Source: Escherichia phage AV125
Strand: one strand, 5' to 3'
DNA length: 64,000 bases
Sequence record: OR352955.1
Shown here: positions 1-64,000 of the stretch, one piece after another
Numbering within the stretch: the first letter of the stretch is position 1
How the letters are laid out: every line of letters starts with the position of its first letter
Made by a program: the position numbers and the translations under genes
The notes under the pieces: generated by a model
What the model was told of the DNA's origin: nothing
The model's input: the letters and a program-made list of their open reading frames with translations, nothing else
Databases searched by the model: none

Positions 1-1
1 T

Positions 2-313
2 CATGAAGGTAATTTTATTGAAAACTTAGACGATTATGATTTTTCTCCTAGCGCGGACGAACGGATCGCCCAGGATGTAACAGCCTTTATTAATGCTAAT
101 CTTGCCGCTATCTCTGAGGCAATGAGCGACGGCGCAACAGCCAACCAGATCGGGAATGATTTACATTTTACCCGTAACGGTCACGGCGTAGGCTTTTGGG
201 ATCGCCCTGAAATATACACCACTAACACGGCGAACCGCCTAACCAATGCAGCTAAGTTTATGCCGAACGTGTCGGCTTACATTGGTGAAGATAATTTGAT
301 TTATATTGAATAA
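2..313 (+). CDS. hypothetical protein, 3' portion (gene begins upstream of window)
   Basis: Reading frame is open from position 2 with no stop until 313; track ORF 122..313 is the tail of it. Confidence 0.5.
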   Translation, partial: HEGNFIENLDDYDFSPSADERIAQDVTAFINANLAAISEAMSDGATANQIGNDLHFTRNGHGVGFWDRPEIYTTNTANRLTNAAKFMPNVSAYIGEDNLIYIE

Positions 314-319
314 AAAGTA

Positions 320-347
320 TTGACACAGATCGCCAGTGTGCTAATAT
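320..347 (+). promoter_or_regulatory. sigma70-like early promoter (TTGACA-N16-TAATAT)
   Basis: TTGACA at 320-325, TAATAT at 342-347; followed by CCACGTAGGGC element shared with promoter at 1629. Confidence 0.55.
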
Positions 348-394
348 TTACCACGTAGGGCGGCAATGGTGCCGCCGATAATGAGGAAAGTAAA

Positions 395-694
395 ATGGAA
401 ACTATCGCTATTGTTACCGTAGAAAAACTGGTTGTTGGTGATGTATTCGCGTTAATGGTGCCTAACAGCAGCAAGCTGGGCGCTTATGAAGTAATGGATC
501 ATAAAAATGAATCATTTGGCGACGGTTGCACAATGGCGGTAAAATCTTTAAAGGATGGAATCATCCGCCAGGCTAACTGGCACAAAGGGAATCAAGTCGG
601 TTTAATATCAGCTAATTTCTTGCCAGAAGAGCAAACGTTAGACCAACTATCAGGCGGTAAGACGTTAGCCGAACTACTGGAAACAGCGATCTAA
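395..694 (+). CDS. hypothetical protein
   Basis: 99-aa ORF with GAGGAAAG RBS upstream; no recognisable motif. Confidence 0.55.
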   Translation: METIAIVTVEKLVVGDVFALMVPNSSKLGAYEVMDHKNESFGDGCTMAVKSLKDGIIRQANWHKGNQVGLISANFLPEEQTLDQLSGGKTLAELLETAI

Positions 695-738
695 TCAACA
701 AAGGGGCGGCAACGCCCCACATCAGAAAGGAAAAGATT

Positions 739-975
739 ATGAGTATTGCAACAGTATTAAACGCCGTTAAAACCGCTGAATCATCCGGCTTGCATGTTGA
801 GCTTATAGATCAACCAGGTGGCGATCTCCTTGTCCAGGTTTACCCGCCGAAAGTAGGGGATGATTATTATTGGGCTTATTCTGATACGTTCGAACAAGTA
901 GACACGAAAGCGATCACGGCTTTTATTTTAAAAGCTATTGAAGAAAATAACTTTCATCATAACATCAATCAATAA
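739..975 (+). CDS. hypothetical protein
   Basis: 78-aa ORF, RBS AAGGAAAAG; preceded and followed by GC hairpins (GGGGCGGCAACGCCCC, GCGGGGCGGTAACGCCCC). Confidence 0.55.
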   Translation: MSIATVLNAVKTAESSGLHVELIDQPGGDLLVQVYPPKVGDDYYWAYSDTFEQVDTKAITAFILKAIEENNFHHNINQ

Positions 976-1029
976 ACCATAAGCGGGGCGGTAACGCCCC
1001 ATTAAACGCAATAGGAAGAGGATAGACGC

Positions 1030-1320
1030 ATGAAAAAGATGATCGCAGTAGTTGCCCTGGTTGTTGGTATTAACGCGCCTGTACTGGCTAATGAGTTGCC
1101 AGAATCCATCACGCTAACCGATATCAACGCAATAAACCGGATCGGCGTTAATTATCGCCTATGCCTTGCCGCTAAAACTTTCCAGGACGGCACGACAGAA
1201 TACCACGGATTCGAGGGTATCCGCTGCGGTGAGCTTGCACGCGACCTTAAGGAAGATCCAGACCTTGAGGCCATACCGATGACCGTAAACGGTAAAGCTT
1301 ACGTAAACCGCCAACAATGA
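1030..1320 (+). CDS. secreted or periplasmic protein (N-terminal signal peptide)
   Basis: 96 aa; N-terminus MKKMIAVVALVVGINAPVLA is signal-peptide-like; RBS GGAAGAGG. Confidence 0.55.
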   Translation: MKKMIAVVALVVGINAPVLANELPESITLTDINAINRIGVNYRLCLAAKTFQDGTTEYHGFEGIRCGELARDLKEDPDLEAIPMTVNGKAYVNRQQ

Positions 1321-1451
1321 GAAAGGTAATCATCACAATGGGGATCATAGTAGCGACACTGGCGCTTATCCCCTTCATGGTTGAATATGTGCTGATCAGT
1401 GTTGTCCTGGTAGTCAGTGACCTATTGGAAACGGTTGGCAACTGGTTTTAA
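1317..1451 (+). CDS. small hydrophobic membrane protein (44 aa)
   Basis: ATG overlaps upstream stop (ATGA); translation MRKVIITMGIIVATLALIPFMVEYVLISVVLVVSDLLETVGNWF is one predicted TM segment; below track size cut-off. Confidence 0.4.
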   Translation: MRKVIITMGIIVATLALIPFMVEYVLISVVLVVSDLLETVGNWF

Positions 1452-1628
1452 AAATAAGAAAAACAGGACTTGTTTTTGTTCTGTTTTTTGTTATACTTAT
1501 TGAACGGGCGGCACCTGGAAGCAGGGGAAGATAATCACCGGAAGACCCCGCTATATATTGATAACTAACGCCTATCAAACAACAAAACATCAAAGGAATA
1601 AACTATCAAATCTTTACAATTCTACCTA

Positions 1629-1657
1629 TTGACACCGGATCACGCTTACACTATTAT
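1629..1657 (+). promoter_or_regulatory. sigma70-like early promoter (TTGACA-N17-TATTAT)
   Basis: TTGACA 1629-1634, TATTAT 1652-1657, then ATCACGTAGGGC; near-identical to promoter at 320. Confidence 0.6.
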
Positions 1658-1703
1658 TTATCACGTAGGGCAAACAATTTTAAACGGTAAACGAGGAATC
1701 ACC

Positions 1704-2087
1704 ATGAGCAATATCATCAACCTGGCAGCGACTGTAAACGGTAAAGACTTTAACGGCGCTGTAGACCGTGATCCTATGTGGTGCTTGTCAGTGTTTAAAG
1801 GCGATCTGGTTGAAGTTAGAACAACCGAAGGTTATAGCGATGATTATAAATGCGAGATTCATTTACATAATTGGTACACGGGTAAAACTTATGCGCTGAA
1901 TCACGCGTTTATCGGGAAAATTGAATATCGCGAGATGATCGACGATGAAACGGGGCAAGATTTTAGCGAAAACGTTTATATTCGTTCCGAGACATTAGCC
2001 GAACGTTTGATCGAGAAAATGAAAGCAAAAAATAAAATTAATTTATCTCATTGGATTGATATAACAAATGATCCGGCTTATCAGTAA
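1704..2087 (+). CDS. hypothetical protein
   Basis: Track ORF 1629..2087 would overlap the promoter; internal ATG at 1704 has RBS GAGGAA (MSNIINLAATVNGK...), 127 aa. Confidence 0.55.
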   Translation: MSNIINLAATVNGKDFNGAVDRDPMWCLSVFKGDLVEVRTTEGYSDDYKCEIHLHNWYTGKTYALNHAFIGKIEYREMIDDETGQDFSENVYIRSETLAERLIEKMKAKNKINLSHWIDITNDPAYQ

Positions 2088-2103
2088 ATAACATTTCATA
2101 CCA

Positions 2104-2130
2104 GGGCGCATCAAGCGCCCTTTCTTTTTG
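2104..2130 (+). terminator. rho-independent terminator
   Basis: GGGCGC-atcaa-GCGCCC hairpin followed by TTTCTTTTT. Confidence 0.7.
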
Positions 2131-2134
2131 CCCG

Positions 2135-3648
2135 AATAATGTTGATAGCTTTCGCCTATGAAAAACCGACACAGAACAAAACTGAATAAATCACGGTATC
2201 GAGCTAATCGACCATTAAACGAATAACCATACATCCCAGGGCAACAGGCTGTTAGAGAGCTATTTAGAGCGGTTAAAATCGATCAACAACCAACAACAAA
2301 CCATCAAAAACACCCTTTTACCTCTTTTCTAGTGCAATGATAACCATTATCATCTATCATTGATTATCTATTCAATATAAGTGCATAACTATAATGTTGA
2401 TAATAGTTCGCAACAACTAACCAACAAACAACATAAAACAATAAGCAAACTAATCATAATCAAAGGAATAATAGCAAGATGACTGATAACGACAAACAAT
2501 CAAACCATGATGAATATTAAACAAGATAACGATAACACGACAAAACAACCAACTAACGAACAATAACAAACGAAACCATTAAAAGATCAACTATTAGCAA
2601 AATAGTGTATATTGCCATAATAGTGACTGAATGAAATCATTACAAAACGAATCATTCCAAGGATCATCATTAGCACGCTACGCCGGACACGTAGCGAGCT
2701 AATAATAAGCCAACTACACCCCAACAATCATAACCATCGGTGATGGTTATTTCTTGTTACTGCGTAGCTTGCAATAATTGCAAGCGTAATGACGCTTACA
2801 CTTATTGCGCTGGCTTATTATTAGCATTATATGTAATTACTAAGATCATAACATTAGCGCAATAACAATAATCATTGTAATAGTTACAAGATGAGATCAT
2901 TAGCAAGATGAATAATTGCACGTAGCAACATGAGCGAATAGCGACAGGTTGCATAGTGTGCACATAGTGTATAAACATACAAGAAAATAAAGGCTAATCT
3001 TTTGGGGGCGAATACTATCGCTACGCGATATGTTGAGCACCTTCTCTTAAACGTAAATAAAATCAGAATAATCTTGATTTATTTTAGTTTTTATGTTAAT
3101 AAACGTTTAAATAATAATCATTCTCATATAAATAATAGTCTGCTTGTCATGAGCGGGATCAGTTGACAATGTTCCGTCATATGATGAAGTTGCCAAACCA
3201 TTGATAAATAAGTGTTTGTGTGATTTATAATCAAGTGGCCCACCTTGTCGCTACGTTGGTATGAGCCTTGCATAAGTCATTGAATACGAATGATAATTAT
3301 TCTCATTCGTATGATATTTGGGAATTGTCGCTGCGTGGACCTGACGGCCCGAAAATTCGCGTTAAGCACTTCTTACGTATGCGCCATGATTTTTGCCATA
3401 TGATATTGATTCTATTAGATATTCTTGCCATGATTGCCATGAAACAGGGTGTCCCGAAATAATCTCTCCCCGTAGATATTTTGGGTTACTTTTTATACAA
3501 GAGTGGGGTGTCAAAAATAATCGGTATATATAGGATAATTGATAGGAATCCCCTATGATAATTCGATTGTAATTCCCTAAGATTGATCGTATGATGTTGG
3601 TGATTGATGATTGCCATGAAAGATGGCTAACGATGAGAGGAGATTGTC
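2135..3648. other. 1.5-kb ORF-free region with strand compositional skew and short direct and inverted repeats
   Basis: No plausible ORF; 2280-2620 is A/C-rich and G-poor on the plus strand; recurring ATTAGC, TATGAT(A/G)TTG, GATTGCCATGAAA and GGGTGTC-N3-AAATAATC motifs; palindromes at about 2675-2705 and 3285-3325. Confidence 0.6.
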
Positions 3649-3993
3649 ATGCAAGAGAGTAAAAATGTTCCGTTGAGTAGTTTACGTCTAATGAAGTTTT
3701 ACAAAGCTTGGCTTGCTGGTGAGGTAGAAGGTCACACAACGAGTGGTTTGTGCATATGTTTGATTAAGTATGTAGAGGGAACATACCCTGATGAACTGTT
3801 ACCTCGTCTACAACAAGAGATGAAATCACAGTTTATTGGTGCAGGATTGGATTACAATTTCCCGTTTAATGAAGGTGGTTATGAGGAATACACCTTTGAA
3901 CATAAAAAACATATTTGCCATAAAAACAAACATCGTATACAATGGGTGCTAGATAGAATTCAAGATTATGAAGGAGAGAAAGATGACAAATAG
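3649..3993 (+). CDS. family A small protein (paralog 1 of 7)
   Basis: 114 aa; motifs FYKAWLAG, TSGLCICL, DYNFPFN, RIQWVLDRI shared with six other ORFs. Confidence 0.7.
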   Translation: MQESKNVPLSSLRLMKFYKAWLAGEVEGHTTSGLCICLIKYVEGTYPDELLPRLQQEMKSQFIGAGLDYNFPFNEGGYEEYTFEHKKHICHKNKHRIQWVLDRIQDYEGEKDDK

Positions 3994-4351
3994 TATTCCG
4001 TTGAGCAGTGCAACATTGCTTCGCTTCTATAAAGCATGGATTGCCAACTATCCTGCAATGAATCGCACAACGAGTGGCTTATGTGGTTGTCTGGTAGACT
4101 ATGTAGATGATTTTGTTGGTGATACACCTAGAGAAGAAGATAGAAAATGGCGTGATCATTTGTTGGACCGTTTGAAATATGAAATGAGGAAACAATTTAC
4201 ATGTGCAGGACTGGACTACAATCTTCCGTTCAATGCAGATTGCATGGATTACCTTTCAGAGTGTATAAACTTGGCGTGTCATACCAACACGTTACGTCTT
4301 CAGTGGGTGAAAGATCGGATTGAAGATGCAAATAATGCTTGCATTGAATAA
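3983..4351 (+). CDS. family A small protein (paralog 2 of 7)
   Basis: Start moved to ATG 3983 (RBS GGAGAG); FYKAWIAN, TSGLCGCL, DYNLPFN, RLQWVKDRI. Confidence 0.7.
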   Translation: MTNSIPLSSATLLRFYKAWIANYPAMNRTTSGLCGCLVDYVDDFVGDTPREEDRKWRDHLLDRLKYEMRKQFTCAGLDYNLPFNADCMDYLSECINLACHTNTLRLQWVKDRIEDANNACIE

Positions 4352-4400
4352 AGATGTTTGTATAATGGATGACATAACAGATAGCCAATGAGGAGATGAA

Positions 4401-4610
4401 ATGAAGAATTTGAAAACTGTCACAATGTTCTTGACTGATCCTACACGTGTGCAAGCACTGGCTAAAGCCAGCCGTGTAGCTGTAGAATTCCAAAACTTTA
4501 AGCCGTCCGTTGTGACAGGCAGTGAAACGTGTGTTATCGATTTCATTAACGAATACTTCCGAGGGAATCCGGTTGGTCGTTACTTTATTAAGGGTCTGAA
4601 GGATGCATAA
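4401..4610 (+). CDS. hypothetical protein
   Basis: 69-aa ORF, RBS GAGGAG. Confidence 0.5.
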   Translation: MKNLKTVTMFLTDPTRVQALAKASRVAVEFQNFKPSVVTGSETCVIDFINEYFRGNPVGRYFIKGLKDA

Positions 4611-4833
4611 CATGAAACGCATGAAAATTCGTATTGAGAATGATGGTGGTTATAAAGGATTGGCACATGCAAAATTTCCACTTGTGTTGGAAGCTACTGT
4701 GGAATACAGTGGGCTTGCTCATGTGCGATTCTCGAAGATGATGGAAGTGCAGGAATGGTTTTGGGACGAGATAGATGCACGAGAAGGGGAAGATTATGTT
4801 TTCTTTCCTCACGAATATGAAATTGTCTATTAA
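4603..4833 (+). CDS. hypothetical protein (paralog of 8920..9141)
   Basis: 76 aa; C-terminal EWFWDE...EGEDYVFFPHE matches EWFEED...EGCDYVFFSDE in 8920..9141. Confidence 0.5.
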   Translation: MHNMKRMKIRIENDGGYKGLAHAKFPLVLEATVEYSGLAHVRFSKMMEVQEWFWDEIDAREGEDYVFFPHEYEIVY

Positions 4834-4836
4834 GGG

Positions 4837-5085
4837 TTGTGTGCAATGATCACACCACAACAGAATGAAGCAGCAATGGATCTTCTCGATAGTTTGTATT
4901 TCGATAACTGGTACTCTGAATGTGAATGGATGAATATGCAAACTCTGAAAGAGAAGACAGAAGCGTTGATTACAGTAGATCAATTTCTTGCAGAGACGGA
5001 AAGAATGAATTATGATATGGCATCTCGCGCACGACGCGTTTCCATTTTCAATAAAATGTTAGCATTATGGGGAGGTAGAAAATGA
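4837..5085 (+). CDS. hypothetical protein
   Basis: 82-aa ORF in compact array. Confidence 0.45.
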   Translation: MCAMITPQQNEAAMDLLDSLYFDNWYSECEWMNMQTLKEKTEALITVDQFLAETERMNYDMASRARRVSIFNKMLALWGGRK

Positions 5086-5543
5086 GACAACCATCTATAC
5101 TGGAAGCGCATGTGCAATGTGTTGTAGATTATGTCAAAGAACACTCAAGTTTATTAAATGTAACCTGTGCAGTGCAAAATGATGTAGGCATTGTCTGTGT
5201 GCAACATATCTTATCTGAAACTCGTTATGAAGTATTTCGTGCCACGTTGTTTGGATGTGATCGAGTGCATGTAAACTTCCTGGACTCCAATTATCGTTAT
5301 GCTTTAGAAAATATTGATGATTATCTTCCTTGCTCTCCGACAGGATATGTAATGGTAACAGCAAACGAAGTAACACCAAGCAACAGTGAACGGGAAGCTT
5401 TGTTACGGAAGAAAATACGCCAACTGAAAATGCTGATGGAAATGCAAGAAGAGATTGAAAAAGAACTGAAAGAAGATTTTGGTATGCTTCCAAAAGACGC
5501 TTTGAAATGGTATGATGAACTAGGAGGAGAGAGCAATGTTTAA
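5082..5543 (+). CDS. hypothetical protein
   Basis: 153-aa ORF, start overlaps upstream stop; C-terminal charged coiled-coil-like segment. Confidence 0.55.
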   Translation: MRQPSILEAHVQCVVDYVKEHSSLLNVTCAVQNDVGIVCVQHILSETRYEVFRATLFGCDRVHVNFLDSNYRYALENIDDYLPCSPTGYVMVTANEVTPSNSEREALLRKKIRQLKMLMEMQEEIEKELKEDFGMLPKDALKWYDELGGESNV

Positions 5544-5994
5544 AGAAGGTCATGTCTACCGTTTCCAGGATGAGGATTATATGCGACTATATTCTACCTT
5601 TGATAACAGTATTGCGGCTATCATTGGAGAGAATTTTTTCGAGGTGTTGAGCACTGATGCAAATGGTAATATCTTGTCAATGGTTGTAATAGGTATGAGA
5701 GATGGTATTATCACTGCTGGTGATGGGGATCGTTACATAATCAATTCTGCTCATATAGATTATTTTGTTGACGGTGGTGTTCGTGGTGGTCGTGGAAAAC
5801 CCCAAGAAGAACCTGTTGATACAACAAAAGAAGAGTGGTATGTTGTAATGACTGATGACACCTGTATTTCTGGATTTGAAAGTTATGAAGAAGCTTTGAA
5901 AGAAGCAGCAGAGCATAAAATGGCTAATCCTACAGAAGAGGTTGAAGTTTATAAACGTATGGTTGTTGCTACCATCGGTGTATCTTTTGTTTAA
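5536..5994 (+). CDS. family B protein (tandem paralog 1 of 3)
   Basis: N-terminus MFKEGHVYRFQDED shared with next two genes (MFKVGFVYNFKSED, MFKANAVYCFKSKA); internal I(I/T)(E/A)AG motif. Confidence 0.6.
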   Translation: MFKEGHVYRFQDEDYMRLYSTFDNSIAAIIGENFFEVLSTDANGNILSMVVIGMRDGIITAGDGDRYIINSAHIDYFVDGGVRGGRGKPQEEPVDTTKEEWYVVMTDDTCISGFESYEEALKEAAEHKMANPTEEVEVYKRMVVATIGVSFV

Positions 5995-6006
5995 AAGGGG
6001 AATGTT

Positions 6007-6792
6007 ATGTTTAAAGTAGGTTTTGTTTATAATTTCAAATCGGAAGATACCAAAAAGAATTTTGGTAAAGCTAGTATTGGTAACGCTTTCTTTGTAGGTT
6101 GCATTCAAGATAGCAAGTTTAAAGTTTTGGATGTTGATTTTCTTGGTTCTGTATCTAAGGTGAAGGTATTAGACACAAATAAAATCATCGAAGCTGGTTC
6201 TGGGCTTTTCCCTGAAGGTTATAAGCTTGTAAGTTGTATGGATTATACTCGTTTTGAAGAACATACTCCTGAAGATTATGAAGATTCTCCTACAGGAGGC
6301 TGTGTCTTTGTAGAAGGTGGTGTCTATAAGTTTGCAAGTGAACAAGATCGTAAGCTTTTCGCCAATTATATTGACGGCGGACAAACGACAAACAATGTAA
6401 ACCGAAAAATTTCCGATCTTATTGGCGATGATCCTTTCGTGATCACAAAGATGGTTGGACAAGATGTAACAGCAATCCGTAGGCTTGTATGTAATACAAA
6501 TCATGTAGCAGGTGAAGGCTGGTTCAAGGAAGCTTGTGCGCTGCTAATCAAAAGCGATAACCCTTATTTTAAAAATATTAAAGATGTTGTTGAGCCTAAA
6601 CAAGAGGAATCCGCAGCGAATTTTAAACACTATGCTATTGTTAAAGGTATGAATGTCCAACTGGTGTCACATTCTTACGAAGAGATCGCCACAGAAGCAA
6701 AAAAGATGAAAGAAGAATACCCAATTTCTACTGTTGAGATCTATGAGCGTATTGGTGTTGTTAGTATTGAGCCTACTGCGGTAATAAAATAA
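6007..6792 (+). CDS. family B protein (tandem paralog 2 of 3, longer)
   Basis: 261 aa; N-terminal domain paralogous to 5536 and 6802 genes. Confidence 0.6.
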   Translation: MFKVGFVYNFKSEDTKKNFGKASIGNAFFVGCIQDSKFKVLDVDFLGSVSKVKVLDTNKIIEAGSGLFPEGYKLVSCMDYTRFEEHTPEDYEDSPTGGCVFVEGGVYKFASEQDRKLFANYIDGGQTTNNVNRKISDLIGDDPFVITKMVGQDVTAIRRLVCNTNHVAGEGWFKEACALLIKSDNPYFKNIKDVVEPKQEESAANFKHYAIVKGMNVQLVSHSYEEIATEAKKMKEEYPISTVEIYERIGVVSIEPTAVIK

Positions 6793-6801
6793 GGAGCTAT
6801 T

Positions 6802-7239
6802 ATGTTCAAAGCTAATGCTGTTTACTGTTTCAAAAGCAAAGCTGCATGTGAAGCTTTCTCTACAATCTCTGATGAAAATTTCAAAATGGCAGCTTTGATT
6901 GAAGGGTCTTGTTTCCGCGTCGAAGATGTTAGTGAATCAGGATCTGTTTGCTCGTTGACTTTATTGGACAGCGGAGATATTATTGAAGCTGGACAGTATC
7001 CGTTCAGAAGTTGGGAGATATTGTTAGCTCGTGGAGAGCGTAACTTTTTTATGTGCGTGTCTGCGGGGGAAGTTGTGAAAGAAACTAAGGATGTTTCTGT
7101 TTACAATTCTGAATTTATAAGTTATAGTGAGTATCAACATCTGGAAGGCATTGTTGGTCACTTGTTATCTCTGATTGACATTGAATGTGACTTGCCTGAA
7201 TCATTGAAAGAAGAGTTGAAAGCATTAGATCTGCTGTAA
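6802..7239 (+). CDS. family B protein (tandem paralog 3 of 3)
   Basis: 145 aa; MFKANAVYCFKSKA...DIIEAG. Confidence 0.6.
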   Translation: MFKANAVYCFKSKAACEAFSTISDENFKMAALIEGSCFRVEDVSESGSVCSLTLLDSGDIIEAGQYPFRSWEILLARGERNFFMCVSAGEVVKETKDVSVYNSEFISYSEYQHLEGIVGHLLSLIDIECDLPESLKEELKALDLL

Positions 7240-7266
7240 TGTTCCGCACAACGAAAGGAGAATAAA

Positions 7267-7566
7267 ATGAATCTGACCGAACAGTTACGCCGTATTGCAA
7301 AAGAAGCTTCCTTCAACTTCCCTGTTGAAGAAGTGATCGAGACATGTTTTGCTGAAGCACGAGCGGGAAACTCTTCAAGAAATTTCACGCCATCTGATTT
7401 TGGTCTGGATAATTCCCCTACCCACCCAGGGGAGATCTACAATCAGGTGAAGTGGATGGATGAAGCAGTAGCAATTCTTCGTGAGCGTGGGCTTATTGTT
7501 TATAAAGAAATGGATCTGAACGGGGCATACGAGTGGATCACTATTGATTGGTCGGAGGTGAAATAA
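7267..7566 (+). CDS. hypothetical protein
   Basis: 99-aa ORF, RBS AAGGAG. Confidence 0.55.
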   Translation: MNLTEQLRRIAKEASFNFPVEEVIETCFAEARAGNSSRNFTPSDFGLDNSPTHPGEIYNQVKWMDEAVAILRERGLIVYKEMDLNGAYEWITIDWSEVK

Positions 7567-7775
7567 TGGTTACTATCACATTGACAGTTACACAAGAGCA
7601 AGCAGAAGAATTACGTGATGCAGTGGCATACATGGGACGCTCTTATTATATGCCTTATAAATCACAAGATGTTTTTGCTACAGCCATTGAGAAAGCTTTA
7701 AACAAATATCGAGAAACTCATGCCGTTCCTAAAGTATCGGCGGAAGAGTTTGGCACTTGGCACGAAGTTCACTGA
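7566..7775 (+). CDS. hypothetical protein
   Basis: Start taken at ATG 7566 (RBS GGAGGTG); 69 aa. Confidence 0.5.
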   Translation: MVTITLTVTQEQAEELRDAVAYMGRSYYMPYKSQDVFATAIEKALNKYRETHAVPKVSAEEFGTWHEVH

Positions 7776-7785
7776 GGAGGTTTCG

Positions 7786-8019
7786 ATGAAAGGTAACAAG
7801 ATGAAAGTTAATCAAGTGCCGAGCGCATACACTTTGTGGCTTGCGCGAGCGTTACACCAGACGATCAAAAACCCTAAGAAGCCAATGAAGAGCGGGAAGA
7901 AGTTTATGTCTAAGGGCAAAACAACCTTTGGCTTCACTCGTATGTCTGTTAAGATGAAAAGACTGGGGTACAAGCCAAACTACGCTCGTTACCCTTCTGA
8001 ATACAACTGGTTTGACTAA
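7786..8019 (+). CDS. basic small protein
   Basis: Start at ATG 7786 (RBS GGAGG); Lys/Arg-rich 77 aa. Confidence 0.5.
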   Translation: MKGNKMKVNQVPSAYTLWLARALHQTIKNPKKPMKSGKKFMSKGKTTFGFTRMSVKMKRLGYKPNYARYPSEYNWFD

Positions 8020-8032
8020 AAGGAGGAAGATT

Positions 8033-8209
8033 ATGGCTACTTTTCAACAATTGAAAGATGTTTCACGTTTAGTAAGAAAAATCCGAGAAGCAGACGCTGC
8101 TGTGCGGAATGCATTAACGCCAGCAGAGCGTGAAGATCTTGAAGAGGAGGTTAAAACAGCCGAGAATGCTTTTGCTGTGTATCTTTCAACACTGTACACA
8201 GGGGGTTAA
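8033..8209 (+). CDS. hypothetical protein
   Basis: Start at ATG 8033 (RBS AAGGAGGAAG); 58 aa. Confidence 0.5.
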   Translation: MATFQQLKDVSRLVRKIREADAAVRNALTPAEREDLEEEVKTAENAFAVYLSTLYTGG

Positions 8210-8524
8210 ATGTCAGAAGAACTTAAAGAATTTTATCAAGCCTATCATAATTGGCTGTTAGCTGGTGCTCCAGATAATAATCCTTTCTGGCACGATAAAG
8301 GTTTGTGCAGTTGCCTCTATCTTTGGTCTGGTGGTTATGATGACCTAAATTATGAAATGCAAATGCAATTTCGAGAAGCAGGATTGTCTGAAGAATACCC
8401 GTTTGATGACGGAGACTGGTTTAAATATGATTTTGCACAAAGAAACGGGCTATTGCATTTGAATGCTGCCCGTATAAGATGGGTAAAAGATCATGCTACA
8501 CAGGAGGATGTGCAATGCCAATAG
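8210..8524 (+). CDS. family A small protein (paralog 3 of 7)
   Basis: FYQAYHNWLLAGAP, KGLCSCL, EEYPFD, RIRWVKDH. Confidence 0.7.
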   Translation: MSEELKEFYQAYHNWLLAGAPDNNPFWHDKGLCSCLYLWSGGYDDLNYEMQMQFREAGLSEEYPFDDGDWFKYDFAQRNGLLHLNAARIRWVKDHATQEDVQCQ

Positions 8525-8715
8525 TGTTTAGTTTCTTGGTAATTGTTATGGTTGTTCTTTTCGCGGCATGGCTTTGGGATTTTGACCCAGGAGCAGCGCA
8601 GCAAAGAGCTACAGACTGGAAAGAACAATGTATTGTGCTCAAACATGAACGAAATGCAGAGAAATTTCTTGACCTGGAGTGTGATCGCCTTGTAAGATAC
8701 AAGCAAGACAAATAA
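8515..8715 (+). CDS. small membrane protein
   Basis: Start at ATG 8515; MPIVFSFLVIVMVVLFAAWLW is one predicted TM segment. Confidence 0.45.
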   Translation: MPIVFSFLVIVMVVLFAAWLWDFDPGAAQQRATDWKEQCIVLKHERNAEKFLDLECDRLVRYKQDK

Positions 8716-8729
8716 CCTTGAGGTGCAAA

Positions 8730-8918
8730 ATGGTAATTGAGATTAAACTTGAGTATGCTGGCGCTGTTGCTCTGATCGCACAAATGCTTGGAGCAAAGAT
8801 TGAAGAAGTGTATATCAACGCTTGGAGCGTAGAGATTGATGTTCCTATGGACAACATTGCTAATCGCTTGCTGGTGGCAGAGTGTGAACGCACCAACATA
8901 ATCTACAAAGGAGCATAA
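8730..8918 (+). CDS. hypothetical protein
   Basis: Start at ATG 8730 (RBS GAGGTG); 62 aa. Confidence 0.45.
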   Translation: MVIEIKLEYAGAVALIAQMLGAKIEEVYINAWSVEIDVPMDNIANRLLVAECERTNIIYKGA

Positions 8919-8919
8919 T

Positions 8920-9141
8920 ATGAAAATTAGAGTTTGTGATGTATTGGGTTATGTTGGTTTTGAGAATGTTCAGATTCCTTTTGTTGTTGAAGCACATCTT
9001 GTTAGTGAGGATATGACAACATTCTTTGTTACGATAGAAGAAATGTCCAAAGTTGAGGGATGGGAGTGGTTTGAAGAAGATGTTTGGGAAGGTTGTGATT
9101 ACGTATTCTTCTCTGATGAAGTGAATGTTCTTTCGGAGTAG
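8920..9141 (+). CDS. hypothetical protein (paralog of 4603..4833)
   Basis: Shares EWF...DYVFF C-terminal motif with 4603..4833. Confidence 0.5.
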   Translation: MKIRVCDVLGYVGFENVQIPFVVEAHLVSEDMTTFFVTIEEMSKVEGWEWFEEDVWEGCDYVFFSDEVNVLSE

Positions 9142-9143
9142 GT

Positions 9144-9350
9144 ATGTCTTGTTTTACAAAAGCAGTATCCATATGTAAGAAACAGTATGAAAGTGATTAC
9201 GGAATATTTAATATTCCAGCGGATCATACAGAGTATTGTTCATGTGGTGGCAGAATGAAGAAAACAGTGATTTATGCGGATAATGGAGATGAACTTGTTC
9301 CGGTTATTGTTTGCAAAGCTTGTCATTCTGTTAAAACATTAAAAGCGTAA
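9144..9350 (+). CDS. small Cys-rich protein
   Basis: 68 aa; CSCGG ... CKAC spaced cysteine pairs. Confidence 0.45.
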   Translation: MSCFTKAVSICKKQYESDYGIFNIPADHTEYCSCGGRMKKTVIYADNGDELVPVIVCKACHSVKTLKA

Positions 9351-9445
9351 GGAGTCGGGACACCCGACGATTGGAGCTAAAAATTTTGCGTACAACCCTT
9401 TTCGCCCAACAGGGGCGCGTCGGGTAAATAAAGAGGAGAGTTTAT

Positions 9446-9844
9446 ATGAAAAAGATCATCGTAGGTTTCTTGTTACTCATTGCATCACTTGGAACAGCAA
9501 ATGCGTCTCAAGTTTATGAGTGTGTGTCAGATGTGGTTGTTAAAAATCTGAAAGGTGAAGTGATTTCTGGTCCTAAGAAAATGGCTTCTGTTGTCATTAA
9601 TAAAGATAACTCCTTTATCCTTAAAAATTCAGGCGGTGCTTTGATGAGTGGCATTCTGCAATACACAGGAGAAAAAAGTAAAGATGGTAGTGCTATGTAC
9701 GGTTCACAACAATTTATTGGCACTACTGAAGTTGTGATGATGCGCACAGAGTATCGAGACACTTTGGCTTGGTTTGCATTTCTAAAAAATGATAAAACAA
9801 TAACGAATGTTCTTACTCTAGAAGCTGATTGTACGCAACGATAA
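9446..9844 (+). CDS. secreted protein (signal peptide)
   Basis: 132 aa; MKKIIVGFLLLIASLGTANAS signal-peptide-like; RBS AGAGGAGAG. Confidence 0.6.
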   Translation: MKKIIVGFLLLIASLGTANASQVYECVSDVVVKNLKGEVISGPKKMASVVINKDNSFILKNSGGALMSGILQYTGEKSKDGSAMYGSQQFIGTTEVVMMRTEYRDTLAWFAFLKNDKTITNVLTLEADCTQR

Positions 9845-9854
9845 GGGAGTATTT

Positions 9855-10301
9855 ATGACTAAAGTGCGACATTATGCTGTAAACTGCAATGATGTTTGGC
9901 GTTTGTGTCCTGATGATCCGACAGAAGGCACATTTGTAAGATATGAGGATTATAAAGAGTTATCGGATGCTGTGATCGCATTGTTAACTGATATCCGTTC
10001 ACGTTATCCAGGACAAGATTTCACTTGCCCTCACATCAAACTTCTTGCTTGTCTGGTAGAAGGTGAGAAAGAAGTGGAAGATGGCTTCAAGCGTGTAGAG
10101 TATCAAGGTGAAACTTTAGAGGTTCCTGAATTTGTTAATTATATTGCAACAGATTCGAGTGGCGAGCGTTATGGCTACAGCCATAAGCCAGAGATTCCTG
10201 ATTGGATTCCCGCTTGGAGATATTCCGTTAGTACCGGAGACTATATCTTCCTTGGTGTAGGTAGTAGTAAGGATTGGCGTTTCTCTTTGACAGAGGTTTA
10301 A
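9855..10301 (+). CDS. hypothetical protein
   Basis: 148-aa ORF. Confidence 0.55.
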   Translation: MTKVRHYAVNCNDVWRLCPDDPTEGTFVRYEDYKELSDAVIALLTDIRSRYPGQDFTCPHIKLLACLVEGEKEVEDGFKRVEYQGETLEVPEFVNYIATDSSGERYGYSHKPEIPDWIPAWRYSVSTGDYIFLGVGSSKDWRFSLTEV

Positions 10302-10305
10302 TAAT

Positions 10306-10569
10306 ATGGAAGAAACATTGCCAGCAGCATATCGTTTGAATGATGAGCGTATTTGGGAGTGGACCGACGTTTCTTGTTTTTACCCTGAAATAGTTCAATA
10401 TTGGCGAGCGAAAGGGTGTGTTGTAGTTATCAACCCTTGTGGACCAGTAGATGAAGATTGCTTGTATCTCGATGGGAAGTGGCACAGTTATTGTCGCTGG
10501 GCTTTTGAGTGGATGTGTAAAGAAGATCTCCCAGAGGGTTGGGAGTATCCAAAAGCAAATAGGAGATAA
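10306..10569 (+). CDS. hypothetical protein
   Basis: 87-aa ORF, Trp/Cys-rich. Confidence 0.5.
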   Translation: MEETLPAAYRLNDERIWEWTDVSCFYPEIVQYWRAKGCVVVINPCGPVDEDCLYLDGKWHSYCRWAFEWMCKEDLPEGWEYPKANRR

Positions 10570-10570
10570 T

Positions 10571-10933
10571 ATGTCTAAAGATTTTGTTGAAGTATTTGTC
10601 AAAGATGAAGAAACTGGTTTAGGCACGGGTTTCATTTGTGAAGAAACTTTTAAGCGTGAACAAGAAAAAGCTATTCTTATGCACCGCTATGATCATGCAT
10701 TAGAACAATGGAAAAATGCAGAACAAAAATGCAAAAACCTTTATGCAGAAAATAGAAAACTACAAGATCAAATGGAGTTGTTAGCTATCAGTTTACGATC
10801 TCTCATTTTGGCTGTAGAAGACGGTTTTAAAAATCCAGATGGTTTTCCTGTGAGCGATATTGAACATGATTTGTATCTTGCTCGTGGTGCTTACTTTTAT
10901 GTTAAACAGAAGTCTGTAGAAGGAGAGAAGTGA
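10571..10933 (+). CDS. hypothetical protein
   Basis: Start at ATG 10571 (RBS GGAG); the track ORF 10451..10933 would overlap the upstream gene in another frame. Confidence 0.5.
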   Translation: MSKDFVEVFVKDEETGLGTGFICEETFKREQEKAILMHRYDHALEQWKNAEQKCKNLYAENRKLQDQMELLAISLRSLILAVEDGFKNPDGFPVSDIEHDLYLARGAYFYVKQKSVEGEK

Positions 10934-11130
10934 TGGAAGAAAAACTGGAACGTATTATCGAGTTAGCCATGTCTATTGGCTACGACGATTGTTTTCTCCA
11001 AACTATTGGAGAAACACAGAACGATTACGACTCTTGGGTGAAAGAGTTGGAAGAACTCAAAACTTCCTTGATTGCTGACTTTGCTGAAGCAGAGGATAAA
11101 GCGGATCGTTACAACTATCTGTGTCGATAA
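10930..11130 (+). CDS. hypothetical protein
   Basis: 66-aa acidic ORF. Confidence 0.45.
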   Translation: MMEEKLERIIELAMSIGYDDCFLQTIGETQNDYDSWVKELEELKTSLIADFAEAEDKADRYNYLCR

Positions 11131-11134
11131 ACCT

Positions 11135-11163
11135 TGACATTTCTTTTATGTATGGTATACATA
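11135..11163 (+). promoter_or_regulatory. possible sigma70-like promoter
   Basis: TTGACA at 11135-11140 with TATACA-like -10 about 16-17 bp downstream. Confidence 0.35.
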
Positions 11164-11192
11164 CATTATCAACGTGAGCAAGGTGGTGTAAT

Positions 11193-11465
11193 ATGAATAA
11201 AGATCGGTTTCTTTCTTTAGTCGCGGAAGCGCCTTTTGATGTTCTTGGGGTGAGATTATGGAAAGACAGAAACTATGGGTTAGATGTTCAAACATATTCT
11301 CTTTGGTTGGTTGGGGAGCACAGCTTAGATGAAAGCTTGTGCATGGGTAGGGATTCTCGTTCCCTTTGTTTAAAGTTTAGAAGCTTAGAACGCGCAAACA
11401 AAGAGCAAGAAAAACTAACGAGGTGGCTAAATGAAAACAAGCGCAGGGTTGATGGAGTTTTATAA
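11193..11465 (+). CDS. hypothetical protein
   Basis: 90-aa ORF, RBS AAGGTGG. Confidence 0.5.
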   Translation: MNKDRFLSLVAEAPFDVLGVRLWKDRNYGLDVQTYSLWLVGEHSLDESLCMGRDSRSLCLKFRSLERANKEQEKLTRWLNENKRRVDGVL

Positions 11466-11757
11466 AATTTATCTAGCATGGATTGATGTTGGTGCTCCTG
11501 ATGGTAAACCTTTTCGGCGGGATTGTGGTTTGTGTGCCAACTTGTTCGATTATGTGCACAGAGGTAATTACAATCCCCTTATAACAACCTTGTCAGATGA
11601 AATGCACGCACAGTTTTACCACAAAGGGTTGAGTCAAGAATTACCCTTCAATGAGAACTACGATGCATATGTCTTAGAATCAGATGCAGGGGTATGTCAC
11701 CTGAACGTGGACAGGATTAATTGGGTAAGAGATCGTATTGCAGAGGAGGATGAATAA
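11431..11757 (+). CDS. family A small protein (paralog 4 of 7)
   Basis: FYKIYLAWIDVGAP, CGLCANL, ELPFN, RINWVRDRI. Confidence 0.7.
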   Translation: MKTSAGLMEFYKIYLAWIDVGAPDGKPFRRDCGLCANLFDYVHRGNYNPLITTLSDEMHAQFYHKGLSQELPFNENYDAYVLESDAGVCHLNVDRINWVRDRIAEEDE

Positions 11758-11984
11758 TGTCGGATTATAACTGGTATGAACTTGAAGCTGTTTGTCAGTT
11801 TTATGATTCAATAGTTCTGCGTGATCCAATCTGTCAAGAATTAAGTCGCCGTGCAAGTGCATTGGCAATCCGTGTTAAAATAAACGGTTGGAACGCAGAT
11901 TTGGAAAAAGAGTTGGCATTTCTCTTAGAAAACACGCGGGTCTTCCGCAAAGTGTTCCCTGAATGGTTTGAGATGGAGGAATAA
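11757..11984 (+). CDS. hypothetical protein
   Basis: 75-aa ORF, ATGA start-stop overlap. Confidence 0.5.
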   Translation: MSDYNWYELEAVCQFYDSIVLRDPICQELSRRASALAIRVKINGWNADLEKELAFLLENTRVFRKVFPEWFEMEE

Positions 11985-11986
11985 CC

Positions 11987-12202
11987 ATGTGGATTGTCCG
12001 TCTTAAATATGATGGTCCAGGTTCTTGGGTGCATAATGTTTGTGGTTGCGATTCCGAAGAAGCAGCACACAAAGCAGGAAGAGCAGTAAGTGCCTTCTAT
12101 AATGACAAACCTCTTTGTTTAGAGATGGCAGGTGTGGTGAGCATGAGTATGTTTGAATACTACTCCTATGATATTAAAAAACATGAAGGAGAGTGGAAAT
12201 GA
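11987..12202 (+). CDS. hypothetical protein
   Basis: 71-aa ORF. Confidence 0.5.
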   Translation: MWIVRLKYDGPGSWVHNVCGCDSEEAAHKAGRAVSAFYNDKPLCLEMAGVVSMSMFEYYSYDIKKHEGEWK

Positions 12203-12519
12203 GCGAAGAACTATTAACATTTTACCGCACGTATTTGGCATGGTTGGAAGCTGGTGCTCCTGAAGGTGAACCGTTCACCCGTTGCACAGGTTTGTGCTCT
12301 AACCTCTATGATTTTTACGATATGGGGGAAAGCGAACGATACGAACCTGTACTGGATGAAATGCATGAGCAGTTCTACCGCAAAGATTTGGTTATGGTAT
12401 TGCCTTTCAACAGTAATTTTGGAAAGTACACCTTAGAAGCGGAAAAAAGCCGCTGTCATTTGAATGTGGATCGTGTGAACTGGGTAAAAGAACGTGTAGC
12501 AGAAGAAATAATTGGTTGA
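12199..12519 (+). CDS. family A small protein (paralog 5 of 7)
   Basis: Start at ATG 12199; FYRTYLAWLEAGAP, TGLCSNL, VLPFN, RVNWVKERV. Confidence 0.7.
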   Translation: MSEELLTFYRTYLAWLEAGAPEGEPFTRCTGLCSNLYDFYDMGESERYEPVLDEMHEQFYRKDLVMVLPFNSNFGKYTLEAEKSRCHLNVDRVNWVKERVAEEIIG

Positions 12520-12573
12520 CAGAAGGATCTGTCTTTGTCATAATCATCTCATCGAAACAGAGAGGAGAAAATC

Positions 12574-12987
12574 ATGAAAAAATTTATTTGCACCCGTTCC
12601 ACTAACAGTGATATCCTTGTAGGTAAGGTTATCAAAGGAGAACTCTTCCATGCAAATGGTAAGAAATATATCCTGCTGAAAGATTCTTTCAACGGGGAAT
12701 ATCCGCGCTGCACTTTCTTTAATTACAACACTCCATTTGCTTTAGAAGGAGATGCTTGGGAATGGGCTGAACTCAATCCTTGTTGTGAAGAAGAAGAATC
12801 TATGTTCTTAGGTTTAAACGTTTACCGTGTAGATTACACCATGTGCGGAGCGGAACATTCTGTTCGCGTAGAAGCCGAATCCAAACTACAAGCACCTTTC
12901 AAGGCAGGATTGACTTTGGGTCATTGTTTGGCAAACATTGAAGATGTTGTGATCCAAAGAGTTGTTTTAGAGAAAGAGGCTATTTGA
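12574..12987 (+). CDS. hypothetical protein
   Basis: 137-aa ORF, RBS GAGAGGAGA. Confidence 0.55.
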   Translation: MKKFICTRSTNSDILVGKVIKGELFHANGKKYILLKDSFNGEYPRCTFFNYNTPFALEGDAWEWAELNPCCEEEESMFLGLNVYRVDYTMCGAEHSVRVEAESKLQAPFKAGLTLGHCLANIEDVVIQRVVLEKEAI

Positions 12988-13041
12988 CAGAAGACGGTAC
13001 AATATTTAAAATATAAAGATTAACCACAAAAGGAGAGAAAC

Positions 13042-13341
13042 ATGCAAGTTGAAGACCTGATCAAGATTCTGAATAAAGCCAAAGAGAAGGGTGCTATCAA
13101 AGACTGGAAACGTGAAACAAGTGAAGACCTATCTCACTGTTGCCGAGAATTTTACATCGAAGGTATTGCTGACGATCATTATATTATCGAATGGTATATC
13201 AACTTAATGACTCTTAAGCACGGTTCGTTTGAGGTTTGGTTTGATGATATTGATGTAAATGGTTTTCATCCTGGCTATAAAATCGCTATGCAGTTATCTT
13301 ATCGTAGAGAAGTTGTAGCACATTTGGGTTTACATAACTAA
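13042..13341 (+). CDS. hypothetical protein
   Basis: 99-aa ORF, RBS AAAGGAGAG. Confidence 0.55.
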   Translation: MQVEDLIKILNKAKEKGAIKDWKRETSEDLSHCCREFYIEGIADDHYIIEWYINLMTLKHGSFEVWFDDIDVNGFHPGYKIAMQLSYRREVVAHLGLHN

Positions 13342-13351
13342 GGAGAAAAGA

Positions 13352-13675
13352 ATGCAAGCAGTTGTTAACGAAGCTATTATGAACTTATCCTTTTTGTTAG
13401 CTGGTTTAGGAGGTGTTCTCATAGGTTTGGCTCTTATCTGGTGTATTCGTCGATTAATCGGGTACCGACAAAAAGGTGTTTCATGTTTTGTATCTTACAA
13501 TTTTACAACTGCTTACAGCAATGAGGTTGGATCTGGCAATGCTCAAGCATTTTTACCAACATATCCTCCTACGGTGGAAGATATTCGAAACTTGGAAGTA
13601 GAACTTATGGGACTAAGTGATAACTATACATCTCTAGTTATTCAAAATATTTTTCGACTAAAACAGGAGGCGTGA
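13352..13675 (+). CDS. membrane protein
   Basis: 107 aa; LSFLLAGLGGVLIGLALIWCI is one predicted TM segment. Confidence 0.5.
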   Translation: MQAVVNEAIMNLSFLLAGLGGVLIGLALIWCIRRLIGYRQKGVSCFVSYNFTTAYSNEVGSGNAQAFLPTYPPTVEDIRNLEVELMGLSDNYTSLVIQNIFRLKQEA

Positions 13676-13888
13676 ATGAAGGTACATTACCCTCATCCCT
13701 TTGATCCTAAAAACAAAGCCGTAATTCTTCGTCAGTGGCAACGGGTTTGTCGTACTAAATGTCCAATCAATAGCCCACACAATGTAGACAAGGACTATCT
13801 TGGGACATTTGTTGAATACACTTACATAGACAAAAACAAGCGTAAACAACATGTCGAGGAATACTGCTTAAGAGTAGAATGGCTGTAA
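13676..13888 (+). CDS. hypothetical protein
   Basis: 70-aa basic ORF. Confidence 0.45.
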   Translation: MKVHYPHPFDPKNKAVILRQWQRVCRTKCPINSPHNVDKDYLGTFVEYTYIDKNKRKQHVEEYCLRVEWL

Positions 13889-13890
13889 AT

Positions 13891-13919
13891 AATAAATACC
13901 TTGACAAGTGTTTATTCGT
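13891..13919 (+). promoter_or_regulatory. sigma70-like promoter upstream of recombinase gene
   Basis: TTGACA 13891-13896, 17-bp spacer, TAAAGT 13914-13919. Confidence 0.5.
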
Positions 13920-13958
13920 TTTGTAAAGTGAGGATACAGCAATGGTTTAGGAGTGGTT

Positions 13959-14630
13959 ATGAAAAAGTTTGTTGTTTACAGTCGTCTTTCTAAACAGAAA
14001 AAAGGTGAGGCACAATATGGTATGGAGAGCCAAGAGAACGATATCCGTTACTTCTTAGACTCTGTGCCTGATGCGGAAGTTATTGGTCAATTTTCTGAAT
14101 ACTATTCGGGTAAGGGCGATTGGAAGCAACGTAAGGAACTGGTTAAAGCGGTTGAAATGTGTAAAGCTACCGGAGCAACTTTATTGGTAGCTAAAGTTGA
14201 CCGCTTGGGTCGTAACAACGCCTCCGTAGCAACTCTTCTAGAAATGATCGATGTTAAGATAGCCATCATGCCAGACGCAGATAAAATGGTTATACAGCTT
14301 CTGTCTGTTCTGGCTGAACAAGAAGTTAGAGGTATTGCTGATCGTATTAAAAAGGGTCTTGCTGTAGCAAAAAGCAAAGGTGTTTTATTAGGCAGTGCTA
14401 ATCCTAAAACTGCCGCTGCACGTAGAAAAGGAAAAATGGAATACAACTCTGTTAAAGCAGACGCTTTTGCAGAGACATTCCGTGAACGTTTGGAGATCCT
14501 TAGAGATTTAAATACACCTTACAAAACTATTGCTGAAAAATTCAATAGTAAGAAAATAGCAACAGCACGTGGTGGTAAATGGGATGCTAAAACTGTTTCT
14601 CGTTTGTGTGCCAGACTGAACATTAAATAG
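13959..14630 (+). CDS. serine recombinase (resolvase/invertase family)
   Basis: YSRLSKQ near N-terminus (catalytic Ser region), VAKVDRLGRN (DRLxR motif), C-terminal HTH-like TIAEKFN...TVSRL; 223 aa. Confidence 0.6.
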   Translation: MKKFVVYSRLSKQKKGEAQYGMESQENDIRYFLDSVPDAEVIGQFSEYYSGKGDWKQRKELVKAVEMCKATGATLLVAKVDRLGRNNASVATLLEMIDVKIAIMPDADKMVIQLLSVLAEQEVRGIADRIKKGLAVAKSKGVLLGSANPKTAAARRKGKMEYNSVKADAFAETFRERLEILRDLNTPYKTIAEKFNSKKIATARGGKWDAKTVSRLCARLNIK

Positions 14631-14638
14631 GAGAGGAT

Positions 14639-15061
14639 ATGAAACAAGAAAATGAATCTGTAGATCACTTAATCATGCTGTCAGCCCTTTTTGCCGGATG
14701 GGACGTATTTTTTGAAAATTTGTTCAATTCTGCTACAGATGGTTCCGATTTTATGCGCCAGTTTAAACGACGAACTGTTGAGGACTATGCTTTCTATTCA
14801 GGTCGGATTGAAAAAGGTTACGAAGATACAAATACAACACTCACCATTAAAGTTTTAGATGTGATGTTTAGTGTTATAGATGCTATCGACGAAAGTCTTC
14901 CGATCCTAGACAATTGTAATACGAAAGCCTATGTTTACAAAATAGCTCGTGCTTATGTGTCTGCAAACAGTTGTCTTCTTTCCACCCAGATTGCCGTGAA
15001 CAATCTTGCCAACTTGTTTGACGAAGGAGAAACTTTTTATGACAATCGATTTGAAGTGTAA
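14639..15061 (+). CDS. hypothetical protein
   Basis: 140-aa ORF. Confidence 0.5.
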   Translation: MKQENESVDHLIMLSALFAGWDVFFENLFNSATDGSDFMRQFKRRTVEDYAFYSGRIEKGYEDTNTTLTIKVLDVMFSVIDAIDESLPILDNCNTKAYVYKIARAYVSANSCLLSTQIAVNNLANLFDEGETFYDNRFEV

Positions 15062-15404
15062 GAGGATTCTTTTAGATTTCTATAATAATTGGTTAGAACA
15101 CCTCCGTCTCTTTCCAAGAGAAAGTGGTTACGCTGATGTTGGCTTATGCCGAGGTCTGCGTATGTATATAAGTGATGAATTTCGGTCCGAGCATTCTTTA
15201 GCATATTCTGTTTATGGTATGCAATTAGCCAGTTTTGAAAACGCTGGCTTAGATACAACTTTCCCATTTAACACAGCAAAATCTTTTGAGCAAGAGTGTA
15301 AGGAAAAACGTTGCATGTTTAATGAAAAACGTGTACAGTGGGTTAAGGATCGAGTTAAACAATTGGAACAAGAGTTGGATTTCTTTTATGACGAGGCAGA
15401 ATAA
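15039..15404 (+). CDS. family A small protein (paralog 6 of 7)
   Basis: Start at ATG 15039 (RBS GAAGGAGA); FYNNWLEHL, VGLCRGL, TFPFN, RVQWVKDRV. Confidence 0.65.
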   Translation: MTIDLKCKRILLDFYNNWLEHLRLFPRESGYADVGLCRGLRMYISDEFRSEHSLAYSVYGMQLASFENAGLDTTFPFNTAKSFEQECKEKRCMFNEKRVQWVKDRVKQLEQELDFFYDEAE

Positions 15405-15676
15405 TGGATAGACAAACCTTAAAAACAATGGCAGATGCTACTAATTCCCCGTACTTTGAAAAAGTAAGTAAATTGGTAGTTCAAGCCGCAGAGGAAGGAT
15501 ATTATAACATAAACATCCACAACCCAAATCTTATACTAGAAATGCCAAGCGATAAGAAGATACAAGAGAGTATCTGTGAAGGTATTGTTAGTTACTGGCG
15601 CGAGCGTGGGTGTGGTGCAAACATGGCTTTAGACAGTGCAAACATTGTAAGATATATAAATATTTCTTGGGGGTGA
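15404..15676 (+). CDS. hypothetical protein
   Basis: 90-aa ORF. Confidence 0.5.
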   Translation: MDRQTLKTMADATNSPYFEKVSKLVVQAAEEGYYNINIHNPNLILEMPSDKKIQESICEGIVSYWRERGCGANMALDSANIVRYINISWG

Positions 15677-15680
15677 TTTT

Positions 15681-16292
15681 ATGATTCAATGCACTCATAT
15701 CCAAATTACTTGGAGAGATGAACTTTACCATTTGGGACAATTTACTGTAGGGGAAACATACCCTGTCATTAAACATAATCCTAACATCGCAAACTTTGAC
15801 AGGATGGTTCTTGTTGAGGACGATCTAGGTCAAACTTATTCTTTAGATCTAAAATATCCGTTTTCTTACGGCTACGATTGGATCGTTACTTTTGAAGACG
15901 TGGAGGAAAATAAAGCAATGAACGAAAAAAATTCTTGGTATTATCGTTGTGAACTGCCGCCAGTAGGTGAAAAGGTTATCTTTGTTCCTGATTTGGAAAG
16001 ATATTCTTGGGACAGTTCTTATTCTGTTCCTAAAGAAGGCACCGAAGTTGAAGTTATTGCACATCGCACAACTTCACATGGTAACGATGTAGCAGTTGTT
16101 TTCTGGGATGATGAAGGCGCTGCTTGTGCAGGTGGCTTTGTTGCAGGTAATTTTGAACCCCTGCCAGATCCTTTGAAGGAGGCAATTTTAGGCGTAGCTT
16201 CTTTTGGACTCTCTTACACATCTGCACAAGAGATCGTAGAAGGTATTTTAAACGGTACCGTTCCAAACGAAATTTTTAAACAGATTAAATAG
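15681..16292 (+). CDS. hypothetical protein
   Basis: 203-aa ORF; followed by hairpin at 16299. Confidence 0.55.
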   Translation: MIQCTHIQITWRDELYHLGQFTVGETYPVIKHNPNIANFDRMVLVEDDLGQTYSLDLKYPFSYGYDWIVTFEDVEENKAMNEKNSWYYRCELPPVGEKVIFVPDLERYSWDSSYSVPKEGTEVEVIAHRTTSHGNDVAVVFWDDEGAACAGGFVAGNFEPLPDPLKEAILGVASFGLSYTSAQEIVEGILNGTVPNEIFKQIK

Positions 16293-16298
16293 TAGTTG

Positions 16299-16322
16299 CA
16301 CCCCGTTCTGCGGGGTGTTATT
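16299..16322 (+). terminator. stem-loop, possible terminator
   Basis: CACCCCG-ttctg-CGGGGTG hairpin then T-rich run. Confidence 0.5.
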
Positions 16323-16343
16323 GTATACGTAAAGGAGGCGCTA

Positions 16344-16703
16344 ATGTATTACACTGAAGACTACATATTGTATAACTTTTTTAAAGGCTGGTTGGAATGG
16401 GCGGAAAAAGCTCCTGTTGGAGATTGTGTTTTTCCTTGGGACTCTCGTCAAGGTTTGTGTCGTTGTTTGGAAGACTGGCTTATAACCACAAGCTACAATT
16501 CAGAGACTAAGAAATCTACATCAAAGAGACTAAAAATGTTATTTGAAGAAGATGGTTTAGATCCGATTTATCCTTTCGGTGCTGAAAGCTTCCACAATGG
16601 TCTTTTTCTTGGCACTCAACATTATGACAAAGATCGCGTAGATTGGGTAAAAGAAAAGGTAGCACAGTATGAATGGGGGCTAAGACTTATCATCGTTGGT
16701 TAG
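16344..16703 (+). CDS. family A small protein (paralog 7 of 7, most divergent)
   Basis: Start at ATG 16344 (RBS AAAGGAGG); FFKGWLEWAEKAP, QGLCRCL, IYPFG, RVDWVKEKV. Confidence 0.65.
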   Translation: MYYTEDYILYNFFKGWLEWAEKAPVGDCVFPWDSRQGLCRCLEDWLITTSYNSETKKSTSKRLKMLFEEDGLDPIYPFGAESFHNGLFLGTQHYDKDRVDWVKEKVAQYEWGLRLIIVG

Positions 16704-16873
16704 AAAGTTATATTAAGAAATGTGAACTTGGTGTTCCAGGCTATACTTACGACACGGACGAGATCCTTGATGAAATGGAAGTTTGGTTTAAAGATCCTCG
16801 TGAACTATTGGAAAACATTCTAATGGCTTGGGATGGTACGGCACAAAGCATTGAAGGAGGTAGAAATGAGTAA
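16673..16873 (+). CDS. hypothetical protein
   Basis: 66-aa ORF overlapping 3' end of upstream gene by 31 nt. Confidence 0.35.
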   Translation: MGAKTYHRWLESYIKKCELGVPGYTYDTDEILDEMEVWFKDPRELLENILMAWDGTAQSIEGGRNE

Positions 16874-17000
16874 GAAATTGTTTAATATTCGTGAGAACCG
16901 TGATGGATCGTTCTCTGTAGTCAATGAGTTTAACGTTTCGGTTGGGACTTTTATTACTAAACGTCAAGCAGAACAAGTAAGAGATACTTTAAACAAGTAA
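16866..17000 (+). CDS. small hypothetical protein (44 aa)
   Basis: ATG 16866 with RBS GGAGGTAGAA; MSKKLFNIRENRDG...; below track cut-off. Confidence 0.35.
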   Translation: MSKKLFNIRENRDGSFSVVNEFNVSVGTFITKRQAEQVRDTLNK

Positions 17001-17017
17001 ATTTTTAAGGGGGACTT

Positions 17018-17437
17018 ATGTTAGGTAAGATCAAAGCCTTTTTCAAACGTATTATCGAAGGAAGTCCAACAGAAGGTGCATTAGGAAGATCTCTAACAGG
17101 AGAACCGCTTGCCATAATTTCTATCAGTCGGTATGGTGGATATTCAATTAAACAAACACCTTTAGGTATAGAAGGTAGTATGCTTTCTTGGACAATATCT
17201 CAAGTTGGTGATAATAGGCTTGCAGCTATAGCATTGCTTCGTGGGGAGTATGACTATTGTTTATCAGCACCTTGTAAAAAGCACCTCATAGAGCACATTA
17301 GAGACAGAGTAGAAAGAGAAGGCGGATACTTCTTCGAAACTAAGAGAAACAAACAAGGAACTCTTGACTTCACTAAGGTTTACTGGGACAATCATACTCG
17401 TCAAACTGTTGAACAACTTCTGGAGGAAAGATGTTAA
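17018..17437 (+). CDS. hypothetical protein
   Basis: 139-aa ORF, RBS AAGGGGGA. Confidence 0.55.
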   Translation: MLGKIKAFFKRIIEGSPTEGALGRSLTGEPLAIISISRYGGYSIKQTPLGIEGSMLSWTISQVGDNRLAAIALLRGEYDYCLSAPCKKHLIEHIRDRVEREGGYFFETKRNKQGTLDFTKVYWDNHTRQTVEQLLEERC

Positions 17438-17640
17438 AAGCTTTTGCTATATACTCTACTGTAGGATTCTTTTATTGGATTATAGTTATTGTTGGATGTT
17501 GGTTAGGTTCTTGTGTTGTGATGGGAGAATGGTTAACATACAATGTATTTGAATGGGATGTAGTTTGTAGATCATTACTTGTTATATGGACTGTTATTGT
17601 TTGTTGGATAACTGTTAGTCTAACATTGGATCTATACTGA
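17431..17640 (+). CDS. small membrane protein (two predicted TM helices)
   Basis: 69 aa, strongly hydrophobic (FFYWIIVIVGCWLGSCVV ... VIWTVIVCWITVSL). Confidence 0.5.
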   Translation: MLKAFAIYSTVGFFYWIIVIVGCWLGSCVVMGEWLTYNVFEWDVVCRSLLVIWTVIVCWITVSLTLDLY

Positions 17641-17933
17641 TTAATAGATGGTAGATAGATGATCATAGTTTATCTACCTTCACTTACGTTTCATACCTCA
17701 CTATCGTGAGTAACATGAAACATTATTATATAGAAATCTACTACTCGCTATCGCTCGTAAACATATGTTTAGGGTACCATATTTTTTTGAAAAAGTCAAT
17801 GCTGATTCACCTATCAATTATCTGTTTAAGATAAGTCTTACCTATCAATCTAACTCTTAACTAGTATTGCACCTATAGTAAGACTATTCCTATAGTTATT
17901 AACCCTCTTCTTCTGTAGAATGTAATTAGATCC

Positions 17934-17962
17934 TTGACAAACTCACAAAGCTTATGTTACAT
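17934..17962 (+). promoter_or_regulatory. possible sigma70-like promoter
   Basis: TTGACA 17934-17939, weak -10 TTACAT 17 bp downstream, upstream of 18001 gene. Confidence 0.35.
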
Positions 17963-18000
17963 TGTGTCTCACAAGTGAATAATACCAAACAGGAGGAAGA

Positions 18001-18216
18001 ATGAGTTCCAATTTTCTATACAAAGCAAAAGATTCACGAGATGGAGAGAACCATTGGTGGTTGATCACAGCAGATGGTGTTATCATCCTACCGTGGGACG
18101 GAGAGACGAAAGTTCAAATACTAGAGAAAGTAAAAGGTGTTAGTTTTAATGTTAGTCATGATATAACAACTTTCAAAGCTTTTGCTATGAATCCTAGTCT
18201 TGTTGCTGAATGGTAA
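18001..18216 (+). CDS. hypothetical protein
   Basis: 71 aa, RBS CAGGAGGAAG; ends ...VAEW. Confidence 0.55.
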   Translation: MSSNFLYKAKDSRDGENHWWLITADGVIILPWDGETKVQILEKVKGVSFNVSHDITTFKAFAMNPSLVAEW

Positions 18217-18229
18217 TCCAGGAGAAGAT

Positions 18230-18448
18230 ATGACTAAAATGTATGCAGCCGTTGATAAGCTGGATGGGTCTGATTCTGTTTTTATTTTGAATAAAATGGG
18301 TGTCTTAGTTTATGCCCGAACTTCTCAAAACATAGAGCACCAAGTGGAAGCAGCACAAATTTTAGAGCAAATAACCCCTCCATACCTATACTCAAATGTT
18401 GAGCGTTTTAACGATGCACTTGGTTTGACGTTAATAGCGGAATGGTAA
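18230..18448 (+). CDS. hypothetical protein
   Basis: Start at ATG 18230 (RBS AGGAGAAG); ends ...IAEW like upstream gene. Confidence 0.5.
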   Translation: MTKMYAAVDKLDGSDSVFILNKMGVLVYARTSQNIEHQVEAAQILEQITPPYLYSNVERFNDALGLTLIAEW

Positions 18449-18648
18449 TAATGGCGAAAATGTTGAAAATTGATAATGTCGTAACAATCACTACGTCCAT
18501 ACCTTGTCCTCCTATGCCTTGCCCCTATTGTGGTGGTGCAGGATATGTTATGGCGGATGTAGGTCAAATTTACGAGTGTAACCCGTGCAAAACCACAGGT
18601 TATATCCAAATAGAATCAGAGGAGAAACACTATGAGCCAAAACGCTAA
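18442..18648 (+). CDS. small zinc-ribbon-like protein
   Basis: CPPMPCPYCGG ... CNPCKTTG, four Cys in two pairs. Confidence 0.5.
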   Translation: MVIMAKMLKIDNVVTITTSIPCPPMPCPYCGGAGYVMADVGQIYECNPCKTTGYIQIESEEKHYEPKR

Positions 18649-19081
18649 AGAAAAAGAAGTAATCACAGTAATCCGTCAGATGGAAGGTGCCGAAAACAAT
18701 GCTTTTGTTACTAAGATTCTTCTTAATATCTTTGAAGATGTTATTTTAAACAATCCTGGTCATAAAGATTATCAGTATGATGTTATGATGGGTGCTTTGC
18801 TTGAGATTAACAAAAACACTTTTGCTGAATATGAGCAACACATGCTTTTACCAGAGGAAGATCAGGATTATTTGTTATCTGGTGCTTTAAGTGCACAAGA
18901 AAATTTCTACCACGTTCTTAATATGGCTTATGCAGATGAACTTGCTGTTTCCCTTGAAGAGCGTATTCAAATGGTTCGTGATGTGATGAATGAACAAATC
19001 CAAGAAGTTGAAGACTTGGTAGCAGAACCTTTAGCAGAAATTCGTGCAGCTATTGAAAAACAAAAAGGAACTCAATCATGA
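18632..19081 (+). CDS. hypothetical protein
   Basis: 149-aa ORF. Confidence 0.55.
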   Translation: MSQNAKEKEVITVIRQMEGAENNAFVTKILLNIFEDVILNNPGHKDYQYDVMMGALLEINKNTFAEYEQHMLLPEEDQDYLLSGALSAQENFYHVLNMAYADELAVSLEERIQMVRDVMNEQIQEVEDLVAEPLAEIRAAIEKQKGTQS

Positions 19082-19245
19082 TGCAAGTAGGTGATGTGGT
19101 TTGCCTTAAAGGTGCAAACAAACAAATGACAGTAATAGAAAGTTATGGTGAATCTTGTAAAGTAACTTGGTTCGATGAAAACGGGGAATTGCAACACGCC
19201 ATATTCGATCAAAAAGCTTTGAGGAAGGTTGAAGAAAAAGAATGA
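19078..19245 (+). CDS. small hypothetical protein (55 aa)
   Basis: ATG overlaps upstream stop; ATGA overlap with next gene; below track cut-off. Confidence 0.35.
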   Translation: MMQVGDVVCLKGANKQMTVIESYGESCKVTWFDENGELQHAIFDQKALRKVEEKE

Positions 19246-19505
19246 GCCATCCGTCAATATTTTTCTGTTTTGTAGATCTTGAAAACGAGTCTTTAATCGT
19301 TGATAGTGAGGGTTACTTCACTTATTGGGAATCCGAGCACGAAACTATAAGTGTAGTGAAAGAAATTATGCAAACCAATCCAAGCCTACCAGCGCATAAG
19401 TACGGTATTGCAAAAGTGTTTGTTACTAAAACAGAGTACACAAAAGAGCGAAGCACTTTGTACCATAATATTGAAGTGATTCACTATTTCAAAGATGTTA
19501 TTTAG
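19242..19505 (+). CDS. hypothetical protein
   Basis: 87-aa ORF. Confidence 0.5.
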   Translation: MSHPSIFFCFVDLENESLIVDSEGYFTYWESEHETISVVKEIMQTNPSLPAHKYGIAKVFVTKTEYTKERSTLYHNIEVIHYFKDVI

Positions 19506-19513
19506 GAGGTTAT

Positions 19514-20122
19514 ATGGAAGAGAAGATTTGGGATGGTAAAGATCCTTTAGAAGTTGGACACGTAGCGCGTGTCAAAAAATCTACTACAGGTCCTGGTTTT
19601 TCTGGTTTGTATCATATACCAGAAGAAGGTCAGCACGTTACAATTTTGGCTCGTGACAAACAAAACGGAGCAACGCCTGTGTGGATTGTTCGTTGGTATG
19701 ACAAAGATCTTAACATTTGCTTGTCACCTATTATGGCTCATTTGCTGGAAGCCCCTTGCTCTGAAGAAGCTCTAATTTTTGTTTCGGCTTTTCAGAAAGC
19801 CACAGGTTTAACATTAGATGCAAAAGATGTGCAAAAAGCATTTGACATTATTCAGGAAGACAACGATACTACATCTAACGACGAACTGGTTGAAGTTACA
19901 ATCTTATCTTCAGCAGATATCCGAGAGATTGATAATTGTGATTTTCCAATCACATTTAAAATGTCGCAGAAAGACATGCAGTCATCTGGAAGTTGTTTTG
20001 GTATACCTCGTTGGTTTTTTGATTCTATCAAAAATTCTACTACAGAGGGATCAGACTATGATCAAGATGACGTGCTTTGGTTCTTAAAAAACCGAGAGAT
20101 TGTTCTCTCACCACTTAAATAA
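19514..20122 (+). CDS. hypothetical protein
   Basis: 202-aa ORF, RBS TAGGAGG. Confidence 0.55.
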   Translation: MEEKIWDGKDPLEVGHVARVKKSTTGPGFSGLYHIPEEGQHVTILARDKQNGATPVWIVRWYDKDLNICLSPIMAHLLEAPCSEEALIFVSAFQKATGLTLDAKDVQKAFDIIQEDNDTTSNDELVEVTILSSADIREIDNCDFPITFKMSQKDMQSSGSCFGIPRWFFDSIKNSTTEGSDYDQDDVLWFLKNREIVLSPLK

Positions 20123-20131
20123 GGAGAAATA

Positions 20132-20233
20132 ATGGTTTCATTTATCGTAGGTGTAGTTGTAGGCTATCTTATTAACAAATATCAAGACGTTATCACGGCA
20201 AAAGTAAAAGACATTTTAGACTCATCTAAATAA
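20132..20233 (+). CDS. small hydrophobic protein (33 aa)
   Basis: RBS AAGGAGAAAT, MVSFIVGVVVGYLINKYQ...; followed by terminator. Confidence 0.35.
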   Translation: MVSFIVGVVVGYLINKYQDVITAKVKDILDSSK

Positions 20234-20242
20234 TCTATCAAA

Positions 20243-20270
20243 GCTGCATCTTCAATAGGTGCAGCCTTTT
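20243..20270 (+). terminator. rho-independent terminator
   Basis: GCTGCA-loop-TGCAGC hairpin then CTTTT. Confidence 0.55.
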
Positions 20271-20285
20271 AAAAGGAGATATGGC

Positions 20286-20459
20286 ATGACTAAACGCACT
20301 GATTTTAAATGTATGCATTGTGGGAAATCTTTTGGGGATCATCAAGCTCGCACATTCAACTGTCCACGTAAAGGTCGCGGAAATTTTAAAGGTTTTAATC
20401 CCGCACATGTTTATTCTCCAGATTACGATAAGCCAGAAGAAGAAAAATTTGTTATTTAA
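20286..20459 (+). CDS. small Cys/His-containing protein
   Basis: Start at ATG 20286 (RBS AAGGAG); CMHCGK...H...CPRKG. Confidence 0.5.
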   Translation: MTKRTDFKCMHCGKSFGDHQARTFNCPRKGRGNFKGFNPAHVYSPDYDKPEEEKFVI

Positions 20460-20471
20460 TAAGGAGGTCAT

Positions 20472-20753
20472 ATGGAACTCGTTCAAGAATTGTATAATGC
20501 TTTAGGAGCAAAAGGAAAAGATTGGCCCGAACATGCGCTTATTGCTATAAGAGACTCCGATGGTGAGATTAAGTTTTCAAGCGTAAGTAAAGAGCACATC
20601 GTAGAAACAAAACTGGGTATTTACATGCGTGGAACTTATTGCTTATTCAACACCAGAATGGTAGAAGCCCCTGTTATCGAGGATGGAACAAAAGATTGCC
20701 CCACAATCGTAACAAAATCTGAATATGAGAAGTTTTTCTACGCTAAGGCTTGA
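20472..20753 (+). CDS. hypothetical protein
   Basis: 93-aa ORF, RBS AAGGAGG. Confidence 0.55.
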   Translation: MELVQELYNALGAKGKDWPEHALIAIRDSDGEIKFSSVSKEHIVETKLGIYMRGTYCLFNTRMVEAPVIEDGTKDCPTIVTKSEYEKFFYAKA

Positions 20754-20797
20754 CACAGAAACAATACTATAGGATAGTGATCCTATCGTAGCAATAG

Positions 20798-20820
20798 AAC
20801 CCGCTTCGGCGGGTTTTTTC
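20798..20820 (+). terminator. rho-independent terminator
   Basis: AACCCGC-ttcg-GCGGGTT followed by TTTTT. Confidence 0.75.
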
Positions 20821-20844
20821 ATATCTGTAGCAATAGGAGGTCGT

Positions 20845-21075
20845 GTGTTAAATAAAATCGAAGAAGGTTGTATGGCATTTTTGGTAGATAACCCGTTTCC
20901 CTTTATGGTTAAGGTCCATGTAGGAGAGTATTTAGGTTATGACGAATGGGATTGTAGTATCAATAGTGAAATGCACCACTACCAACCAACAATACTTAAG
21001 ACGGATCAAATGGCGCGTATTACAGTAGAGGATGAATTGATCATTGAGTTATACGAGAGAGCACTACCCAAGTAA
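20845..21075 (+). CDS. hypothetical protein
   Basis: 76 aa, GTG start after RBS AGGAGG. Confidence 0.5.
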   Translation: MLNKIEEGCMAFLVDNPFPFMVKVHVGEYLGYDEWDCSINSEMHHYQPTILKTDQMARITVEDELIIELYERALPK

Positions 21076-21120
21076 GCTAGAACCCACCTAAATCGAACAG
21101 AGACGCTCTAAAATAGAAAA

Positions 21121-21149
21121 GGCACCCACTTGGGTGCCTTTGTTTTATT
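21121..21149. terminator. bidirectional terminator between convergent gene blocks
   Basis: GGCACCC-actt-GGGTGCC hairpin flanked by A-run upstream and T-run downstream; sits where the plus-strand block meets the minus-strand block. Confidence 0.7.
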
Positions 21150-21417
21150 CTTCGTTAGATTGCGTCTCAGACGCGTTAAATTCGGTTTCAGTACAACTTG
21201 CTAGGTAACTTATATTTTGCATCACTACAACTACAGGTGTTTGAAGTTTATCTTCTAGCCCCGCAGCCACTTGAGCCAAGGCATTATCAATATTTGATTT
21301 CCTAACGCCTGTTCCATGTCCTGTTGCCAAGTAAAGATTACCTTCCCCTTTTTGTGTAGCATTGGCAAAGTAGTAAACGTAATGTGCAAGGTAGTAATCA
21401 CGGATTTCTTCAGTCAT
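21145..21417 (-). CDS. hypothetical protein
   Basis: 90-aa ORF, last gene of minus-strand block. Confidence 0.5.
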   Translation of the reverse strand: MTEEIRDYYLAHYVYYFANATQKGEGNLYLATGHGTGVRKSNIDNALAQVAAGLEDKLQTPVVVVMQNISYLASCTETEFNASETQSNEE

Positions 21418-21437
21418 TTTATTCTCCTAATAAGAAA

Positions 21438-21451
21438 GGGGCCGAAGCCCC
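21438..21451 (-). repeat. intergenic UUCG-tetraloop hairpin (GGGGC-UUCG-GCCCC on transcript)
   Basis: GGGGCCGAAGCCCC; same element recurs at 33531 and 39698. Confidence 0.6.
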
Positions 21452-21460
21452 TTGAGTGGT

Positions 21461-22276
21461 TTATTTGTTTAAGTGGTCTTCGACCATTTTAATGAAACCT
21501 TCATTGCTGAAGGCTGTTGCAGCTTTTTCTCGGTAAACAAAAACTCCACGATCTTCATAGAGAAGTGTTTCTTCGTAATTAACTCCAGGGTTAACTACAA
21601 CCATTTTTGTACCCATACTAAGTGCAGGAAATAATTCCCAATTAAAATTGATAACTTGGTTTGAACATCCTACTACTACAACCAAATCTTGCATGGTCAA
21701 AGTATCGAACAAGTGAGCCATATCTGCATACAAAGGTGCAGCCTCACCAAAAAATACAACATTAGGCTTCACCCAGTTATAATCATCTATGTTTATACTA
21801 TTGTAACCAATATCTACCAGTGTTTTGTAATCTCCAGGATGCATACGGTAAACTACTTCAGGAAGATATCCGTGTACGTGAATAACAGAATCTCTGTCTA
21901 CACCTGCTCGCTCTAGCAGATCATCAACGTTTGTTGTCAAGTTTACTATTTGGTTAGGATATTCCTTAAACCACTTTGCTATTTGAATATGTGCAGCATT
22001 AGGTTGTACATCTTTAAGCTCAACACGTCTTTTGTTATAAAATTCGTGTGTTTTGGCATACAAATCCATACCGTTCTCGTCTACACCACCGACCACTGGA
22101 AGATCTGGAGATGTTCTAACACGATAACCTGCTTGGAAAGCTCCAATATCGCAGACCTCTTCTAAATCATATTCTTCCCATAAAGCACGACCACTATCTG
22201 TGTCTGTTCTAAATGTTCGAATCCCACTGTCTGCACTTAAACCTGCACCGCTTACAAAAATCACTCGTCTTGGCAT
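21461..22276 (-). CDS. Sir2-family (sirtuin-like) protein
   Basis: VIFVSGAGLSADSGIRTFR (sirtuin GAGIS-x-GIP-x-FR motif), HVHGYL, VVFFGE, VVVGCSNQV; lacks the Cys4 zinc module. Confidence 0.65.
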   Translation of the reverse strand: MPRRVIFVSGAGLSADSGIRTFRTDTDSGRALWEEYDLEEVCDIGAFQAGYRVRTSPDLPVVGGVDENGMDLYAKTHEFYNKRRVELKDVQPNAAHIQIAKWFKEYPNQIVNLTTNVDDLLERAGVDRDSVIHVHGYLPEVVYRMHPGDYKTLVDIGYNSINIDDYNWVKPNVVFFGEAAPLYADMAHLFDTLTMQDLVVVVGCSNQVINFNWELFPALSMGTKMVVVNPGVNYEETLLYEDRGVFVYREKAATAFSNEGFIKMVEDHLNK

Positions 22277-22746
22277 TCTTCCTCCTCAAATGGATCATAA
22301 GAATTGTACTCGTAAGTATCATCTTCTGAAAATTCTACTTCGAAATAAATATCAAACTCTGCAAACAGACGTAGGATGTTAGACATGCTGTAATAATTAT
22401 CGTAGGCAGATTCAGCTTCATAGTAAACATAAAGCCAATGGTTAGCCTTATCATCTTCCAAATATTTCCCGTCTGCATACGCATAGTCTGCATATGCTTT
22501 ACCTGCATCTTCCACAAGAGAACGATCAAGCAGAGTAGGAAATGGTTTCTCTTTTTCTTTTAGTTTGCTCACTAACCAATGTGCAATATCATTCCATTCT
22601 GCATCCATACCACTAAAGCAACTTGCTTCTTCTCCAAAAGAAGCTTCTCCTAAATCGCCACTAATACGAATAACATTAGATGAATTATAGCCACACGTTT
22701 CACAATCAGAGTAACTATTATGCACATTGACATTTACTTGAAACAT
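22261..22746 (-). CDS. acidic hypothetical protein
   Basis: 161-aa ORF, Asp/Glu/Tyr-rich. Confidence 0.5.
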   Translation of the reverse strand: MFQVNVNVHNSYSDCETCGYNSSNVIRISGDLGEASFGEEASCFSGMDAEWNDIAHWLVSKLKEKEKPFPTLLDRSLVEDAGKAYADYAYADGKYLEDDKANHWLYVYYEAESAYDNYYSMSNILRLFAEFDIYFEVEFSEDDTYEYNSYDPFEEEECQDE

Positions 22747-22766
22747 ATTCCCTCCTATAAAAGAAA

Positions 22767-22787
22767 AGCCCCCTGAAACAGGAGGCT
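22767..22787 (-). repeat. intergenic stem-loop
   Basis: AGCCCCCTG-aaa-CAGGAGGCT, one mismatch. Confidence 0.4.
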
Positions 22788-22804
22788 TTGTTCAGATGTT
22801 GGCA

Positions 22805-23458
22805 CTATACCAGACTTTGTAGGTATTTGTCAAGGGCTTCTTGATCGCCTTGACAAACATAGCAACGGAAGTCTTGAGCCGAAGGTTGTTTATTTTCATC
22901 CCAGTCCCAATAAACATTACCCTTATAACGTGAACCAGGAAACTCAAAAGAGGCTGTATGTGTAATGTATCCTGGGCCACCAGTGAAATCACAGAATGAG
23001 AATTGGGGGTATGCCGCCTTTACTGCCTCAATAAACCAAGCTTTACGATCTAAAGCTTCATTGATGCTATACGCATGTCTCTCCATTTCTTCCCACGTTT
23101 TCCAGACACTTCTCTCATCAGGAGAAAAGACAAGCCATTCTGGAAGGTATAGAGTGTCATAGTAATCATCATATTCGATCTCGGAGGCGCACGAAGCTGA
23201 CTCCTCCAGTTTTGAGTAATCAAAAGCAGAATATACCCACCAACCATCTTCCAGTAACGCTTTGATAGGGACGAAGCCTTTATCAGCATATTGATCGAAT
23301 TGTTTGACACGGTGGCTTGTGCAGTCTTCAAACTCACATTCTAAACGATATGCACCTTTTCGACGAGCCTCAAGACCGTGTGTACTGAAAATAACAACAC
23401 TTCCTTCACCATCATTACGATCTACTTGATAAGCAACCACTGGTTTTGAATTTGACAT
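22805..23458 (-). CDS. hypothetical protein
   Basis: 217-aa ORF. Confidence 0.55.
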   Translation of the reverse strand: MSNSKPVVAYQVDRNDGEGSVVIFSTHGLEARRKGAYRLECEFEDCTSHRVKQFDQYADKGFVPIKALLEDGWWVYSAFDYSKLEESASCASEIEYDDYYDTLYLPEWLVFSPDERSVWKTWEEMERHAYSINEALDRKAWFIEAVKAAYPQFSFCDFTGGPGYITHTASFEFPGSRYKGNVYWDWDENKQPSAQDFRCYVCQGDQEALDKYLQSLV

Positions 23459-24141
23459 TATTTCTCCTTATCTAGAAGATTGTTAGACAAAAACACTGCA
23501 CGAGCAAAACCACGTGCGGTTAGTGATCTAAGTTGTTTTGTTTTTGCACTAGCTCCACCTAAGCTTTTCCAACCCCAGAAGCAGCCTATATGATCTACTG
23601 GTTTCTTCACTGGTTGAACAAAACCATTGCCGTGCCAAATACAAGTTTTCTTTGTATACCCATCACGGGTAGGCATTTTAGGATGAAAGCTTCCTTCCTC
23701 TTCAAACAAATACCCACCATACTCATAAGGATCAAAGTAAAAATCGGGTTTACGCCATAAGGTTGAAAGTTTACCTACTGGGTTCTCAATCATCCAAGGA
23801 ACATTATATTTGTTACCCAAAGCTTCCACTACACGAATATTAGCTAAAGCTTCATCCAATTCCTCTGTGCTGCGTTCGTGTTTGCTACCACTACCTGCTA
23901 ACATAGTGCAAGGTGGAAATCCAAAAATAATATCGGGTTTAGGTATCCCATGATCTTCAGGGTTGAATGTAGAATCTATCCAGGTATTCACATAGGTTAT
24001 GTTTGGGTGCTCCATCCTAACCTCGTATTTACCGTGATCCCCTTCATCAGCGTTTACACAAAAACACTTGTGACCTGCTTCGGCATAACGTAACACCATG
24101 ATCCCAGATCCGTCAAACATAGACAAAACTGTTTTACTCAT
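23458..24141 (-). CDS. compact cytosine-C5 methyltransferase-like protein
   Basis: Start at ATG 24141 (RBS GGAGGGG); LSMFDGSGIM (motif I FxGxG), GFPPCTMLAGSG (motif IV Pro-Cys), MIENPVG (motif VI ENV-like); only about 227 aa so little room for a target-recognition domain. Confidence 0.5.
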   Translation of the reverse strand: MSKTVLSMFDGSGIMVLRYAEAGHKCFCVNADEGDHGKYEVRMEHPNITYVNTWIDSTFNPEDHGIPKPDIIFGFPPCTMLAGSGSKHERSTEELDEALANIRVVEALGNKYNVPWMIENPVGKLSTLWRKPDFYFDPYEYGGYLFEEEGSFHPKMPTRDGYTKKTCIWHGNGFVQPVKKPVDHIGCFWGWKSLGGASAKTKQLRSLTARGFARAVFLSNNLLDKEK

Positions 24142-24547
24142 TACCCCTCCATTCAAGACAAGCCATAACTTTACGCCAATCACTTTCTGTAAGAAAAATC
24201 TCGTTTGCTTTCTTCCACAAATCTAAATCGTGAAGGGTTGGAATACGATATGTTAGTTCACAGAATCTATGCTCTTCTTCTGTAATATAACCAAAATGCA
24301 GAGCCACATCGTGAAACCAACACCAACCATGCATCTCTCGAACAACATGGTCATGCTGAGACATTGTTTTATGCCGTAAACCTAACCAACAAGGAACAGA
24401 TATTTTAGTAGTCTTTAATCTGTGATCAACAGTATTAGAGTATTCAATAATAGCTGTCAGTTTCAATCGTGCTTTTTCTAAATCCTCATGGGTCACTTTG
24501 AAATAACTTTCTGAAAGATATCCACACATATTAATAACCTCCTTCAA
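24134..24547 (-). CDS. hypothetical protein
   Basis: 137-aa ORF, Cys/His/Trp-rich. Confidence 0.5.
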   Translation of the reverse strand: MKEVINMCGYLSESYFKVTHEDLEKARLKLTAIIEYSNTVDHRLKTTKISVPCWLGLRHKTMSQHDHVVREMHGWCWFHDVALHFGYITEEEHRFCELTYRIPTLHDLDLWKKANEIFLTESDWRKVMACLEWRGNE

Positions 24548-25472
24548 AAGGCTTAACTACATGTTGATTAGCTTTAAAACGTTCAACATAGTCATTTTCG
24601 CCCATGTTTTCATATAGCTTAGTAACAACATAAAAGTTTTCCCAAGCATATTCCCTAAACCAACCACTAGTGATGGATGTGCAGACTTTAGATAAAGCCA
24701 TTATAAAACTTTGCTTAGGGGTTGGACCTCCAATCTCTTCACCGAAAGGAATTTGTGAACGTTCCAAAGCCAAAACACACGCTTCTTCATAAACACCTAA
24801 CAGGCGCACATGTTTTGGTTGAGCAAAAAACTTTTCTTTGCTGGTCATAACTTCACTTCCATCTTTCATATAAGATTTATATGCTGGAGCATCCATTAAC
24901 GCGATTGCTTCATGGATAGAATCATGATCATAAACATACGGAACCTCGTCACCTTTAAAGAAGTCTTTACTTTTTACGTTTAAGTTCGGATGAGAGTAAG
25001 TGTATGTTTCTTTCTCACGCAACTCATAAATACTCTTAAGATTTTCTGGGATCTTTGCGCCCAGTGACCGCATGAAATGAATATCTTTCATAGTTTTAAA
25101 GAAATGAGGACTATCCTTTTTAAAACGATGACTCATTTTAAGAAGGTAGAGCACATCTAAAGGAGCAACAACATGTCCAGCGTAAGTTCGACGAACATCA
25201 TCAGAATCTTCACAATAACTAATCAAAGCTTCTGTGCTATCTCCTTGAGAAGCAATATCGTATTCCAAATGTGCACCAGTTATCATTTTGACATGGCCTT
25301 TGTTTCCTTTACGTTCTACAAGTTCAACAAACTCCTCTTGAGAGAACATTTTTGATAATTCTTCCCACTCTTGTTCTGTACACAGGTAATCTAAATCTAC
25401 ACAAGGGCGATACAAGTCTTTTCCCATGTCCATAGCATGAATTTGCAATGCACGGCTACCAATTAACACCAT
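24531..25472 (-). CDS. hypothetical protein, possible Pol-beta-superfamily nucleotidyltransferase
   Basis: 313 aa; N-terminal LIGSRALQIH...CVDLDYL resembles the GS...DxD nucleotidyltransferase signature but spacing is atypical. Confidence 0.5.
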   Translation of the reverse strand: MVLIGSRALQIHAMDMGKDLYRPCVDLDYLCTEQEWEELSKMFSQEEFVELVERKGNKGHVKMITGAHLEYDIASQGDSTEALISYCEDSDDVRRTYAGHVVAPLDVLYLLKMSHRFKKDSPHFFKTMKDIHFMRSLGAKIPENLKSIYELREKETYTYSHPNLNVKSKDFFKGDEVPYVYDHDSIHEAIALMDAPAYKSYMKDGSEVMTSKEKFFAQPKHVRLLGVYEEACVLALERSQIPFGEEIGGPTPKQSFIMALSKVCTSITSGWFREYAWENFYVVTKLYENMGENDYVERFKANQHVVKPFEGGY

Positions 25473-25537
25473 AATATTTCTCCTCTATTGGTTGATAGGT
25501 TAAGTTTATCAAGCTTCCAGATTCCTGTCAATAAAAA

Positions 25538-25553
25538 ACCCGCCGAAGCGGGT
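25538..25553 (-). repeat. intergenic UUCG-tetraloop hairpin
   Basis: ACCCGC-CGAA-GCGGGT. Confidence 0.55.
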
Positions 25554-25562
25554 TATTATTTA

Positions 25563-25835
25563 CTAACACATTGAGGAAGAAGAGATCCAAACACCTCTTG
25601 TGGTTAAACCATTTTCATCCAACTCTACACCATAATCTTCACAAATGAAATCAATATAGTGATCTGCGGCTGGCGTTCCTGTAGGGTAATAAGTTTCTCC
25701 GTTACCGTAGTCACCTATCCAAGCTTGTTCCTGAAACTGTTCACAAAGTTCTTCAATTTCCTTACGAAACTTTCTTTGTGCTTGTTCCATCTCTTTAACT
25801 TTCTTTTTTATCAGCAGTTCGCCTTCAGACTCCAC
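25563..25835 (-). CDS. family C small acidic protein (paralog 1 of 3)
   Basis: 90 aa ending ...RGVWISSSSMC. Confidence 0.55.
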   Translation of the reverse strand: MESEGELLIKKKVKEMEQAQRKFRKEIEELCEQFQEQAWIGDYGNGETYYPTGTPAADHYIDFICEDYGVELDENGLTTRGVWISSSSMC

Positions 25836-25844
25836 AATCTCTCC

Positions 25845-26063
25845 TTAACAGCTACTACTGTGCCAAACGCCTTGAGAATTAACGACGAAACCATCATCAC
25901 CTTCACCATAACAAGAAGAGGATTGCCAATCTTCAAAACAGATTGCGTCATCTTCTAAACTAAGACCAAAACCAGCATCTTCAGCTTCTTTTGTAAGTTC
26001 GTCCACTAAAGCCATAATAGCTTGGGCTTTTTCAGTTAATTCTTCAACATTACGATAACTCAT
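25845..26063 (-). CDS. family C small acidic protein (paralog 2 of 3)
   Basis: Start at ATG 26063 (TAATG overlap with upstream stop); ends ...QGVWHSSSC. Confidence 0.55.
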   Translation of the reverse strand: MSYRNVEELTEKAQAIMALVDELTKEAEDAGFGLSLEDDAICFEDWQSSSCYGEGDDGFVVNSQGVWHSSSC

Positions 26064-26371
26064 TAGTATTTCTCCTCTGGTTGGAAAACGGAACGACAGG
26101 CCCACATAGAAGCTTCTTTCAACTTAGTCTTTGCTATTGAAATTTGGTCAAGGCGGGTGGATATATTGGTAGACTCTTCCAAATCTTCACAATCGTCCAG
26201 TTCAGCCCACAATTCAGACATTAGAGCATCAAAGATTAATCCTAATCGAACTTCAGCATCTTTAATAGCATTCACTTTACCAATTTTGTCATCGGTATGC
26301 GGTTTATAACCTTTGATATCTTCGATTCCCACTTTACCTCCTATTAACAACTTAAAGAAGATGGATGCCAA
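26063..26371 (-). CDS. hypothetical protein
   Basis: 102-aa ORF. Confidence 0.5.
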   Translation of the reverse strand: MASIFFKLLIGGKVGIEDIKGYKPHTDDKIGKVNAIKDAEVRLGLIFDALMSELWAELDDCEDLEESTNISTRLDQISIAKTKLKEASMWACRSVFQPEEKY

Positions 26372-26541
26372 TTTGTTCCAGTGTTCTCATTTTCGTCTTC
26401 TGGATCATAATAACCACCCATCCCATATTCAGGGGAGAAACGGAAACCTTTACCAGTCTCATCTGCTAACTGCTCTGCTTCCGCTAAAGCCTCATAAGCT
26501 GCTTTTACGGCTTCTTCTACTGTTTTAAACTTGGTCGTCAT
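26344..26541 (-). CDS. family C small acidic protein (paralog 3 of 3)
   Basis: 65 aa ending ...TNWHPSSLSC. Confidence 0.5.
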   Translation of the reverse strand: MTTKFKTVEEAVKAAYEALAEAEQLADETGKGFRFSPEYGMGGYYDPEDENENTGTNWHPSSLSC

Positions 26542-26815
26542 AAAATTTCTCCTCTCCTAAAGACATGTTGACATGAAATGCGCGGTATGTAAATTCGTTG
26601 TCCGTTGTGTTAGAATAAAACTCAAATTGAACAACACCGTCTTGAGAAGACAAATACATGCCAATTTGAACTGTTCCTTCTGGTACCAGGTAAGCATACT
26701 CTGGACGTAGTGTTACATTGTAAAAATAAAGTTCCCCAACACCCATTTCATCCCAAGCTTCCCAAGCGGTAACGAAGTTACTTTCAAAACTTGTTACTGA
26801 TCCGAACTCTGCCAT
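26525..26815 (-). CDS. hypothetical protein
   Basis: 96-aa ORF. Confidence 0.5.
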   Translation of the reverse strand: MAEFGSVTSFESNFVTAWEAWDEMGVGELYFYNVTLRPEYAYLVPEGTVQIGMYLSSQDGVVQFEFYSNTTDNEFTYRAFHVNMSLGEEKFYDDQV

Positions 26816-27306
26816 AAAACCTCCTCAATCTTGTAGTTTGACTCCATCTCCAACACATTTCCACGAACGTCTCTCCGAAGAAAGGCATAAGCTTTATTAG
26901 GTATTGTAGACTCATATTTAACCATATCTGGCACAGCAAAAGATACTACTACTCCTGCTGGGCTTCTGTCAAGAGCCTTATTAATATTTCTAAGGATATC
27001 GTTAGCCAAGATTTCTGCCAATTCTCCAAGAACAGTTTCTGTTATATCTTTATATCCCATTAAGTATTTGTTGATATCTTTCATCTCCGTATTGTTCAGA
27101 GTATAGTCCAAAGGATAGAAATTCAAAGCGGAGTCACTTTTATGTGTCCACATGAAATGCACCCGATCCGAGCAGAATCGTAACCCTCTTTGAAGAATAT
27201 CTTCTACAACAGGCAGAATTTCTTTTGTCACATCATTAACCATGTTGTAATCTAAGATTTCTGCCAAGTTTGTTCTTTGTTCACCACGTTTACGTTTAGG
27301 AATCAC
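26794..27306 (-). CDS. hypothetical protein
   Basis: 170-aa ORF. Confidence 0.55.
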   Translation of the reverse strand: MIPKRKRGEQRTNLAEILDYNMVNDVTKEILPVVEDILQRGLRFCSDRVHFMWTHKSDSALNFYPLDYTLNNTEMKDINKYLMGYKDITETVLGELAEILANDILRNINKALDRSPAGVVVSFAVPDMVKYESTIPNKAYAFLRRDVRGNVLEMESNYKIEEVLWQSSDQ

Positions 27307-27901
27307 TTGTTATTGCCCTCATTACCAAAGGTCGTAGAAAATCGTAAATCTCTTGTTTTGTTTTCCCACGAATGTTTAAACAAGGAACATTATTGGCTTT
27401 AGCTATCTTCCAAGCCGTAGCTGTTCCACCTTTTGCATCTCCATGTTTATCAGTATTAGCACAAGCCAACAAGAAACATGATGGAGCAGGATTCTCCAAA
27501 TCTCTACCTAACACTTGATGCACATTACGTTGGTGCAATTTTCTAGCACCCTGCTTAAGCTTTTCATAGGCTGGGTGAACATCTTTGATCCATTGCACAG
27601 AGATAGCATAGTTCATTGTATCTGGTTTTGCAAGAACAATAACATCCCCTGGAATCTGATTACCTTTGAAATTTTCCCAAGGAACATAAATCTCCTTGTT
27701 AGTAGGATTTTCAGACTCTTGGACACCTGTTTCAAAAGCAGAATCACTACCCTCTGCCTTCCCAGACCTTAATTTAAACCCAAGGTTTGAAAGCCATTTC
27801 CCTATGCCTACCATCAAAGCCCACTCTTCTTCGGATATGTCTCTACTTCCAACTCCCGTATAGAACAGTTCTGCCATAATCACCTCAACAAGTAATTTCA
27901 A
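27296..27901 (-). CDS. hypothetical protein, possible Rossmann-like (SLOG/DprA-like) fold
   Basis: 201 aa; YTGVGSR...SGKAEGSDSA pattern is only weakly diagnostic. Confidence 0.5.
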   Translation of the reverse strand: MKLLVEVIMAELFYTGVGSRDISEEEWALMVGIGKWLSNLGFKLRSGKAEGSDSAFETGVQESENPTNKEIYVPWENFKGNQIPGDVIVLAKPDTMNYAISVQWIKDVHPAYEKLKQGARKLHQRNVHQVLGRDLENPAPSCFLLACANTDKHGDAKGGTATAWKIAKANNVPCLNIRGKTKQEIYDFLRPLVMRAITSDS

Positions 27902-28193
27902 AAGGTGTATAGGGTTCCGTATTTCTCATGATCCAAGGACTGCTAGGATTGCTCGGATCATAAGGGCCAAAAGGTTTTATGGTAGGTTGTGTTTCTTTCT
28001 TCTGAATCTCTTCAAAAATACGACGAAGTTCAGAATATTCTTGATCCACCATAAGATTCGGTGCATCTGATTCTACAGCTTGCAGGTTATCTTCCTTAAG
28101 AACAATCTCACGAACAAGATTAACATCTTCTGTTTCTAAGATAACTTCTTTACGGATATTACCTACACTTTGAATAATTGTAATCTTATACAT
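27885..28193 (-). CDS. hypothetical protein
   Basis: 102-aa ORF. Confidence 0.5.
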   Translation of the reverse strand: MYKITIIQSVGNIRKEVILETEDVNLVREIVLKEDNLQAVESDAPNLMVDQEYSELRRIFEEIQKKETQPTIKPFGPYDPSNPSSPWIMRNTEPYTPFEITC

Positions 28194-28936
28194 TAATCCT
28201 CCTCAAGAGTTGAATAAAATTGAAGACCACCGTCCATATCGAAATAAGCAAATGTTAAGTTATTATTGAACACAGATCCAGTATCCATATAAACACGATT
28301 CGCATTGATAATAGGTGTTTTTACATAAGAGTGTCCATGAAACACATAATCCACACCCATCACAACAGGAAGTTTCATTCCCTCTTTAGCACAGTCTACC
28401 ATATCTCTGTCCCACATAAGTGCTTCAGCAAAACGGTTTTCCTGTGTTTTTGTCATCTTCGAAATGTATTCTGGAATATCTGTTACAGGGAGATATTCCA
28501 AAGAAGATGGATACCCACCATGAATAAACGCAAGTTTCATGCCTCTGTAGTTAACAATGAGAACAACAGGTAAATCTTCTGTCATCATTGCTAAGGCTGT
28601 AGCTCCTTCTTCACCACATTCTTCAAAGACCGTATATCCTCCATTTTGATACCAACACTCATAGTAGCTACGATCTCCTTCCAGCATACCTTTAATCATC
28701 ATGTCTTCATGATTGCCACGAATAGCGTAGCGATTGTGTTTACGAGTAAATTCTAAAACACAACGAAAGTTTTGCTTTCCACGGTCAGTAAGATCTCCTA
28801 GAGATACAACCACATCTGTATCTCGGATACCTAACTTTGCCTTTCCTTTTTCATACAAATTATAACAACCGTGTAGATCTCCAATTATAAAAAGATCTTG
28901 ATCGCTTTTAACAGTAATTTCTCTGTGTATGATCAC
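28193..28936 (-). CDS. Ser/Thr protein phosphatase-like metallophosphatase (PPP family)
   Basis: GDLHGC, GDLTDRG, RGNHED motifs in canonical order. Confidence 0.75.
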   Translation of the reverse strand: MIIHREITVKSDQDLFIIGDLHGCYNLYEKGKAKLGIRDTDVVVSLGDLTDRGKQNFRCVLEFTRKHNRYAIRGNHEDMMIKGMLEGDRSYYECWYQNGGYTVFEECGEEGATALAMMTEDLPVVLIVNYRGMKLAFIHGGYPSSLEYLPVTDIPEYISKMTKTQENRFAEALMWDRDMVDCAKEGMKLPVVMGVDYVFHGHSYVKTPIINANRVYMDTGSVFNNNLTFAYFDMDGGLQFYSTLEED

Positions 28937-29262
28937 TTATCCTCCTCAAAATCTAAGAAAATAAAAATATTCACCTTTCCTTCAATCTCTTGTTCTAAAA
29001 CAAGATCGGCAAATTCTGCATAAGCTTTCTCTTCAACTTTTTCAATATGTTCTGCGGCATCTTTAAAAGGCGTATCCCCATCCACCTTTACTAATAAGAA
29101 AAGAGATCGCATTTCGACGTTTTTACTGTTACGAGGAAGGAAATCTACAGCTTCAACAATTCTCCAACCCAAATAGCCAGGGGTTTTATGAATCTCCCCT
29201 AAATACTTTTCTAAGATTTTACGACCCTCGTCGATAAGGGCTTGTTCTGTAGTAATTTCCAT
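28933..29262 (-). CDS. hypothetical protein
   Basis: 109-aa ORF. Confidence 0.5.
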   Translation of the reverse strand: MEITTEQALIDEGRKILEKYLGEIHKTPGYLGWRIVEAVDFLPRNSKNVEMRSLFLLVKVDGDTPFKDAAEHIEKVEEKAYAEFADLVLEQEIEGKVNIFIFLDFEEDK

Positions 29263-29272
29263 TCCTTCCTCC

Positions 29273-29863
29273 TCAAATTATTAACGAAACCGCATGACTA
29301 AATCTTGGTTCAGATATAACCTCTGCTACAGTCACATATGTATCGTGCAGCCAAAAAGATTCTACTCTACAAACACAAATACCGTTGATAATGAAATCTA
29401 CACAGGCTTTATTATTTTCGCACACTTGTTGACTATAAACAACCCCTAAAGAGTCATAAAGTGATCTCACTGTTGCTACCATTTCATCTGTTTCGTCTTC
29501 CTGTGAAACAAAGAAAACGAATACAGACAAGTTATTAGCGAAAGTATTGCTATTCTCTACTTCAACCGACTTACAAGGTAAAAAGGAGTAATATTTACCG
29601 TTAGGTATCAATTTCGCCTCAACCTGGTTAAGTATGCTTTGAGATGGTTTTGTTACATAAAAAAGATTTTCTGTTGGGTTTTCAACATTACTCCTTACTA
29701 TGCAACGAGTGGGGTTCGAAGGATCAAAAACATGATCGAAATCGACACACACAGGTAAGTTAACAACTTTAAACTTTTTGCTAAGAATGCTTACTGCTGT
29801 AAAAATCAAACCAGCATTTATTTTGCCAGTGAAAGTTGAACGCATAACTACTCCTCGGATCAT
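29273..29863 (-). CDS. hypothetical protein
   Basis: 196-aa ORF. Confidence 0.55.
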   Translation of the reverse strand: MIRGVVMRSTFTGKINAGLIFTAVSILSKKFKVVNLPVCVDFDHVFDPSNPTRCIVRSNVENPTENLFYVTKPSQSILNQVEAKLIPNGKYYSFLPCKSVEVENSNTFANNLSVFVFFVSQEDETDEMVATVRSLYDSLGVVYSQQVCENNKACVDFIINGICVCRVESFWLHDTYVTVAEVISEPRFSHAVSLII

Positions 29864-30054
29864 TCTACCAAAGAGAATTCCGCCTCTTCCAGGTAGATTA
29901 CAGACCTTGTTGCATGATATTTAACGCTCCAGAAATTACCTTCGCGCCGTAAAAGTATCTCATTCACATCAAGATTGCTTAGAAAAACCATATAACTTAA
30001 AGCTTGTTGACGCGTTGAGAATTGTTTCTCTAAAAGTTCTTCTCCGCTCTGCAT
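29860..30054 (-). CDS. hypothetical protein
   Basis: 64-aa ORF. Confidence 0.45.
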   Translation of the reverse strand: MQSGEELLEKQFSTRQQALSYMVFLSNLDVNEILLRREGNFWSVKYHATRSVIYLEEAEFSLVE

Positions 30055-30070
30055 AATCCCTCCTTAAAAT

Positions 30071-30090
30071 ACTCCCTCCGAAAAGGGAGT
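30071..30090 (-). repeat. intergenic stem-loop
   Basis: ACTCCCT-ccgaaa-AGGGAGT. Confidence 0.5.
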
Positions 30091-30099
30091 ATAAGTATA

Positions 30100-30303
30100 T
30101 CACGTAGTTGTTATGTTGTCTTCTTGGATACTAGAATCCACTTCTGCAAACATATCTTCTGCACTGTAATTATTTCCAGTCCAGCGTGATAAAAGGATAG
30201 CACCAATCTCTTTTGCATGAGATTCGGACTCCGCATAAACGTTAGTCCCAGTGTCACCTTTTTTCTTTTCATGTGCATAAATGCAGTAATAATTGTAAGC
30301 CAT
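30100..30303 (-). CDS. hypothetical protein
   Basis: 67-aa ORF. Confidence 0.45.
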   Translation of the reverse strand: MAYNYYCIYAHEKKKGDTGTNVYAESESHAKEIGAILLSRWTGNNYSAEDMFAEVDSSIQEDNITTT

Positions 30304-30539
30304 TAATCTTCCCAGTCATTGCCCTCGGTAGAGTGAACTAAAGCTCGCACGATACCACCGTAATCTACTGCCTGATTTGCAGCATGTTCGGCATAAACTT
30401 CAATGGCTTTTTTGAAGAAAAGAGCAGTAGCTGCTTCAATATTATCCATTTCGCCATCTACGTCAGTAGAAAGTGAAAGGTTGAGGCTTTCATCTACTTC
30501 ATCAAAATCAATAGCCACTGTCATAATTAGTTTACCCAT
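30303..30539 (-). CDS. hypothetical protein
   Basis: 78-aa acidic ORF. Confidence 0.5.
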   Translation of the reverse strand: MGKLIMTVAIDFDEVDESLNLSLSTDVDGEMDNIEAATALFFKKAIEVYAEHAANQAVDYGGIVRALVHSTEGNDWED

Positions 30540-30551
30540 AGTTCACACTCC

Positions 30552-31061
30552 TTAAACAAAATAAAATGGTTGAGAGAGGCCCAAACGATTCTTTGGGTCG
30601 TATACATACCAAGCGTATGCTGTCTTATCTGTTCCACCTGCAACAAACGAAGGCCGTTCTGAAAGGACTATAAGGTTTGTTGGTGGATTCTTTTGATGGA
30701 ACTCTCGTCGTTTCTTTGACTCCAAGAAGCCCAACCGAAGAAGATAAATACAAACATCTGCCTCTTTTAAGCTCTTTTCCAAGAACTCCATTGCTAACTT
30801 AAATGGAGGATTTGTGATTATAATGTCGGGACGATTTTCCCATTCATGACTAAAATAATCTTTACCTTCTTCAAGTTCGCAATATTCTGAACCTTCAGGA
30901 AAATGGCGATAAATCGCTTCAGCTTCACCTCTGCAAGGTTCTGCAAAAACCCAACCTTCTTCCTTTAGATTTTTGAAATCTATAACACTAAACAAACTAT
31001 TGATTGCTTTTTGCGGTGTCGGATAATAATCGCTCGTTGGGCGATCATAATCTAATGCCAT
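30552..31061 (-). CDS. small DNA N6-adenine methyltransferase-like protein (phage Dam-like)
   Basis: DYYPTP near N-terminus, IIITNPPF (NPPF catalytic motif), 169 aa. Confidence 0.55.
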   Translation of the reverse strand: MALDYDRPTSDYYPTPQKAINSLFSVIDFKNLKEEGWVFAEPCRGEAEAIYRHFPEGSEYCELEEGKDYFSHEWENRPDIIITNPPFKLAMEFLEKSLKEADVCIYLLRLGFLESKKRREFHQKNPPTNLIVLSERPSFVAGGTDKTAYAWYVYDPKNRLGLSQPFYFV

Positions 31062-31479
31062 CTAAAATCTCCTCTTTTGTAATATTATCCAACTCTTTAA
31101 AGGATGAAATCTCGTTTAATAATCCTATTTGATCAGCTTCTAGCGGATAAGTGTTTTTATCTGTTTTTCTAGACAGAATATCTTCAACAAACTTATCAAT
31201 AGCCAAAGAAGAATCATAAAATTTTAAAAGTTGGTAATCCATAGGAGATATTTTGTCATCTCTTAGAAATATTTCTAACATGTTTTCAGGAGTATCGTGG
31301 TTTAGTTTATGTTCACCAAAAATATTAACTTCGTAAACATCTTTGCCAAACCAACGTTTCTTCTTTTCAACAGTATAGGTTTTTGCCACCAGACCATCTA
31401 AACAGTTTCTTGCCCTCTTACATGTTTGACGGTAAGAGTGGATAGCGCCTTCAACAAACTTAGCAGGAACTTGTAACAT
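31045..31479 (-). CDS. hypothetical protein
   Basis: 144-aa ORF. Confidence 0.5.
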   Translation of the reverse strand: MLQVPAKFVEGAIHSYRQTCKRARNCLDGLVAKTYTVEKKKRWFGKDVYEVNIFGEHKLNHDTPENMLEIFLRDDKISPMDYQLLKFYDSSLAIDKFVEDILSRKTDKNTYPLEADQIGLLNEISSFKELDNITKEEILDGIRL

Positions 31480-31503
31480 TATTAATCTCCTATGTTTAAG
31501 AAA

Positions 31504-31519
31504 TGCCCCCGAAGGGGCA
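31504..31519 (-). repeat. intergenic UUCG-tetraloop hairpin
   Basis: GCCCC-CGAA-GGGGC. Confidence 0.5.
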
Positions 31520-31524
31520 GTTTG

Positions 31525-32217
31525 TTAAATAGCGGTTCCTTCGAAATCCGCCACATTTACGAGATTAATATTTTCAGATTTAGAAGTCAAGTTGTTTTCT
31601 GCAACAGATTTTTCTTCAGTATCCGCCTCGTTACCTGCCACGTTACGAGGTTCTTCTTCACCGTAGGGATTACCGAATTTCAAAAGATTGATCAATTCTT
31701 CTTTGGAGAAGTTTTCTAAATCATCGTCTGTTAATTCAATAATCTCGTCTTGTTCTTCAATAAATGTTTCACCACCAGAAAAAGCATCTCGCTTTTTAGC
31801 TACTTCCATAGCTTGTTCTGGTGTTGCCCCTGCGTCAAGAGCAGCTAAAGCAAAGTCTGACCCACTTCCTACTGCATAATATTCTTCATCAATCGGATAT
31901 GCACGTGTTGGGTTGTTACCTTCGTGCAAGAAAATACGTCCGTCTGGATGAACAACAAGTGCAATAAACTCTTCATCTTCTTTATCTGGATCAGAGTGAA
32001 TCATCAAACCAGGGACAGCATCACGTGCTGCTTCGCACTGTAGATTTTGTTCAAACCATTGAAAGAAAGAAAGCACGGAGGTCAGACGACCAGCACCACC
32101 TACAAGGTAATCTCCAATTTTTCGGACCTTTTTGAAATTAATAGAATCTACACGTCCACCAAAAGTTACCTTACCATCACTCAAAATCTTATTTTTGGTT
32201 GCAATAATTGTCGTCAC
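31525..32217 (-). CDS. HslV-like (ClpQ) N-terminal-Thr peptidase with acidic C-terminal extension
   Basis: MTTII... start (Thr2 nucleophile position), NFKKVRKI and [21 protein letters not shown] align with E. coli HslV NVKKVRRL and [33 protein letters not shown] matches the HslV GSGG segment. Confidence 0.7.
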   Translation of the reverse strand: [230 protein letters not shown]

Positions 32218-32720
32218 TATTCTTCCTCCTCTGTTAATGTTTTAAGAACCGCTTTCCCGCCATTCACATATTTGCAGATGTATTCTATCGCACGTAGTGT
32301 CTCTTTGTCAACAAAAATTTGATCAGACGTTGCGAGCGGGTTATTAAGAAGATCACTACAATCACGAACAAGCAGTGCTTTCTTATTAAACAAATTACTT
32401 AAGAACAGTAACTTCGCCTCTTCTTCTGTTATGTGCAGAAGACTGGGATCGGAGCCAGCTATTCCTATTATACAATCAAACAAGCTTTCTTTACTATCAG
32501 AAAGTTCTTGAAAATGGTTTAAAAGCCAATCTTCTCCTAGACACCAACATTTAAACATTTCCAGTTTATCTCGGAGGGTCATATTCTCTAAAGTAAGAGC
32601 AATCTCTTTTTCAATATGGTTTACACAAATTTGACGAAATTCGTTAGGTTTTACGAGTCCCGTTTGATAGCACTCATCTATACCGCTTCTTCCGATAGCT
32701 ATTGTTGCTACACCCATCAA
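32217..32720 (-). CDS. hypothetical protein
   Basis: 167-aa ORF. Confidence 0.5.
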   Translation of the reverse strand: MMGVATIAIGRSGIDECYQTGLVKPNEFRQICVNHIEKEIALTLENMTLRDKLEMFKCWCLGEDWLLNHFQELSDSKESLFDCIIGIAGSDPSLLHITEEEAKLLFLSNLFNKKALLVRDCSDLLNNPLATSDQIFVDKETLRAIEYICKYVNGGKAVLKTLTEEEE

Positions 32721-32752
32721 TCCTCCTTATAAATGGCTTCCCTGCCACATTA

Positions 32753-33511
32753 TTAAATAAACACTTCAGTAATCAGTTTAGACAAACGTCCACGTTTATT
32801 ATCGTCCGTTGTCAGTTCAACGTATCCAATAAAATCTACAATTGGTTCACGAACACCTTCTTCATTTTCTGGATATAAAAGTTCCAAAATTTGATGCAGA
32901 CCATTGCTACGTTTTTTAATTGCATATGTCTGGCGAACATCGCCTAATACAATAACATGCGTATTAATACCTGCACGTTCAATAAGAAGTTTAAGTGTTT
33001 CTGTTGACATAAGTTGTGCTTCGTCAATAATGACGATTGTATTATCCAGGGTAGCCCCCAACAAATAGTTAGGAATATTCAATTCGATCTTACCTGATCC
33101 AATATCGTTTTCCAATTTGTTGGCTGTCATGAATTGCTGGAAAATACGTTTTGTAGATTCATAGTGTGCTGCTAGTTTATCTGTTTTATCCCCAGACAAG
33201 AAACCAATCTGGTCATCTCCGACTTCAGTAGGGTTCTTGATAAAAAGTAGTTTACGGAAGTCTCCTGAACGAAGCATCTGCAAAGCTTTCCATAAAGCAA
33301 CAGAGGTTTTACCAGTCCCTGCCGGAGCATTTACAACAGTCAGATCATTCCAGATCATGCTTTGAACAATCTTATTTTGGTCCCCTTCAGGCATAAATTC
33401 ATCTAAACGGTAATCGTCATTACCTACCGCTTTTGCTGCATAACGGCTTTCAATCTTTGCTGAATTAGCCAGTTTCTGCCGTTGTGTTTTAGCTGCGGTT
33501 TTATTTCCCAT
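32753..33511 (-). CDS. phoH: PhoH-like ATPase
   Basis: Walker A NAPAGTGKTSVAL; start moved to second ATG (33511) preceded by RBS AAAGGAG and an intergenic hairpin. Confidence 0.8.
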   Translation of the reverse strand: MGNKTAAKTQRQKLANSAKIESRYAAKAVGNDDYRLDEFMPEGDQNKIVQSMIWNDLTVVNAPAGTGKTSVALWKALQMLRSGDFRKLLFIKNPTEVGDDQIGFLSGDKTDKLAAHYESTKRIFQQFMTANKLENDIGSGKIELNIPNYLLGATLDNTIVIIDEAQLMSTETLKLLIERAGINTHVIVLGDVRQTYAIKKRSNGLHQILELLYPENEEGVREPIVDFIGYVELTTDDNKRGRLSKLITEVFI

Positions 33512-33530
33512 AGTAGCACTCCTTTTAGAA

Positions 33531-33544
33531 GGGGCCGAAGCCCC
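33531..33544 (-). repeat. intergenic UUCG-tetraloop hairpin
   Basis: GGGGCCGAAGCCCC between lysozyme stop and PhoH start. Confidence 0.6.
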
Positions 33545-33548
33545 TTTA

Positions 33549-34049
33549 TTAGTTGTAAGCATCTAAAGTTCCAGAAGTCAGAACTTTAATTACTCGTTCA
33601 GCACGGTTTGGCGTCTGGCTATACCATCGGCTTTTACGCATGTTTTTACCTGCTTGAGTATAATATGCATTGCTGATTAAAGTCAAGCTATTTTGAAACC
33701 CTTCAGCACCTTTTAACCCCAACTGGAAAACCATGTTGATTATTCCCAATTTACGAGTATCACTCACCTTATCATAGATTGGTGATAAGATAGCACTGTT
33801 TTTTATGTCTCTCTTCACTTTTGCAACATCGTCAGCAAAGATTTGACGGGCTTCTTTTTCTGTGATAACTCCATTAGTCTTACGACCAAGAAGATTATCT
33901 AAGATTTGAATAGCCTTTGCTTTATCTTTTATTTTAGTCAGAAGGTGTCCTATGCCGACTGTCCAATAACCAAGATGGTCTTGATAAACAGTAAGCTTCA
34001 GTCCTTCATCGACTCGTAGCATATCAAACTCATCTACTACTTTAGCCAT
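33549..34049 (-). CDS. e: T4-type lysozyme (endolysin, gene e family)
   Basis: FDMLRVDEGLKLTVYQDHLGYWTVGIGHLL and KSRWYSQTPNRAERVI align closely with T4 lysozyme (catalytic Glu/Asp/Thr positions present). Confidence 0.9.
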   Translation of the reverse strand: MAKVVDEFDMLRVDEGLKLTVYQDHLGYWTVGIGHLLTKIKDKAKAIQILDNLLGRKTNGVITEKEARQIFADDVAKVKRDIKNSAILSPIYDKVSDTRKLGIINMVFQLGLKGAEGFQNSLTLISNAYYTQAGKNMRKSRWYSQTPNRAERVIKVLTSGTLDAYN

Positions 34050-34057
34050 TTACTTCC

Positions 34058-34207
34058 TATTCGTCGTCTCCTACTCCGTGATCCAACTCGTTAAACAACA
34101 GATGTTCTGGAGAAGTTTCACGTTTTGGTTTCGTTTTCTTTATGTTGGACTTCAGCTCATTTGCCAAAGCACGAGAAAAGATCTTACGTTTCTGTTTACT
34201 TTTCATA
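34058..34207 (-). CDS. small basic protein (49 aa)
   Basis: RBS GGAG; MKSKQKRKIFSRALANELK...; below track cut-off. Confidence 0.35.
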
Positions 34208-34211
34208 ATTG

Positions 34212-34472
34212 TTACTCCGCAATTTGAGCCATGAGATCACGCAGTTCGGTAAAACCGCCTACGTATGTTACCTCCCCGTTCACTTCAGACAAAATTTGTG
34301 GAAATGTGCGTGGAGGAACTCCGGTAAGATCAACAACTGTTTTAGTCATTGATTCTAAATCGTAGTCTTGGTCAAGACTTAAATATTCAAACTGTTTATT
34401 GCGCATGGTTAATAGTTGTTTTGACATTTCGCAAAATTGACAGTTAGGTTTACCAAAAATTACAAATTCCAT
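34212..34472 (-). CDS. glutaredoxin-like protein (NrdC/NrdH-like)
   Basis: 86 aa, CQFC redox motif near N-terminus, TFPQI...GG fold signature. Confidence 0.75.
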   Translation of the reverse strand: MEFVIFGKPNCQFCEMSKQLLTMRNKQFEYLSLDQDYDLESMTKTVVDLTGVPPRTFPQILSEVNGEVTYVGGFTELRDLMAQIAE

Positions 34473-35314
34473 TACCTCTCCTTATTAAGTAATACTGCTA
34501 AAGACCGTTCAATACCTTTATTTAAATCTGATTTTGTAAGATAGTGACTGGTTACTAGTTGTGACTTCACCGGACGTGCTGCTGGAGCATTATAGGTTGA
34601 AGCTGATACCGCCGATATCTTAACAGGTTCTGGCATCTGTGTCAAGATCTTTTCCGCAAACTCCGCCCAAGAAATAAGATGGCTTCCTGCAAAATGGTAA
34701 GTCTTTACAGATCTTGACCAACCTGTTTTTAATACTTCAAAAATAGCTTCTGCTAAATCTGGGGCATATGTTGGACAAGAGAACTGATCTGCAACGATAG
34801 TAAAATCACGTTGTCCATCATTATAGCGAGACAACATAGTTTTTAGAAAGTTATTTCCAAATTCACTATATACAGACGCTGTTCGAATAATATATGCGTT
34901 CGGGTTAACTCCTCGCACCATTTTTTCACCGAGTTCTTTCGTATACCCATAATTGTTTATCGGGTTAGGTGTAGTATCTTCAAAAATAGGATGAGAATAA
35001 TTAAAAATATAGTCTGTAGAAATATGCACAAAATCAATTTTAAGTTTGCTGCACACTGCCGCAATATTTGCAGGGCCATAGGCATTAACAGCCAAAGCAG
35101 TAGCAAAATCATGTTCTGCTTTATCTACAGCCGTATAAGCAGCGCAATTAATAACACCATCTACATAATCTTCAATAATAGCGTTTCGCACAGCTTCAAA
35201 ATTTGTAATATCTACACGTTCTTTAGGATAAATTAAAGACACATTTGAAGGAGCCACTTTACGTAAAGCTTGTCCCAGTTGTCCATTACCACCCAATACC
35301 AGATATGTTAGCAT
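34472..35314 (-). CDS. rmlD: dTDP-4-dehydrorhamnose reductase
   Basis: MLTYLVLGGNGQLGQAL Rossmann start, length 280 aa, position after rmlC. Confidence 0.8.
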   Translation of the reverse strand: MLTYLVLGGNGQLGQALRKVAPSNVSLIYPKERVDITNFEAVRNAIIEDYVDGVINCAAYTAVDKAEHDFATALAVNAYGPANIAAVCSKLKIDFVHISTDYIFNYSHPIFEDTTPNPINNYGYTKELGEKMVRGVNPNAYIIRTASVYSEFGNNFLKTMLSRYNDGQRDFTIVADQFSCPTYAPDLAEAIFEVLKTGWSRSVKTYHFAGSHLISWAEFAEKILTQMPEPVKISAVSASTYNAPAARPVKSQLVTSHYLTKSDLNKGIERSLAVLLNKER

Positions 35315-35874
35315 ACACCCTCGCTACGTAACTGTTGAAAAGACTTAGCCATTGCATCTTTTGTTGATAAGATAGGTTTAAAATCTTCGTCAAAAATCAT
35401 ATCGAAGCCCCAATCAATCCCTATATCAGGATCATCCCAACGTAAACTTTGTTCGCTGGAAGGGTCGTATGGAGTTGTGCATTTGTATTCGAAGATAGCA
35501 TCCATACTCAACACTATAAAACCATGTGCCAAACCAGGTGGAAGCCAGAACTGTGTATGGTGTCGTGCACGAAGAACAACACCGTCCCAAGCACCGTAAG
35601 TAGGACTATCTTTACGTAGGTCTACAGCGAAATCCAATACTTCCCCACTTACACAACGAACAAGCTTACCTTGCGGATTATTTGTTTGAAAGTGCATTCC
35701 TCGCAAAACACCGAAGTTTGATTTAGACATGTTATCTTGAACGAAAGTTTGTCTACCAATGATATCTTCATATTTTTGTTCATTATATGTTTCTAAAAAG
35801 AAACCACGGTCATCTTTATAAACGTCTGGTTTGATAATTACCGCACCTTCAATTTTTGTTTTTTCTACTTTCAT
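35308..35874 (-). CDS. rmlC: dTDP-4-dehydrorhamnose 3,5-epimerase
   Basis: Start at ATG 35874 (RBS GGAGGG); RGFFLETY, RGMHFQ cupin motifs; about 188 aa. Confidence 0.8.
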   Translation of the reverse strand: MKVEKTKIEGAVIIKPDVYKDDRGFFLETYNEQKYEDIIGRQTFVQDNMSKSNFGVLRGMHFQTNNPQGKLVRCVSGEVLDFAVDLRKDSPTYGAWDGVVLRARHHTQFWLPPGLAHGFIVLSMDAIFEYKCTTPYDPSSEQSLRWDDPDIGIDWGFDMIFDEDFKPILSTKDAMAKSFQQLRSEGVC

Positions 35875-35950
35875 TTTCCCTCCGCTAATTTGAGTAGGTA
35901 TTGCCCGTACTCTGTTTTCTTCAGTGAGTTTCCATGGTAGACCAAAGTCT

Positions 35951-36748
35951 CTAAAGAAATCCACCCTTTTTGAAAGCAATTTCTTCCAGGCACGCAATCT
36001 TCAATCCTTGACAGTTCTCAATAGTCTGCACGAATTGACCAGCTTCCATCAGACTGGCGTGTGTTCCTGTGTCAAGCCAAGTAAATCCTCGTCCGAGAAC
36101 TTCTACTTGTAACTTCCTGTCTTCGAGGTAGCTGCGATTGATATCGGTGATCTCCAGTTCTCCACGCGCGGAAGGGGTTACTTCTAATGCACGTTGAATA
36201 ACAGAGTTATCATAGAAATATAAACCTGTGACAGCATAATCTGATTTAGGATTTTCAGGTTTCTCTTCAATAGAAATAACTTGACGATTACTCCCAAATT
36301 CAACCACACCGAATCGTTCAGGATCTTTCACCAAACACCCGAAGATACAAGCTCCGCCCCAAACATCTACCATCTCACTAGCGTTAATCAGTAGTTTACC
36401 AAAGCTTTGTCCGAAGAATAGGTTGTCACCTAAAATAAGAGCAACAGAGTCTTCTCCGATAAAATCTTTACCGATGATGAAAGCGTCCGCAAGACCTCGT
36501 GGCTCGGATTGGATTGCGTAAGTGAGTTTTATCCCAAACATAGACCCATCTCCAAGAAGATGCTCAAAGTCTTCCTGATCGCCTGGTGTGGTGATGATTA
36601 AGATATCCTTAATGTCAGCCAACATCAATACCGATAAGGGGTAGTAGATCATGGGTTTGTCATACACAGGGAGCAATTGCTTGCTCACACTGCGTGTTAC
36701 CGGATGAAGGCGGGTTCCACTTCCTCCCGCCAAAATAATACCTTTCAT
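35951..36748 (-). CDS. rmlA: glucose-1-phosphate thymidylyltransferase
   Basis: [18 protein letters not shown]...[18 protein letters not shown] signature. Confidence 0.9.
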
Positions 36749-36756
36749 AACCCTCC

Positions 36757-37749
36757 TTAAATCTTCTTACTCCACCATTGAGGGTTGTTTAAGTACCATT
36801 CAATCGTTGAGTAGAGATCTTGTTCAAATGTAGAGTTTGCACTCCAACCCAGTTCAGACTCTATTTTAGAAGGATTGATTTCATAACGCAAGTCATGTCC
36901 TTTACGATCTTCAACAAAAGTTATCAAGTTGGAAGAAGGGTAGGTTCCTGCTTCTGGATGTACAGCATCCATGTAGTCACAAACCATATAGATGATCTCC
37001 ATATTGGTTTTGGGATTACGTGTTCCAACATTATACGTTTGACCTGGTTCTCCACCTGTTGCCACTTGAAGAATAGCTCGCGCATGATCCTCAACAAAAA
37101 GCCAGTCTCGCACCTGATCGCCTTTACCATACACCGGAATCTCTTTATTCGTCAAGATACTTGTGATGATTTTTGGGATCAGCTTTTCTGGATGTTGATA
37201 AGGTCCAAAGTTATTGGAGCAGTTGGTTATCACAACAGGTAAACCGTAGGTACGGTACCAAGCTTTCACAAGATGGTCAGATGCTGCCTTAGACGCACTG
37301 TACGGGCTTGAAGGGGCATAAGCTGTCTCTTCGGTAAAGGGAACGCCAGAGTCTGCCATATCGCCGTACACTTCGTCTGTGGAGACATGTACGAACATCT
37401 TAAGTTTATTTTTTGGGAGGAGCCTTGCAGCTTCCAATAAATTGTATGTACCAATAATATTGGAGTCGATGAAAACTCGTGGATTCTTGATAGAATTATC
37501 CACATGACTCTCTGCCGCTAAGTGAATGATGAAATCGGGATTGCACTCTACTACTAAACTTTTGACCTGGGTTTCGTTTGCCAAATCTGTTATGCTTAGT
37601 TTAACGTGAGTGATATCGCCTACATTCTCAATATCTGCTGCATAGCCCATCTTATCAACGACAAAAACTTCGTTATTGGGATCTTGACAAAGAGAGCGCA
37701 CCACGGCACTCCCAATAAAACCAAGACCACCTGTTACCAGATAGCGCAT
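36757..37749 (-). CDS. rmlB: dTDP-glucose 4,6-dehydratase
   Basis: [17 protein letters not shown] Rossmann, SDR catalytic YxxxK region, 330 aa. Confidence 0.9.
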
Positions 37750-37758
37750 CAGTTCTCC

Positions 37759-38085
37759 TTACCAGACATGTTGAGAAATAATAGTTTCCGTTTTAATGTT
37801 ATATTTTTCAAGTAGCTTTGCATAGGCTTCTTTTGCATTCTCATTCAATTGCTCAAGATCTACAGCTATGCTTCCTTCTCCGCCTTCTAAATCAAGGCCA
37901 TATATGCAATAAGACTCATCCGCATCGTAGAAAGGAGAGATGCGGCTTAAGTCAAGACCTTCTTGTAAGAACCAGTTAAAATCTCCGTCAAATTCTTCTT
38001 CAATTCTAGGATCTTCTCCTACAGCCTCTTCCCACTTATTTAAAGGTGCACCCTGTAACATACGCCATTCGATATCAATACCCAT
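37759..38085 (-). CDS. hypothetical protein
   Basis: 108-aa acidic ORF. Confidence 0.5.
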   Translation of the reverse strand: MGIDIEWRMLQGAPLNKWEEAVGEDPRIEEEFDGDFNWFLQEGLDLSRISPFYDADESYCIYGLDLEGGEGSIAVDLEQLNENAKEAYAKLLEKYNIKTETIISQHVW

Positions 38086-38239
38086 TTTTCATCTCCTCCT
38101 CTTCTTGAGCAGCTTTAATAATTGCTTCATAAATATCGTAAGCAATGCCTCCACAACATCTAGCTTCGAAAGCTATTGCTTCTGCAATGTGATCTGTTAA
38201 TTCTCGTGGAATGCGAACATACTCTTTTTCACTCTCCAT
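38081..38239 (-). CDS. small hypothetical protein (52 aa)
   Basis: MESEKEYVRIPRE...; overlaps neighbours by a few nt; below track cut-off. Confidence 0.3.
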
Positions 38240-38381
38240 CTTCTACCTCCAACCCTTCTTTTTCAAAGACTACTACTCGTCCCTCACCATGACAATTCAG
38301 GCAAGGAAATGTTACCATAATTTCCACTTCCATCTGTCCCGTCCCACCGCACACAGGACAAAAAATAAGTTTTTCAGCCAC
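38229..38381 (-). CDS. small zinc-ribbon protein (50 aa, GTG start)
   Basis: RBS AGGAGGAATA then GTG; CPVCGG ... CLNCHG. Confidence 0.35.
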   Translation of the reverse strand: MAEKLIFCPVCGGTGQMEVEIMVTFPCLNCHGEGRVVVFEKEGLEVEDGE

Positions 38382-38590
38382 TATTCCTCCTTAATTATTT
38401 CAAATTTGGCAACACCATTTACAATAATATGACCACAAGACATAACTCCTAGCCAAGGATCGCCGTTTTTCTTCAGGCGTTTACCGAATACATCACAAAA
38501 ACCATTCTTCATTTCAGAGGCTTCATAAGAAACCCCTTTATCAAAAACGTCTTTGAATGTGTCGATTATACCAACACATTTCAAAATCAT
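38381..38590 (-). CDS. hypothetical protein
   Basis: 69-aa ORF. Confidence 0.45.
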   Translation of the reverse strand: MILKCVGIIDTFKDVFDKGVSYEASEMKNGFCDVFGKRLKKNGDPWLGVMSCGHIIVNGVAKFEIIKEE

Positions 38591-39675
38591 TCGAAGTCAA
38601 GCTCCTCATCATCAGAGAGATCTTTGTTAGCTGAATTCAATTTGTAGTTAGTTAACTGAATCTCTTGGGCTGCTGACTGAATCAAATCAGGATTCAACCA
38701 TTTTTCCATCCAAGCTAAAGGGCTATGTTTAGGTGCTTTAAACTTGGCTTTCATTTTCAATCGACGATAAATAGGAGCAGCATTGAAATAAACCCACTGT
38801 TTAGACAATTCGGCGTTAAGACCTACAATAAAACGACCTTCACTAAACAGGTAGTCACACCACTGTTCCTCTTGTTCAACAACAGTGTCAAGAATCAAAG
38901 TCAACTCTTCAATGTTGTCTTCGTAAATTTTACGCCAAATTGGGTCATGCATCAATGCATCAATTACAGCATAATCCATCTTAACATGCAAGATTTCATC
39001 TAGCATAATTTTCTGGATCAGTTTACAAGCTCCAACAAACAGTTGTTGTTCTGCCATAGCAAAAGTAGCAGAGAAGGAGGATATAAACTGAATACCTTCT
39101 AACCCAATCAGGGCTACCATCCCTTTAAGAATCAGCAGTCGAAGTTCATCGTTAGCTTCAATCAATCCTAGAGCATACTTATGACCAGCTTCTTCCAACT
39201 GACCCATGATATCAGCAATGATACCCATACGATTGAAAATTTTATCATTAATCATAATCTGATTGATGACTTCGATGGGATCTGGAGTACATTGACGGAT
39301 TATTTCAGAATACGTTAACGCATGGAGAACTTCCATTTCACTCTGCTTCATCATCATAGCACAGGCTTCATTGTTACTCAAGAATGGAGAGAACAAAGTG
39401 ATGATTGATTTTGCAAGAGAATCATTTTCCCATTGGAACGATAAGTTTTTAATCATAACATCATAGTTGTTTTTAGAACAAGCTACGAAATCTTTACGTG
39501 TCTGATCCAAGTTAACTTCGTTTTCATCCCAATCTTGTGCTTTTTGAAGTTTGTAGAGTTTGTGCATTTCTGGATAAGTCACGTTAACAGAATCAAAGAT
39601 CCCTAATTGCTCCCCCAAAAATACTGGATATTTCCCTGTCTTGTAAACTTCGTTGTGTAAATTAATTGCTGCCAT
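38587..39675 (-). CDS. nrdB: ribonucleotide reductase class Ia small subunit
   Basis: 362 aa, ferritin-like helices with conserved Glu/His iron ligands, adjacent to nrdA. Confidence 0.85.
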   Translation of the reverse strand: MAAINLHNEVYKTGKYPVFLGEQLGIFDSVNVTYPEMHKLYKLQKAQDWDENEVNLDQTRKDFVACSKNNYDVMIKNLSFQWENDSLAKSIITLFSPFLSNNEACAMMMKQSEMEVLHALTYSEIIRQCTPDPIEVINQIMINDKIFNRMGIIADIMGQLEEAGHKYALGLIEANDELRLLILKGMVALIGLEGIQFISSFSATFAMAEQQLFVGACKLIQKIMLDEILHVKMDYAVIDALMHDPIWRKIYEDNIEELTLILDTVVEQEEQWCDYLFSEGRFIVGLNAELSKQWVYFNAAPIYRRLKMKAKFKAPKHSPLAWMEKWLNPDLIQSAAQEIQLTNYKLNSANKDLSDDEELDFE

Positions 39676-39697
39676 TTAAAATTCTCCTCAATAAAAG

Positions 39698-39711
39698 GGG
39701 GCCGAAGCCCC
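39698..39711 (-). repeat. intergenic UUCG-tetraloop hairpin
   Basis: GGGGCCGAAGCCCC upstream of nrdB start. Confidence 0.6.
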
Positions 39712-39718
39712 TTTATAT

Positions 39719-40375
39719 TTAGCCTCGAAATACTGTTTTTGTTTCCGCCAGGTGCCAATAGAAATCCGCCTTGTTTACAAGAGTGTTGTACACCTCTGGA
39801 TAAAAATGTTCTTCCTCTTTGTAACGATCCGCTGTTTCCCTGATTGACTTAGCTTTATCCTTTAGCCAAGCGAAGTGTGCCTCTTCCTCTGTAGCGAAGT
39901 AGCCTAAATGTTTACCTTTACTCCCAGAAGCTTTGGCATAAATCTTACCATCTTTCCTAACATGTGCTCCTAGTAAGTATTTTCTTTCATACCTCTTAGC
40001 ATAACTTAAGAGTGTATTTATGTAAGGAGGAACAAACCTACAATATTCAGGACAATAAACAGTATTTCCTTCAAGAACAAGATCTTTATCTAAAACAAAG
40101 CCTTCAACATTGTGTTCTTGATACCAGTTATCAAAGTTTGAAAAGGTGAACCAAGCATCACACACAGTAACATCTTTATAACCTGGTCTAATGTTTTCCA
40201 TACGATATGCACGATTAAACATGCCTTTCCAAGCTGCATAGGAAGGGTCTATGAATGTATTAACCCTTTTCCCATTGATAACACCACCTTCCCACAATCT
40301 ACGTTCAACATCCACAATCAAGGGGATTTCTCCCCTCTCTGTGAGAACGGTAACTTTACGTTTACCCTTCTTCAT
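39719..40375 (-). CDS. free-standing homing endonuclease-like protein with AP2 domain, inserted between nrdA and nrdB
   Basis: KGKHLGYFATEEEAHFAWL is an AP2-type DNA-binding signature typical of phage homing endonucleases; placement mirrors T4 mobE. Confidence 0.6.
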   Translation of the reverse strand: MKKGKRKVTVLTERGEIPLIVDVERRLWEGGVINGKRVNTFIDPSYAAWKGMFNRAYRMENIRPGYKDVTVCDAWFTFSNFDNWYQEHNVEGFVLDKDLVLEGNTVYCPEYCRFVPPYINTLLSYAKRYERKYLLGAHVRKDGKIYAKASGSKGKHLGYFATEEEAHFAWLKDKAKSIRETADRYKEEEHFYPEVYNTLVNKADFYWHLAETKTVFRG

Positions 40376-40386
40376 CTGTTCTCCTA

Positions 40387-42630
40387 CTACATTTTACAGG
40401 CACTACACCCTTCGTCTTCAGAATCTTCTTGTGCTAAAGAATCTGCTGATTTTGTTCTACTATTAAGGTAATACAATGATTTGCCACCCAGTCTAGCAAA
40501 ATTCAGAATAAACTGCATCTCAGCTTTCACGGATAAACGTCCACCTACCAATTTAGAATAATCTAGCCAAGAATCACAAGAAATTCCTTGGTCAGTAAAC
40601 TTGGTAAAGATACCATACATTTCTGCAAGGTCTTTAGCCGGAGTATCCCAGGCAGATTGGTAGAACATTTTCAGTTTTTCGTAGTCTGGAACAATAAATA
40701 ATACACTACCTTTCTGACTTTGTTTATACATAATGGTATCACGAACAGGATACAGAGAGTTAGTAGTATTGCTTACCAAACTGCTGGACTCATTAGGTGC
40801 AATAGCAGCCAATACACTGTTACGGATACCACCTTGTTCAATGATTTCAGCACGTAAGCCTTCCCAGTCCATTTTAAGATCAAAATTACCGATACTATCT
40901 ACTGTTTTAGCATAGGTGTCAATTGGTAGCCAACCTTGAGGCCATTTGGTCTTATCGATCCATTCTGCATTACCTTTTTCCTTAGCCAGACGCAGAGAGG
41001 CTTTTGCCAACCAAAAGTAATGACGTTCTGCAAGTTCATGCATTAATTTTTTAGCATAAGCATCTGAATAATTTACAAAATTACTTGCCAAATAATGCGC
41101 TAAGTTTGTAATACCTACACCAATAGATCTACGTGCTTTAGCAGTTATTTCGTTATGTTTAAATGGATAATCCATTGTTTCAATAACGTTGTCAATTGTC
41201 AATACAGTGTAGTATGCAACATCCTCATATTCTTCAGGTAAGACACGACCAGCGACAATAGAAGATAAGAAGCATAAAGCCAATTCTTGATCTTCTGTAT
41301 TCTCACCAGTAAAGAGATCCGGCATATTGTGGAAAGCTTTAGTTGGTAAGAAGATCTCTTGACACAGGTTTGATTGATACACCGTATCCAGGAAAGGTGT
41401 ATGGTTGTTAACGTTGTCAGCAAAGAACATGTAAATACGTCCTGTTTCTGCACGTTGAACAATAATCTCTGTCAGAAGATCACGAGCCTTAACAAATTTT
41501 TTCTTAATGCGACGACGACTTACTTTGTCATAAACTGCATCAAACTCTTCTTCACTTTTATATAAAGCTTCATAAAGTTCAGGAGCATCATCACAACTAA
41601 CTAACATCCAGTCTTCGTTTTTTGCTGCTCGACGCAAGAACGAACGGTTAACAACAATAGAATAATCTAGTTTATCCACTCGTTTATCTATAGGTGTTGT
41701 TGGATTCTTCAGTCGAATCAGATCGTCGAAGTCTGGTTCAAGTATGGTAAAGGTAACTGTAGCACTACCTCCACGGCTTGCTTGCTTTGAAGCTCCAACA
41801 CTATCTTCCATCCATTTCAGATACGGAAGAAGACCACCGTGAATAATACGATTATTCTTAACACCTTGACCTGTGGCACGAGTTTGAAGATTAACACCAA
41901 TACCTGCGTTATTCAACGTATACTCATGAGCTAAGTAATTAGCAATGGCTAAAGACTCTGCCGTATCGTCTGCACGGAATAAACAACAAGACGCACTTCC
42001 TTTGATTGGAGTTCGTAGAGTTGTCAGATACGGCGATGGCAGATTAATCTTAAGATCGCTAACATAAGTATAAAGTTTTTTAATATCTTCTATACGGCGT
42101 TCTTTTGGTTGGATCTCCATAACCTTCATTGCGATACCAATGAAAAGAAACTGTGGAGACTCATGCACCACATCGTTTACTGCATCTCGAATAAGATATT
42201 TATCTACCATCTGACGTAAAACAGAATAACCATAAGTTAGATTTTTATTATGCTTTACAATCTTACCGATTTCTTTGATCTCTTCATCGGTATAATCCAT
42301 TTTAGCCCAATGTCCACGTTCTACCATATCATGATAAAAGGTATTCAGTGAAGGGATACTGTGGTATCCCCCATGAGCCTGTTTGTAAATCATACCCAGA
42401 AGAAGTCTTCCTGCCATATCACTGTAAGCTTGTGTTTTCTTGTCAATACACGCTGCAATCATTGCTTTATGCAGATCACGTGTAGACACACCGTCATAAC
42501 ACCGCTTCACAGCTTCTAATTCAATTTCAGACCAGTTTAGTTTACCTGCTGCAAATTCAGACCACTTACGAAGTTTTTCTGGATTAAACTCCTCTGTCTT
42601 ACCATTAGATTTAGTTACAAAACGAATCAA
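40387..42630 (-). CDS. nrdA: ribonucleotide reductase class Ia large subunit
   Basis: 747 aa, N-terminal ATP-cone (VTKSNGKTEEFNPEKL), conserved catalytic Cys-containing core. Confidence 0.9.
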   Translation of the reverse strand: MIRFVTKSNGKTEEFNPEKLRKWSEFAAGKLNWSEIELEAVKRCYDGVSTRDLHKAMIAACIDKKTQAYSDMAGRLLLGMIYKQAHGGYHSIPSLNTFYHDMVERGHWAKMDYTDEEIKEIGKIVKHNKNLTYGYSVLRQMVDKYLIRDAVNDVVHESPQFLFIGIAMKVMEIQPKERRIEDIKKLYTYVSDLKINLPSPYLTTLRTPIKGSASCCLFRADDTAESLAIANYLAHEYTLNNAGIGVNLQTRATGQGVKNNRIIHGGLLPYLKWMEDSVGASKQASRGGSATVTFTILEPDFDDLIRLKNPTTPIDKRVDKLDYSIVVNRSFLRRAAKNEDWMLVSCDDAPELYEALYKSEEEFDAVYDKVSRRRIKKKFVKARDLLTEIIVQRAETGRIYMFFADNVNNHTPFLDTVYQSNLCQEIFLPTKAFHNMPDLFTGENTEDQELALCFLSSIVAGRVLPEEYEDVAYYTVLTIDNVIETMDYPFKHNEITAKARRSIGVGITNLAHYLASNFVNYSDAYAKKLMHELAERHYFWLAKASLRLAKEKGNAEWIDKTKWPQGWLPIDTYAKTVDSIGNFDLKMDWEGLRAEIIEQGGIRNSVLAAIAPNESSSLVSNTTNSLYPVRDTIMYKQSQKGSVLFIVPDYEKLKMFYQSAWDTPAKDLAEMYGIFTKFTDQGISCDSWLDYSKLVGGRLSVKAEMQFILNFARLGGKSLYYLNSRTKSADSLAQEDSEDEGCSACKM

Positions 42631-42646
42631 CTTCTCCTCCCTATTA

Positions 42647-42901
42647 TTAATGCATATTCAAAACATCTACATCATAACCGAACTTCATTTCATTAAAAAG
42701 TCCATTAGCATATAGAAAACCTTCAAAATGAGTTATGTCATCAAACCCTTTTGCTTTTGCTCGACGGTCTGCTTCTTGTCTTTTAGGAGATAAACGTTTT
42801 GAAGTGTCTAGAATTACAGTTACATTACAACCAACAGTTTCATCAAAATAGACTTCGATTTCACAGCCTTCATATTTATTATCAGTCATTGTCCCTCTCA
42901 T
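42647..42901 (-). CDS. hypothetical protein
   Basis: 84-aa ORF. Confidence 0.45.
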   Translation of the reverse strand: MRGTMTDNKYEGCEIEVYFDETVGCNVTVILDTSKRLSPKRQEADRRAKAKGFDDITHFEGFLYANGLFNEMKFGYDVDVLNMH

Positions 42902-43341
42902 TGATTAGTATCATCTGCTTTCGCAGGATCATAAGAGTTACCGAAATCATCCATCTTAATATGTGACGCACCCCAACCTGTAAATTCTTCATCACCAAAA
43001 TGAAAAATATCATTTTCTTGATAGATTCGTTTAAAACCACAATTAGGTGAAACAGGGAAAGTGAAAAGCGTTGTATTTGCAAACACTACTCGCTTATCGT
43101 TATTGCTTCGGATATTCACATTACGCTCAACAGAATAGTGTGAATCTTCAGCCATACCCAGCATTACAAGCGACGCTCTAATAACAGCATTTTGTTTCTC
43201 GTGTGGGATATTGCCATTGTGTTTATTTGATTCTAGTTTCCAGATAGGGGTAGACATTACAGTAGACATGCTTACGGTAGCCCAAGTTGTAGTATTTACT
43301 AATGACATATTTTCTCCTTCATTTTGAATGGGAGGACTCAC
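42898..43341 (-). CDS. hypothetical protein
   Basis: 147-aa ORF. Confidence 0.5.
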   Translation of the reverse strand: MSPPIQNEGENMSLVNTTTWATVSMSTVMSTPIWKLESNKHNGNIPHEKQNAVIRASLVMLGMAEDSHYSVERNVNIRSNNDKRVVFANTTLFTFPVSPNCGFKRIYQENDIFHFGDEEFTGWGASHIKMDDFGNSYDPAKADDTNQ

Positions 43342-43406
43342 CTCCTCCCAGTATTGTGCTATATTATACTAAAACTAATACTAAAGTCAATAACTATTTA
43401 AACAGA

Positions 43407-44405
43407 TCACCATTTAGTATGATTTGTTAAAAGTTGACGATGTTGAATCCAGCCTTTGAAATTGCCAGACCAAAACTTACCATTACGATCTACATGGGTA
43501 ATACCTGGTTCCCAAGAGTTAAAATCCCAAGGAGCATTGATAAACAAATCTTCAAAACAGTTCTCTCCATATTGTTCGCATGTTTCTTGCATTGGAGTGG
43601 CTTGATGTTCAAACGGAGAAGCATGAACCTTGCGCCCAGTCAGCAAACGACCATAGATATCTAAAGCTTTATCTTTAGTTGCATTCAAACGACGATAGCT
43701 AACCTGTGCACAACACGAAGCTGAAATAGCTTTGGCTTCTTCCAAAGTAAGCACAACAACTTCTCCAGATTCATCTTGAACATAGTATCCACCAAAAACA
43801 AAATGATCGTCACCTTCTGTGCCAATATTATCATAGAAATGGTCTACATAAGGTGTGTGCCATTGCCCTGATTTCAGCACTTCTGGTGTAGATTCTTCAT
43901 ACTCTTTGTGCATCTCTTTAGCCAAAGCTTCGATAGTAGGATCGGCTTCTTTGTCATCACGTAGCCACCAGAAATTTTCATATTCTGTTGCTGTCAGAAC
44001 TGTTTTAATTCGTTGGAAAGGTTCCAGAAGACGGTTTGCAACTTGTTTGTGGTACCCTGCCAAAGAGAATTCTTCTGCAAAACGTGCTGCACTAAGCGCG
44101 GCAAGATCCCACCACTCTTGAGCAGTATAACCTGCATCAATAAGAGCGTCATGATCAACACCTTTATCCTGCATACCAGGTTGGTTAGCCCCAAAACGAT
44201 AAGGACGAGCAGGTTGATTTCGCACCATTTCAATCAGTGTTTTAACAGGTATAGCACGGCTAGAAGCAGCATTACGACTGAACAGGCGGTGAGTCATCAA
44301 TTCTGAATGAATAATACGTGGATATTCTAGTTCAAAAGTTACAATCTCTTTTCCGTCTTCAGTGATGGAATGCGCAATAATACTAGCCGAAATCTGTTTT
44401 GTCAT
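43407..44405 (-). CDS. ThyX-like flavin-dependent thymidylate synthase
   Basis: ELMTHRLFSRNAASSRA resembles ThyX RHR-x7-S signature (first Arg replaced by Thr); 332 aa. Confidence 0.55.
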   Translation of the reverse strand: MTKQISASIIAHSITEDGKEIVTFELEYPRIIHSELMTHRLFSRNAASSRAIPVKTLIEMVRNQPARPYRFGANQPGMQDKGVDHDALIDAGYTAQEWWDLAALSAARFAEEFSLAGYHKQVANRLLEPFQRIKTVLTATEYENFWWLRDDKEADPTIEALAKEMHKEYEESTPEVLKSGQWHTPYVDHFYDNIGTEGDDHFVFGGYYVQDESGEVVVLTLEEAKAISASCCAQVSYRRLNATKDKALDIYGRLLTGRKVHASPFEHQATPMQETCEQYGENCFEDLFINAPWDFNSWEPGITHVDRNGKFWSGNFKGWIQHRQLLTNHTKW

Positions 44406-44414
44406 TTTTTCTCC

Positions 44415-45023
44415 TTAGTTTTTAAAATTGTTCAAAGTGTTAAAAACATCCAAACATGTTAGCCACTGATCTTCTAAACCTGTGATCACAACATTTGGTT
44501 TTTTCTTTAGTTCTTCTAGATGGTTATCTTTATAAGGCGTATTAAAATATATTTTAACCACTTCATCTGGAAAATATAGTAGGTTATCAGCCCTGTCATC
44601 TATTGCTATATCACAAGGCAATAAGTATTTTTCTTTCGTAGCAAAAAAGCCGTTACCAGATCCTTTGCTAAAATCAATCGTATCTAACGTTCTTAAAACA
44701 TGCTTATGTTTAGAACTTAAGTGACCACCTTTTGTCACACTTGCGATCAAAAGATTGCTACCTTTCCTTGAAACATACTTTAAGAAATCTGGCATACCTG
44801 GAACAAAACCCATTGTATCATAGAGATGAGGATTATCCAGAAATCCGTAAGGATCTATATTGAACTCCTCCCTGAAACCAGGAAAGTAGTTGGTAAGATC
44901 ATAGTCTGCATTTTTTGTGAATGTGTCTATCTTAACACCAAGTCCACTAATCTTATTCAACCATTCTAACCAAGCAACATCTAATGGAGCCACAACTAAA
45001 TCCCAATCACATACTATCTGCAT
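44415..45023 (-). CDS. HAD-superfamily 5'(3')-deoxyribonucleotidase-like phosphatase
   Basis: IVCDWDLVV (DxDxV motif I), SKHK, IAIDDRADN (DD motif IV). Confidence 0.55.
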   Translation of the reverse strand: MQIVCDWDLVVAPLDVAWLEWLNKISGLGVKIDTFTKNADYDLTNYFPGFREEFNIDPYGFLDNPHLYDTMGFVPGMPDFLKYVSRKGSNLLIASVTKGGHLSSKHKHVLRTLDTIDFSKGSGNGFFATKEKYLLPCDIAIDDRADNLLYFPDEVVKIYFNTPYKDNHLEELKKKPNVVITGLEDQWLTCLDVFNTLNNFKN

Positions 45024-45059
45024 AAAACCTCCTCTCTCTTTTAGTATAGTTATCTTATA

Positions 45060-45635
45060 CTAACTTTCAATTTCCTGCAATAGGATTTTGACTATTTGTT
45101 TGCGGCGTTTCGCTACTGTGCTTTCAGGTTCTATTTTACGCTTCTTCAACCAAGCTTTATCTTTCTTAGCTCTACACAAAGCTATTGCTTCTTTTTCAGC
45201 TTTCGCTTCTTCAAAAGATATGCCTTGCTTGTCTGCATAAGCAAGAATAGAGTTGCACAATTTACAAACCATTCGCAAATCTTCTTCTTTCACATAGATT
45301 AAACGGAAAACAAAAAGAGGAATATCATCAAAACATTGAAGTTGTTTTGCTGCGTGAATATGATCCACTTGGAAGTCTTTCATTCCTCCTCTATGTCCAC
45401 ATATTTCGCACTCACAATTCCAAACTTGTTTTGGTTTTCCAGTTTTCTTGTCTATCATCACATTGCCGTCTTTATCTACGCGATCAACTTTAAAACGCCT
45501 TGCATTGATAACCTTAATTTTATTAGGGTGTCTCATCCATGCTTTTCTAAAACATCCTCTAAGATAAGTATAAAATTCCGCTTGTGTTTTCCAGGGTGTT
45601 CCTTCACCCCACATTATTTTTGGTTCACCTGCCAA
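45060..45635 (-). CDS. HNH endonuclease
   Basis: CECEICGH...DHIHAAK...CKLCN, HNH with zinc-binding Cys pairs. Confidence 0.65.
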   Translation of the reverse strand: MAGEPKIMWGEGTPWKTQAEFYTYLRGCFRKAWMRHPNKIKVINARRFKVDRVDKDGNVMIDKKTGKPKQVWNCECEICGHRGGMKDFQVDHIHAAKQLQCFDDIPLFVFRLIYVKEEDLRMVCKLCNSILAYADKQGISFEEAKAEKEAIALCRAKKDKAWLKKRKIEPESTVAKRRKQIVKILLQEIES

Positions 45636-45802
45636 TATTGCTCACCTTTTTAGCTGTATATTCCCCTGGTGGGATATTGTGTTTAAAAAACAAAAGGCGG
45701 TCTAACCCCGCCTTGCACATTGTTTCTGGAATAGTCAAAGTTAGTAAAAGTTTATCACCTTTTCGGTTGAATATTTTATAAACTTCTCCTGCTCCATATT
45801 GT

Positions 45803-46204
45803 TTAGTATTGCTCGCCACTAATACGTTCCTTAAGTTGTTTAATAGCTTCAACTGCATCTACATAAGAAGAGTTATACATGTGTTTCAGTGCCACTCGGA
45901 TTAAAGGATCTTTTGTGAAGAAATCAATAAGAAGCATAGCTTGATCATGTTTAGCTGCATTTGTCATAGATGGATAATTTTCACGAACCATATACGTGTT
46001 ATTTTGCATAAGGGTTCTTTCTAGTTCGATACAATGAATAGCTTTATCTAGGTTAATCTGACGTTCACCTTTAATACGTGTTGCGTATTTTGCCAATTTG
46101 CAAAAACAAGGTGTGCCACCAACCAAATAAGTTAGTTCGATAGGTTGCATTGCCATTTTTGTGTAGTGATCACCGTCAACCTGATTATCAAAAGCATTAG
46201 ACAT
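45803..46204 (-). CDS. conserved phage protein, DUF3310-like
   Basis: VDGDHYTKMAMQPIELTY resembles the HY...QPIE hallmark I recall for that family. Confidence 0.5.
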   Translation of the reverse strand: MSNAFDNQVDGDHYTKMAMQPIELTYLVGGTPCFCKLAKYATRIKGERQINLDKAIHCIELERTLMQNNTYMVRENYPSMTNAAKHDQAMLLIDFFTKDPLIRVALKHMYNSSYVDAVEAIKQLKERISGEQY

Positions 46205-46466
46205 AATTTTCCTCCTGAATTCCTACTGCGCCTTCTTCTGGGTAATCTGTATAATAAGCTACCCTACCTTGATAGATAACATCACCATCATTGTAGATTG
46301 CTGTATCTTCTTGAATTGTTATTTTAACGTCAAGTAAATCTGGGTCTTTCTCGATGGTGTAGTTTAAACCTAACATTTCAAACAGTTCGAAAATTTCATT
46401 ACCTGTTAATGTAATGCTCATATTTCCTCCTTTTATTGTGGTTAGCAGAGTATACACTAATATCAA
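46197..46466 (-). CDS. hypothetical protein
   Basis: 89-aa ORF. Confidence 0.5.
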   Translation of the reverse strand: MILVYTLLTTIKGGNMSITLTGNEIFELFEMLGLNYTIEKDPDLLDVKITIQEDTAIYNDGDVIYQGRVAYYTDYPEEGAVGIQEENYV

Positions 46467-46507
46467 ATTTTTGTCAATAAAAAAGGGAGCAATAAGCTCC
46501 CTGATTA

Positions 46508-47467
46508 TTAGATTCCAATAATAGTTGCTGCTCGTTTATCTTTGGATCTGGTGTTTGCTCTACTACGTGACAAACCTCCACAAGATTCACAACGAATGAT
46601 ATCGAAAGAACTTACCGCAGTGTGGTATTGTTTACCAGTAACAACGTGAACGTGATCACTGCCACAACGAGAACAACGGACCTTCTCATCTGGGTAATAA
46701 GCGGATAAGTTAGGATGCTGTGGAATCCACGGAAGGATTTTCATATACAAATCACGGAGCGAAACAACATCACCATCATTGTAAATCTGCATACGTTCAA
46801 AAGCATCACGATCACCTTCACAACATGCTTTCCATAAAGGGAACCCCTCGTTATCCAGTTTTTCACTTTCTGTTTCGAAATATGCTCCCATTTCTTTAAG
46901 GGAGTTGGAAGGAAGTGCAAATTGTTTCTTAGCTGCCTTCAATGTATCAACAACTACATAATTAGAAGGAGGAGCCATATCGTGATATGCAAATCGTTGG
47001 TTAATGTATGCACGGTCAAACTTATATCCGTTGTGTGCCACAACTACATCTGCCTCATTCAGAAGGTTCCAAAGATCTTGGCAAAGCTCCCAATCATCTG
47101 TATGATCAATATCAAAAAGAGGATAAGAAGACAAGTTCTTACCTTCCACTTCACCAGTATACAGGTCGGCAGAAGAGTAAGATAACAAATAACCCCTACG
47201 AATTACTTGATCTGGAGAAATGAAGGCTTTGAATCGACGGAAAGTATATGCAATCTCTGGTGCAGTTTCAACATCAATAATTTTAATAACTGGTTGTTTC
47301 TTTTTAACGGGTTCTTGTTTACTTCCACTGAAACGTGCAAGGAAATCATTTACTGTGCTTTTTCTTGTTGGGCTACCTAAAACAATTGCTGCAATATTTC
47401 GAGAAGACATACCCTCTGCACTCATACTAAGGATATCTGCTTTCTGCTCTTCTGTTAATCTGCTCAC
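46508..47467 (-). CDS. DnaQ-like 3'-5' exonuclease (DexA-like) with N-terminal HTH and C-terminal zinc ribbon
   Basis: Exo I IIDVETAPE, Exo II VVVAHNGYKFDRAYI, Exo III YNDGDV; CSRCGS...CESCGG. Confidence 0.7.
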   Translation of the reverse strand: MSRLTEEQKADILSMSAEGMSSRNIAAIVLGSPTRKSTVNDFLARFSGSKQEPVKKKQPVIKIIDVETAPEIAYTFRRFKAFISPDQVIRRGYLLSYSSADLYTGEVEGKNLSSYPLFDIDHTDDWELCQDLWNLLNEADVVVAHNGYKFDRAYINQRFAYHDMAPPSNYVVVDTLKAAKKQFALPSNSLKEMGAYFETESEKLDNEGFPLWKACCEGDRDAFERMQIYNDGDVVSLRDLYMKILPWIPQHPNLSAYYPDEKVRCSRCGSDHVHVVTGKQYHTAVSSFDIIRCESCGGLSRSRANTRSKDKRAATIIGI

Positions 47468-48153
47468 TCTGCCTCCTGTTGCGAGATGTATGACTGAAGC
47501 ATACTCTCAAATGTTGTATCGTCATTATCCCAGCGTTTCATGTATACCAACTGGAAAATTGTTTCTATCCATTCATCTGTTGTCATATGGACTTCTTCTC
47601 CATCCCAAGAAGTAAAATTAACACCATCTGGGAACCATGAGTAGTAAGTATCTTTAACTGTTTGGAAAAGTTCTGCTTGAGTTTTACAAGCTGAAAGAAG
47701 ATTAAAACAAGTAATATCTCCGAACTTAATATCAAAATCTTGATAAGGTCGGATACTATCTGTTTTATCTCCCATTAGCATCTGATATGCTAACCAGTAA
47801 CTGCCCCAACCTTTAACTTCTTTCTTTTTACCTTTATCTACGATCCATATATCGCCAATAGACTCGTCAATAAGAATTATATCTGGATTTTTAAATACTC
47901 CATCCTCTTTGTAGAAATTAAAAAGGATACTAGGAGTATGTAAACTATCTTTATCTATAGACACTACGATATAAGAAAATTTACCCGTCCTTTTATAATC
48001 TTTATAACCTTGGAAACCATACTTCTCTAACTCATCATCAGCCTCTATTACAGTAACAACATCACCATTGTGGAACTCCACAAGATAATCTTTGGTTTCT
48101 GAAAGCTGAAGTGGTTTGATATCTAATCGTTCAGACTTATATTCTACAGGCAT
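47464..48153 (-). CDS. FEN/RNase H-like 5'-3' exonuclease (ATG-initiated portion; frame is open a further 441 nt upstream)
   Basis: WLAYQMLMGDKTDSIRP resembles the FEN/T4 RNase H helix-3-turn-helix GDKxDN motif; acidic clusters ILIDESIGDIWIVD. Confidence 0.6.
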   Translation of the reverse strand: MPVEYKSERLDIKPLQLSETKDYLVEFHNGDVVTVIEADDELEKYGFQGYKDYKRTGKFSYIVVSIDKDSLHTPSILFNFYKEDGVFKNPDIILIDESIGDIWIVDKGKKKEVKGWGSYWLAYQMLMGDKTDSIRPYQDFDIKFGDITCFNLLSACKTQAELFQTVKDTYYSWFPDGVNFTSWDGEEVHMTTDEWIETIFQLVYMKRWDNDDTTFESMLQSYISQQEAE

Positions 48154-48594
48154 TTTGAAGGCGTGTCTGAAAGTTTTTCCTACGCCAATAACTCCGCAAT
48201 ATTTTTCTAAACGTAGATGTTTTAGAATACCTAAGACTTTTGTTTTAGCTGCTTGGAAGGTGTGTCCGATATCTTCTGGCGGGTATTGCTTATCAATGAT
48301 TTCGAACTCTTCCTTTGTGAAGGGACGTTTGTTTTTGGAGGCTCTTTCTGCATTTGTATCTCCTAGCCAACCTCCAATTTTAGTCTTGCTTTTACCCCAA
48401 AACTCTGTCTTATTTTTAAATTCCTTTTGAGCACCTGAAGGGATGTGCTTCGCAATGATTGTTCTTTTCTCTAATGCAGACGCTGCTTGGAAAGCGATCT
48501 GATCATAATCAATTGCAGCTATTGTTTCTTCGTTGACATATAAATGAAGATCTTCAGGTTTAATTAAAATATAACCGCTAATATTTCCCCCTAA

Positions 48595-48804
48595 TTATTC
48601 ATCGTCATCCTCTGTTGAGAATGTTTTAGTATACGGACATTGACGACTTTTCGGGATTGCTATAACTTCATCTTGGTTAGCGTTAGAATAGTAGCAATAT
48701 TTTGTATTGCCATTAACTTCAGAATCAGACAAGATTAAAGTAATTTGACCTGCTGCTACTGTGAAACTAAAAGCTAAAAGAACGACTGTCAGAATCTTTT
48801 TCAT
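48595..48804 (-). CDS. small secreted protein
   Basis: MKKILTVVLLAFSFTVAAGQ signal-like N-terminus, acidic C-terminus; RBS AGGAGG. Confidence 0.55.
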   Translation of the reverse strand: MKKILTVVLLAFSFTVAAGQITLILSDSEVNGNTKYCYYSNANQDEVIAIPKSRQCPYTKTFSTEDDDE

Positions 48805-48813
48805 AACGCCTCC

Positions 48814-48843
48814 TAAAAAGCCTACCTCATTAAGTAGGTAGGC
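48814..48843 (-). terminator. rho-independent terminator (minus strand)
   Basis: GCCTACCT-loop-AGGTAGGC then U-run on the minus-strand transcript, immediately before RBS of 48804 gene. Confidence 0.55.
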
Positions 48844-48876
48844 ATAATATCATAACTAATCCCGCAAGTCAAGAAC

Positions 48877-49755
48877 TTATTTAAGGATTGTTGCTTTGGT
48901 TAAATCTTCCATCAGACCTCGAATCTCATTGAAGCACAGAAGGACTGAAGCTTCAATACTGCCTTCTTCGTCTGCAAAATATTTCGGAAAACGTAGTTTA
49001 GAAAGTTTAAACTCTTTATCCACTACAAAATCTACAACACCATCATATTCAAGACCGATTGCAACCACATCTTTACCATCTTCTTTTAGTTCGACAGCTT
49101 TAGACTCGTATAGAGATTCTTTACTCCAAACAACAACACCCTCGCTATCCTCCATTTTGATATAATTTCCGAGAGTAATACGATCTGCTTCGTGATTCTC
49201 CAGCAATTCACCAAAACCTTTTACAATAGCTTCTTCGTGCACACTAAAACCTACCGAAGGGAAAGTCCCCAGAACGGAACGGAGGAAAGAAGTAATCTCT
49301 TCTGCAACCTTTTTACTTCCATTAAGAACATAAAGAAGATTCGTAGTTTTATCCAAGACAACATAATTAAAGAAATCTTCAGGTTCTGTTTCAGGCAATA
49401 GTGCAAATTCAATATCTTCCTTCATTGCTTTGACTACTTCTTTATCGACATAAAACTCTTTACCTTCGCTCTCCATGTCCTGACGCATTTCTTCTAGACG
49501 TTCATTCAAAATACGTTTAACTTTCTTTTTATCTACCTTTTTCACAGATTGACCTACATTAAGCAGTTCAAGATCTGAAAACTCTTTTACAAATTTAGAG
49601 TCATCTTCGAAACGAACAAGACCGATAGTGTGTGACTGGGAGCCTTCTGCTGTTACAAATTCCAGAGGAATATCTGTAATGCTGTTAATGGATGCTACAG
49701 AAGCATTGTCACCAACAACCATAGGCAGAGCGGATTTAAAAGATTTTACAAACAT
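48877..49755 (-). CDS. hypothetical protein
   Basis: 292-aa acidic ORF. Confidence 0.55.
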   Translation of the reverse strand: MFVKSFKSALPMVVGDNASVASINSITDIPLEFVTAEGSQSHTIGLVRFEDDSKFVKEFSDLELLNVGQSVKKVDKKKVKRILNERLEEMRQDMESEGKEFYVDKEVVKAMKEDIEFALLPETEPEDFFNYVVLDKTTNLLYVLNGSKKVAEEITSFLRSVLGTFPSVGFSVHEEAIVKGFGELLENHEADRITLGNYIKMEDSEGVVVWSKESLYESKAVELKEDGKDVVAIGLEYDGVVDFVVDKEFKLSKLRFPKYFADEEGSIEASVLLCFNEIRGLMEDLTKATILK

Positions 49756-49767
49756 GTTTCCTCCTAT

Positions 49768-50406
49768 TTAAAAACGGGTATTTAAAAAATAGTTAGACAT
49801 ACCTAACTCTAATGCTTCGAGATTGTAAGCTTCAGCCGCTTCCAACTCTGTAGTATATCTTCCTAAATATTTTGTTTTCTTATCGAAACAAATAAAAGCC
49901 AGCCATTTATTTTTAGCTTTGTCATAGGAGACTCCCCTAAAATTTGAATACTTGCTTTTTGTTTTACCTCTGTTTCGAATCTGTTCACTTTGTGTTGTCC
50001 ATCTGCAATTCTCTTTACTGTAACCAAGATCAACATTTACACGATCTAAACTATGGTTTTTAGGTCGCTTACCCATGTCTTTCAAGAAAGTGTTAAATGA
50101 TTTCTTCCAATCATCACAAACAGTAATTCCTCGTCCACCGTATCTATCATAGTGCTCACAATTTTCATTATAACACCTTTGTAGCATATTACGATAACTT
50201 TCGTAAGTATATCGTTCCTTATTAGATAGGCCATCGCCCTTACTACAATACATGCATTTCGGACTCTTTGATCTTTTCAGACTGGACAATGTTCTTAAAC
50301 TTTCTTTTTGGCATACCAAGCATAAACATACAAAAGTAGTTTGATTGTCAATCTTGGTTTCAGAAAGACGGGAGATTCTAAAATCTCCCTTTGTTGAACC
50401 TATCAT
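49768..50406 (-). CDS. HNH homing endonuclease with AP2 domain
   Basis: SLDRVNVDLGYSKENCRWTTQSEQIRNR (HNH), FRGVSYDKAKNKWLAFI...KYLGRYTTELEAAEAYN (AP2). Confidence 0.75.
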   Translation of the reverse strand: MIGSTKGDFRISRLSETKIDNQTTFVCLCLVCQKESLRTLSSLKRSKSPKCMYCSKGDGLSNKERYTYESYRNMLQRCYNENCEHYDRYGGRGITVCDDWKKSFNTFLKDMGKRPKNHSLDRVNVDLGYSKENCRWTTQSEQIRNRGKTKSKYSNFRGVSYDKAKNKWLAFICFDKKTKYLGRYTTELEAAEAYNLEALELGMSNYFLNTRF

Positions 50407-51128
50407 TTTTTGATAATAGCTGCAATGTTGGGTTTAATGAAACCTGACCACTTCATGATCTTGCCTTTATCATCAAAGAACACATACACTTTCTGTTTTT
50501 CATTATAAACAGCATGAACACCAGTGTATGCTCCTTCTGGACGATTGGCATTTCGTTCTTCAATTGCAGTGCATTCTTGTGCAATGGCTGAATCGATATC
50601 TGAAGTTTTCCAAGTTTTCAGCAACTGTTGTTTAGTTGGATACTTGGAATCATTACTTTTCAATACCTCTTTAATAACTTTCTTTTCTGGATATTTTGAA
50701 CGGATTAGAGTGTCACGAGACATACGCATAATACCAGCAGCCATTAGTGCCATTTGAACTGGCTCTGTAAATGTTTGTTCCAAAGCATCAAAATCAGTAT
50801 ACACAGTTGGAGTAAAAACATCGCCTACAGCATAGTCCAAGAAATTCATCGTATGTTCTTCACCAAAGAACATGTAGGTCAGATAACTGGATACTACAAA
50901 AATATCCGCTGCTGCATCCAAGAGTTCTACATGATCGTTTACTTTCGCGGCTGTTTCATACTCTTTAAGCTCTTCACGAACGAATCCGATTTGGGACATA
51001 AATAGCTCTTGAGTGAATTCAGGTTGTTCACCACCTCGTGCTTTAGCATTCCAATCAATCACGTGCTTCGCTGCATTTTTGAAAAATTCAGTATCGAACT
51101 TAATATCTTTAAAAAAATTCTCGATCAT
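50403..51128 (-). CDS. MazG-like all-alpha nucleoside triphosphate pyrophosphohydrolase (dCTPase/dUTPase-like)
   Basis: REELKEYETAAKVNDHVELLDAAADIFVV acidic EExxE...D helix pair. Confidence 0.5.
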   Translation of the reverse strand: MIENFFKDIKFDTEFFKNAAKHVIDWNAKARGGEQPEFTQELFMSQIGFVREELKEYETAAKVNDHVELLDAAADIFVVSSYLTYMFFGEEHTMNFLDYAVGDVFTPTVYTDFDALEQTFTEPVQMALMAAGIMRMSRDTLIRSKYPEKKVIKEVLKSNDSKYPTKQQLLKTWKTSDIDSAIAQECTAIEERNANRPEGAYTGVHAVYNEKQKVYVFFDDKGKIMKWSGFIKPNIAAIIKK

Positions 51129-51137
51129 TATAACTCC

Positions 51138-51320
51138 TTATTTAAAATAGCTTTCTAGAAAGTTGCTAATATTTACTACAGTCTCACCCATGTAAATTCC
51201 TGCGAAACCGAAAACAAGCATACGTGGAATATTGAAATACCATTTATCCGCTGGAAAAGATGCCAGAATTACAATAGCAATTGCTATCAGCATCATAAGA
51301 ATTGTTGCTAAAATTATCAT
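51138..51320 (-). CDS. small membrane protein
   Basis: Start at ATG 51320; MIILATILMMLIAIAIVILASF is one predicted TM segment. Confidence 0.4.
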   Translation of the reverse strand: MIILATILMMLIAIAIVILASFPADKWYFNIPRMLVFGFAGIYMGETVVNISNFLESYFK

Positions 51321-51511
51321 AAAAATGCCTCCAGGTATTTTGAACAATGATAAGCTAAGAAACAAGAAACTACCGCATACCCAACTCCAGACATACATGA
51401 ATCAATCACAACACATACGGTTCTTTTCTTTGAATTCTTAGGAAAGTTTTCCGAAGCAGTCATACAATAAAAAGAAAGCACACTGAAAACGATTAAAATG
51501 GCTAAGAACAT
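51317..51511 (-). CDS. small membrane protein
   Basis: MFLAILIVFSVLSFYCM hydrophobic N-terminus; 64 aa. Confidence 0.4.
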   Translation of the reverse strand: MFLAILIVFSVLSFYCMTASENFPKNSKKRTVCVVIDSCMSGVGYAVVSCFLAYHCSKYLEAFL

Positions 51512-51520
51512 TTTTCCTCC

Positions 51521-52648
51521 TTACTCTGCTGGTTCCCAAGTGCCTGGGATCATTTCTCGAATACGAACACCAACAGGTTTTGTTGGAATACCTTCATCTG
51601 AAAATTCTTCATACTCTATTTCAACGAACTGATTAATCAAGGTAGAAGCATTCTCTGCTTTACGATAATTGATAGTCTCATGAGCATCTTTACGCATTAA
51701 GAATTCGACTACTTTACCATTTTCCATCTCACCTGTCAACACTCCATCGCCATTTTTATCGCTTTTTGAATTTGTTACTTTAACTTCAAGGGTATGGCGA
51801 GGCTTACGTTTAATAACATCGTAAGAACGTTTATCAAATTCGTAAACTCCGTGAGCATTACGATATACTACACCTTCAGCTTTCTCAAGTAAAGCTTTTT
51901 CATAGAAAGCATCAAACTGTTCTTGGTTTTCAATATACTCTGTATGAACTACACAAATAAGCTCGTCAAGACCATAATCTTCAACTACTGCCTTAAGAGC
52001 AGCAAGAGCATCAACACGTTTTTCAAACGGTAGACCTGGAACTGGAATATCGTATACGTAATAATTCAGCAAAGGTGTATTTGCATTATGCTTCTTCCAG
52101 GCACTGTTAATTTGTTGCAGACTAAGGACACCTAACCCAGCAAACACTTCACCATCAAGAGGATGACCAACAACTTCACTAATAAAGTTTGGAATACCTT
52201 TCCAATGAGGTGGCAGGTTATACACTTCCCCAGCTTTTGATAAACACTCCCCTTTCATGTTAATCATAGAACGTAACCCGTTCAGTTTGTATTGTGCATA
52301 ACCAGGGAACACAACCCTTTCAGGATAATCTTTATAATCCTGGCATTTCATTGGTGTGGAAGGAACATGGTTTTCAGCTTCTTCTTTTGTTTTATAATAG
52401 CCATTCTTTAACTGTTTTGTCCATTTGGCAAAAGCTTCAAGTTCAGCTTGTTCTTCCGGTGTTGTTTCATTGGAACGACCAATGTTTTTTGCTTCTGCTG
52501 TATAAGATTTTTCTGTGATCTTTCCACCTACTCTTCCATGAGCTACAGTAACAACTGCACCATCTGTATACACTGTCCACTGTTTAAGTTTTCCTTTTGA
52601 ATCTTTACCATACAGCGTTTGATTTGTTTGTTGCATTAGTCCTCCCAT
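51521..52648 (-). CDS. ATP-dependent DNA ligase-like nucleotidyltransferase
   Basis: Motif I YKLNGLR (KxDGxR with Asn for Asp), motif III LDGEVF, motif IV EGVVYR, motif V VIKRKP. Confidence 0.65.
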   Translation of the reverse strand: MGGLMQQTNQTLYGKDSKGKLKQWTVYTDGAVVTVAHGRVGGKITEKSYTAEAKNIGRSNETTPEEQAELEAFAKWTKQLKNGYYKTKEEAENHVPSTPMKCQDYKDYPERVVFPGYAQYKLNGLRSMINMKGECLSKAGEVYNLPPHWKGIPNFISEVVGHPLDGEVFAGLGVLSLQQINSAWKKHNANTPLLNYYVYDIPVPGLPFEKRVDALAALKAVVEDYGLDELICVVHTEYIENQEQFDAFYEKALLEKAEGVVYRNAHGVYEFDKRSYDVIKRKPRHTLEVKVTNSKSDKNGDGVLTGEMENGKVVEFLMRKDAHETINYRKAENASTLINQFVEIEYEEFSDEGIPTKPVGVRIREMIPGTWEPAE

Positions 52649-52857
52649 TTAAAAACTGAAATTTTCAATCTGTTACACACTTCATCCAAATCTGCGTCGA
52701 GTAACGTTGTAGATGTTGCCAACATGTAATCAATGCTTGTGAAACCTTGCCCTTTGGCATAGTCAAGCATATCTTCATACATATCTTCAAGATCACCGTC
52801 ATCAAAAGTAGCTAGAAAATCCTCGTCTCCGCTACGAACATAAAATGCAGTACTCAT
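52636..52857 (-). CDS. hypothetical protein
   Basis: 73-aa acidic ORF. Confidence 0.45.
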   Translation of the reverse strand: MSTAFYVRSGDEDFLATFDDGDLEDMYEDMLDYAKGQGFTSIDYMLATSTTLLDADLDEVCNRLKISVFKWED

Positions 52858-53045
52858 TCTTCTTCATCCCAAGATTCAAAAGCACAACAATCATCGGTTT
52901 CTATAATACCGACACGTCCGCAGGTATTGCAAGTGATTTTATCCCCGTAGAATAAATAATTTTTATCACCCTCTGTGTTTACAGTTATGTCATTACTACC
53001 ACAAGGGCAAGTCAGCCAACCAACAACAACGATATCTTTTTTCAT
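52854..53045 (-). CDS. small zinc-ribbon protein
   Basis: CPCG ... CNTCG. Confidence 0.45.
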   Translation of the reverse strand: MKKDIVVVGWLTCPCGSNDITVNTEGDKNYLFYGDKITCNTCGRVGIIETDDCCAFESWDEEE

Positions 53046-53054
53046 AATCCCTCC

Positions 53055-53381
53055 TTAAGCGTTAAGTTCGTTGTTGAGTTCGTAAATCTCTTCTTGAAGA
53101 GCATCAATCTCTTCCTCCAAACGGGAGATCTCTTCTTTTAGATATACCATTTCAGATTCTTTCTCTTCTAATTCATTTTCAAATTTTACTTTATTTGCCT
53201 CATTTTCATAATGCAGTTCAGCGTAATCATCACGCATTTGTTCAATAAGATGAATCAGAGACAAGATATAATTGTCTCCCGTTTCATCACGCCACTCTTC
53301 ACCGTGACGGAGAACGGTAATTCGTCCAGTATCTTCATCTAAAATTGTCTCATATTTACGATCATCTGTATAAATCTGCAT
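53055..53381 (-). CDS. coiled-coil protein
   Basis: C-terminal heptad-rich EEISRLEEEIDALQEEIYEL. Confidence 0.5.
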   Translation of the reverse strand: MQIYTDDRKYETILDEDTGRITVLRHGEEWRDETGDNYILSLIHLIEQMRDDYAELHYENEANKVKFENELEEKESEMVYLKEEISRLEEEIDALQEEIYELNNELNA

Positions 53382-53390
53382 TATTTCTCC

Positions 53391-53795
53391 TTATTGAAGT
53401 TTAAGTGAACCACGAAGACGTTTCTCTTGCTGATCACGGATATATTGTGGAACCTCGTGAATTGAATCATTACCGTGCCTATTTTCAACAATTAAAGAGA
53501 TAACTTGATAACCAAACTCTTCAGCAAGAGCTAGATAAGGTTTAAGTTCTTTCTCTGTGGTTGAAGTATTAGAAACAATAATCTTGTTAAGATTAGATGC
53601 CATAGCATCACGAACAATATCCTGACACCATGCGTGTGCTTTACCTACATTTTCTGGCTTCCAATCGTAAACACCACTCTCTGTGTAATGATATTGATCT
53701 GCCTCACAGATAGGCCAATAACCTTCAGAAATAATTTCTGCTACTGTAGATTTACCAGCACCTGAAACGCCACGTAAAATGATAAGTTGTTTCAT
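53391..53795 (-). CDS. polynucleotide kinase-like P-loop kinase (kinase domain only)
   Basis: MKQLIILRGVSGAGKSTVAEII and IIVSNTSTTEKELKPYLALAEEFGY parallel T4 Pnk [22 protein letters not shown] and VIISDTNLNPERR. Confidence 0.65.
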   Translation of the reverse strand: MKQLIILRGVSGAGKSTVAEIISEGYWPICEADQYHYTESGVYDWKPENVGKAHAWCQDIVRDAMASNLNKIIVSNTSTTEKELKPYLALAEEFGYQVISLIVENRHGNDSIHEVPQYIRDQQEKRLRGSLKLQ

Positions 53796-54728
53796 TTATC
53801 CTCCAAAAAAGTTTTCGATTTTTTCACGTCGCTCTTGCTGATTTAAAGCAGCCCATTGAGTCTTCGTAAAATTATTTCGAATCCATTCTAACAAAGCGTA
53901 ATATTCTTCGTCAACCATTTGTTTGGCATTTTTTGGATTATCCCAAATCAGATCCCACTTTTTATCTCCACCGCGCATAAGAAACTTCTTAGTAAGGTAG
54001 TGTGGTGATTTAATTTTTAAAAGTAAGTTGAACGGATAGTTTGTTTCACGAACTACAAACCCTTCGTGTTTACAATGTTTAGACATTTCAACAACATCTG
54101 AAAACTTAACCATTGGATGAACTTCAGGACGCTTAAATTTGGTGACAGAAGCAATTCCATCAAGAGCACCTTCAGGTAACATAAAACTTGTCCCATCAGG
54201 ATTTTGAATTCTGGCACCAATTAAGTATGCACCTGGTTCTTCTTCGACAATATGCGGATCAGAAGGATCACAGATTTCAAAAAGGAAAGTTGCTTTTGCA
54301 CTCTCTGTCCATTTGATGAAATGTTCTATGTCATCACACTCTGAAACAATATGATTCTTTGCAATACTTGCAAAATCTGATTCAAGGCTTCCTGTTGTCG
54401 ATACAATAAGTTGACCTTTATATACACCTACAGAGGCCATAAAACCATTTACTTTACGAACCACATCTACAAGTTCATCCAATGGTAGATCTGTGCCATT
54501 CTCAAAACGATTAAAAATCTTAGTGAAAGGCCAAATAACAACATTGTCATCAGCATCAACAACGATTCCGCGACATTCTAGAAGACGAGAATCAATGCTC
54601 CATAAGTTATCCCAGAAAACTTTGTTCTTATACTTAAGAACAGATAGACCAGAATACTCTCCTTCTTTATATGTTTTCTTATGAACTAAACCTTTTTCAA
54701 CCAAATCGTCGCAATTAAATTTAGTCAC
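53796..54728 (-). CDS. RNA ligase-like nucleotidyltransferase
   Basis: VRKVNGFMASV (KxNG motif I as in tRNA-ligase type adenylyltransferases), HEGFVVRE (motif IV), LLLKIKSP (motif V). Confidence 0.5.
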   Translation of the reverse strand: MTKFNCDDLVEKGLVHKKTYKEGEYSGLSVLKYKNKVFWDNLWSIDSRLLECRGIVVDADDNVVIWPFTKIFNRFENGTDLPLDELVDVVRKVNGFMASVGVYKGQLIVSTTGSLESDFASIAKNHIVSECDDIEHFIKWTESAKATFLFEICDPSDPHIVEEEPGAYLIGARIQNPDGTSFMLPEGALDGIASVTKFKRPEVHPMVKFSDVVEMSKHCKHEGFVVRETNYPFNLLLKIKSPHYLTKKFLMRGGDKKWDLIWDNPKNAKQMVDEEYYALLEWIRNNFTKTQWAALNQQERREKIENFFGG

Positions 54729-54729
54729 A

Positions 54730-55281
54730 TTACTCTCCTTTGATTATTTTGTGATGGTCTACAGTCACGATATCTCGTTTACTCATCATAGAAATTATCT
54801 CATCAAAATGCAAGATTTTTCCGTGTGCATCCCAACCCACATCTAACATTTTACCATAAGCTTCATCAGGGAAAGATCCGTGGGAATGCCCGTGTAGCAT
54901 GATTGATCCACGACCTTGTTTATTCCAGGAGGCCATAGGGTAATGACTTAAGACGAAGAACAGCTTCTGATATTTCACTTCGTCATAATACACCACTTCA
55001 CCATACTCTGCAAGCACTTCTCGGTGTTTGCTGTAGTCATGGTTCCCAACACAGTAGGTGATATCTCCTTGGAGACGAGAAGCAATTTTACGGGTATCTT
55101 CTTCAGTTCCGAAACAGAAGTCGCCCAAATGCCACATCTTAACACCAGGAGTAGTAGCACATTTGTTCCATGCTTCGATCAAGGCTTCTGTCATGTGGTC
55201 CATATCTTCCCACGGACGATATTCAGGAGCAAACTCTCGAATACGTTTATGCATAAAATGCAAATCGCTTGTAATAAACAT
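54730..55281 (-). CDS. calcineurin-like metallophosphoesterase
   Basis: SDLHF, GDFCFG, GNHD, HGHSH metal-binding motifs. Confidence 0.75.
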   Translation of the reverse strand: MFITSDLHFMHKRIREFAPEYRPWEDMDHMTEALIEAWNKCATTPGVKMWHLGDFCFGTEEDTRKIASRLQGDITYCVGNHDYSKHREVLAEYGEVVYYDEVKYQKLFFVLSHYPMASWNKQGRGSIMLHGHSHGSFPDEAYGKMLDVGWDAHGKILHFDEIISMMSKRDIVTVDHHKIIKGE

Positions 55282-55637
55282 TAGTATAATCCCTCGCTAA
55301 ATAATTCATGGTCGTGACCATTACGCTCATGGTCGATCTGGTCAGCATTTTCCGCGATGATGTAAGCATCCGCACGACTCCACCAATTGTAATACTGATC
55401 GATAAAGCCTTGATTATCTGGTGTGCACAAAGTTTTGTTGATTACACCTGCTTCTTTCAACACGTTTAACTGTGCATATAGTACGGGATTTGCATGTCGA
55501 ACACAAGGAATAATTAACTCTTCACCATTATTCAAAATATACTTATTTGCAGCACAGACGATAACACGTTGCGCATAATGACCCTCACCCATCCAGGTAA
55601 GAGGTTGGTAACAAATATTGTTTTCAATACCACTCAT
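55281..55637 (-). CDS. hypothetical protein
   Basis: 118-aa ORF, ATGA overlap. Confidence 0.5.
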   Translation of the reverse strand: MSGIENNICYQPLTWMGEGHYAQRVIVCAANKYILNNGEELIIPCVRHANPVLYAQLNVLKEAGVINKTLCTPDNQGFIDQYYNWWSRADAYIIAENADQIDHERNGHDHELFSEGLY

Positions 55638-55796
55638 TGTTTCCTAATCCTCCTCTCTTAAGTTATCCTCGAAAAAACTAGTGTCTGGAAGTAAAAGATC
55701 ATTACTTGTGTCGGGCCAATCCTCTTCTTCTCGGTAGATAAAGTAACCTTCGTCCTCTTCTTGTTCCGACCAAACCGAATGATGCATGTTCTCTCC

Positions 55797-56141
55797 TTAG
55801 TAGTGCACACGAATCATTTTAATACCATAACGCAGCATAGATTCTTTTGCAAGCATGAATTTATCCCCAGCGGCGGGATTAGAAGTATGCACGAAAATGG
55901 TGGGTGAACCAAAGCAAGGTTTACCAAACGCCAGAAGTTCTTCCAGGTACAGGAAAACATCATACCCATCTTGGTCTGACTCCATACCTAAATCATTGTC
56001 AAAAGACCACTCGGTTACTCTTCGATACAGTTTAGCAGGATCGTTGAGAAAGGCCATAGCTTCTTGTGACGTTTTAAACCAAATTGCATCCTCCTGTCCA
56101 TAGTCGGCTGGGTTCCGCATATCATCTATCCAAACTTTCAT
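55797..56141 (-). CDS. hypothetical protein
   Basis: 114-aa ORF. Confidence 0.5.
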   Translation of the reverse strand: MKVWIDDMRNPADYGQEDAIWFKTSQEAMAFLNDPAKLYRRVTEWSFDNDLGMESDQDGYDVFLYLEELLAFGKPCFGSPTIFVHTSNPAAGDKFMLAKESMLRYGIKMIRVHY

Positions 56142-56151
56142 ATAACCTCCT

Positions 56152-56622
56152 TTAAGCTGGCATGATTAAAAAAGAACTTTCCACTTCAAAATGCCAATCA
56201 TCAACAAGCCCTGATTCCCAATCCTTCTCTTCATGGAAAGAGCAAATCCAACGGTACATACCTGGCGGTGTATTCTCAACATCTTCTGGCAACCCATAAT
56301 CCAAAGCTGTCTTACCGTTCTCTGTAAAACTAGGATGGAGATTAGGAGCCTTCAGTACAGAAACCATACCTCCAACATCCACAGCTACGATCCACTCTGT
56401 CATGTATGGGCTGTCATATTGAGGCTCATCAGAACCTACCTCAACAGCCTCTGTGCGTAAGATGATAATAGCCTGCTCTGTGATTGGGGCTTTGACAATA
56501 TAACCGTGGTCCTCAAAAAGATCGATAACCTCGAACTCATCGCCGTTTTCGACACCATAACTCTTATTCAAAGAGATAAACTTCGGGTTATCATCGTAAG
56601 CTTTAGTTACTTTAATTCTCAT
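56152..56622 (-). CDS. hypothetical protein
   Basis: 156-aa ORF. Confidence 0.5.
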   Translation of the reverse strand: MRIKVTKAYDDNPKFISLNKSYGVENGDEFEVIDLFEDHGYIVKAPITEQAIIILRTEAVEVGSDEPQYDSPYMTEWIVAVDVGGMVSVLKAPNLHPSFTENGKTALDYGLPEDVENTPPGMYRWICSFHEEKDWESGLVDDWHFEVESSFLIMPA

Positions 56623-56843
56623 TTTTCCTCCTTCACTTTAACCTCAAATTCTACAGGATTACCCTCAATGTAAAAACACTGATACTCTGTCTTATCATCA
56701 TCATCACGAGGCCAAGTTACCAAGGAGTTATAGCAATCTTCTGGTGCTTTGAAGATGGTTTTAGTCTCCACAGTAACATTCCCATTAAGTGTTGCCAATA
56801 CCACCCACCCAGCTACAGGGATCATAGTGCCTCCACTTTCCAC
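56619..56843 (-). CDS. hypothetical protein
   Basis: 74-aa ORF. Confidence 0.45.
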   Translation of the reverse strand: MESGGTMIPVAGWVVLATLNGNVTVETKTIFKAPEDCYNSLVTWPRDDDDKTEYQCFYIEGNPVEFEVKVKEEK

Positions 56844-57004
56844 GTTTTACCATTATCAACCAAGGTTTTTGCTACAGCATACTCCTTCCCATTAATAATG
56901 AAATAATAAACTATAAAAGATTTTCCGATTGTTACTGTCTTAGTAACCTCTACACGTTTAACACCTTGCATGTATTTCGCCTTACCGGAATAAAGTAAAA
57001 TCAT
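56822..57004 (-). CDS. hypothetical protein
   Basis: 60-aa ORF. Confidence 0.4.
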   Translation of the reverse strand: MILLYSGKAKYMQGVKRVEVTKTVTIGKSFIVYYFIINGKEYAVAKTLVDNGKTWKVEAL

Positions 57005-57282
57005 TTTGCATTCCTCTTATTGTTGATAACATCCATAGTAGTATATGGTTTATTAGTGCCATGATATTCCAGAATCATTGGAGAGCCTTCTTGCACTACT
57101 TCAAAAATACCATAAACAGAACTTTCAGCAAATACCATTTGCTTCGTGCCTTCATCGTTTACAACGAGAGAAAACTTCTTGCCTGTCCCGTTGAGGATCT
57201 CGTATTTCTTGCCAGCAGTGAATAATCCAGAGTACCACTCGTTATCTGTTGCTTTTACACACTTCAGGAAAGTCTTGATCAT
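57001..57282 (-). CDS. hypothetical protein
   Basis: 93-aa ORF. Confidence 0.5.
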   Translation of the reverse strand: MIKTFLKCVKATDNEWYSGLFTAGKKYEILNGTGKKFSLVVNDEGTKQMVFAESSVYGIFEVVQEGSPMILEYHGTNKPYTTMDVINNKRNAK

Positions 57283-57632
57283 TTCTTTTTGCTCCTCTTT
57301 TTAGATTTCTCATACAAACCTAACACAGCCGCTTCTTTTGCACAAGTAGGAACCGAAGTCATTCCCCTTCTTTTTGCTTCTGGTAGTTGCAAAGTCCATA
57401 TTCCCCACCAATAAATTTGGTCTGCCGTGAGTGGTTCAGCCATTGGATCTGCCTCCTGCTCCTCAAGACGTTGCAACGCTTCTTCAATCTTCTCGATTGG
57501 TGTGTCAAAGACGAATGCCTCCGTATCAAATTTATCTTTCTTAGGAACTGATTTGGCTACTTTGAGAACCTCGTTTTTCGGTTTCTTAGTAACGTTCTTT
57601 GGCTTTGATAACTTCTTCGGTGTTTTCGCCAC
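57279..57632 (-). CDS. Lys-rich basic protein (possible nucleic-acid binding)
   Basis: N-terminal MAKTPKKLSKPKNVTKKPK and C-terminal KSKKRSKKK basic tails. Confidence 0.5.
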   Translation of the reverse strand: MAKTPKKLSKPKNVTKKPKNEVLKVAKSVPKKDKFDTEAFVFDTPIEKIEEALQRLEEQEADPMAEPLTADQIYWWGIWTLQLPEAKRRGMTSVPTCAKEAAVLGLYEKSKKRSKKK

Positions 57633-57825
57633 TTACTACCTCCATACGATCTAAAAAGTCATTCACAAATCTCCAGTAACGTTGACCTGTTCTAAGATCT
57701 TCATAGATAACCACAGGATCAAACACTTTAGATATTCCGGCAGGTTTTGGAAATTCCACTACCGTATATAAACCACCTTTTGCTACACAAGAATAGGTTA
57801 CGCCTGTAATTGGATAGTTGCTCAT
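57586..57825 (-). CDS. hypothetical protein
   Basis: 79-aa ORF. Confidence 0.45.
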   Translation of the reverse strand: MSNYPITGVTYSCVAKGGLYTVVEFPKPAGISKVFDPVVIYEDLRTGQRYWRFVNDFLDRMEVVSGENTEEVIKAKERY

Positions 57826-58016
57826 TTCTTTACGTACTCCATGATTGGGGTATGGTCGCCAGTAAGCGTAACACGGCTGTAGGACACATCTTGTGTCTTC
57901 AGTGTATCAATCCACGCTAAGAAGTGTTCTTTCGCTTCTGTGTAGTTCTGTGTGCCTTTAACAACGTGTATACCATCTAGAGTTACACGGAATACCATTT
58001 GAATAACGTCTTTCAT
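57822..58016 (-). CDS. hypothetical protein
   Basis: 64-aa ORF. Confidence 0.45.
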   Translation of the reverse strand: MKDVIQMVFRVTLDGIHVVKGTQNYTEAKEHFLAWIDTLKTQDVSYSRVTLTGDHTPIMEYVKK

Positions 58017-58112
58017 TTCTTACCTCCTTTGTTGTCAAAATAACTTACCAGAACATCGTGAACCACACACATGGCAAAAATCAGAACAATTGTTGTCAGG
58101 ACTGGATTCTCA

Positions 58113-58436
58113 CTAATTAGTGCTATCATCTTTAACCACCTCCAATTGCCTTTCGAGTTTGACTTTGTTTGAGAACTGATAATGACACAACTTACATTGC
58201 ATGTCAACAATCTGATCGTGATTTAACCCTACAATTTTAACTTCCTTTGCACCATCCCACTCCAAATACTCAAAGCCATCCAAATGATTACTCTTGTCCA
58301 ACAGGAATGCTATCTGCTGCCATTCAATCTGAATGTCATTTAAATGATATGCTGCACAGAAGATATCCTCATAGTAAAAGACGATCATTGTCATTGCTTC
58401 GTCCAGCACAACTACCTCTTGTCTTGTAAATCTCAT
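58113..58436 (-). CDS. hypothetical protein
   Basis: 107-aa ORF, first gene of minus-strand block. Confidence 0.5.
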   Translation of the reverse strand: MRFTRQEVVVLDEAMTMIVFYYEDIFCAAYHLNDIQIEWQQIAFLLDKSNHLDGFEYLEWDGAKEVKIVGLNHDQIVDMQCKLCHYQFSNKVKLERQLEVVKDDSTN

Positions 58437-58479
58437 TCTAGCCTCCTAAACGCGTCTCTGACGCACTTTTATATATAAG

Positions 58480-58910
58480 ATGATAAATCACCTTACCTAG
58501 TAAGTGAACTTGCTCTACGAGCCTCTTATGAAGCTTATGTTATAGGCTATACTATTGCTACCTGTTTAAGCAAGGTTTTTGCACACAGAAAATAATTTTT
58601 AATAAAACTCTTGACTTTTCTGTTCGAAGTATGCTACCCTAGAAATCTATTAACGAGCGCAGCGAGTTAAGGTTTTAGGTTGTTGATGTAGTACTCTGTA
58701 CTCAAGTACTGTACTCCGTACTAGATTAATAATTATTAAATATTAATAATAAATAATTATTAGATCTAACAAACAGGTACAGTGTATCAGAACTGGTACG
58801 TACAGATCAACTTCTATCAATTAAAAATAAAATAATAAATTATTATAAATAATACTTGATCTATAGATCAGTATGAAGTACAGTACGGAACATCTTAACA
58901 AGAATGGAGG
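58480..58910. other. AT-rich intergenic control region with GTACT repeats and palindromes
   Basis: Five GTACT copies in about 40 bp near 58690-58730, AT-only palindromic tract, perfect palindrome TGATCTATAGATCA near 58858-58871, TATAAATA (T4 late-promoter-like) near 58843. Confidence 0.5.
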
Positions 58911-58916
58911 TGTGCA

Positions 58917-59102
58917 ATGATTAGCGAGAATCCGTGCAAATGGCATCATGTACCTATTAAAGATTGTATGTCTTGTAATCCACGTTCTATTTATAACATT
59001 GCATCTTATGACGATGACAATGTGTTAGACGATGATGAAGGCTGGGAGGATTTAGATTGGACTGGTTATGAAACCAAAAAGGATAAAATTATTCCTAGTT
59101 GA
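58917..59102 (+). CDS. hypothetical protein
   Basis: 61 aa, RBS GGAGGTG. Confidence 0.5.
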   Translation: MISENPCKWHHVPIKDCMSCNPRSIYNIASYDDDNVLDDDEGWEDLDWTGYETKKDKIIPS

Positions 59103-59139
59103 CTTAAGATATCCTTCGTGCTAAACTAGAAGTGAGGAG

Positions 59140-59391
59140 ATGCCGATCACTCCCCATTTGGGGTTCGAAGGATATATGCAAAATAGTTTTTATTTTAGGT
59201 GCCGTGCTTGTAATAGGCATTTGACAAACCACTCCAGACGTGATAAAAATGGAGTCATCAAGGAATCAGACCTCTGTTCTATTTGCACAGGTTTGGCTTT
59301 TGATGATAGTCCCGAAAGGGTTTATCAGCATCAATGTATAACAGACGTTCTCGTGTCAAACTTGGTAGAGGACGAACAACTAACAGATTAG
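59140..59391 (+). CDS. Cys-rich hypothetical protein
   Basis: 83 aa, RBS GAGGAG; CRACNRH ... CSICTG. Confidence 0.45.
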   Translation: MPITPHLGFEGYMQNSFYFRCRACNRHLTNHSRRDKNGVIKESDLCSICTGLAFDDSPERVYQHQCITDVLVSNLVEDEQLTD

Positions 59392-59399
59392 GAGGAACA

Positions 59400-59648
59400 A
59401 TGTCTCTATTAGAAAAACACGTGTTTGAAGATGGTAACGGCAATGCAGTTTTTCTTTTCCATCCAGAAAAATACACATCTGAAAACAATGGTACAACTTC
59501 TATTGTAATCACTAAAGATGTTAAAGTTATTGATTTCTTGGCTCTGATGCGAGAGATGGATCTTGAAATTAACACTTTTAACGCAGAAGCTTTGGTTGTT
59601 GCTCTTCTGGAAAAGAAAGATAGTGAAGAAGTAGCAGAATATGCTTAA
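59400..59648 (+). CDS. hypothetical protein
   Basis: Start at ATG 59400 (RBS TAGGAGGAA); 82 aa. Confidence 0.5.
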   Translation: MSLLEKHVFEDGNGNAVFLFHPEKYTSENNGTTSIVITKDVKVIDFLALMREMDLEINTFNAEALVVALLEKKDSEEVAEYA

Positions 59649-59655
59649 ATAACTA

Positions 59656-59684
59656 TTGACAAACGTATCCTTCATATGTTAGGA
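59656..59684 (+). promoter_or_regulatory. sigma70-like promoter overlapping a 9-bp inverted repeat
   Basis: TTGACA 59656-59661; AACGTATCC ... GGATACGTT inverted repeat; TAGGAT -10-like. Confidence 0.45.
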
Positions 59685-59689
59685 TACGT

Positions 59690-59890
59690 TCATCAAGTGT
59701 GGTAACAGGGTCGTTGACTTTTGTTAAGAGGGGCTTGCACTGCGGTAGTGTTAGAGACTACTTCTTCAGAGGTTAGCTACCAAAGAGGAAAAGGAATAGT
59801 CTCGGCTCAAGAACTTTTACGCTGAAAGTTGGGCTTGGTCTTAGAGAATGTAGCGGTTCTCTACAATCGTCAGCGTCTCTGTTACCACAT
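59690..59890 (+). ncRNA. candidate structured small RNA at head of tRNA cluster
   Basis: GTGGTAACAG near 5' end pairs with CTGTTACCAC near 59881-59890, enclosing about 180 nt with internal helices; no ORF. Confidence 0.35.
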
Positions 59891-59894
59891 TTAT

Positions 59895-59966
59895 GGCCCT
59901 GTAGCTCAATGGGAGAGCTGTCGGCTCATAACCGATAGGTAGCTGGATCGAAACCAGCCAGGGCCA
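59895..59966 (+). tRNA. tRNA-Met (anticodon CAT; could also be Ile2 or initiator)
   Basis: Cloverleaf folded by hand: acceptor GGCCCTG/CAGGGCC, anticodon loop CTCATAA, T-loop ATCGAAA; CCA encoded. Confidence 0.8.
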
Positions 59967-59971
59967 CCAAA

Positions 59972-60043
59972 GTCTTTATGGTGTAATGGATAGCACAGGA
60001 GTCTTCTAAACTCTTAGTCAAGGTTCGATTCCTTGTAAAGACA
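59972..60043 (+). tRNA. tRNA-Arg (anticodon TCT)
   Basis: Acceptor GTCTTTA/TAAAGAC, anticodon loop CTTCTAA, T-arm CAAGG-TTCGATT-CCTTG; CCA encoded. Confidence 0.8.
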
Positions 60044-60242
60044 CCAGAACATTTTAACATGAATTAGCTCAAGTGATTTGAACCCACTACTGATCATGGT
60101 GGCAGAGAATGAGGCAAGTATGTCAGACATTATAAACAAAGGCCACGGTTATATTAGAAGACATAAATGCTCGAAGAGCACCGTTCGTGGAGAACGGGGG
60201 TTGGTGGAGTCACCATTCATGGTAAAATGTTTTAAAAAACTA

Positions 60243-60271
60243 TTGACAACAAACATTATTTTATGTTAGAT
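60243..60271 (+). promoter_or_regulatory. sigma70-like promoter within tRNA cluster
   Basis: TTGACA 60243-60248, 17-bp spacer, TTAGAT; 10 nt before tRNA-Ser. Confidence 0.55.
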
Positions 60272-60280
60272 TATAAGTAT

Positions 60281-60368
60281 GGAAGGGCAAATCGATGTGG
60301 CGACGAAAACGGTCTTGAAAACCGCCGAGCTTGAAAGAGCCTTGGGAGTTCGACTCTCCCTCCTTCCG
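60281..60368 (+). tRNA. tRNA-Ser (anticodon TGA), class II
   Basis: Acceptor GGAAGGG/TCCTTCC, anticodon loop CTTGAAA, long variable arm, T-arm GGGAG-TTCGACT-CTCCC; CCA encoded. Confidence 0.8.
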
Positions 60369-60376
60369 CCAGATTA

Positions 60377-60459
60377 GGTAGATTGGTGAAATGGTAGCCA
60401 CGACAGTTTGCTAAACTGTAGTCGGAAACGGCGTGTAGGTTCGAGTCCTACATCTACCG
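60377..60459 (+). tRNA. tRNA-Ser (anticodon GCT), class II
   Basis: Acceptor GGTAGAT/ATCTACC, anticodon stem ACAGT/ACTGT, loop TTGCTAA, variable arm with GAAA loop; CCA encoded. Confidence 0.8.
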
Positions 60460-60461
60460 CC

Positions 60462-60592
60462 AAGTTCTTTTTAATGTAGCTTACTTTAGCAGAGTAAATC
60501 TTCGGCAAGTGGCGGTAACCACTTTACCGATACCTCATAGTTAGTGGTGTGAACACTGGCTATTTTAAAAAGAATTTAAATATTAGTATTTA
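60462..60592 (+). ncRNA. candidate small RNA between tRNAs
   Basis: 131-nt spacer with no tRNA fold and no ORF; internal GTGG...CCAC complementarity; T4 carries small stable RNAs at the equivalent place. Confidence 0.3.
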
Positions 60593-60677
60593 GGTGAGTT
60601 AATTCCGTAGGGGTAGCGGGGCAGACTGTAAATCTGTTATCATTGCGATTCGGGTGGTTCGACTCCATCACTCACCA
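60593..60677 (+). tRNA. tRNA-Tyr (anticodon GTA), class II
   Basis: Closely parallels E. coli tRNA-Tyr: GCAGACTGTAAATCTG anticodon arm, long variable arm, acceptor GGTGAGT/ACTCACC; CCA encoded. Confidence 0.8.
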
Positions 60678-60686
60678 CCAAATTAA

Positions 60687-60769
60687 GATGAGTTGGCTGA
60701 ATGGTTTAAGCGGCGGACTGTTAATCCGTGTTCGAAAGAACAATATAGGTTCGAATCCTATACTCATCG
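60687..60769 (+). tRNA. class II-type tRNA with GTT (Asn) anticodon by loop geometry
   Basis: Perfect 7-bp acceptor GATGAGT/ACTCATC, T-arm ATAGG-TTCGAAT-CCTAT, 3-bp D-stem, 15-nt variable arm (GTTC-GAAA-GAAC), anticodon loop CTGTTAA closed by GCGGA/TCCGT. Confidence 0.5.
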
Positions 60770-60779
60770 CCAGAATTAT

Positions 60780-60856
60780 GGACTTGTAGAGTTAAGGTAA
60801 ACCCCCAGTCGCCAATAGGCTTCTGGAATTGCAGGTATCGAATCCTGCCGAGTCCC
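60780..60856 (+). pseudogene. tRNA-like element with aberrant anticodon arm
   Basis: 7-bp acceptor GGACTTG/CGAGTCC and T-arm GCAGG...TCGAAT...CCTGC present, but no canonical 5-bp/7-nt anticodon stem-loop and no CCA. Confidence 0.3.
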
Positions 60857-60862
60857 AGCATT

Positions 60863-60934
60863 GCTCCTATAGTATAATGGCTATTACAACGGTTTTGTAA
60901 TCCGTGGATCTCTGTTCGATTCAGTGTGGGAGCA
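60863..60934 (+). tRNA. tRNA-Thr (anticodon TGT)
   Basis: Acceptor GCTCCTA/TGGGAGC, anticodon loop TTTGTAA with a 4-bp stem, T-loop TTCGATT; CCA encoded. Confidence 0.65.
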
Positions 60935-60937
60935 CCA

Positions 60938-61200
60938 ACACAACATTAAGAGCACTGTGATTGATCGTCGTATCCTGTGCACAAGGTCTGCTCGAAAGAC
61001 AGTGTTCTTAGTATTGTGTTGATCACAAAAAGAGTCACCCGAAACTTGACCGGAGTAGGGTTGGATGGGGCAAAATGAGAAGCGGCTCTCCCATCGACAG
61101 CAACGAAGAATAATATTTGACTTTGGTTTTGTATTATTTTAAGTTAGCTTACCGAACGTAGGGCTAGTCACCCAACGGGATACTCGTCACTGTCCCAATC
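60938..61200 (+). ncRNA. candidate structured RNA or spacer within tRNA cluster
   Basis: About 260 nt without ORF or tRNA fold; CACTGTG ... ACAGTG and other inverted repeats. Confidence 0.25.
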
Positions 61201-61210
61201 AATAAAAGTC

Positions 61211-61240
61211 TTGACAACAAATAGTAAAATGTAGTATAGT
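61211..61240 (+). promoter_or_regulatory. sigma70-like promoter within tRNA cluster
   Basis: TTGACA 61211-61216, 18-bp spacer, TATAGT; 11 nt before tRNA-Gly. Confidence 0.55.
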
Positions 61241-61251
61241 AAATATATATG

Positions 61252-61322
61252 GCGTTCTTGGTGTAGCGGTAGCATTCCGTCCTTCCAAGTCGGCGGCACG
61301 AGTTCGATCCTCGTAGAACGCT
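61252..61322 (+). tRNA. tRNA-Gly (anticodon TCC)
   Basis: Acceptor GCGTTCT/AGAACGC, anticodon loop CTTCCAA, T-arm ACGAG-TTCGATC-CTCGT; CCA encoded; D-arm not cleanly resolved by hand. Confidence 0.65.
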
Positions 61323-61423
61323 CCAAATTATTTAATAAAGGGTTGCCAGAAAACTTTCTCTTTTACTCATGGTTTTCTCCTTCTCTCACACTTCTTCTGG
61401 TTGCCCTTCATTAAATGATTTAT

Positions 61424-61496
61424 TGGTTTGTAGTGTAGTCCGGTAGCACACGACACTTTGACTGTCGTAGGTTTGGTTCAAATCCAGACAGACCAG
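61424..61496 (+). tRNA. tRNA-Gln (anticodon TTG)
   Basis: U1-A72 acceptor TGGTTTG/CAGACCA, anticodon stem CGACA/TGTCG, loop CTTTGAC, T-loop TTCAAAT; CCA encoded. Confidence 0.8.
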
Positions 61497-61592
61497 CCAT
61501 ATAACAAAGGTGAGTCACTACCTTAAGTGTGAAGTTAAAAACGAGGAGCCGCCGAACACTTTCTTTTGCGGTGTACCTTTAGAATGTTATCA

Positions 61593-61666
61593 CGGGACGT
61601 AGCACAGCTTGGTAGTGCGCTCGCTTTGGGAGCGAGAGGTCGAGTGTTCGAATCACTCCGTCCCGA
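61593..61666 (+). tRNA. tRNA-Pro (anticodon TGG)
   Basis: C1-G72 acceptor CGGGACG/CGTCCCG as in E. coli tRNA-Pro, D-stem GCAC/GTGC, anticodon stem CTCGC/GCGAG, loop TTTGGGA; CCA encoded. Confidence 0.85.
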
Positions 61667-61675
61667 CCAATTAAA

Positions 61676-61746
61676 TGTTTCGTAGTTCAATGGTAGAACC
61701 CACGACTGATAATCGTGAGACACAAGTTCGATTCTTGTCGAAACAA
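61676..61746 (+). tRNA. tRNA-Ile (anticodon GAT)
   Basis: Acceptor TGTTTCG/CGAAACA, D-stem GTTC/GAAC, anticodon stem CACGA/TCGTG, loop CTGATAA; CCA encoded. Confidence 0.8.
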
Positions 61747-61751
61747 CCAGT

Positions 61752-61821
61752 TTCCCGTTAGACTTACAGGATAAGAGTTCCACAGCTTATTGTGATGCTG
61801 GTTCGAATCCAGCACGGGATA
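61752..61821 (+). pseudogene. tRNA-like element with non-canonical anticodon region
   Basis: Acceptor TTCCCGT/ACGGGAT (6 of 7 pairs) and perfect T-arm GCTGG-TTCGAAT-CCAGC, but the central region only forms ATAAG/CTTAT with a 10-nt loop; no CCA. Confidence 0.3.
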
Positions 61822-61827
61822 CATAAT

Positions 61828-61903
61828 AGCGGGATAGAGGAGTCTGGTCGTCCTCGCCAGTTTCATATGCTGGAGATCATCGGTTCAAATCCGATTCCCG
61901 CCT
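61828..61903 (+). tRNA. tRNA with CAT anticodon (Met or Ile2), A1-C72 acceptor mismatch
   Basis: Anticodon stem CCAGT/GCTGG, loop TTCATAT, T-arm ATCGG-TTCAAAT-CCGAT, acceptor AGCGGGA/TCCCGCC; CCA encoded. Confidence 0.65.
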
Positions 61904-62021
61904 CCAAATATCGCTTGCCAGCGGTATCTTTGAAGACCTTGCCTGGTTCCTTCTAAGATGGAGGGGTGCGACTCCTTAACGCACAATTATAATAAAGCAT
62001 TTCAACTTAACAGTATTTACT

Positions 62022-62044
62022 AGCCTCCTTATTGGAGGCTTTTT
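62022..62044 (+). terminator. rho-independent terminator ending tRNA cluster
   Basis: AGCCTCC-ttatt-GGAGGCT followed by TTTT. Confidence 0.75.
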
Positions 62045-62063
62045 GCTATCTATTGAATAAAAC

Positions 62064-62092
62064 TTGACTTATTATTTTTTATATGTTAAGAT
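62064..62092 (+). promoter_or_regulatory. sigma70-like promoter
   Basis: TTGACT 62064-62069, about 17-bp spacer, TAAGAT; upstream of 62114 gene. Confidence 0.5.
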
Positions 62093-62113
62093 AAAGTTTA
62101 GGAGGATTTTATT

Positions 62114-62410
62114 ATGCCTAAACTAAAACGTGGTCGTGGAAGACCAACAGCCGAAATGCAACAGATCTACGCAATGGATGCGGCGCAAGCAAGTGTAAAA
62201 GAATTATTTGCAGAGCATTATTTAGAAGCTATGCGATATATTGTTGAACTTGTTAATGATAAGGATGCAGCAAAACCTCTCCGCTTCCAAGCAGCTAAAG
62301 CTATTAAAGAGCAAGTAGAAGAATGGTTAGAAGAACATTATGAAGCTATGGAAGAAGAAACTCCTGCCGTGCAGAATACAGATGACGTTCCTAAAAAGAT
62401 CGTAATCTAA
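62114..62410 (+). CDS. small DNA-binding-like protein with AT-hook-like N-terminus
   Basis: MPKLKRGRGRPT (RGRP AT-hook-like), acidic helical remainder; RBS TAGGAGG. Confidence 0.55.
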   Translation: MPKLKRGRGRPTAEMQQIYAMDAAQASVKELFAEHYLEAMRYIVELVNDKDAAKPLRFQAAKAIKEQVEEWLEEHYEAMEEETPAVQNTDDVPKKIVI

Positions 62411-62460
62411 TCCCTCTCCTCTCTTGGGGCTTTGCCCCCTCCTCCTTGTTATTTTTAACA

Positions 62461-62492
62461 CCCCTCTCCGAAAGGTTAGGGGCTTTTTTATT
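62461..62492 (+). terminator. rho-independent terminator
   Basis: CCCCT...AGGGG stem followed by CTTTTTTATTTTT. Confidence 0.6.
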
Positions 62493-62500
62493 TTTAATGC

Positions 62501-62530
62501 TTGCAATTGTATATACTTTTGTGATAAGAT
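62501..62530 (+). promoter_or_regulatory. sigma70-like promoter
   Basis: TTGCAA 62501-62506, 18-bp spacer, TAAGAT 62525-62530. Confidence 0.5.
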
Positions 62531-62551
62531 CAGATATGAGGAGGATAAAAT

Positions 62552-62728
62552 ATGCGCAATTTTGTAGTTAAAAATGATTTTAACCGTTCTTCTTATCATA
62601 AAGATAAAAAGAATGATTACACACGGGCTTGGAACTTGGAGGAAGAACTTTATGATGACAGAGAAGACGTGGGAAGAGATCCTAGCGGAGGCTCAACCGA
62701 TGGAAGTGAAGAAGATAGTTAACAACGC
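62552..62728 (+). CDS. small hypothetical protein (58 aa)
   Basis: Strong RBS GAGGAGG 7 nt before ATG 62552; alternative overlapping ORF 62652..62789 considered less likely. Confidence 0.4.
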
Positions 62729-62772
62729 CCCTTCTCTTCCTAAAATAAAATTTTATGAGGAAGTAGAAGATA

Positions 62773-63165
62773 ATGAATCTAAAGACTAAAACTGTATTAG
62801 GTTTTGTTTTAATTGTTGTTCTTATTCTTGCCGGAATGTTTGCTTATAACAAGATACATGAGTCTGGCTACAAAGATGGTGTTGCCTATCAAGCGCAATT
62901 ATATCAAGCAGCCCAAGCAAAAGCAAAACAGGATTTTGATGTTCTTCAAAAAAGAGCAGATGAAGAAAGAGCATTATTAAATACCCAAATAAACAACTTG
63001 TCTAAAAACAATGCACAATTAAAAGCAGATTTAGAGAAGAAGAAACAAACGATCAATGAGGATACAACGAATTATGCAAAAACTAATTCTGGCAGTATGT
63101 CTTGCTTTGCCCCTAATGATGACGGGTTGTTCATCATCAACAAAAGTTTCCCCAGTTCTTATTGA
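62773..63165 (+). CDS. i-spanin (Rz-like inner-membrane spanin)
   Basis: N-terminal TM helix VLGFVLIVVLILAGMFAY then coiled-coil periplasmic domain; contains embedded o-spanin gene in another frame. Confidence 0.65.
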   Translation: MNLKTKTVLGFVLIVVLILAGMFAYNKIHESGYKDGVAYQAQLYQAAQAKAKQDFDVLQKRADEERALLNTQINNLSKNNAQLKADLEKKKQTINEDTTNYAKTNSGSMSCFAPNDDGLFIINKSFPSSY

Positions 63166-63400
63166 TGAGTGTAAGGCTGTAGCCATAGAAAAGGTTAAAG
63201 GTCCAGATTCGGATTTGATGGATAAAGTATCGACACCTGTGCCATACACTAAAAATCAAATTGCAAAAGGGGTTAGTAGATCTGAAGTTGTTAACAACCA
63301 AACTCAAAACAACGCTCTTTGGGAGCAAGATAGACGAAAGGTTTTAGGTTTACAAACATATATTAAAACACTGCAAGAAAAAGGTATTATTGCTGAATAA
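63074..63400 (+). CDS. o-spanin (Rz1-like outer-membrane lipoprotein)
   Basis: MQKLILAVCLALPLMMTGCSSS lipoprotein signal with lipobox Cys; starts inside i-spanin gene in a different frame. Confidence 0.6.
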   Translation: MQKLILAVCLALPLMMTGCSSSTKVSPVLIDECKAVAIEKVKGPDSDLMDKVSTPVPYTKNQIAKGVSRSEVVNNQTQNNALWEQDRRKVLGLQTYIKTLQEKGIIAE

Positions 63401-63409
63401 GGAGGGAAT

Positions 63410-64000
63410 GTGGCAAAGAAAAAGGCAGCAGGTAGTTTAGCTGGAGTAGATATTGAAGTAAAGGCTCAACCAGGTAAACAGACTCTTGCAATGGATTTAA
63501 TGCCAGAAGTTATGATTTATGGTGGTGCCGCTGGATGTGTTTCTGCTGAAACGGAATATCTTACAAAAGATGGTTGGAAACAGATTAGTGAATATTCGGG
63601 AGAGGATATTTACCAATACAACCCTAAGAATAAGCGTTTAGAATTGGTAACACCTTACTTTGTAGAATACGATTTAAATGGAGATAATCTATACAGAATA
63701 ACAAATGGTGTAGGATTGTTCCAAGAACTTAGTATGGAACACCGTTTTGTATTCTATAAGAAAAAGAAATCAAAGAAACATTTCGAGATTCTTGTAGGAG
63801 ATCTTATTGCATTACAGCAAATAGGAAAACCCCTGCAAGGTTATGTAGAAAATCCATTCGGTAAACGTGTTCCTTTTAACATACCTGGTAAAAAGAGCAC
63901 TTACTTAAAAATACACGAGGTTATTTCAACAGATGATAAGAAATATTGTTTTGAGACTCCAAGCAGCTATATTGTCTTTAGACGTGGCGATCACTGCTTC
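63410..64000 (+). CDS. P-loop NTPase (possibly terminase large subunit) interrupted by an intein; 5' portion, continues past window
   Basis: N-extein ...EVMIYGGAAG then CVSAETEYLTKDGWKQI (compare intein block A of DnaE intein CLSYETEILT) and EHRFVF (block B-like TxxH); GTG start after RBS AAGGAGGG; no stop before window end. Confidence 0.55.
   Translation, partial: MAKKKAAGSLAGVDIEVKAQPGKQTLAMDLMPEVMIYGGAAGCVSAETEYLTKDGWKQISEYSGEDIYQYNPKNKRLELVTPYFVEYDLNGDNLYRITNGVGLFQELSMEHRFVFYKKKKSKKHFEILVGDLIALQQIGKPLQGYVENPFGKRVPFNIPGKKSTYLKIHEVISTDDKKYCFETPSSYIVFRRGDHCF

Follow-up and report, generated by a model that had tools for sequence, protein, structure and literature searches.

A predicted RNA healing-and-sealing module on separate, tightly packed genes of Escherichia phage AV125

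Do the closely packed genes for a kinase, a ligase and a phosphoesterase in Escherichia phage AV125 encode a pathway for the repair of broken RNA? The window analyzed here, a 64,000-nucleotide stretch of this phage (sequence record OR352955.1), is from a Phapecoctavirus and is 99.6% identical to phage ESCO13. The four ORFs described in an earlier note on this DNA are all present on its minus strand: those of an ATP-dependent DNA ligase (375 aa; 51521-52648), a stand-alone, polynucleotide kinase (PNK)-type P-loop kinase (134 aa; 53391-53795), a T4-Rnl1-like ATP-dependent RNA ligase (310 aa, GTG start; 53796-54728) and a calcineurin-like metallophosphoesterase (MPE; 183 aa; 54730-55281). On the same strand, p118, a 118-aa protein of the T4_Y16D family (PF26092) and a possible accessory member of the module, is encoded at 55281-55637. 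The p118 and MPE genes overlap by 1 nt, the MPE and RNA ligase genes are 1 nt apart, and the gap between the RNA ligase and kinase genes is 0 nt; the module genes are probably co-translated. Three small ORFs separate the kinase from the DNA ligase, and 10-11 tRNA genes are clustered at a distance of 4 kb from the module.

The RNA ligase matched PF09511 RNA_lig_T4_1 (4.8e-15) and phrog_562 (7e-71), and contained the nucleotidyltransferase motifs I (K92-V-N-G), III (E151), IV (E222-G223) and V (K238/K240). Its family profile identified T4 Rnl1 (2c5u, E=1.5e-24) in an alignment that matches up motifs I, III, IV and V; this speaks against the non-ligase fold that the earlier note had weighed for this protein. 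The same profile search of the PDB yielded no significant match to the ligase domain of Trl1 (Trl1-LIG) and did not detect the ligase of Clostridium thermocellum Pnkp (CthPnkp; Rnl4). To judge from these comparisons of sequence, the 310-aa protein is a ligase that, despite the KxNG motif that the earlier note associated with enzymes of the tRNA-ligase type, is nearer to T4 Rnl1 than to the tRNA ligase Trl1. Its TIGR02308 score of 25.9 falls below the equivalog cut-off of 242, and only ~70 residues follow motif V, vs. about 130 in T4 Rnl1. Residues K92, E151, E222, G223, K238 and K240 are kept in 84/84 sequences and N94, H159, K248 and R252 in 83/84, so that the KxNG form of motif I, whose conservation the earlier note had left to be checked, is clade-wide. 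A single sequence, that of Streptomyces phage BillNye, departs from this, with T4-type residues (D/I/H/T) at the latter four positions and a T4-type PNK gene alongside.

The kinase (AAA_33, 1.4e-10; phrog_505 "polynucleotide kinase," 3e-08) has the P-loop G9-VSGAG-K15-S. When its family profile was compared with the PDB, the best match was the kinase domain of T4 Pnk (E=2e-07, residues 1-145), followed by Mucorales Trl1 kinase, Pnkp1, PSTK and CthPnkp kinase, and D33 aligned with the T4 catalytic Asp35 in the profile alignment. The AF2 model (pLDDT 90.9) pointed in the same direction: the top Foldseek matches were the C. thermocellum Pnkp kinase (4jt2, TM 0.77) and T4 Pnk (1ly1, TM 0.75), while adenylate and gluconate kinases gave TM values of about 0.5. 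The resemblance to the kinase domain of T4 Pnk proposed earlier was thus borne out by profile and fold alike, and the protein, as profile and modeled fold indicate, is a PNK-type kinase, predicted to act on 5'-OH polynucleotide ends, and not a nucleoside or dNMP kinase unrelated to Pnk. G9, G14, K15 and D33 are kept in 73/75 homologues. One feature counts against a role in RNA repair: the equivalent of T4 Arg38 is missing, and the position is occupied by His, Phe or Leu.

The assignment of the 183-aa protein as a calcineurin-like enzyme likewise held, given its match to Metallophos (3.1e-05; phrog_547, 6.5e-56) and its complete set of metal-ligand motifs (D6xH8, G53D54, G79N80H81, H113, G131H132 and H134); the nine metal-site residues are kept in 66/67 homologues. 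Across the 84 ligase, 75 kinase and 67 MPE homologues, the catalytic positions show little or no variation, and the motifs of the three proteins are therefore not chance resemblances. The nearest solved structure to the MPE is that of Aquifex aq_1665 (1xm7, E=1e-20), a protein without known function, and the MPE belongs to this uncharacterized aq_1665-like family rather than to the lambda-phosphatase type of bacterial Pnkp; no closer solved structure was found in the PDB for the ligase or MPE clade. The phosphatase domain of bacterial Pnkp, a member of the same superfamily, provides a precedent for an MPE that heals RNA 3' ends (PMC2190708), and RNA 2',3'-cyclic-phosphate and 3'-phosphate ends are the predicted substrates of the phage MPE. 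In a close relative, the ligase and kinase genes have been lost, while those for the MPE, p118 and a cREC (cyclic-phosphate-processing receiver-like) protein are retained, and therefore the MPE may also act independently of the ligase.

Genomic linkage was evaluated in GenBank phages and in IMG/VR loci with a minimum length of 14 kb. The kinase and MPE genes were both present in 45/52 ligase-seeded IMG/VR loci, and 35/39 of the kinase-seeded loci that contained an MPE also encoded an RNA ligase, from either of two families. The MPE gene lay within 8 kb of the ligase gene in 48/52 loci and of the kinase gene in 39/56, with gene order shuffled among at least five arrangements. Outside Phapecoctavirus, 12 of 13 GenBank phage loci chosen by their ligase, which span Vequintavirinae, Pakpunavirus, Otagovirus, Demerecviridae, RSP15, Saclayvirus and a Limnohabitans phage, had kinase and MPE genes within 8 kb of it. 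The domains are also fused, as kinase-ligase proteins (P0284, P0335, P0357 and P0375), in the reverse order (P0291 and P0378), as an MPE-ligase protein (P0340) and as ten tri-domain kinase-MPE-ligase proteins; the fused MPEs are lambda-phosphatase/PrpE-like, and no fusion of an aq_1665-type MPE itself to a ligase was found. This ligase clade is missing from about half of the MPE-seeded and of the kinase-seeded loci. Of 10 ORFs tested in kinase and MPE loci without it, mostly directly after the kinase gene, eight were PF09414 RNA ligases with a PHA02142 OB domain (Rnl5-like). These neighborhood statistics, domain fusions and the displacement of one ligase by another indicate that the three genes serve one pathway.

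Together with the profile and fold of the kinase and the match of the ligase to Rnl1, this linkage makes it likely that the phage encodes an RNA healing-and-sealing pathway. In this pathway, the kinase would phosphorylate the 5'-OH end, the MPE would open the cyclic phosphate or remove the 3'-phosphate to leave a 3'-OH, possibly assisted by the cREC protein, and the Rnl1-like ligase would seal the 3'-OH and 5'-phosphate ends via lysyl-AMP at K92. The earlier suggestion of three activities on three polypeptides, with an MPE replacing the HAD phosphatase, agrees with the separate genes and the assigned families, although it is the activities predicted from those families that are meant.

The arrangement is less novel than the earlier note assumed, as previous computational work had predicted the module in related phages and its genes are annotated in GenBank. 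Iyer et al. (2022) described, by computation only, a neighborhood of Escherichia phage V5 and Proteus phage Mydo that consists of a sirtuin, a T4-like tRNA ligase, cREC, a nucleotide kinase and MazG, with a calcineurin-like phosphoesterase as an occasional extra (PMC9503650, section 3.7.3). The ligase, kinase, cREC, MazG-like and MPE genes of the window are homologous to those of this neighborhood, and their order, including the downstream DNA ligase, is syntenic with that of Mydo, FFH2, KE22, GAP31 and Hena1. In the window, however, the cREC gene is upstream of the MPE gene and not between the ligase and kinase genes, the Sir2 gene is outside the cluster, and the place of the unrelated 118-aa gene found in Seunavirus and Mydovirus is taken by p118. 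Our literature search found no experimental paper on any member of the ligase, kinase or MPE clade.

Besides p118, we noticed three genes on the minus strand that the earlier note, like p118 itself, had not included. The cREC protein (114 aa; 55797-56141; PF20274 cREC_REC, 3.9e-17), a predicted accessory phosphoesterase, shares the motifs WxDD, FDNDLG and HTSNP with homologues from Mydo, FFH2, outra, KE22 and GAP31; its function is a prediction from the literature (PMC7824862, PMC9503650). A MazG/PRA-PH-like nucleotide pyrophosphohydrolase (241 aa; 50403-51128; PF01503, 2.9e-06; phrog_671), of a type counted among the neighborhood members (PMC9503650), is found in 11/80 ligase loci and is a recurrent neighbor in Vequintavirinae and Stephanstirmvirinae. 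The Sir2-family protein (271 aa; 21461-22276; PF02146, 1.9e-22), encoded 31 kb away, is 56% identical to the Sir2 of Mydo.

T4 repairs RNA cut by the anticodon nuclease PrrC with Pnkp (PseT, a kinase plus HAD phosphatase) and Rnl1 (gp63). The same three chemical steps are proposed for AV125, the kinase domains are homologous by profile and fold, and R53, K70, K92, E151, E222, K238 and K240 of the phage ligase correspond to T4 R54, K75, K99, E159, E227, K240 and K242. Unlike in T4, the kinase stands alone, the phosphatase is a binuclear metallophosphoesterase, motif I is KxNG instead of KEDG, and the short segment past motif V takes the place of the 120-residue tRNA-specificity domain. The bacterial Pnkp/Hen1 system of C. 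thermocellum uses the same enzyme superfamilies for the three steps, its MPE is a proven 2',3'-cyclic phosphodiesterase/phosphatase (PMC2190708), its kinase is the nearest in fold, and tri-domain proteins of its kind occur with the ligase clade of the window. It differs in having one polypeptide in place of three genes and a lambda-phosphatase-like MPE, and a general Pfam scan of the ORFs, without a Hen1-specific search, gave no match to a Hen1-type methyltransferase. Fungal/plant Trl1, whose ligase belongs to the Rnl6 clade, combines a ligase, a kinase and a cyclic phosphodiesterase. The phage ligase shares KxNG with it and, at positions that appear analogous, a conserved His downstream of motif III and an Arg at +12 from motif V, and the kinase profile matched Mucorales Trl1 kinase domains (9drz, 9.7e-07). 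The window, in contrast, has no 2H-type cyclic phosphodiesterase, and the motif spacing of its ligase is T4-like.

The likeness to Trl1 raises an unlikely alternative, an NAD+-linked pathway like that of fungi and plants, in which the MPE or cREC would leave 2'-phosphate/3'-OH ends, the ligase would depend on the 2'-phosphate in the manner of Trl1, the junction 2'-phosphate would be stripped with NAD+ by the distal Sir2 (or host KptA), and the ADP-ribose cyclic-phosphate by-product would be disposed of by cREC and MazG. In Chaetomium Trl1-LIG, Asn150 is a ligand of a metal-bound water, and His227 (+9) and Arg337 (+12) bind a sulfate proposed to mimic the 2'-phosphate (PMC6379707); the candidate counterparts N94, H159 (motif III Glu +8) and R252 (motif V Lys +12) are those kept in all but the BillNye ligase, the one with a T4-type PNK partner. 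A Sir2 gene, for which Iyer et al. proposed this role (PMC9503650), adjoins the kinase or DNA ligase gene in Mydo, FFH2, KE22 and Hena1, and NadV-like (40/80) and Prs-like (33/80) genes occur within 8 kb of the RNA ligase. The residue equivalences, however, are by position in the sequence and not from a structure, the profile search detects T4 Rnl1 and not Trl1, the N/H/R signature is also present in ligase domains that are joined to kinase-phosphatase modules of the Pnkp type, and the kinase-MPE pair also partners Rnl5-like ligases. Pnkp and Rnl5 enzymes act on ordinary 3'-OH/2'-OH ends, which counts against this alternative, as does the presence of Sir2 and cREC near the ligase in only 9/80 and 8/80 loci, respectively.

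Quite improbable, too, is an anti-defense island of independent enzymes, in which the MPE and cREC would destroy immune signals derived from cyclic nucleotides or ADP-ribose, free nucleotides would be the substrates of the kinase and the ligase would work separately. Processing of cyclic nucleotides or ADP-ribose derivatives is among the predictions for cREC and calcineurin-like enzymes (PMC7824862, PMC9503650), and such an island would fit the functionally uncharacterized nearest structure of the MPE, the NAD+-salvage-type genes often close by, the relative without ligase and kinase, and the absence of this ligase from half of the MPE-seeded loci. Against it stand the kinase-ligase fusions in both orders, the tri-domain proteins, the RNA ligase of either family in 35/39 kinase and MPE loci, and the modeled kinase fold, which is apparently nearest to polynucleotide kinases and not to nucleotide kinases.

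The nearby DNA ligase (PF01068, 6e-09; phrog_114, 2.4e-74) raises a further possibility, that the kinase and MPE mend 5'-OH and 3'-phosphate nicks in DNA, as mammalian PNKP does. DNA is also a substrate of T4 Pnk, the DNA ligase gene is 0.7 kb from the kinase gene, and in 42/80 loci a DNA ligase gene occurs no more than 8 kb from that of the RNA ligase. We regard this as very unlikely, given that the DNA ligase is found at varying places and distances, and not at all in about half of the loci, that in our sample the kinase is fused to RNA ligases and never to a DNA ligase, that a missing RNA ligase is replaced by another RNA ligase, and that loci L062-L075 have both ligases without kinase or MPE. 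The DNA ligase, which starts 4 codons downstream in GenBank relatives (371 aa), has the motifs claimed for it, with K121-L-N-G-L-R as motif I and D165-G166, E258-G259 and K282 invariant in the alignment; it is a syntenic neighbor rather than a module member, the DNA ligase of the phage itself, located in the same block of nucleic-acid-metabolism genes. Both ligases do carry Asn in motif I, as had been pointed out, but among the DNA ligase homologues compared this Asn was seen only in the window and Justusliebigvirus phage outra (both Stephanstirmvirinae), and seven others have KxDG; outside this set, the enzyme of African swine fever virus (ASFV; 6imj) reads KRNG where motif I aligns. T4 gp63/Rnl1 has a second role, in the attachment of tail fibers, from which many database names for this gene derive by transfer of annotation in PHROGs and GenBank. 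That the 310-aa protein is mainly a catalyst of this kind is scarcely credible, since its adenylyltransferase residues are all invariant, its gene is among early nucleic-acid-metabolism genes and not tail genes, most of the C-terminal half of T4 gp63 is absent, and the family also occurs in Demerecviridae siphoviruses, in which T4-type long tail fibers are not expected.

The reading of these genes as an RNA healing-and-sealing module thus remains the preferred one. The module most likely mends RNA cut by bacterial defense nucleases, and tRNA would be its target.

The DNA ligase, kinase, RNA ligase and metallophosphoesterase (MPE) ORFs that the earlier note had reported were all recovered on the minus strand, each where the note had placed it: the DNA ligase at 51521-52648 (PF01068, 6e-09; phrog_114, 2.4e-74), the kinase at 53391-53795 (AAA_33, 1.4e-10; PHROG 'ATPase', 1e-56, and 'polynucleotide kinase', 3e-08), the RNA ligase at 53796-54728 (PF09511 RNA_lig_T4_1, 4.8e-15; phrog_562, 7e-71) and the MPE at 54730-55281 (Metallophos, 3.1e-05; phrog_547, 6.5e-56). 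Also on the minus strand, and not mentioned in that note, are genes for a 114-aa cREC (i.e., cyclic-phosphate-processing receiver-like) protein (55797-56141; PF20274, 3.9e-17), a MazG/PRA-PH-like pyrophosphohydrolase (50403-51128; Pfam/PHROG match) and, 31 kb from the module, a Sir2 homologue (21461-22276; PF02146, 1.9e-22). The sequence of the locus is already known, since along the whole of window 51000-56200 there is 99.6% identity with ESCO13, Schickermooser and further Phapecoctavirus genomes (Stephanstirmvirinae, about 150 kb), in which all four genes are annotated, as 'putative DNA ligase', 'putative polynucleotide kinase', 'putative RNA ligase' and 'putative phosphoesterase or phosphohydrolase'. 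GenBank records labeled 'Campylobacter phage' (MG065650, MG065653, MG065644 and others) also match the module DNA or ligase of E. coli phages: B15 is 99.6% identical to Phapecoctavirus DNA across the module, and C14 and A147 match the ligase at ~48%, a level equal to that of the Vequintavirinae coliphages listed alongside. The host labels of these records look doubtful.

The start of the MPE gene is overlapped by one base by the upstream 118-aa ORF p118 (T4_Y16D family), a single base separates the MPE from the RNA ligase, and the stop codon of the ligase is followed immediately by the start codon of the kinase. No convincing intrinsic terminator was found on the minus strand between 51.5 and 58.4 kb; the first good one is the hairpin at 48843-48820, past RdgC, which is the counterpart of a terminator annotated in Schickermooser. 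Given the minimal spacing and the lack of a convincing terminator from ~58.4 kb to 48843-48820, the module genes are probably part of one long co-directional transcription unit. A promoter scan returned 39 sites vs. 33.5 expected. Other members of the surrounding nucleic-acid-metabolism block are exonucleases, ribonucleotide reductase, ThyX and RdgC. An AP2-domain ORF of 212 aa (49768-50406, minus strand; PF00847, 5e-07) separates RdgC from the MazG-like gene; Schickermooser, where the corresponding gap is 56 nt, lacks this ORF, which probably represents an insertion of homing-endonuclease type. At 28193-28936 (minus strand), a position unrelated to the module, there is another metallophosphoesterase, larger than that of the module (247 aa; PF00149, 2.7e-13).

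Single-sequence searches of the PDB were too weak to classify the RNA ligase (best E = 0.027), and a family profile was needed, which matched T4 Rnl1 at E = 1.5e-24. In this alignment, R53, K70, K92, E151, E222, K238 and K240 correspond to T4 R54, K75, K99, E159, E227, K240 and K242, and all 84 sequences share, without exception, nucleotidyltransferase motifs I (with the Lys nucleophile), III, IV and V (i.e., K92, E151, E222-G223 and K238/K240). An Rnl1-type N-terminal sub-domain is also present, in which R53 and K70 are invariant and are the equivalents of the ATP gamma-phosphate contacts R54 and K75 of T4 (PMC6379707). The position of T4 F76 is occupied by Ile or Val in the clade. The Rnl1 clade is defined by a C-terminal tRNA-specificity domain (T4 residues about 255-374). 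This domain was not found, as the profile alignment to T4 stops near residue 284, and a median of 71 residues follow motif V in the clade, vs. about 130 in T4 Rnl1. Because of this short C-terminal region, the point at which the alignment ends and a TIGR02308 (NCBIfam RnlA equivalog) score of 25.9 against a cut-off of 242, the protein is not an Rnl1 equivalog: its catalytic domain is Rnl1-like, but its C-terminal region is short and of another kind. Membership in the Rnl4 (CthPnkp) clade, suggested by the tri-domain fusions described below, was rejected, as the profile misses the structures of CthPnkp-LIG and of the Pnkp1-associated Rnl. The earlier note had associated the KxNG form of motif I with tRNA-ligase-type enzymes; KxNG is a clade character (N94 in 83/84 sequences and in 149 of the 150 best representatives), but the profile matches T4 Rnl1 and not Trl1, the fungal and plant tRNA ligase.

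For the kinase, a single-sequence PDB search likewise gave no meaningful match. With a profile built from 10 family sequences, the best solved relative was the kinase domain of T4 polynucleotide kinase (1ltq, E = 2e-07, T4 residues 1-145), followed by the Mucorales Trl1 kinase domain, Pnkp1 of the Pnkp1/Rnl/Hen1 system, PSTK and the C. thermocellum Pnkp kinase. The P-loop GxxGxGK(S/T) and the catalytic Asp (G9, G14, K15 and D33) are kept in 73 of 75 kinase sequences, and D33 is aligned with T4 D35, the catalytic Asp that activates the 5'-OH. In T4 Pnk, Arg38 contacts the phosphoacceptor. An equivalent of this Arg is missing from the family, the position being H36 in the window kinase and His, Phe, Leu, Trp or Gln elsewhere. 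The AlphaFold model is confident (pLDDT 90.9), and in Foldseek it matched the CthPnkp kinase (TM 0.77), T4 Pnk (0.75), Pnkp1 (0.74) and PSTK (0.73), whereas adenylate kinases and gluconokinase reached only 0.49-0.55 and one sugar kinase, 4eun, 0.66. The modeled fold is nearer to those of polynucleotide kinases than to those of nucleotide or sugar kinases, and the proposal of a kinase of the T4-Pnk kinase-domain type was borne out by both the profile and the fold comparison.

The metal-binding motifs of the MPE are all invariant. Among solved structures, the nearest to it is that of Aquifex aq_1665 (1xm7, E = 1e-20), which comes from structural genomics and has no assigned function, and a profile search of the PDB gave no match to lambda phosphatase or the CthPnkp phosphatase at E ≤ 0.1. 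By these comparisons, the MPE is neither a lambda phosphatase nor a bacterial Pnkp phosphatase domain. A role of the MPE in RNA 3'-end healing is thus predicted by inference.

Four independent lines of evidence indicate that the module genes form one system. Among 13 GenBank phage loci outside Phapecoctavirus, which were picked by ligase similarity alone and in which neighbors were counted within 8 kb, kinase and MPE homologues lay within 8 kb of the ligase in 12, covering Vequintavirinae, Justusliebigvirus, Pakpunavirus, Otagovirus, two Demerecviridae genera, Ralstonia phage RSP15, Saclayvirus and a Limnohabitans phage. The exception was a Streptomyces phage with a distant KKDG ligase and a T4-type PNK gene instead. 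Reciprocal scans of IMG/VR, limited to loci of at least 14 kb, found both kinase and MPE in 45/52 ligase-seeded loci and the MPE in 39/56 kinase-seeded loci. The genes occur in the orders MPE-ligase-kinase, kinase-ligase-MPE, ligase-kinase-MPE, ligase-MPE-kinase and kinase-MPE-ligase.

A set of 1.84 billion proteins was searched, and fusions were counted among the 150 best representatives. Kinase-ligase fusions were found in both orders (P0284, P0335, P0357 and P0375; reverse, P0291 and P0378), together with one MPE-ligase fusion (P0340) and ten kinase-MPE-ligase tri-domain proteins, similar to bacterial Pnkp in their first two domains. A search with the MPE itself returned stand-alone proteins only, with no fusions among its homologues. 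Since the tri-domain proteins score 79-132 against TIGR04075, the bacterial Pnkp equivalog with a cut-off of 750, they constitute a separate family. In these proteins (P0304, P0334, P0384 and others; 700-812 aa), a single chain carries a Pnkp-like kinase, a metallophosphoesterase of lambda-phosphatase/PrpE-like type and a ligase of the Rnl1-like clade; one of their genes, at 6001-8439 of the 110-kb phage-like contig L098, adjoins a Nudix gene. The window differs from bacterial Pnkp/Hen1, in which kinase, phosphatase and ligase form one polypeptide (TIGR04075), in that it has three separate ORFs and an MPE not of the lambda-phosphatase type. Among the part of the window ORFs that was scanned against Pfam, none matched a methyltransferase, the class of the Hen1 2'-O-methyltransferase partner.

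At kinase and MPE loci without the Rnl1-like clade, 8 of the 10 tested ORFs near the kinase, most of them directly after it, belonged to another RNA ligase family, with PF09414 and an N-terminal PHA02142 OB domain in an Rnl5-like architecture. One or the other ligase family was present in 35/39 kinase and MPE loci. The kinase and MPE pair thus acts like a unit for end healing whose RNA ligase partners can be exchanged. In L099 (IMGVR_UViG_3300014004_000001), a 153-kb relative, a 112-aa HExxH ORF at 8540-8900 replaces exactly the RNA ligase and kinase, corresponding to window 54742-53392, while cREC, p118, the KLNGLR DNA ligase and the MPE, at 95% identity, are kept.

The DNA ligase is separated from the kinase by three small minus-strand ORFs (52636-53381) encoding 108-aa coiled-coil, 63-aa zinc-ribbon-like and 73-aa acidic proteins. 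The 63-aa ORF has two CxxC pairs, the 108-aa ORF carries the database name 'hol-like chemotaxis', and homologues of the 108-aa and 73-aa ORFs were found only in Stephanstirmvirinae-type loci. A DNA ligase lay within 8 kb of the RNA ligase in 42/80 loci, being upstream at the examined loci of Pakpunavirus and Otagovirus and downstream at those of Vequintavirinae, and no fusion to the kinase was found in the sample examined. On these grounds the DNA ligase was rejected as the sealing partner of the module, and we read it as a syntenic neighbor within the nucleic-acid-metabolism block. Its motifs I, III, IV and V are present, with K121, D165-G166, E258-G259 and K282 conserved. The earlier note had drawn attention to Asn in motif I of both ligases. 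This Asn is clade-wide in the RNA ligase, whereas the DNA ligase motif KLNGLR is shared by the window and Justusliebigvirus phage outra, seven homologues of other groups having the Asp form KxDGxR. The African swine fever virus (ASFV) DNA ligase (6imj) aligns with KRNG at motif I, so the Asn is compatible with a structurally characterized DNA ligase, and fungal Trl1 has KENG, in which Asn150 contacts waters of the catalytic metal (PMC6379707). Given these two examples, the Asn appears to be a tolerated natural variant and not an indication of inactivity.

The receiver-like cREC domain has been predicted to process cyclic phosphates and has been linked to RNA ligase genes (PMC7824862, PMC9503650). 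For phages V5 and Mydo, a computational study has described a sirtuin-centered neighborhood with a T4-like ligase, cREC, nucleotide kinase, MazG and, occasionally, a calcineurin-like enzyme (PMC9503650). Like type 2 of these neighborhoods, the window has ligase, cREC, kinase, MazG and MPE together (50403-56141), in a region syntenic with Mydo and FFH2. In contrast to type 2, Sir2 lies outside the cluster, and none was found between the kinase and the DNA ligase, one or the other of which Sir2 directly adjoins in Mydo, FFH2, KE22 and Hena1. The window Sir2, which is 56% identical to that of Mydo, is the last gene of the minus-strand block. The Phapecoctavirus version is one with the sirtuin displaced, cREC repositioned and the p118 gene present; the 118-aa gene at Mydo's equivalent position was considered as a p118 homologue and is not homologous. 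Genes that belong to the NAD+ salvage or reconstitution type, nicotinamide phosphoribosyltransferase-like and ribose-phosphate pyrophosphokinase-like, occur no more than 8 kb from the RNA ligase at about half of the loci (L003, L005-L008, L010, L013-L016 and 40/80 IMG/VR loci); the window has none.

These neighbors bear on a rival reading, in which the ligase clade would be the viral counterpart of the Trl1 pathway: it would seal 3'-OH/2'-phosphate ends that the MPE or cREC had supplied, Tpt1/KptA would be replaced by the phage Sir2, which would strip the junction 2'-phosphate with NAD+, and the new-fold p118 and cREC would process the by-products. cREC, Sir2 and the frequent NAD+-salvage-type neighbors fit such an NAD+-linked route, and a sirtuin role of that kind was proposed by Iyer et al. 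(PMC9503650). Within the ligase clade, N94, H159 (motif III Glu +8), K248 and R252 (motif V Lys +8 and +12) are near-invariant and switch jointly to D/I/H/T in one T4-like outlier, T4 Rnl1 itself having D101, I167, H250 and S254; in Trl1-LIG, a His (motif III +9) and an Arg (motif V +12) bind a sulfate proposed to mimic the essential 2'-phosphate (PMC6379707), an equivalence that is by sequence position and not by structure. However, the same N/H/K/R signature is carried by ligase domains fused to Pnkp-type kinase-phosphatases, Rnl5-like ligases are served by the same kinase and MPE pair, and Trl1 was not detected by the ligase profile. We thus consider this reading improbable; if true, it would mean a 2'-phosphate-dependent, NAD+-consuming RNA repair route in bacteriophages.

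In the preferred reading of healing followed by sealing, the kinase would phosphorylate the 5'-OH, the MPE, possibly with cREC, would convert the 3' end to a hydroxyl, and the RNA ligase would seal the break via a K92-AMP intermediate. The analogy with T4 and the presence of 10-11 phage tRNA genes at a distance of 4 kb make tRNA the likely target. The cluster (59895-61906, plus strand), which begins 4 kb away from the module on the far side of a divergent promoter region, comprises 10 genes (Met, Arg-TCT, Ser-GCT, Asn, Thr-TGT, Gly-TCC, Gln-TTG, Pro-TGG, Ile-GAT and Met), and an eleventh tRNA-like sequence at 60593-60677 scored 39 bits with Rfam and was not called by ARAGORN. An Rfam scan of the window found nothing but tRNAs. 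The module is genuine and widespread, and its role in RNA repair is predicted.

The type of neighborhood (computationally, in V5 and Mydo; PMC9503650) and the GenBank gene annotation are already known; added here are the reciprocal linkage statistics, the fusions, the ligase displacement, the clade signature and the L099 replacement of ligase and kinase. We found no paper with both 'Phapecoctavirus' and 'RNA ligase' and no experimental study of any member of the module, and a search for experiments on RNA repair in phages other than T4 gave T4-based or defense-side papers only. The ligase search of representative proteins returned 2127 matches at E ≤ 0.001. tRNA-cleaving immune effectors (i.e., PrrC, RloC, PARIS, retron Eco7, Cas13a, Schlafens, ApeA and DARNA) are recognized as forming a major branch of antiviral defense in bacteria, and to our knowledge T4 is the sole phage whose RNA-repair counter-system has been put to experiment. 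The fusions, the ligase swaps and the natural ligase-kinase deletion variant are ready-made controls for functional tests. If the module works as predicted, it would provide new RNA-end enzymes, i.e., a compact ligase, a 134-aa kinase and a small metal-dependent 3'-phosphatase. The kinase/MPE/ligase set is far commoner than the T4 set, its carriers including therapy coliphages (Phapecoctavirus and Vequintavirinae), Pseudomonas Pakpunaviruses and Vibrio T5-like phages, and its activity, if as predicted, would account for part of the host range of these phages.

Follow-up and report, generated by a model that had tools for sequence, protein, structure and literature searches.

The primary origin of phage T7 consists of the phi1.1A/B promoters and an AT-rich segment, and the T4 origins oriF (uvsY) and oriG (34) combine a middle promoter with a downstream DNA-unwinding element. 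Origins of the iteron type are found in phage lambda (ori) and in phage P4, whose ori carries 8-bp repeats. Clusters of GATC occur in oriC, in the pac site of phage P1, and in Dam-regulated promoters, and pac sites normally lie in or adjoining the small-terminase gene. Lambda nut boxB and HK022 put are promoter-proximal leader RNA elements, and E. coli ompA has a 5'-terminal stabilizer hairpin. Phages of the phAPEC8/ESCO13 type are widely isolated as candidates for therapy and biocontrol, and the searchable literature yielded no mapped promoter, origin, or packaging site for this group. Here we consider a 480-bp intergenic gap (58437-58916) in a 64,000-nucleotide window, under half of the genome, of a phage that is assigned to Phapecoctavirus and is 99.6% identical to ESCO13.

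The gap separates two divergent blocks, each opened in the annotation by an RBS and an ATG (at 58436 on the minus strand for the left gene and at 58917 on the plus strand for the right gene). To its left is the leftward early/nucleotide-metabolism block. To its right are three small ORFs (58917-59649), then the tRNA cluster from 59895, and then terminase, with terL, the gene for the large subunit, starting ~4.7 kb downstream of the gap. A previous reading made from sequence only had recognized both the gap and the divergence of transcription, and every motif it listed is located within the gap; its length of 430 bp was too short, and its placement of the tRNA cluster immediately to the right needs correction for the three intervening ORFs. 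The first rightward gene (61 aa, a PHROG family of unknown function) has its RBS GGAGG and ATG at 58906-58919 on the plus strand. All of the small genes flanking the gap belong to PHROG families of unknown function, which gives us the impression, and only that, of early genes. None of them has a recognizable domain, and no DNA-binding protein could be assigned to the GTACT array described below. Two small ORFs inside the gap, a 42-aa minus-strand ORF and a 15-codon uORF, were rejected as genes, as neither has a ribosome-binding site. Likewise set aside were the 55-bp "repeat_region" features in the records of nepoznato, anhysbys, and tuntematon, which were placed on the A/T tracts automatically and carry no note.

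That the gap is a control site, as had been proposed, is very probable: three sigma70-type promoters (leftward PL and rightward P1 and P2) hold their positions across genera. Each has -35- and -10-like hexamers at 16-18 bp, with A2 and T6 in the -10, and the positions of these hexamers are kept among relatives while the surroundings diverge, as expected of sigma70 promoters. Our comparison covered phiWec188, phi92, Klebsiella phi1_175008, and Citrobacter Tr1, plus 11 close relatives. The succession P1, A/T tract, P2 is shared by five lineages, which represent at least two Stephanstirmvirinae genera, with the sequence between these elements unalignable. The comparison across relatives that the sequence-only reading had called for thus bears out the layout, but the GTACT units on which that reading dwelt are absent outside the ESCO13/phAPEC8 clade. 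We think it probable, if not strongly so, that the gap is the main divergent promoter and leader control region here and that it is used by host sigma70 RNA polymerase. A search of the literature for transcript starts, protein binding, or expression in any member of the subfamily found none, and it is from the elements and their conservation that we infer promoter activity and start sites.

The promoters of the gap resemble those of the sigma70 extended -10/UP class, such as E. coli rrnB P1 and the early promoters of T4 and T5, in their 17-18-bp spacing, in the TGn of P1, and in having pure A/T directly upstream of the -35; in addition, these elements precede the first genes of divergent early blocks. 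They differ from rrnB P1 and the T4 and T5 promoters in that their -10 is TACnnT (TACCCT, TACAGT), in that the A/T tract is 36-38 bp, and in that they are known here from sequence. An A/T tract of 36-38 bp is longer than a canonical UP element requires, an observation that sits uneasily with a promoter hub.

PL, picked up in a promoter scan, lies on the minus strand (58480-58508), with the -35 TTCACT (58508-58503) and the -10 TATCAT (58485-58480) separated by a 17-nt spacer. The PL segment is unchanged in the 11 close relatives, and its counterparts at the same place read TTGACA-17-TATCAT in the Klebsiella phage and TTGACT-17-TACCAT in Tr1. From PL, transcription would enter the minus-strand early/nucleotide-metabolism block by way of a short 5'UTR hairpin. 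In the transcript, this hairpin of the first leftward gene reads GCGUC-AGA-GACGC (58452-58464, minus strand); it is found just upstream of the RBS AGGAGG (58442-58447), and, compared by eye, its stem is GCUC/GAGC in phi92 and Tr1. Its folding energy by itself is not significant (z = -1.6).

P1, the distal rightward promoter (58611-58640, plus strand), consists of TTGACT, an 18-nt spacer, and the extended -10 TGcTACCCT, with a predicted start at ~58647. It is nearly invariant across genera, whereas PL and P2 keep their positions with lineage-specific hexamers. Its TATGCTACCCTAA is kept in phiWec188, phi92, Klebsiella phi1_175008, and Citrobacter Tr1, and the pattern TTGAC-N16-TGNTANNNT has seven matches in the window, P1 included, versus 0.33 expected. 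Directly upstream of the P1 -35, in an UP-element-like position, is a 19-bp pure A/T run (58589-58607, plus strand), the third longest near the gap. P1 would be a strong extended -10 promoter, the transcript of which would open with an invariant small hairpin.

This leader hairpin, UUAAC-GA-GC-GCA-GC-GA-GUUAA (58650-58670, plus strand), has the core C-GA-GC-G(N1-2)A-GC-GA-G (GAGCGCAGCGA in DNA letters), which is invariant across genera; the middle of the loop alone varies (GCA, GAA, GAUA). In an alignment of 11 cassettes, 84% of the cells are paired, compared with 31-51% when the partners are slid. Compensatory changes occur at three pairs of the outer stem, and the length of the loop is variable. 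No Rfam 15 family matched the hairpin, and a scan of 57.5-62.5 kb against Rfam 15 returned tRNAs only, with no match in the gap at E <= 1. The fold of the P1 leader (z = -3.8) was rejected as evidence of structured RNA because it stems from the self-complementarity of GTAC and from A/T palindromes. Like nut boxB, put, and the ompA hairpin, the P1 hairpin is small, has an invariant core, and falls within the first ~25 nt of the transcript, here that of a strong phage promoter; further likenesses are that it is used in more than one transcription unit and that its outer stem covaries. It departs from them in sequence and shape, its GNA or GNNA loop and 2-bp stem being flanked by tandem G-A mismatches. 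It may serve as a 5' stabilizer or as a recognition element for a protein or RNA polymerase.

The covariance model of the hairpin finds exactly two copies in the window. The second belongs to another P1 cassette outside the gap, on the minus strand at 17745-17803, in which a GAUA-loop leader hairpin comes after TTGACT-N18-TGgTACCCT. Second loci of this kind are also present in Justusliebigvirus and in Klebsiella-type relatives. The promoter and its hairpin are therefore a reusable expression module and not a unique site, and this cassette is useful for engineering. Coordinates are now proposed for three promoters.

P2, the proximal rightward promoter (58856-58884, plus strand), lies ~245 bp downstream of P1 and has the -35 TTGATC (58856-58861), a 17-nt spacer, and the -10 TACAGT (58879-58884). 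In phi92, phiWec188, the Klebsiella phage, and Tr1, the A/T tract leads into a TTGAC(T/C)-N17-TAnnnT promoter, and GATC is found in the -35 or spacer of the P2 counterpart in five of six lineages. No intrinsic terminators were found between P1 and P2, and the two are predicted to act in tandem in rightward transcription. The perfect 14-bp palindrome singled out in the sequence-only reading, TGATCTATAGATCA (58857-58870), is present and unique in the window, but it is made up of the P2 -35 hexamer and spacer. Mutations have altered the right arm in phAPEC8, UP17, Schickermooser, and EP57, only the -35 half being invariant, and the reading first given to this motif is not supported. As a separate matter, the hexamers of P2 are moderate matches, PL matches the consensus at 9/12 positions, and the GTACT array is variable in a few isolates; each of these counts somewhat against a promoter hub.

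Abutting the P2 -35 is A/T tract 2, 36 bp of pure A/T (58819-58854, plus strand; about -37 to -72), and farther upstream is A/T tract 1, 38 bp of pure A/T (58725-58762) that forms an 18+18 near-palindrome. These are the longest pure A/T runs in the 64 kb, the next being 20 bp, and by our own arithmetic roughly 0.002 runs of at least 36 bp would be expected by chance (~0.615^36 x 64000). All five lineages in the comparison have a pure A/T tract in this position; in phi92 the homologous tract is 35 bp, the longest in 50 kb, with the next at 22 bp. We predict that A/T tract 2 occupies the position of an UP element or a curved upstream tract for P2, and it is also a candidate DNA-unwinding element. 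Between the two tracts, the middle segment (58762-58809) carries three GTAC sites (58777, 58796, and 58800) and two GATC sites, and its AGATCTAACAAAC (58762-58774) is kept as GATCTAACAGAC in phi92 and Tr1.

A/T tract 2 also contains TATAAATA (58844-58851), which the sequence-only reading took for a T4-type late-promoter box. The word matches the T4 late consensus exactly, it is upstream of the block that leads to terminase, and the Klebsiella relative carries it at the same place. Regardless, a role as a T4-type late promoter serving the rightward tRNA and structural genes is barely credible to us. It is embedded in a pure A/T run, it is not enriched (the 64-kb window has it three times on this strand versus ~5 by chance, our own estimate from base composition), three of four relatives (phi92, Tr1, and phiWec188) do not have it at the homologous site, and a conventional -35/-10 pair lies immediately downstream. 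Furthermore, no homologues of gp33, gp45, or gp55 were reported for the related phage rV5, and the late motif proposed for the relatives of rV5 differs (TggTAaAAtA) (PMC3606486). TATAAATA is a chance word within the A/T tract.

The same combination of promoter and A/T tracts raises the question of replication. The gap could be, or could also be, a transcription-activated origin of the T7 primary-origin or T4 oriF/oriG type, which would be compatible with the promoter hub. In such an origin, RNA polymerase from P1 would enter the A/T tracts, and its transcript or an R-loop would prime or open the duplex for a T7-like primase-helicase and a PolA-type polymerase. As in T7 and at T4 oriF and oriG, a promoter points into the part of the genome that is richest in AT and melts most easily: the strong conserved P1 (58611-58640) is directed into the tracts at 58725-58762 and 58819-58854, which lie 80-175 bp downstream, and the lowest-GC 120- and 200-bp windows fall in the gap both in this phage and in phi92. 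The arrangement of promoter and A/T is conserved across genera, and, as in T7, relatives of this phage carry a T7-like primase-helicase and PolA replisome; in rV5, a gp4-like primase-helicase and a PolA-type polymerase are present and no origin was defined (PMC3606486). Unlike the T7 and T4 origins, P1 is of the host type and occurs twice per genome, and the A/T tract, 80-175 bp downstream of it, doubles as the upstream region of P2.

The cumulative GC skew also reaches its minimum at 58-59 kb, but the skew switches where gene orientation does, so it carries no information about an origin, as was also concluded for rV5 (PMC3606486). Other observations argue against an origin. The P1 cassette at 17745-17803 is without an A/T tract, the A/T tract of the gap always abuts the P2 -35 so that a UP-element role is the simpler account, and neither an initiator gene nor conserved iterons are present. 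The gap does resemble the lambda and P4 origins in that several direct repeats adjoin an AT-rich tract; it differs from them in the 5-bp core of the repeats, in their irregular 5-8-bp spacing, and in the lack of an adjacent initiator gene, and the repeats are missing in the four relatives compared. Because the GTACT units are not conserved outside the clade, they are not the core of an ancestral origin. We regard an origin in the gap as rather doubtful, and the gap is still the most plausible place to look for one.

The repeats in question form an array of five GTACT units within 32 bp (58691-58722), starting at 58691, 58698, 58706, 58711, and 58718 (spacings of 7, 8, 5, and 7 bp). Five further GTAC sites are found at 58777, 58796, 58800, 58878, and 58883, the last two overlapping the P2 -10 and start region; here AGTACAGTAC (58877-58886) is the reverse complement of GTACTGTACT of the array (58706-58715). 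GTAC is the most under-represented tetranucleotide in the window, with 63 copies observed versus 178 expected from a Markov model and 224 from base composition, and its observed/expected ratio of 0.35 is the lowest among all tetranucleotides. Yet 10 of these 63 copies fall at 58691-58886, where 0.4 would be expected (Poisson P ~2e-11), and 10 copies were never reached when the gap was shuffled 20,000 times. The GTAC cluster is far beyond chance. A tetranucleotide avoided genome-wide and clustered in the gap is a paradox that could show a trade-off between restriction avoidance and regulatory needs in a virulent phage.

The array is the first part, and A/T tract 1 the second, of a ~72-bp insertion specific to the ESCO13/phAPEC8 clade. 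phiWec188, phi92, the Klebsiella phage, and Tr1 all lack the array, and among GenBank phages the array with A/T tract 1 is confined to this clade's 64 records. A search of IMG/VR for a GTACT array with the exact spacing gave 0 matches. When 5,426 E. coli genomes were searched by BLAST with the array plus A/T tract 1, nothing matched, and the pair is therefore not host-derived. Since relatives without the array retain the remaining layout, the region's basic function does not require it. In the promoter-hub explanation, the P1-P2 spacer of this clade would have gained ~72 bp carrying the five units and a second A/T tract, and the five units together with the five further sites would make up a 10-site cluster, two members of which fall on the P2 -10/start region. 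The cluster may then be a set of binding or modification-sensitive sites that modulates read-through from P1, or P2, or both. Known operators were compared with the array by eye, and none fits. The TrpR operator is GTACT-N8-AGTAC, and its spacing is wrong for the array; LexA half-sites do not fit. The NarL heptamer is TACYYMT in a 7-2-7 pair, and two units match it at 6/7 positions with no 7-2-7 pair.

A different possibility, toward which we lean less, is that the array and A/T tract 1 have no function and are a by-product of local duplication and slippage in a recombination-prone, low-complexity spacer of a young clade. A/T tract 1 probably arose when part of the P2 upstream region was duplicated, judging from the resemblance of the sequences: followed by TAGATC, it is 72% identical over 39 nt to A/T tract 2 followed by TAGATC. 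The TTAGAT and GTACAGT that come after A/T tract 1 echo P2, but with a 12-nt spacer, and look like a dead copy. Variation in the clade points the same way. A slippage-prone TTAAGGTTT-type stretch between the P1 hairpin and the array (58667-58689, plus strand) differs in copy number in UP17, Ro121lw, and anhysbys, exactly two GTACT units, between repeats, are lost in dw-ec, and one unit is GCACT in phAPEC8. The absence of the array from relatives and from IMG/VR also fits a by-product. On the other hand, 10 sites in 200 bp would be unexpected for neutral DNA in a genome purged of GTAC, all the more as 41 of the 64 records share, at 100% identity, a 95-nt stretch spanning the array and A/T tract 1. 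GTAC also occurs at places that are not duplicated (58796/58800 and the P2 -10), and irregular spacing with a strictly kept GTACT core is unlike simple slippage by one unit.

Dense 4-bp palindromes in an AT-rich region (10 GTAC and four GATC) liken the gap to the control DNA in which GATC is clustered. It differs from oriC, phage P1 pac, and the Dam-regulated promoters in that the motif is GTAC, which is avoided elsewhere in the genome, and in that modification is putative. The analogy invites the reading that the gap is a pac site for headful packaging, read through clustered methylatable palindromes as in phage P1. Four GATC sites fall within 104 bp, including TGATCT/AGATCA elements, terL is ~4.7 kb downstream, and the GenBank record of nieznany starts within the gap. 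Ro121lw, of the same species, was classed by PhageTerm as "P1-like headful with pac site" (PMC6454146), but that call carries no pac coordinates. The starting point of nieznany is in A/T-rich sequence, where assembly is difficult, and the record starts of other isolates are scattered or follow the phAPEC8 convention; record starts were consequently rejected as a clue to pac, being inconsistent. The gap is 4-5 kb upstream of terminase, beyond the tRNA cluster, and its GATC count ranges from 1 to 8 among lineages. We consider a pac site here very improbable.

Whether GTAC is modified bears on how the cluster might be read. In one nanopore-only assembly GTAC is miscalled genome-wide, the pattern expected for a modified base, whereas the gap of dw-ec, sequenced identically, is without GTAC miscalls. 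The putative modification thus appears to depend on the host or the isolate, and a host enzyme is at least as likely as a phage methyltransferase. A 227-aa ORF (23458-24141, minus strand) has the motifs FDGSG, PPC, and ENP; it was rejected as a phage GTAC methyltransferase, with no Pfam match and no more than E = 0.13 to M.HaeIII. Deamination of 5mC was likewise rejected as the cause of GTAC loss, as neither ATAC (observed/expected 1.0) nor GTAT (1.06) is over-represented.

In its strongest form, the cluster would be a dedicated switch in which a GTAC-reading protein, or methylation of GTAC (and GATC), gates either the initiation of replication at the A/T tracts or a shift from P1 to P2 in transcription directed at the tRNA and structural genes; the leader hairpin would separately be an undescribed cis-regulatory RNA of the Stephanstirmvirinae. 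The clade would then probably have purged GTAC under pressure from the GTAC-specific restriction-modification systems of its hosts. Such a switch would be functionally analogous to the Dam-site clusters at oriC and phage P1 pac, with a different motif. We find this improbable. A second GTAC cluster, at 37250-37448, was set aside as unrelated, for it falls within an rml-cluster gene, that for dTDP-glucose 4,6-dehydratase.

The AT-rich intergenic gap at 58437–58916 separates divergent genes. The 2.5 kb around it are 99.6% identical to Escherichia phage ESCO13, and the GenBank matches to this stretch come from about 150 phages, nearly all of them Phapecoctavirus (Stephanstirmvirinae). By the ESCO13 and Schickermooser annotations, a long minus-strand block lies to the left, with small hypothetical genes first and, later, RNA ligase, polynucleotide kinase, DNA ligase, exonucleases, thymidylate synthase, ribonucleotide reductase, and rml genes. 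To the right, the plus strand carries three small genes, ten tRNA genes, more small genes, and then the large terminase, ~4.7 kb from the gap. These annotations bear out the divergence of transcription proposed in the sequence-only reading, and all of the motifs listed there are present. None of the genes neighboring the gap has a Pfam domain, and all belong to PHROG families of unknown function. Inside the tRNA cluster, two plus-strand Rfam matches that received no ARAGORN call, a tRNA at 60593–60677 (39 bits, above the gathering score) and a tRNA-Sec-like match at 60281–60367 (35.7 bits, below it), could represent additional tRNA genes or pseudo-tRNA genes.

Homologous gaps were located through the first leftward gene, whose homologues span the subfamily, and four more distant comparisons were made: phiWec188/179 (divergent Phapecoctavirus members), phi92 (a Justusliebigvirus), Klebsiella phage phi1_175008, and Citrobacter phage Tr1. 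The order of elements is common to all compared gaps, although most gap sequence is unalignable between them. About 45–70 bp from the left gene, the promoter scan places a leftward promoter (PL; 58480–58508, minus strand), which reads TTCACT-17-TATCAT in the window, TTGACA-17-TATCAT in the Klebsiella phage, and TTGACT-17-TACCAT in Tr1 and is followed by a short 5′-UTR hairpin with a stem that varies by lineage. Then come an almost invariant distal rightward promoter (P1; 58611–58640), TTGAC(T/A)-N18-TACCCT with TATGCTACCCTAA; a box, CGAGCG(C/A)AGCGAG, that begins 13–16 nt past the P1 −10; a variable stretch; a pure A/T tract of 30–38 bp; and, abutting the tract, a proximal rightward promoter (P2), TTGAC(T/C)-N17-TAnnnT, followed by a ribosome-binding site and ATG. 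At its core, the gap is most likely an ordinary compound divergent promoter region, with sequence features that are real and statistically striking. phiWec188 (2573–2785), phiWec179, and PsgM04F carry within the gap an extra 71-aa minus-strand gene that has an extended −10 promoter of its own (TTGTGT-N17-TGcTATAGT); a degenerate, indel-prone remnant at ~58530–58590 is all that remains of that promoter region in the window.

The window has two pure A/T runs, tract 1 (58725–58762, 38 bp) and tract 2 (58819–58854, 36 bp), which are by far the longest in the 64 kb (no other exceeds 20 bp). The gap region also contains the 120- and 200-bp stretches with the lowest GC of the entire window. In phi92, the A/T tract at the homologous site likewise exceeds all others in 50 kb, and the GC minima fall there as well. 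Tract 2 adjoins predicted P2 (plus strand; −35 TTGATC at 58856–58861, 17-nt spacer, −10 TACAGT at 58879–58884). From the position of P2 (58856–58884), it follows that the 14-bp palindrome TGATCTATAGATCA (58857–58870), which occurs once in the window, is the −35 hexamer plus half of the spacer of this predicted promoter. Its −35 half is unchanged across 11 close relatives; its right arm, by contrast, reads AAATCA in phAPEC8, AGATTA in UP17 and Schickermooser, and AGATGA in EP57, and the palindrome itself is not conserved. Nor does TATAAATA (58844–58851) hold up as a late-promoter box of the T4 type: this word, within the A/T tract and ~40 nt upstream of the predicted P2 start, is not enriched in the window and is missing at the homologous place in phi92, Tr1, and phiWec188. 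GATC lies within the P2 −35 hexamer or spacer in five of six lineages, at differing positions (58856–58878 in the window), and P2 could be sensitive to Dam methylation state. An upstream ORF of 15 codons (MKYSTEHLNKNGGVQ; 58872–58919, plus strand) ends in a TGA that shares bases with the start codon of the first rightward gene (ATGA); because it lacks a ribosome-binding site and would be carried by P1 transcripts only, it is probably untranslated.

By its pattern, predicted P1 belongs to a recognizable promoter class: TTGAC-N16-TGNTANNNT occurs seven times in the window against 0.33 expected. The downstream box folds as C-GA-GC-[G N A]-GC-GA-G, with a closing C-G pair, tandem G-A mismatches, two G-C pairs, and a three-base loop, and in the window UUAAC/GUUAA lengthens the stem of this leader hairpin (58650–58670, plus strand). 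Searching IMG/VR by pattern and GenBank phages by BLAST revealed two copies of the promoter and box cassette per genome; the second in the window (17803–17745, minus strand) has TGgTACCCT and a four-base GAUA loop. Among 11 distinct cassettes, the hairpin core is invariant, changes being limited to the loop middle and loop length, whereas the outer stem covaries (C-G with A-U; U-A with C-G or U-G). In their alignment, 84% of cells pair, compared with 31–51% in slid controls, and the observed covariation score was reached by 2 of 500 shuffles. Because G-U pairs imply a strand-specific structure, we read the box as part of the predicted P1 transcript, an RNA element covering roughly +4 to +24. 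A covariance model finds two matches in the window, both the known copies, and nothing in Rfam resembles the hairpin. As far as could be found, this reusable cassette of promoter and GNA-loop hairpin is undescribed.

The second copy lies in another divergent promoter region (17688–17963). There, the minus-strand cassette points in antisense orientation toward the 3′ end of a 69-aa membrane-protein ORF on the plus strand (17431–17640) and is followed by a second, longer hairpin (17721–17688), and a plus-strand TTGACA-N16-TGTTACATT (17934–17963) is the predicted promoter of the gene at 18001. Justusliebigvirus has this cassette upstream of a real membrane-protein gene; in the window, it may instead make a small or antisense RNA.

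The gap could, in addition to being a promoter hub, be a replication origin. A strong predicted promoter is directed into the most meltable DNA of the genome, in a layout kept across genera, and the T7 primary origin and T4 oriF and oriG likewise have a promoter reading into easily melted DNA. A further likeness comes from the related phage rV5, for which no origin is defined: its replisome combines a T7-like primase-helicase with a PolA-type polymerase (PMC3606486). However, the GC-skew minimum at 58–59 kb coincides with the change in gene orientation, and the A/T tract is also accounted for by its position against the P2 −35 hexamer. Moreover, the P1 cassette recurs at a locus that has no A/T tract, so P1 and its hairpin are a putative expression module rather than an origin-specific device. 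On balance, we consider an origin here doubtful. A pac site is also unlikely: a phage of the same species was called "P1-like headful with pac" by PhageTerm, without coordinates (PMC6454146), but GenBank record starts yield no consistent hint, and the gap is 4.7 kb upstream of the terminase gene. The nieznany record (MN850598.1) starts and ends inside the gap, near A/T tract 2, which most likely reflects an assembly break in A/T-rich DNA and not a real genome end.

The strongest signal at the gap, beyond the sight of the sequence-only reading, is the avoidance and clustering of GTAC. GTAC is the most under-represented of the 256 tetranucleotides in the window (63 observed versus 178 expected under a Markov model, ratio 0.35), followed by CCGG, GGCC, and CTAG. 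Ten of the 63 sites lie at 58691–58886 (Poisson P ~2e-11), and none of 20,000 gap shuffles reached 10. The ratios for CCGG, GGCC, and CTAG are 0.40, 0.40, and 0.50; GATC, at 0.97, is not avoided. The phi92 profile differs (GTAC 0.68, CATG 0.50), and such palindromic tetranucleotide profiles suggest lineage-specific restriction avoidance.

The clustered GTACT repeats (five units, 58691–58722) are real, but the array is confined to the ESCO13/phAPEC8 clade, without a counterpart in the gaps of the compared relatives. Alignment with relatives shows that 58690–58761, comprising the five units and A/T tract 1, is a ~72-bp insertion, the flanks of which (…AAGGTnTTAGGT… and …TTAGATCTAACAGAC…) directly adjoin each other in Tr1 and phi92. 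Identity between tract 1 plus TAGATC and tract 2 plus TAGATC is 72%, and downstream of tract 1, TTAGAT…GTACAGT, with a spacer of just 12 nt, resembles an incomplete, defunct P2. Local duplication with slippage is therefore the probable origin of the insertion. The copy number of the adjoining TTAAGGTTT motif differs between isolates, and dw-ec has lost two GTACT units by repeat-to-repeat deletion. Although these signs would suit a purely neutral duplication product, the cluster sits in a GTAC-avoiding genome, and of 64 records, 41 have exactly the same 95-nt stretch of array and tract 1, and 59 match it at 95% or better. A further five GTAC sites fall beyond the duplicated part; two occupy the P2 −10/start region, where AGTACAGTAC exactly matches the opposite strand of the array's GTACTGTACT. 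Relatives without the cluster have 0–3 GTAC per gap, at a density at most ~2x that of the flanks, which is no enrichment; in phi92, GTAC avoidance is also much weaker overall. No candidate reader protein of the array was identified among the neighboring genes (PHROG, Pfam). A clade-specific GTAC cluster in a GTAC-avoiding genome is, as far as could be found, undescribed. The sole other local cluster (37250–37448, 6 sites in 200 bp) is inside the dTDP-glucose 4,6-dehydratase gene of the rml cluster (36757–37749, minus strand), in a higher-GC stretch; this gene may be recently acquired and as yet unadapted to the motif avoidance of the phage.

Across the genome, 51 GTAC sites of the window align with the record of phage BI-EHEC (OL505078.1), and 30 of them differ there, nearly always as ATAC or GTAT, that is, C-to-T on either strand. 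Control tetranucleotides differ in BI-EHEC at 3–11% of sites, and in Schickermooser 1 of 43 GTAC sites departs from the window. Because the BI-EHEC assembly used nanopore reads only (Guppy 4.0.11, Flye, Medaka; PMC8686590), the pattern is likely base-calling error at a modified base in GTAC, in which case the record holds systematic errors, amino-acid changes included. dw-ec, from the same laboratory and identical pipeline but isolated against ETEC, keeps all of its remaining gap GTAC sites; the modification therefore appears to vary with host or isolate. Restriction-modification directed at GTAC in natural hosts would fit as the cause of the avoidance, a chain of inference on which the main conclusion does not depend. 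Deamination as the cause is not supported. A 227-aa ORF (23458–24141, minus strand), labeled "Dcm domain" by GenBank annotators, has cytosine-C5-methyltransferase-like motifs (FDGSG, FPPC, ENP), with no Pfam match and just E = 0.13 against M.HaeIII. Schickermooser and BI-EHEC have this ORF; it is absent from the homologous 50 kb of phi92, where a different methyltransferase takes its place.
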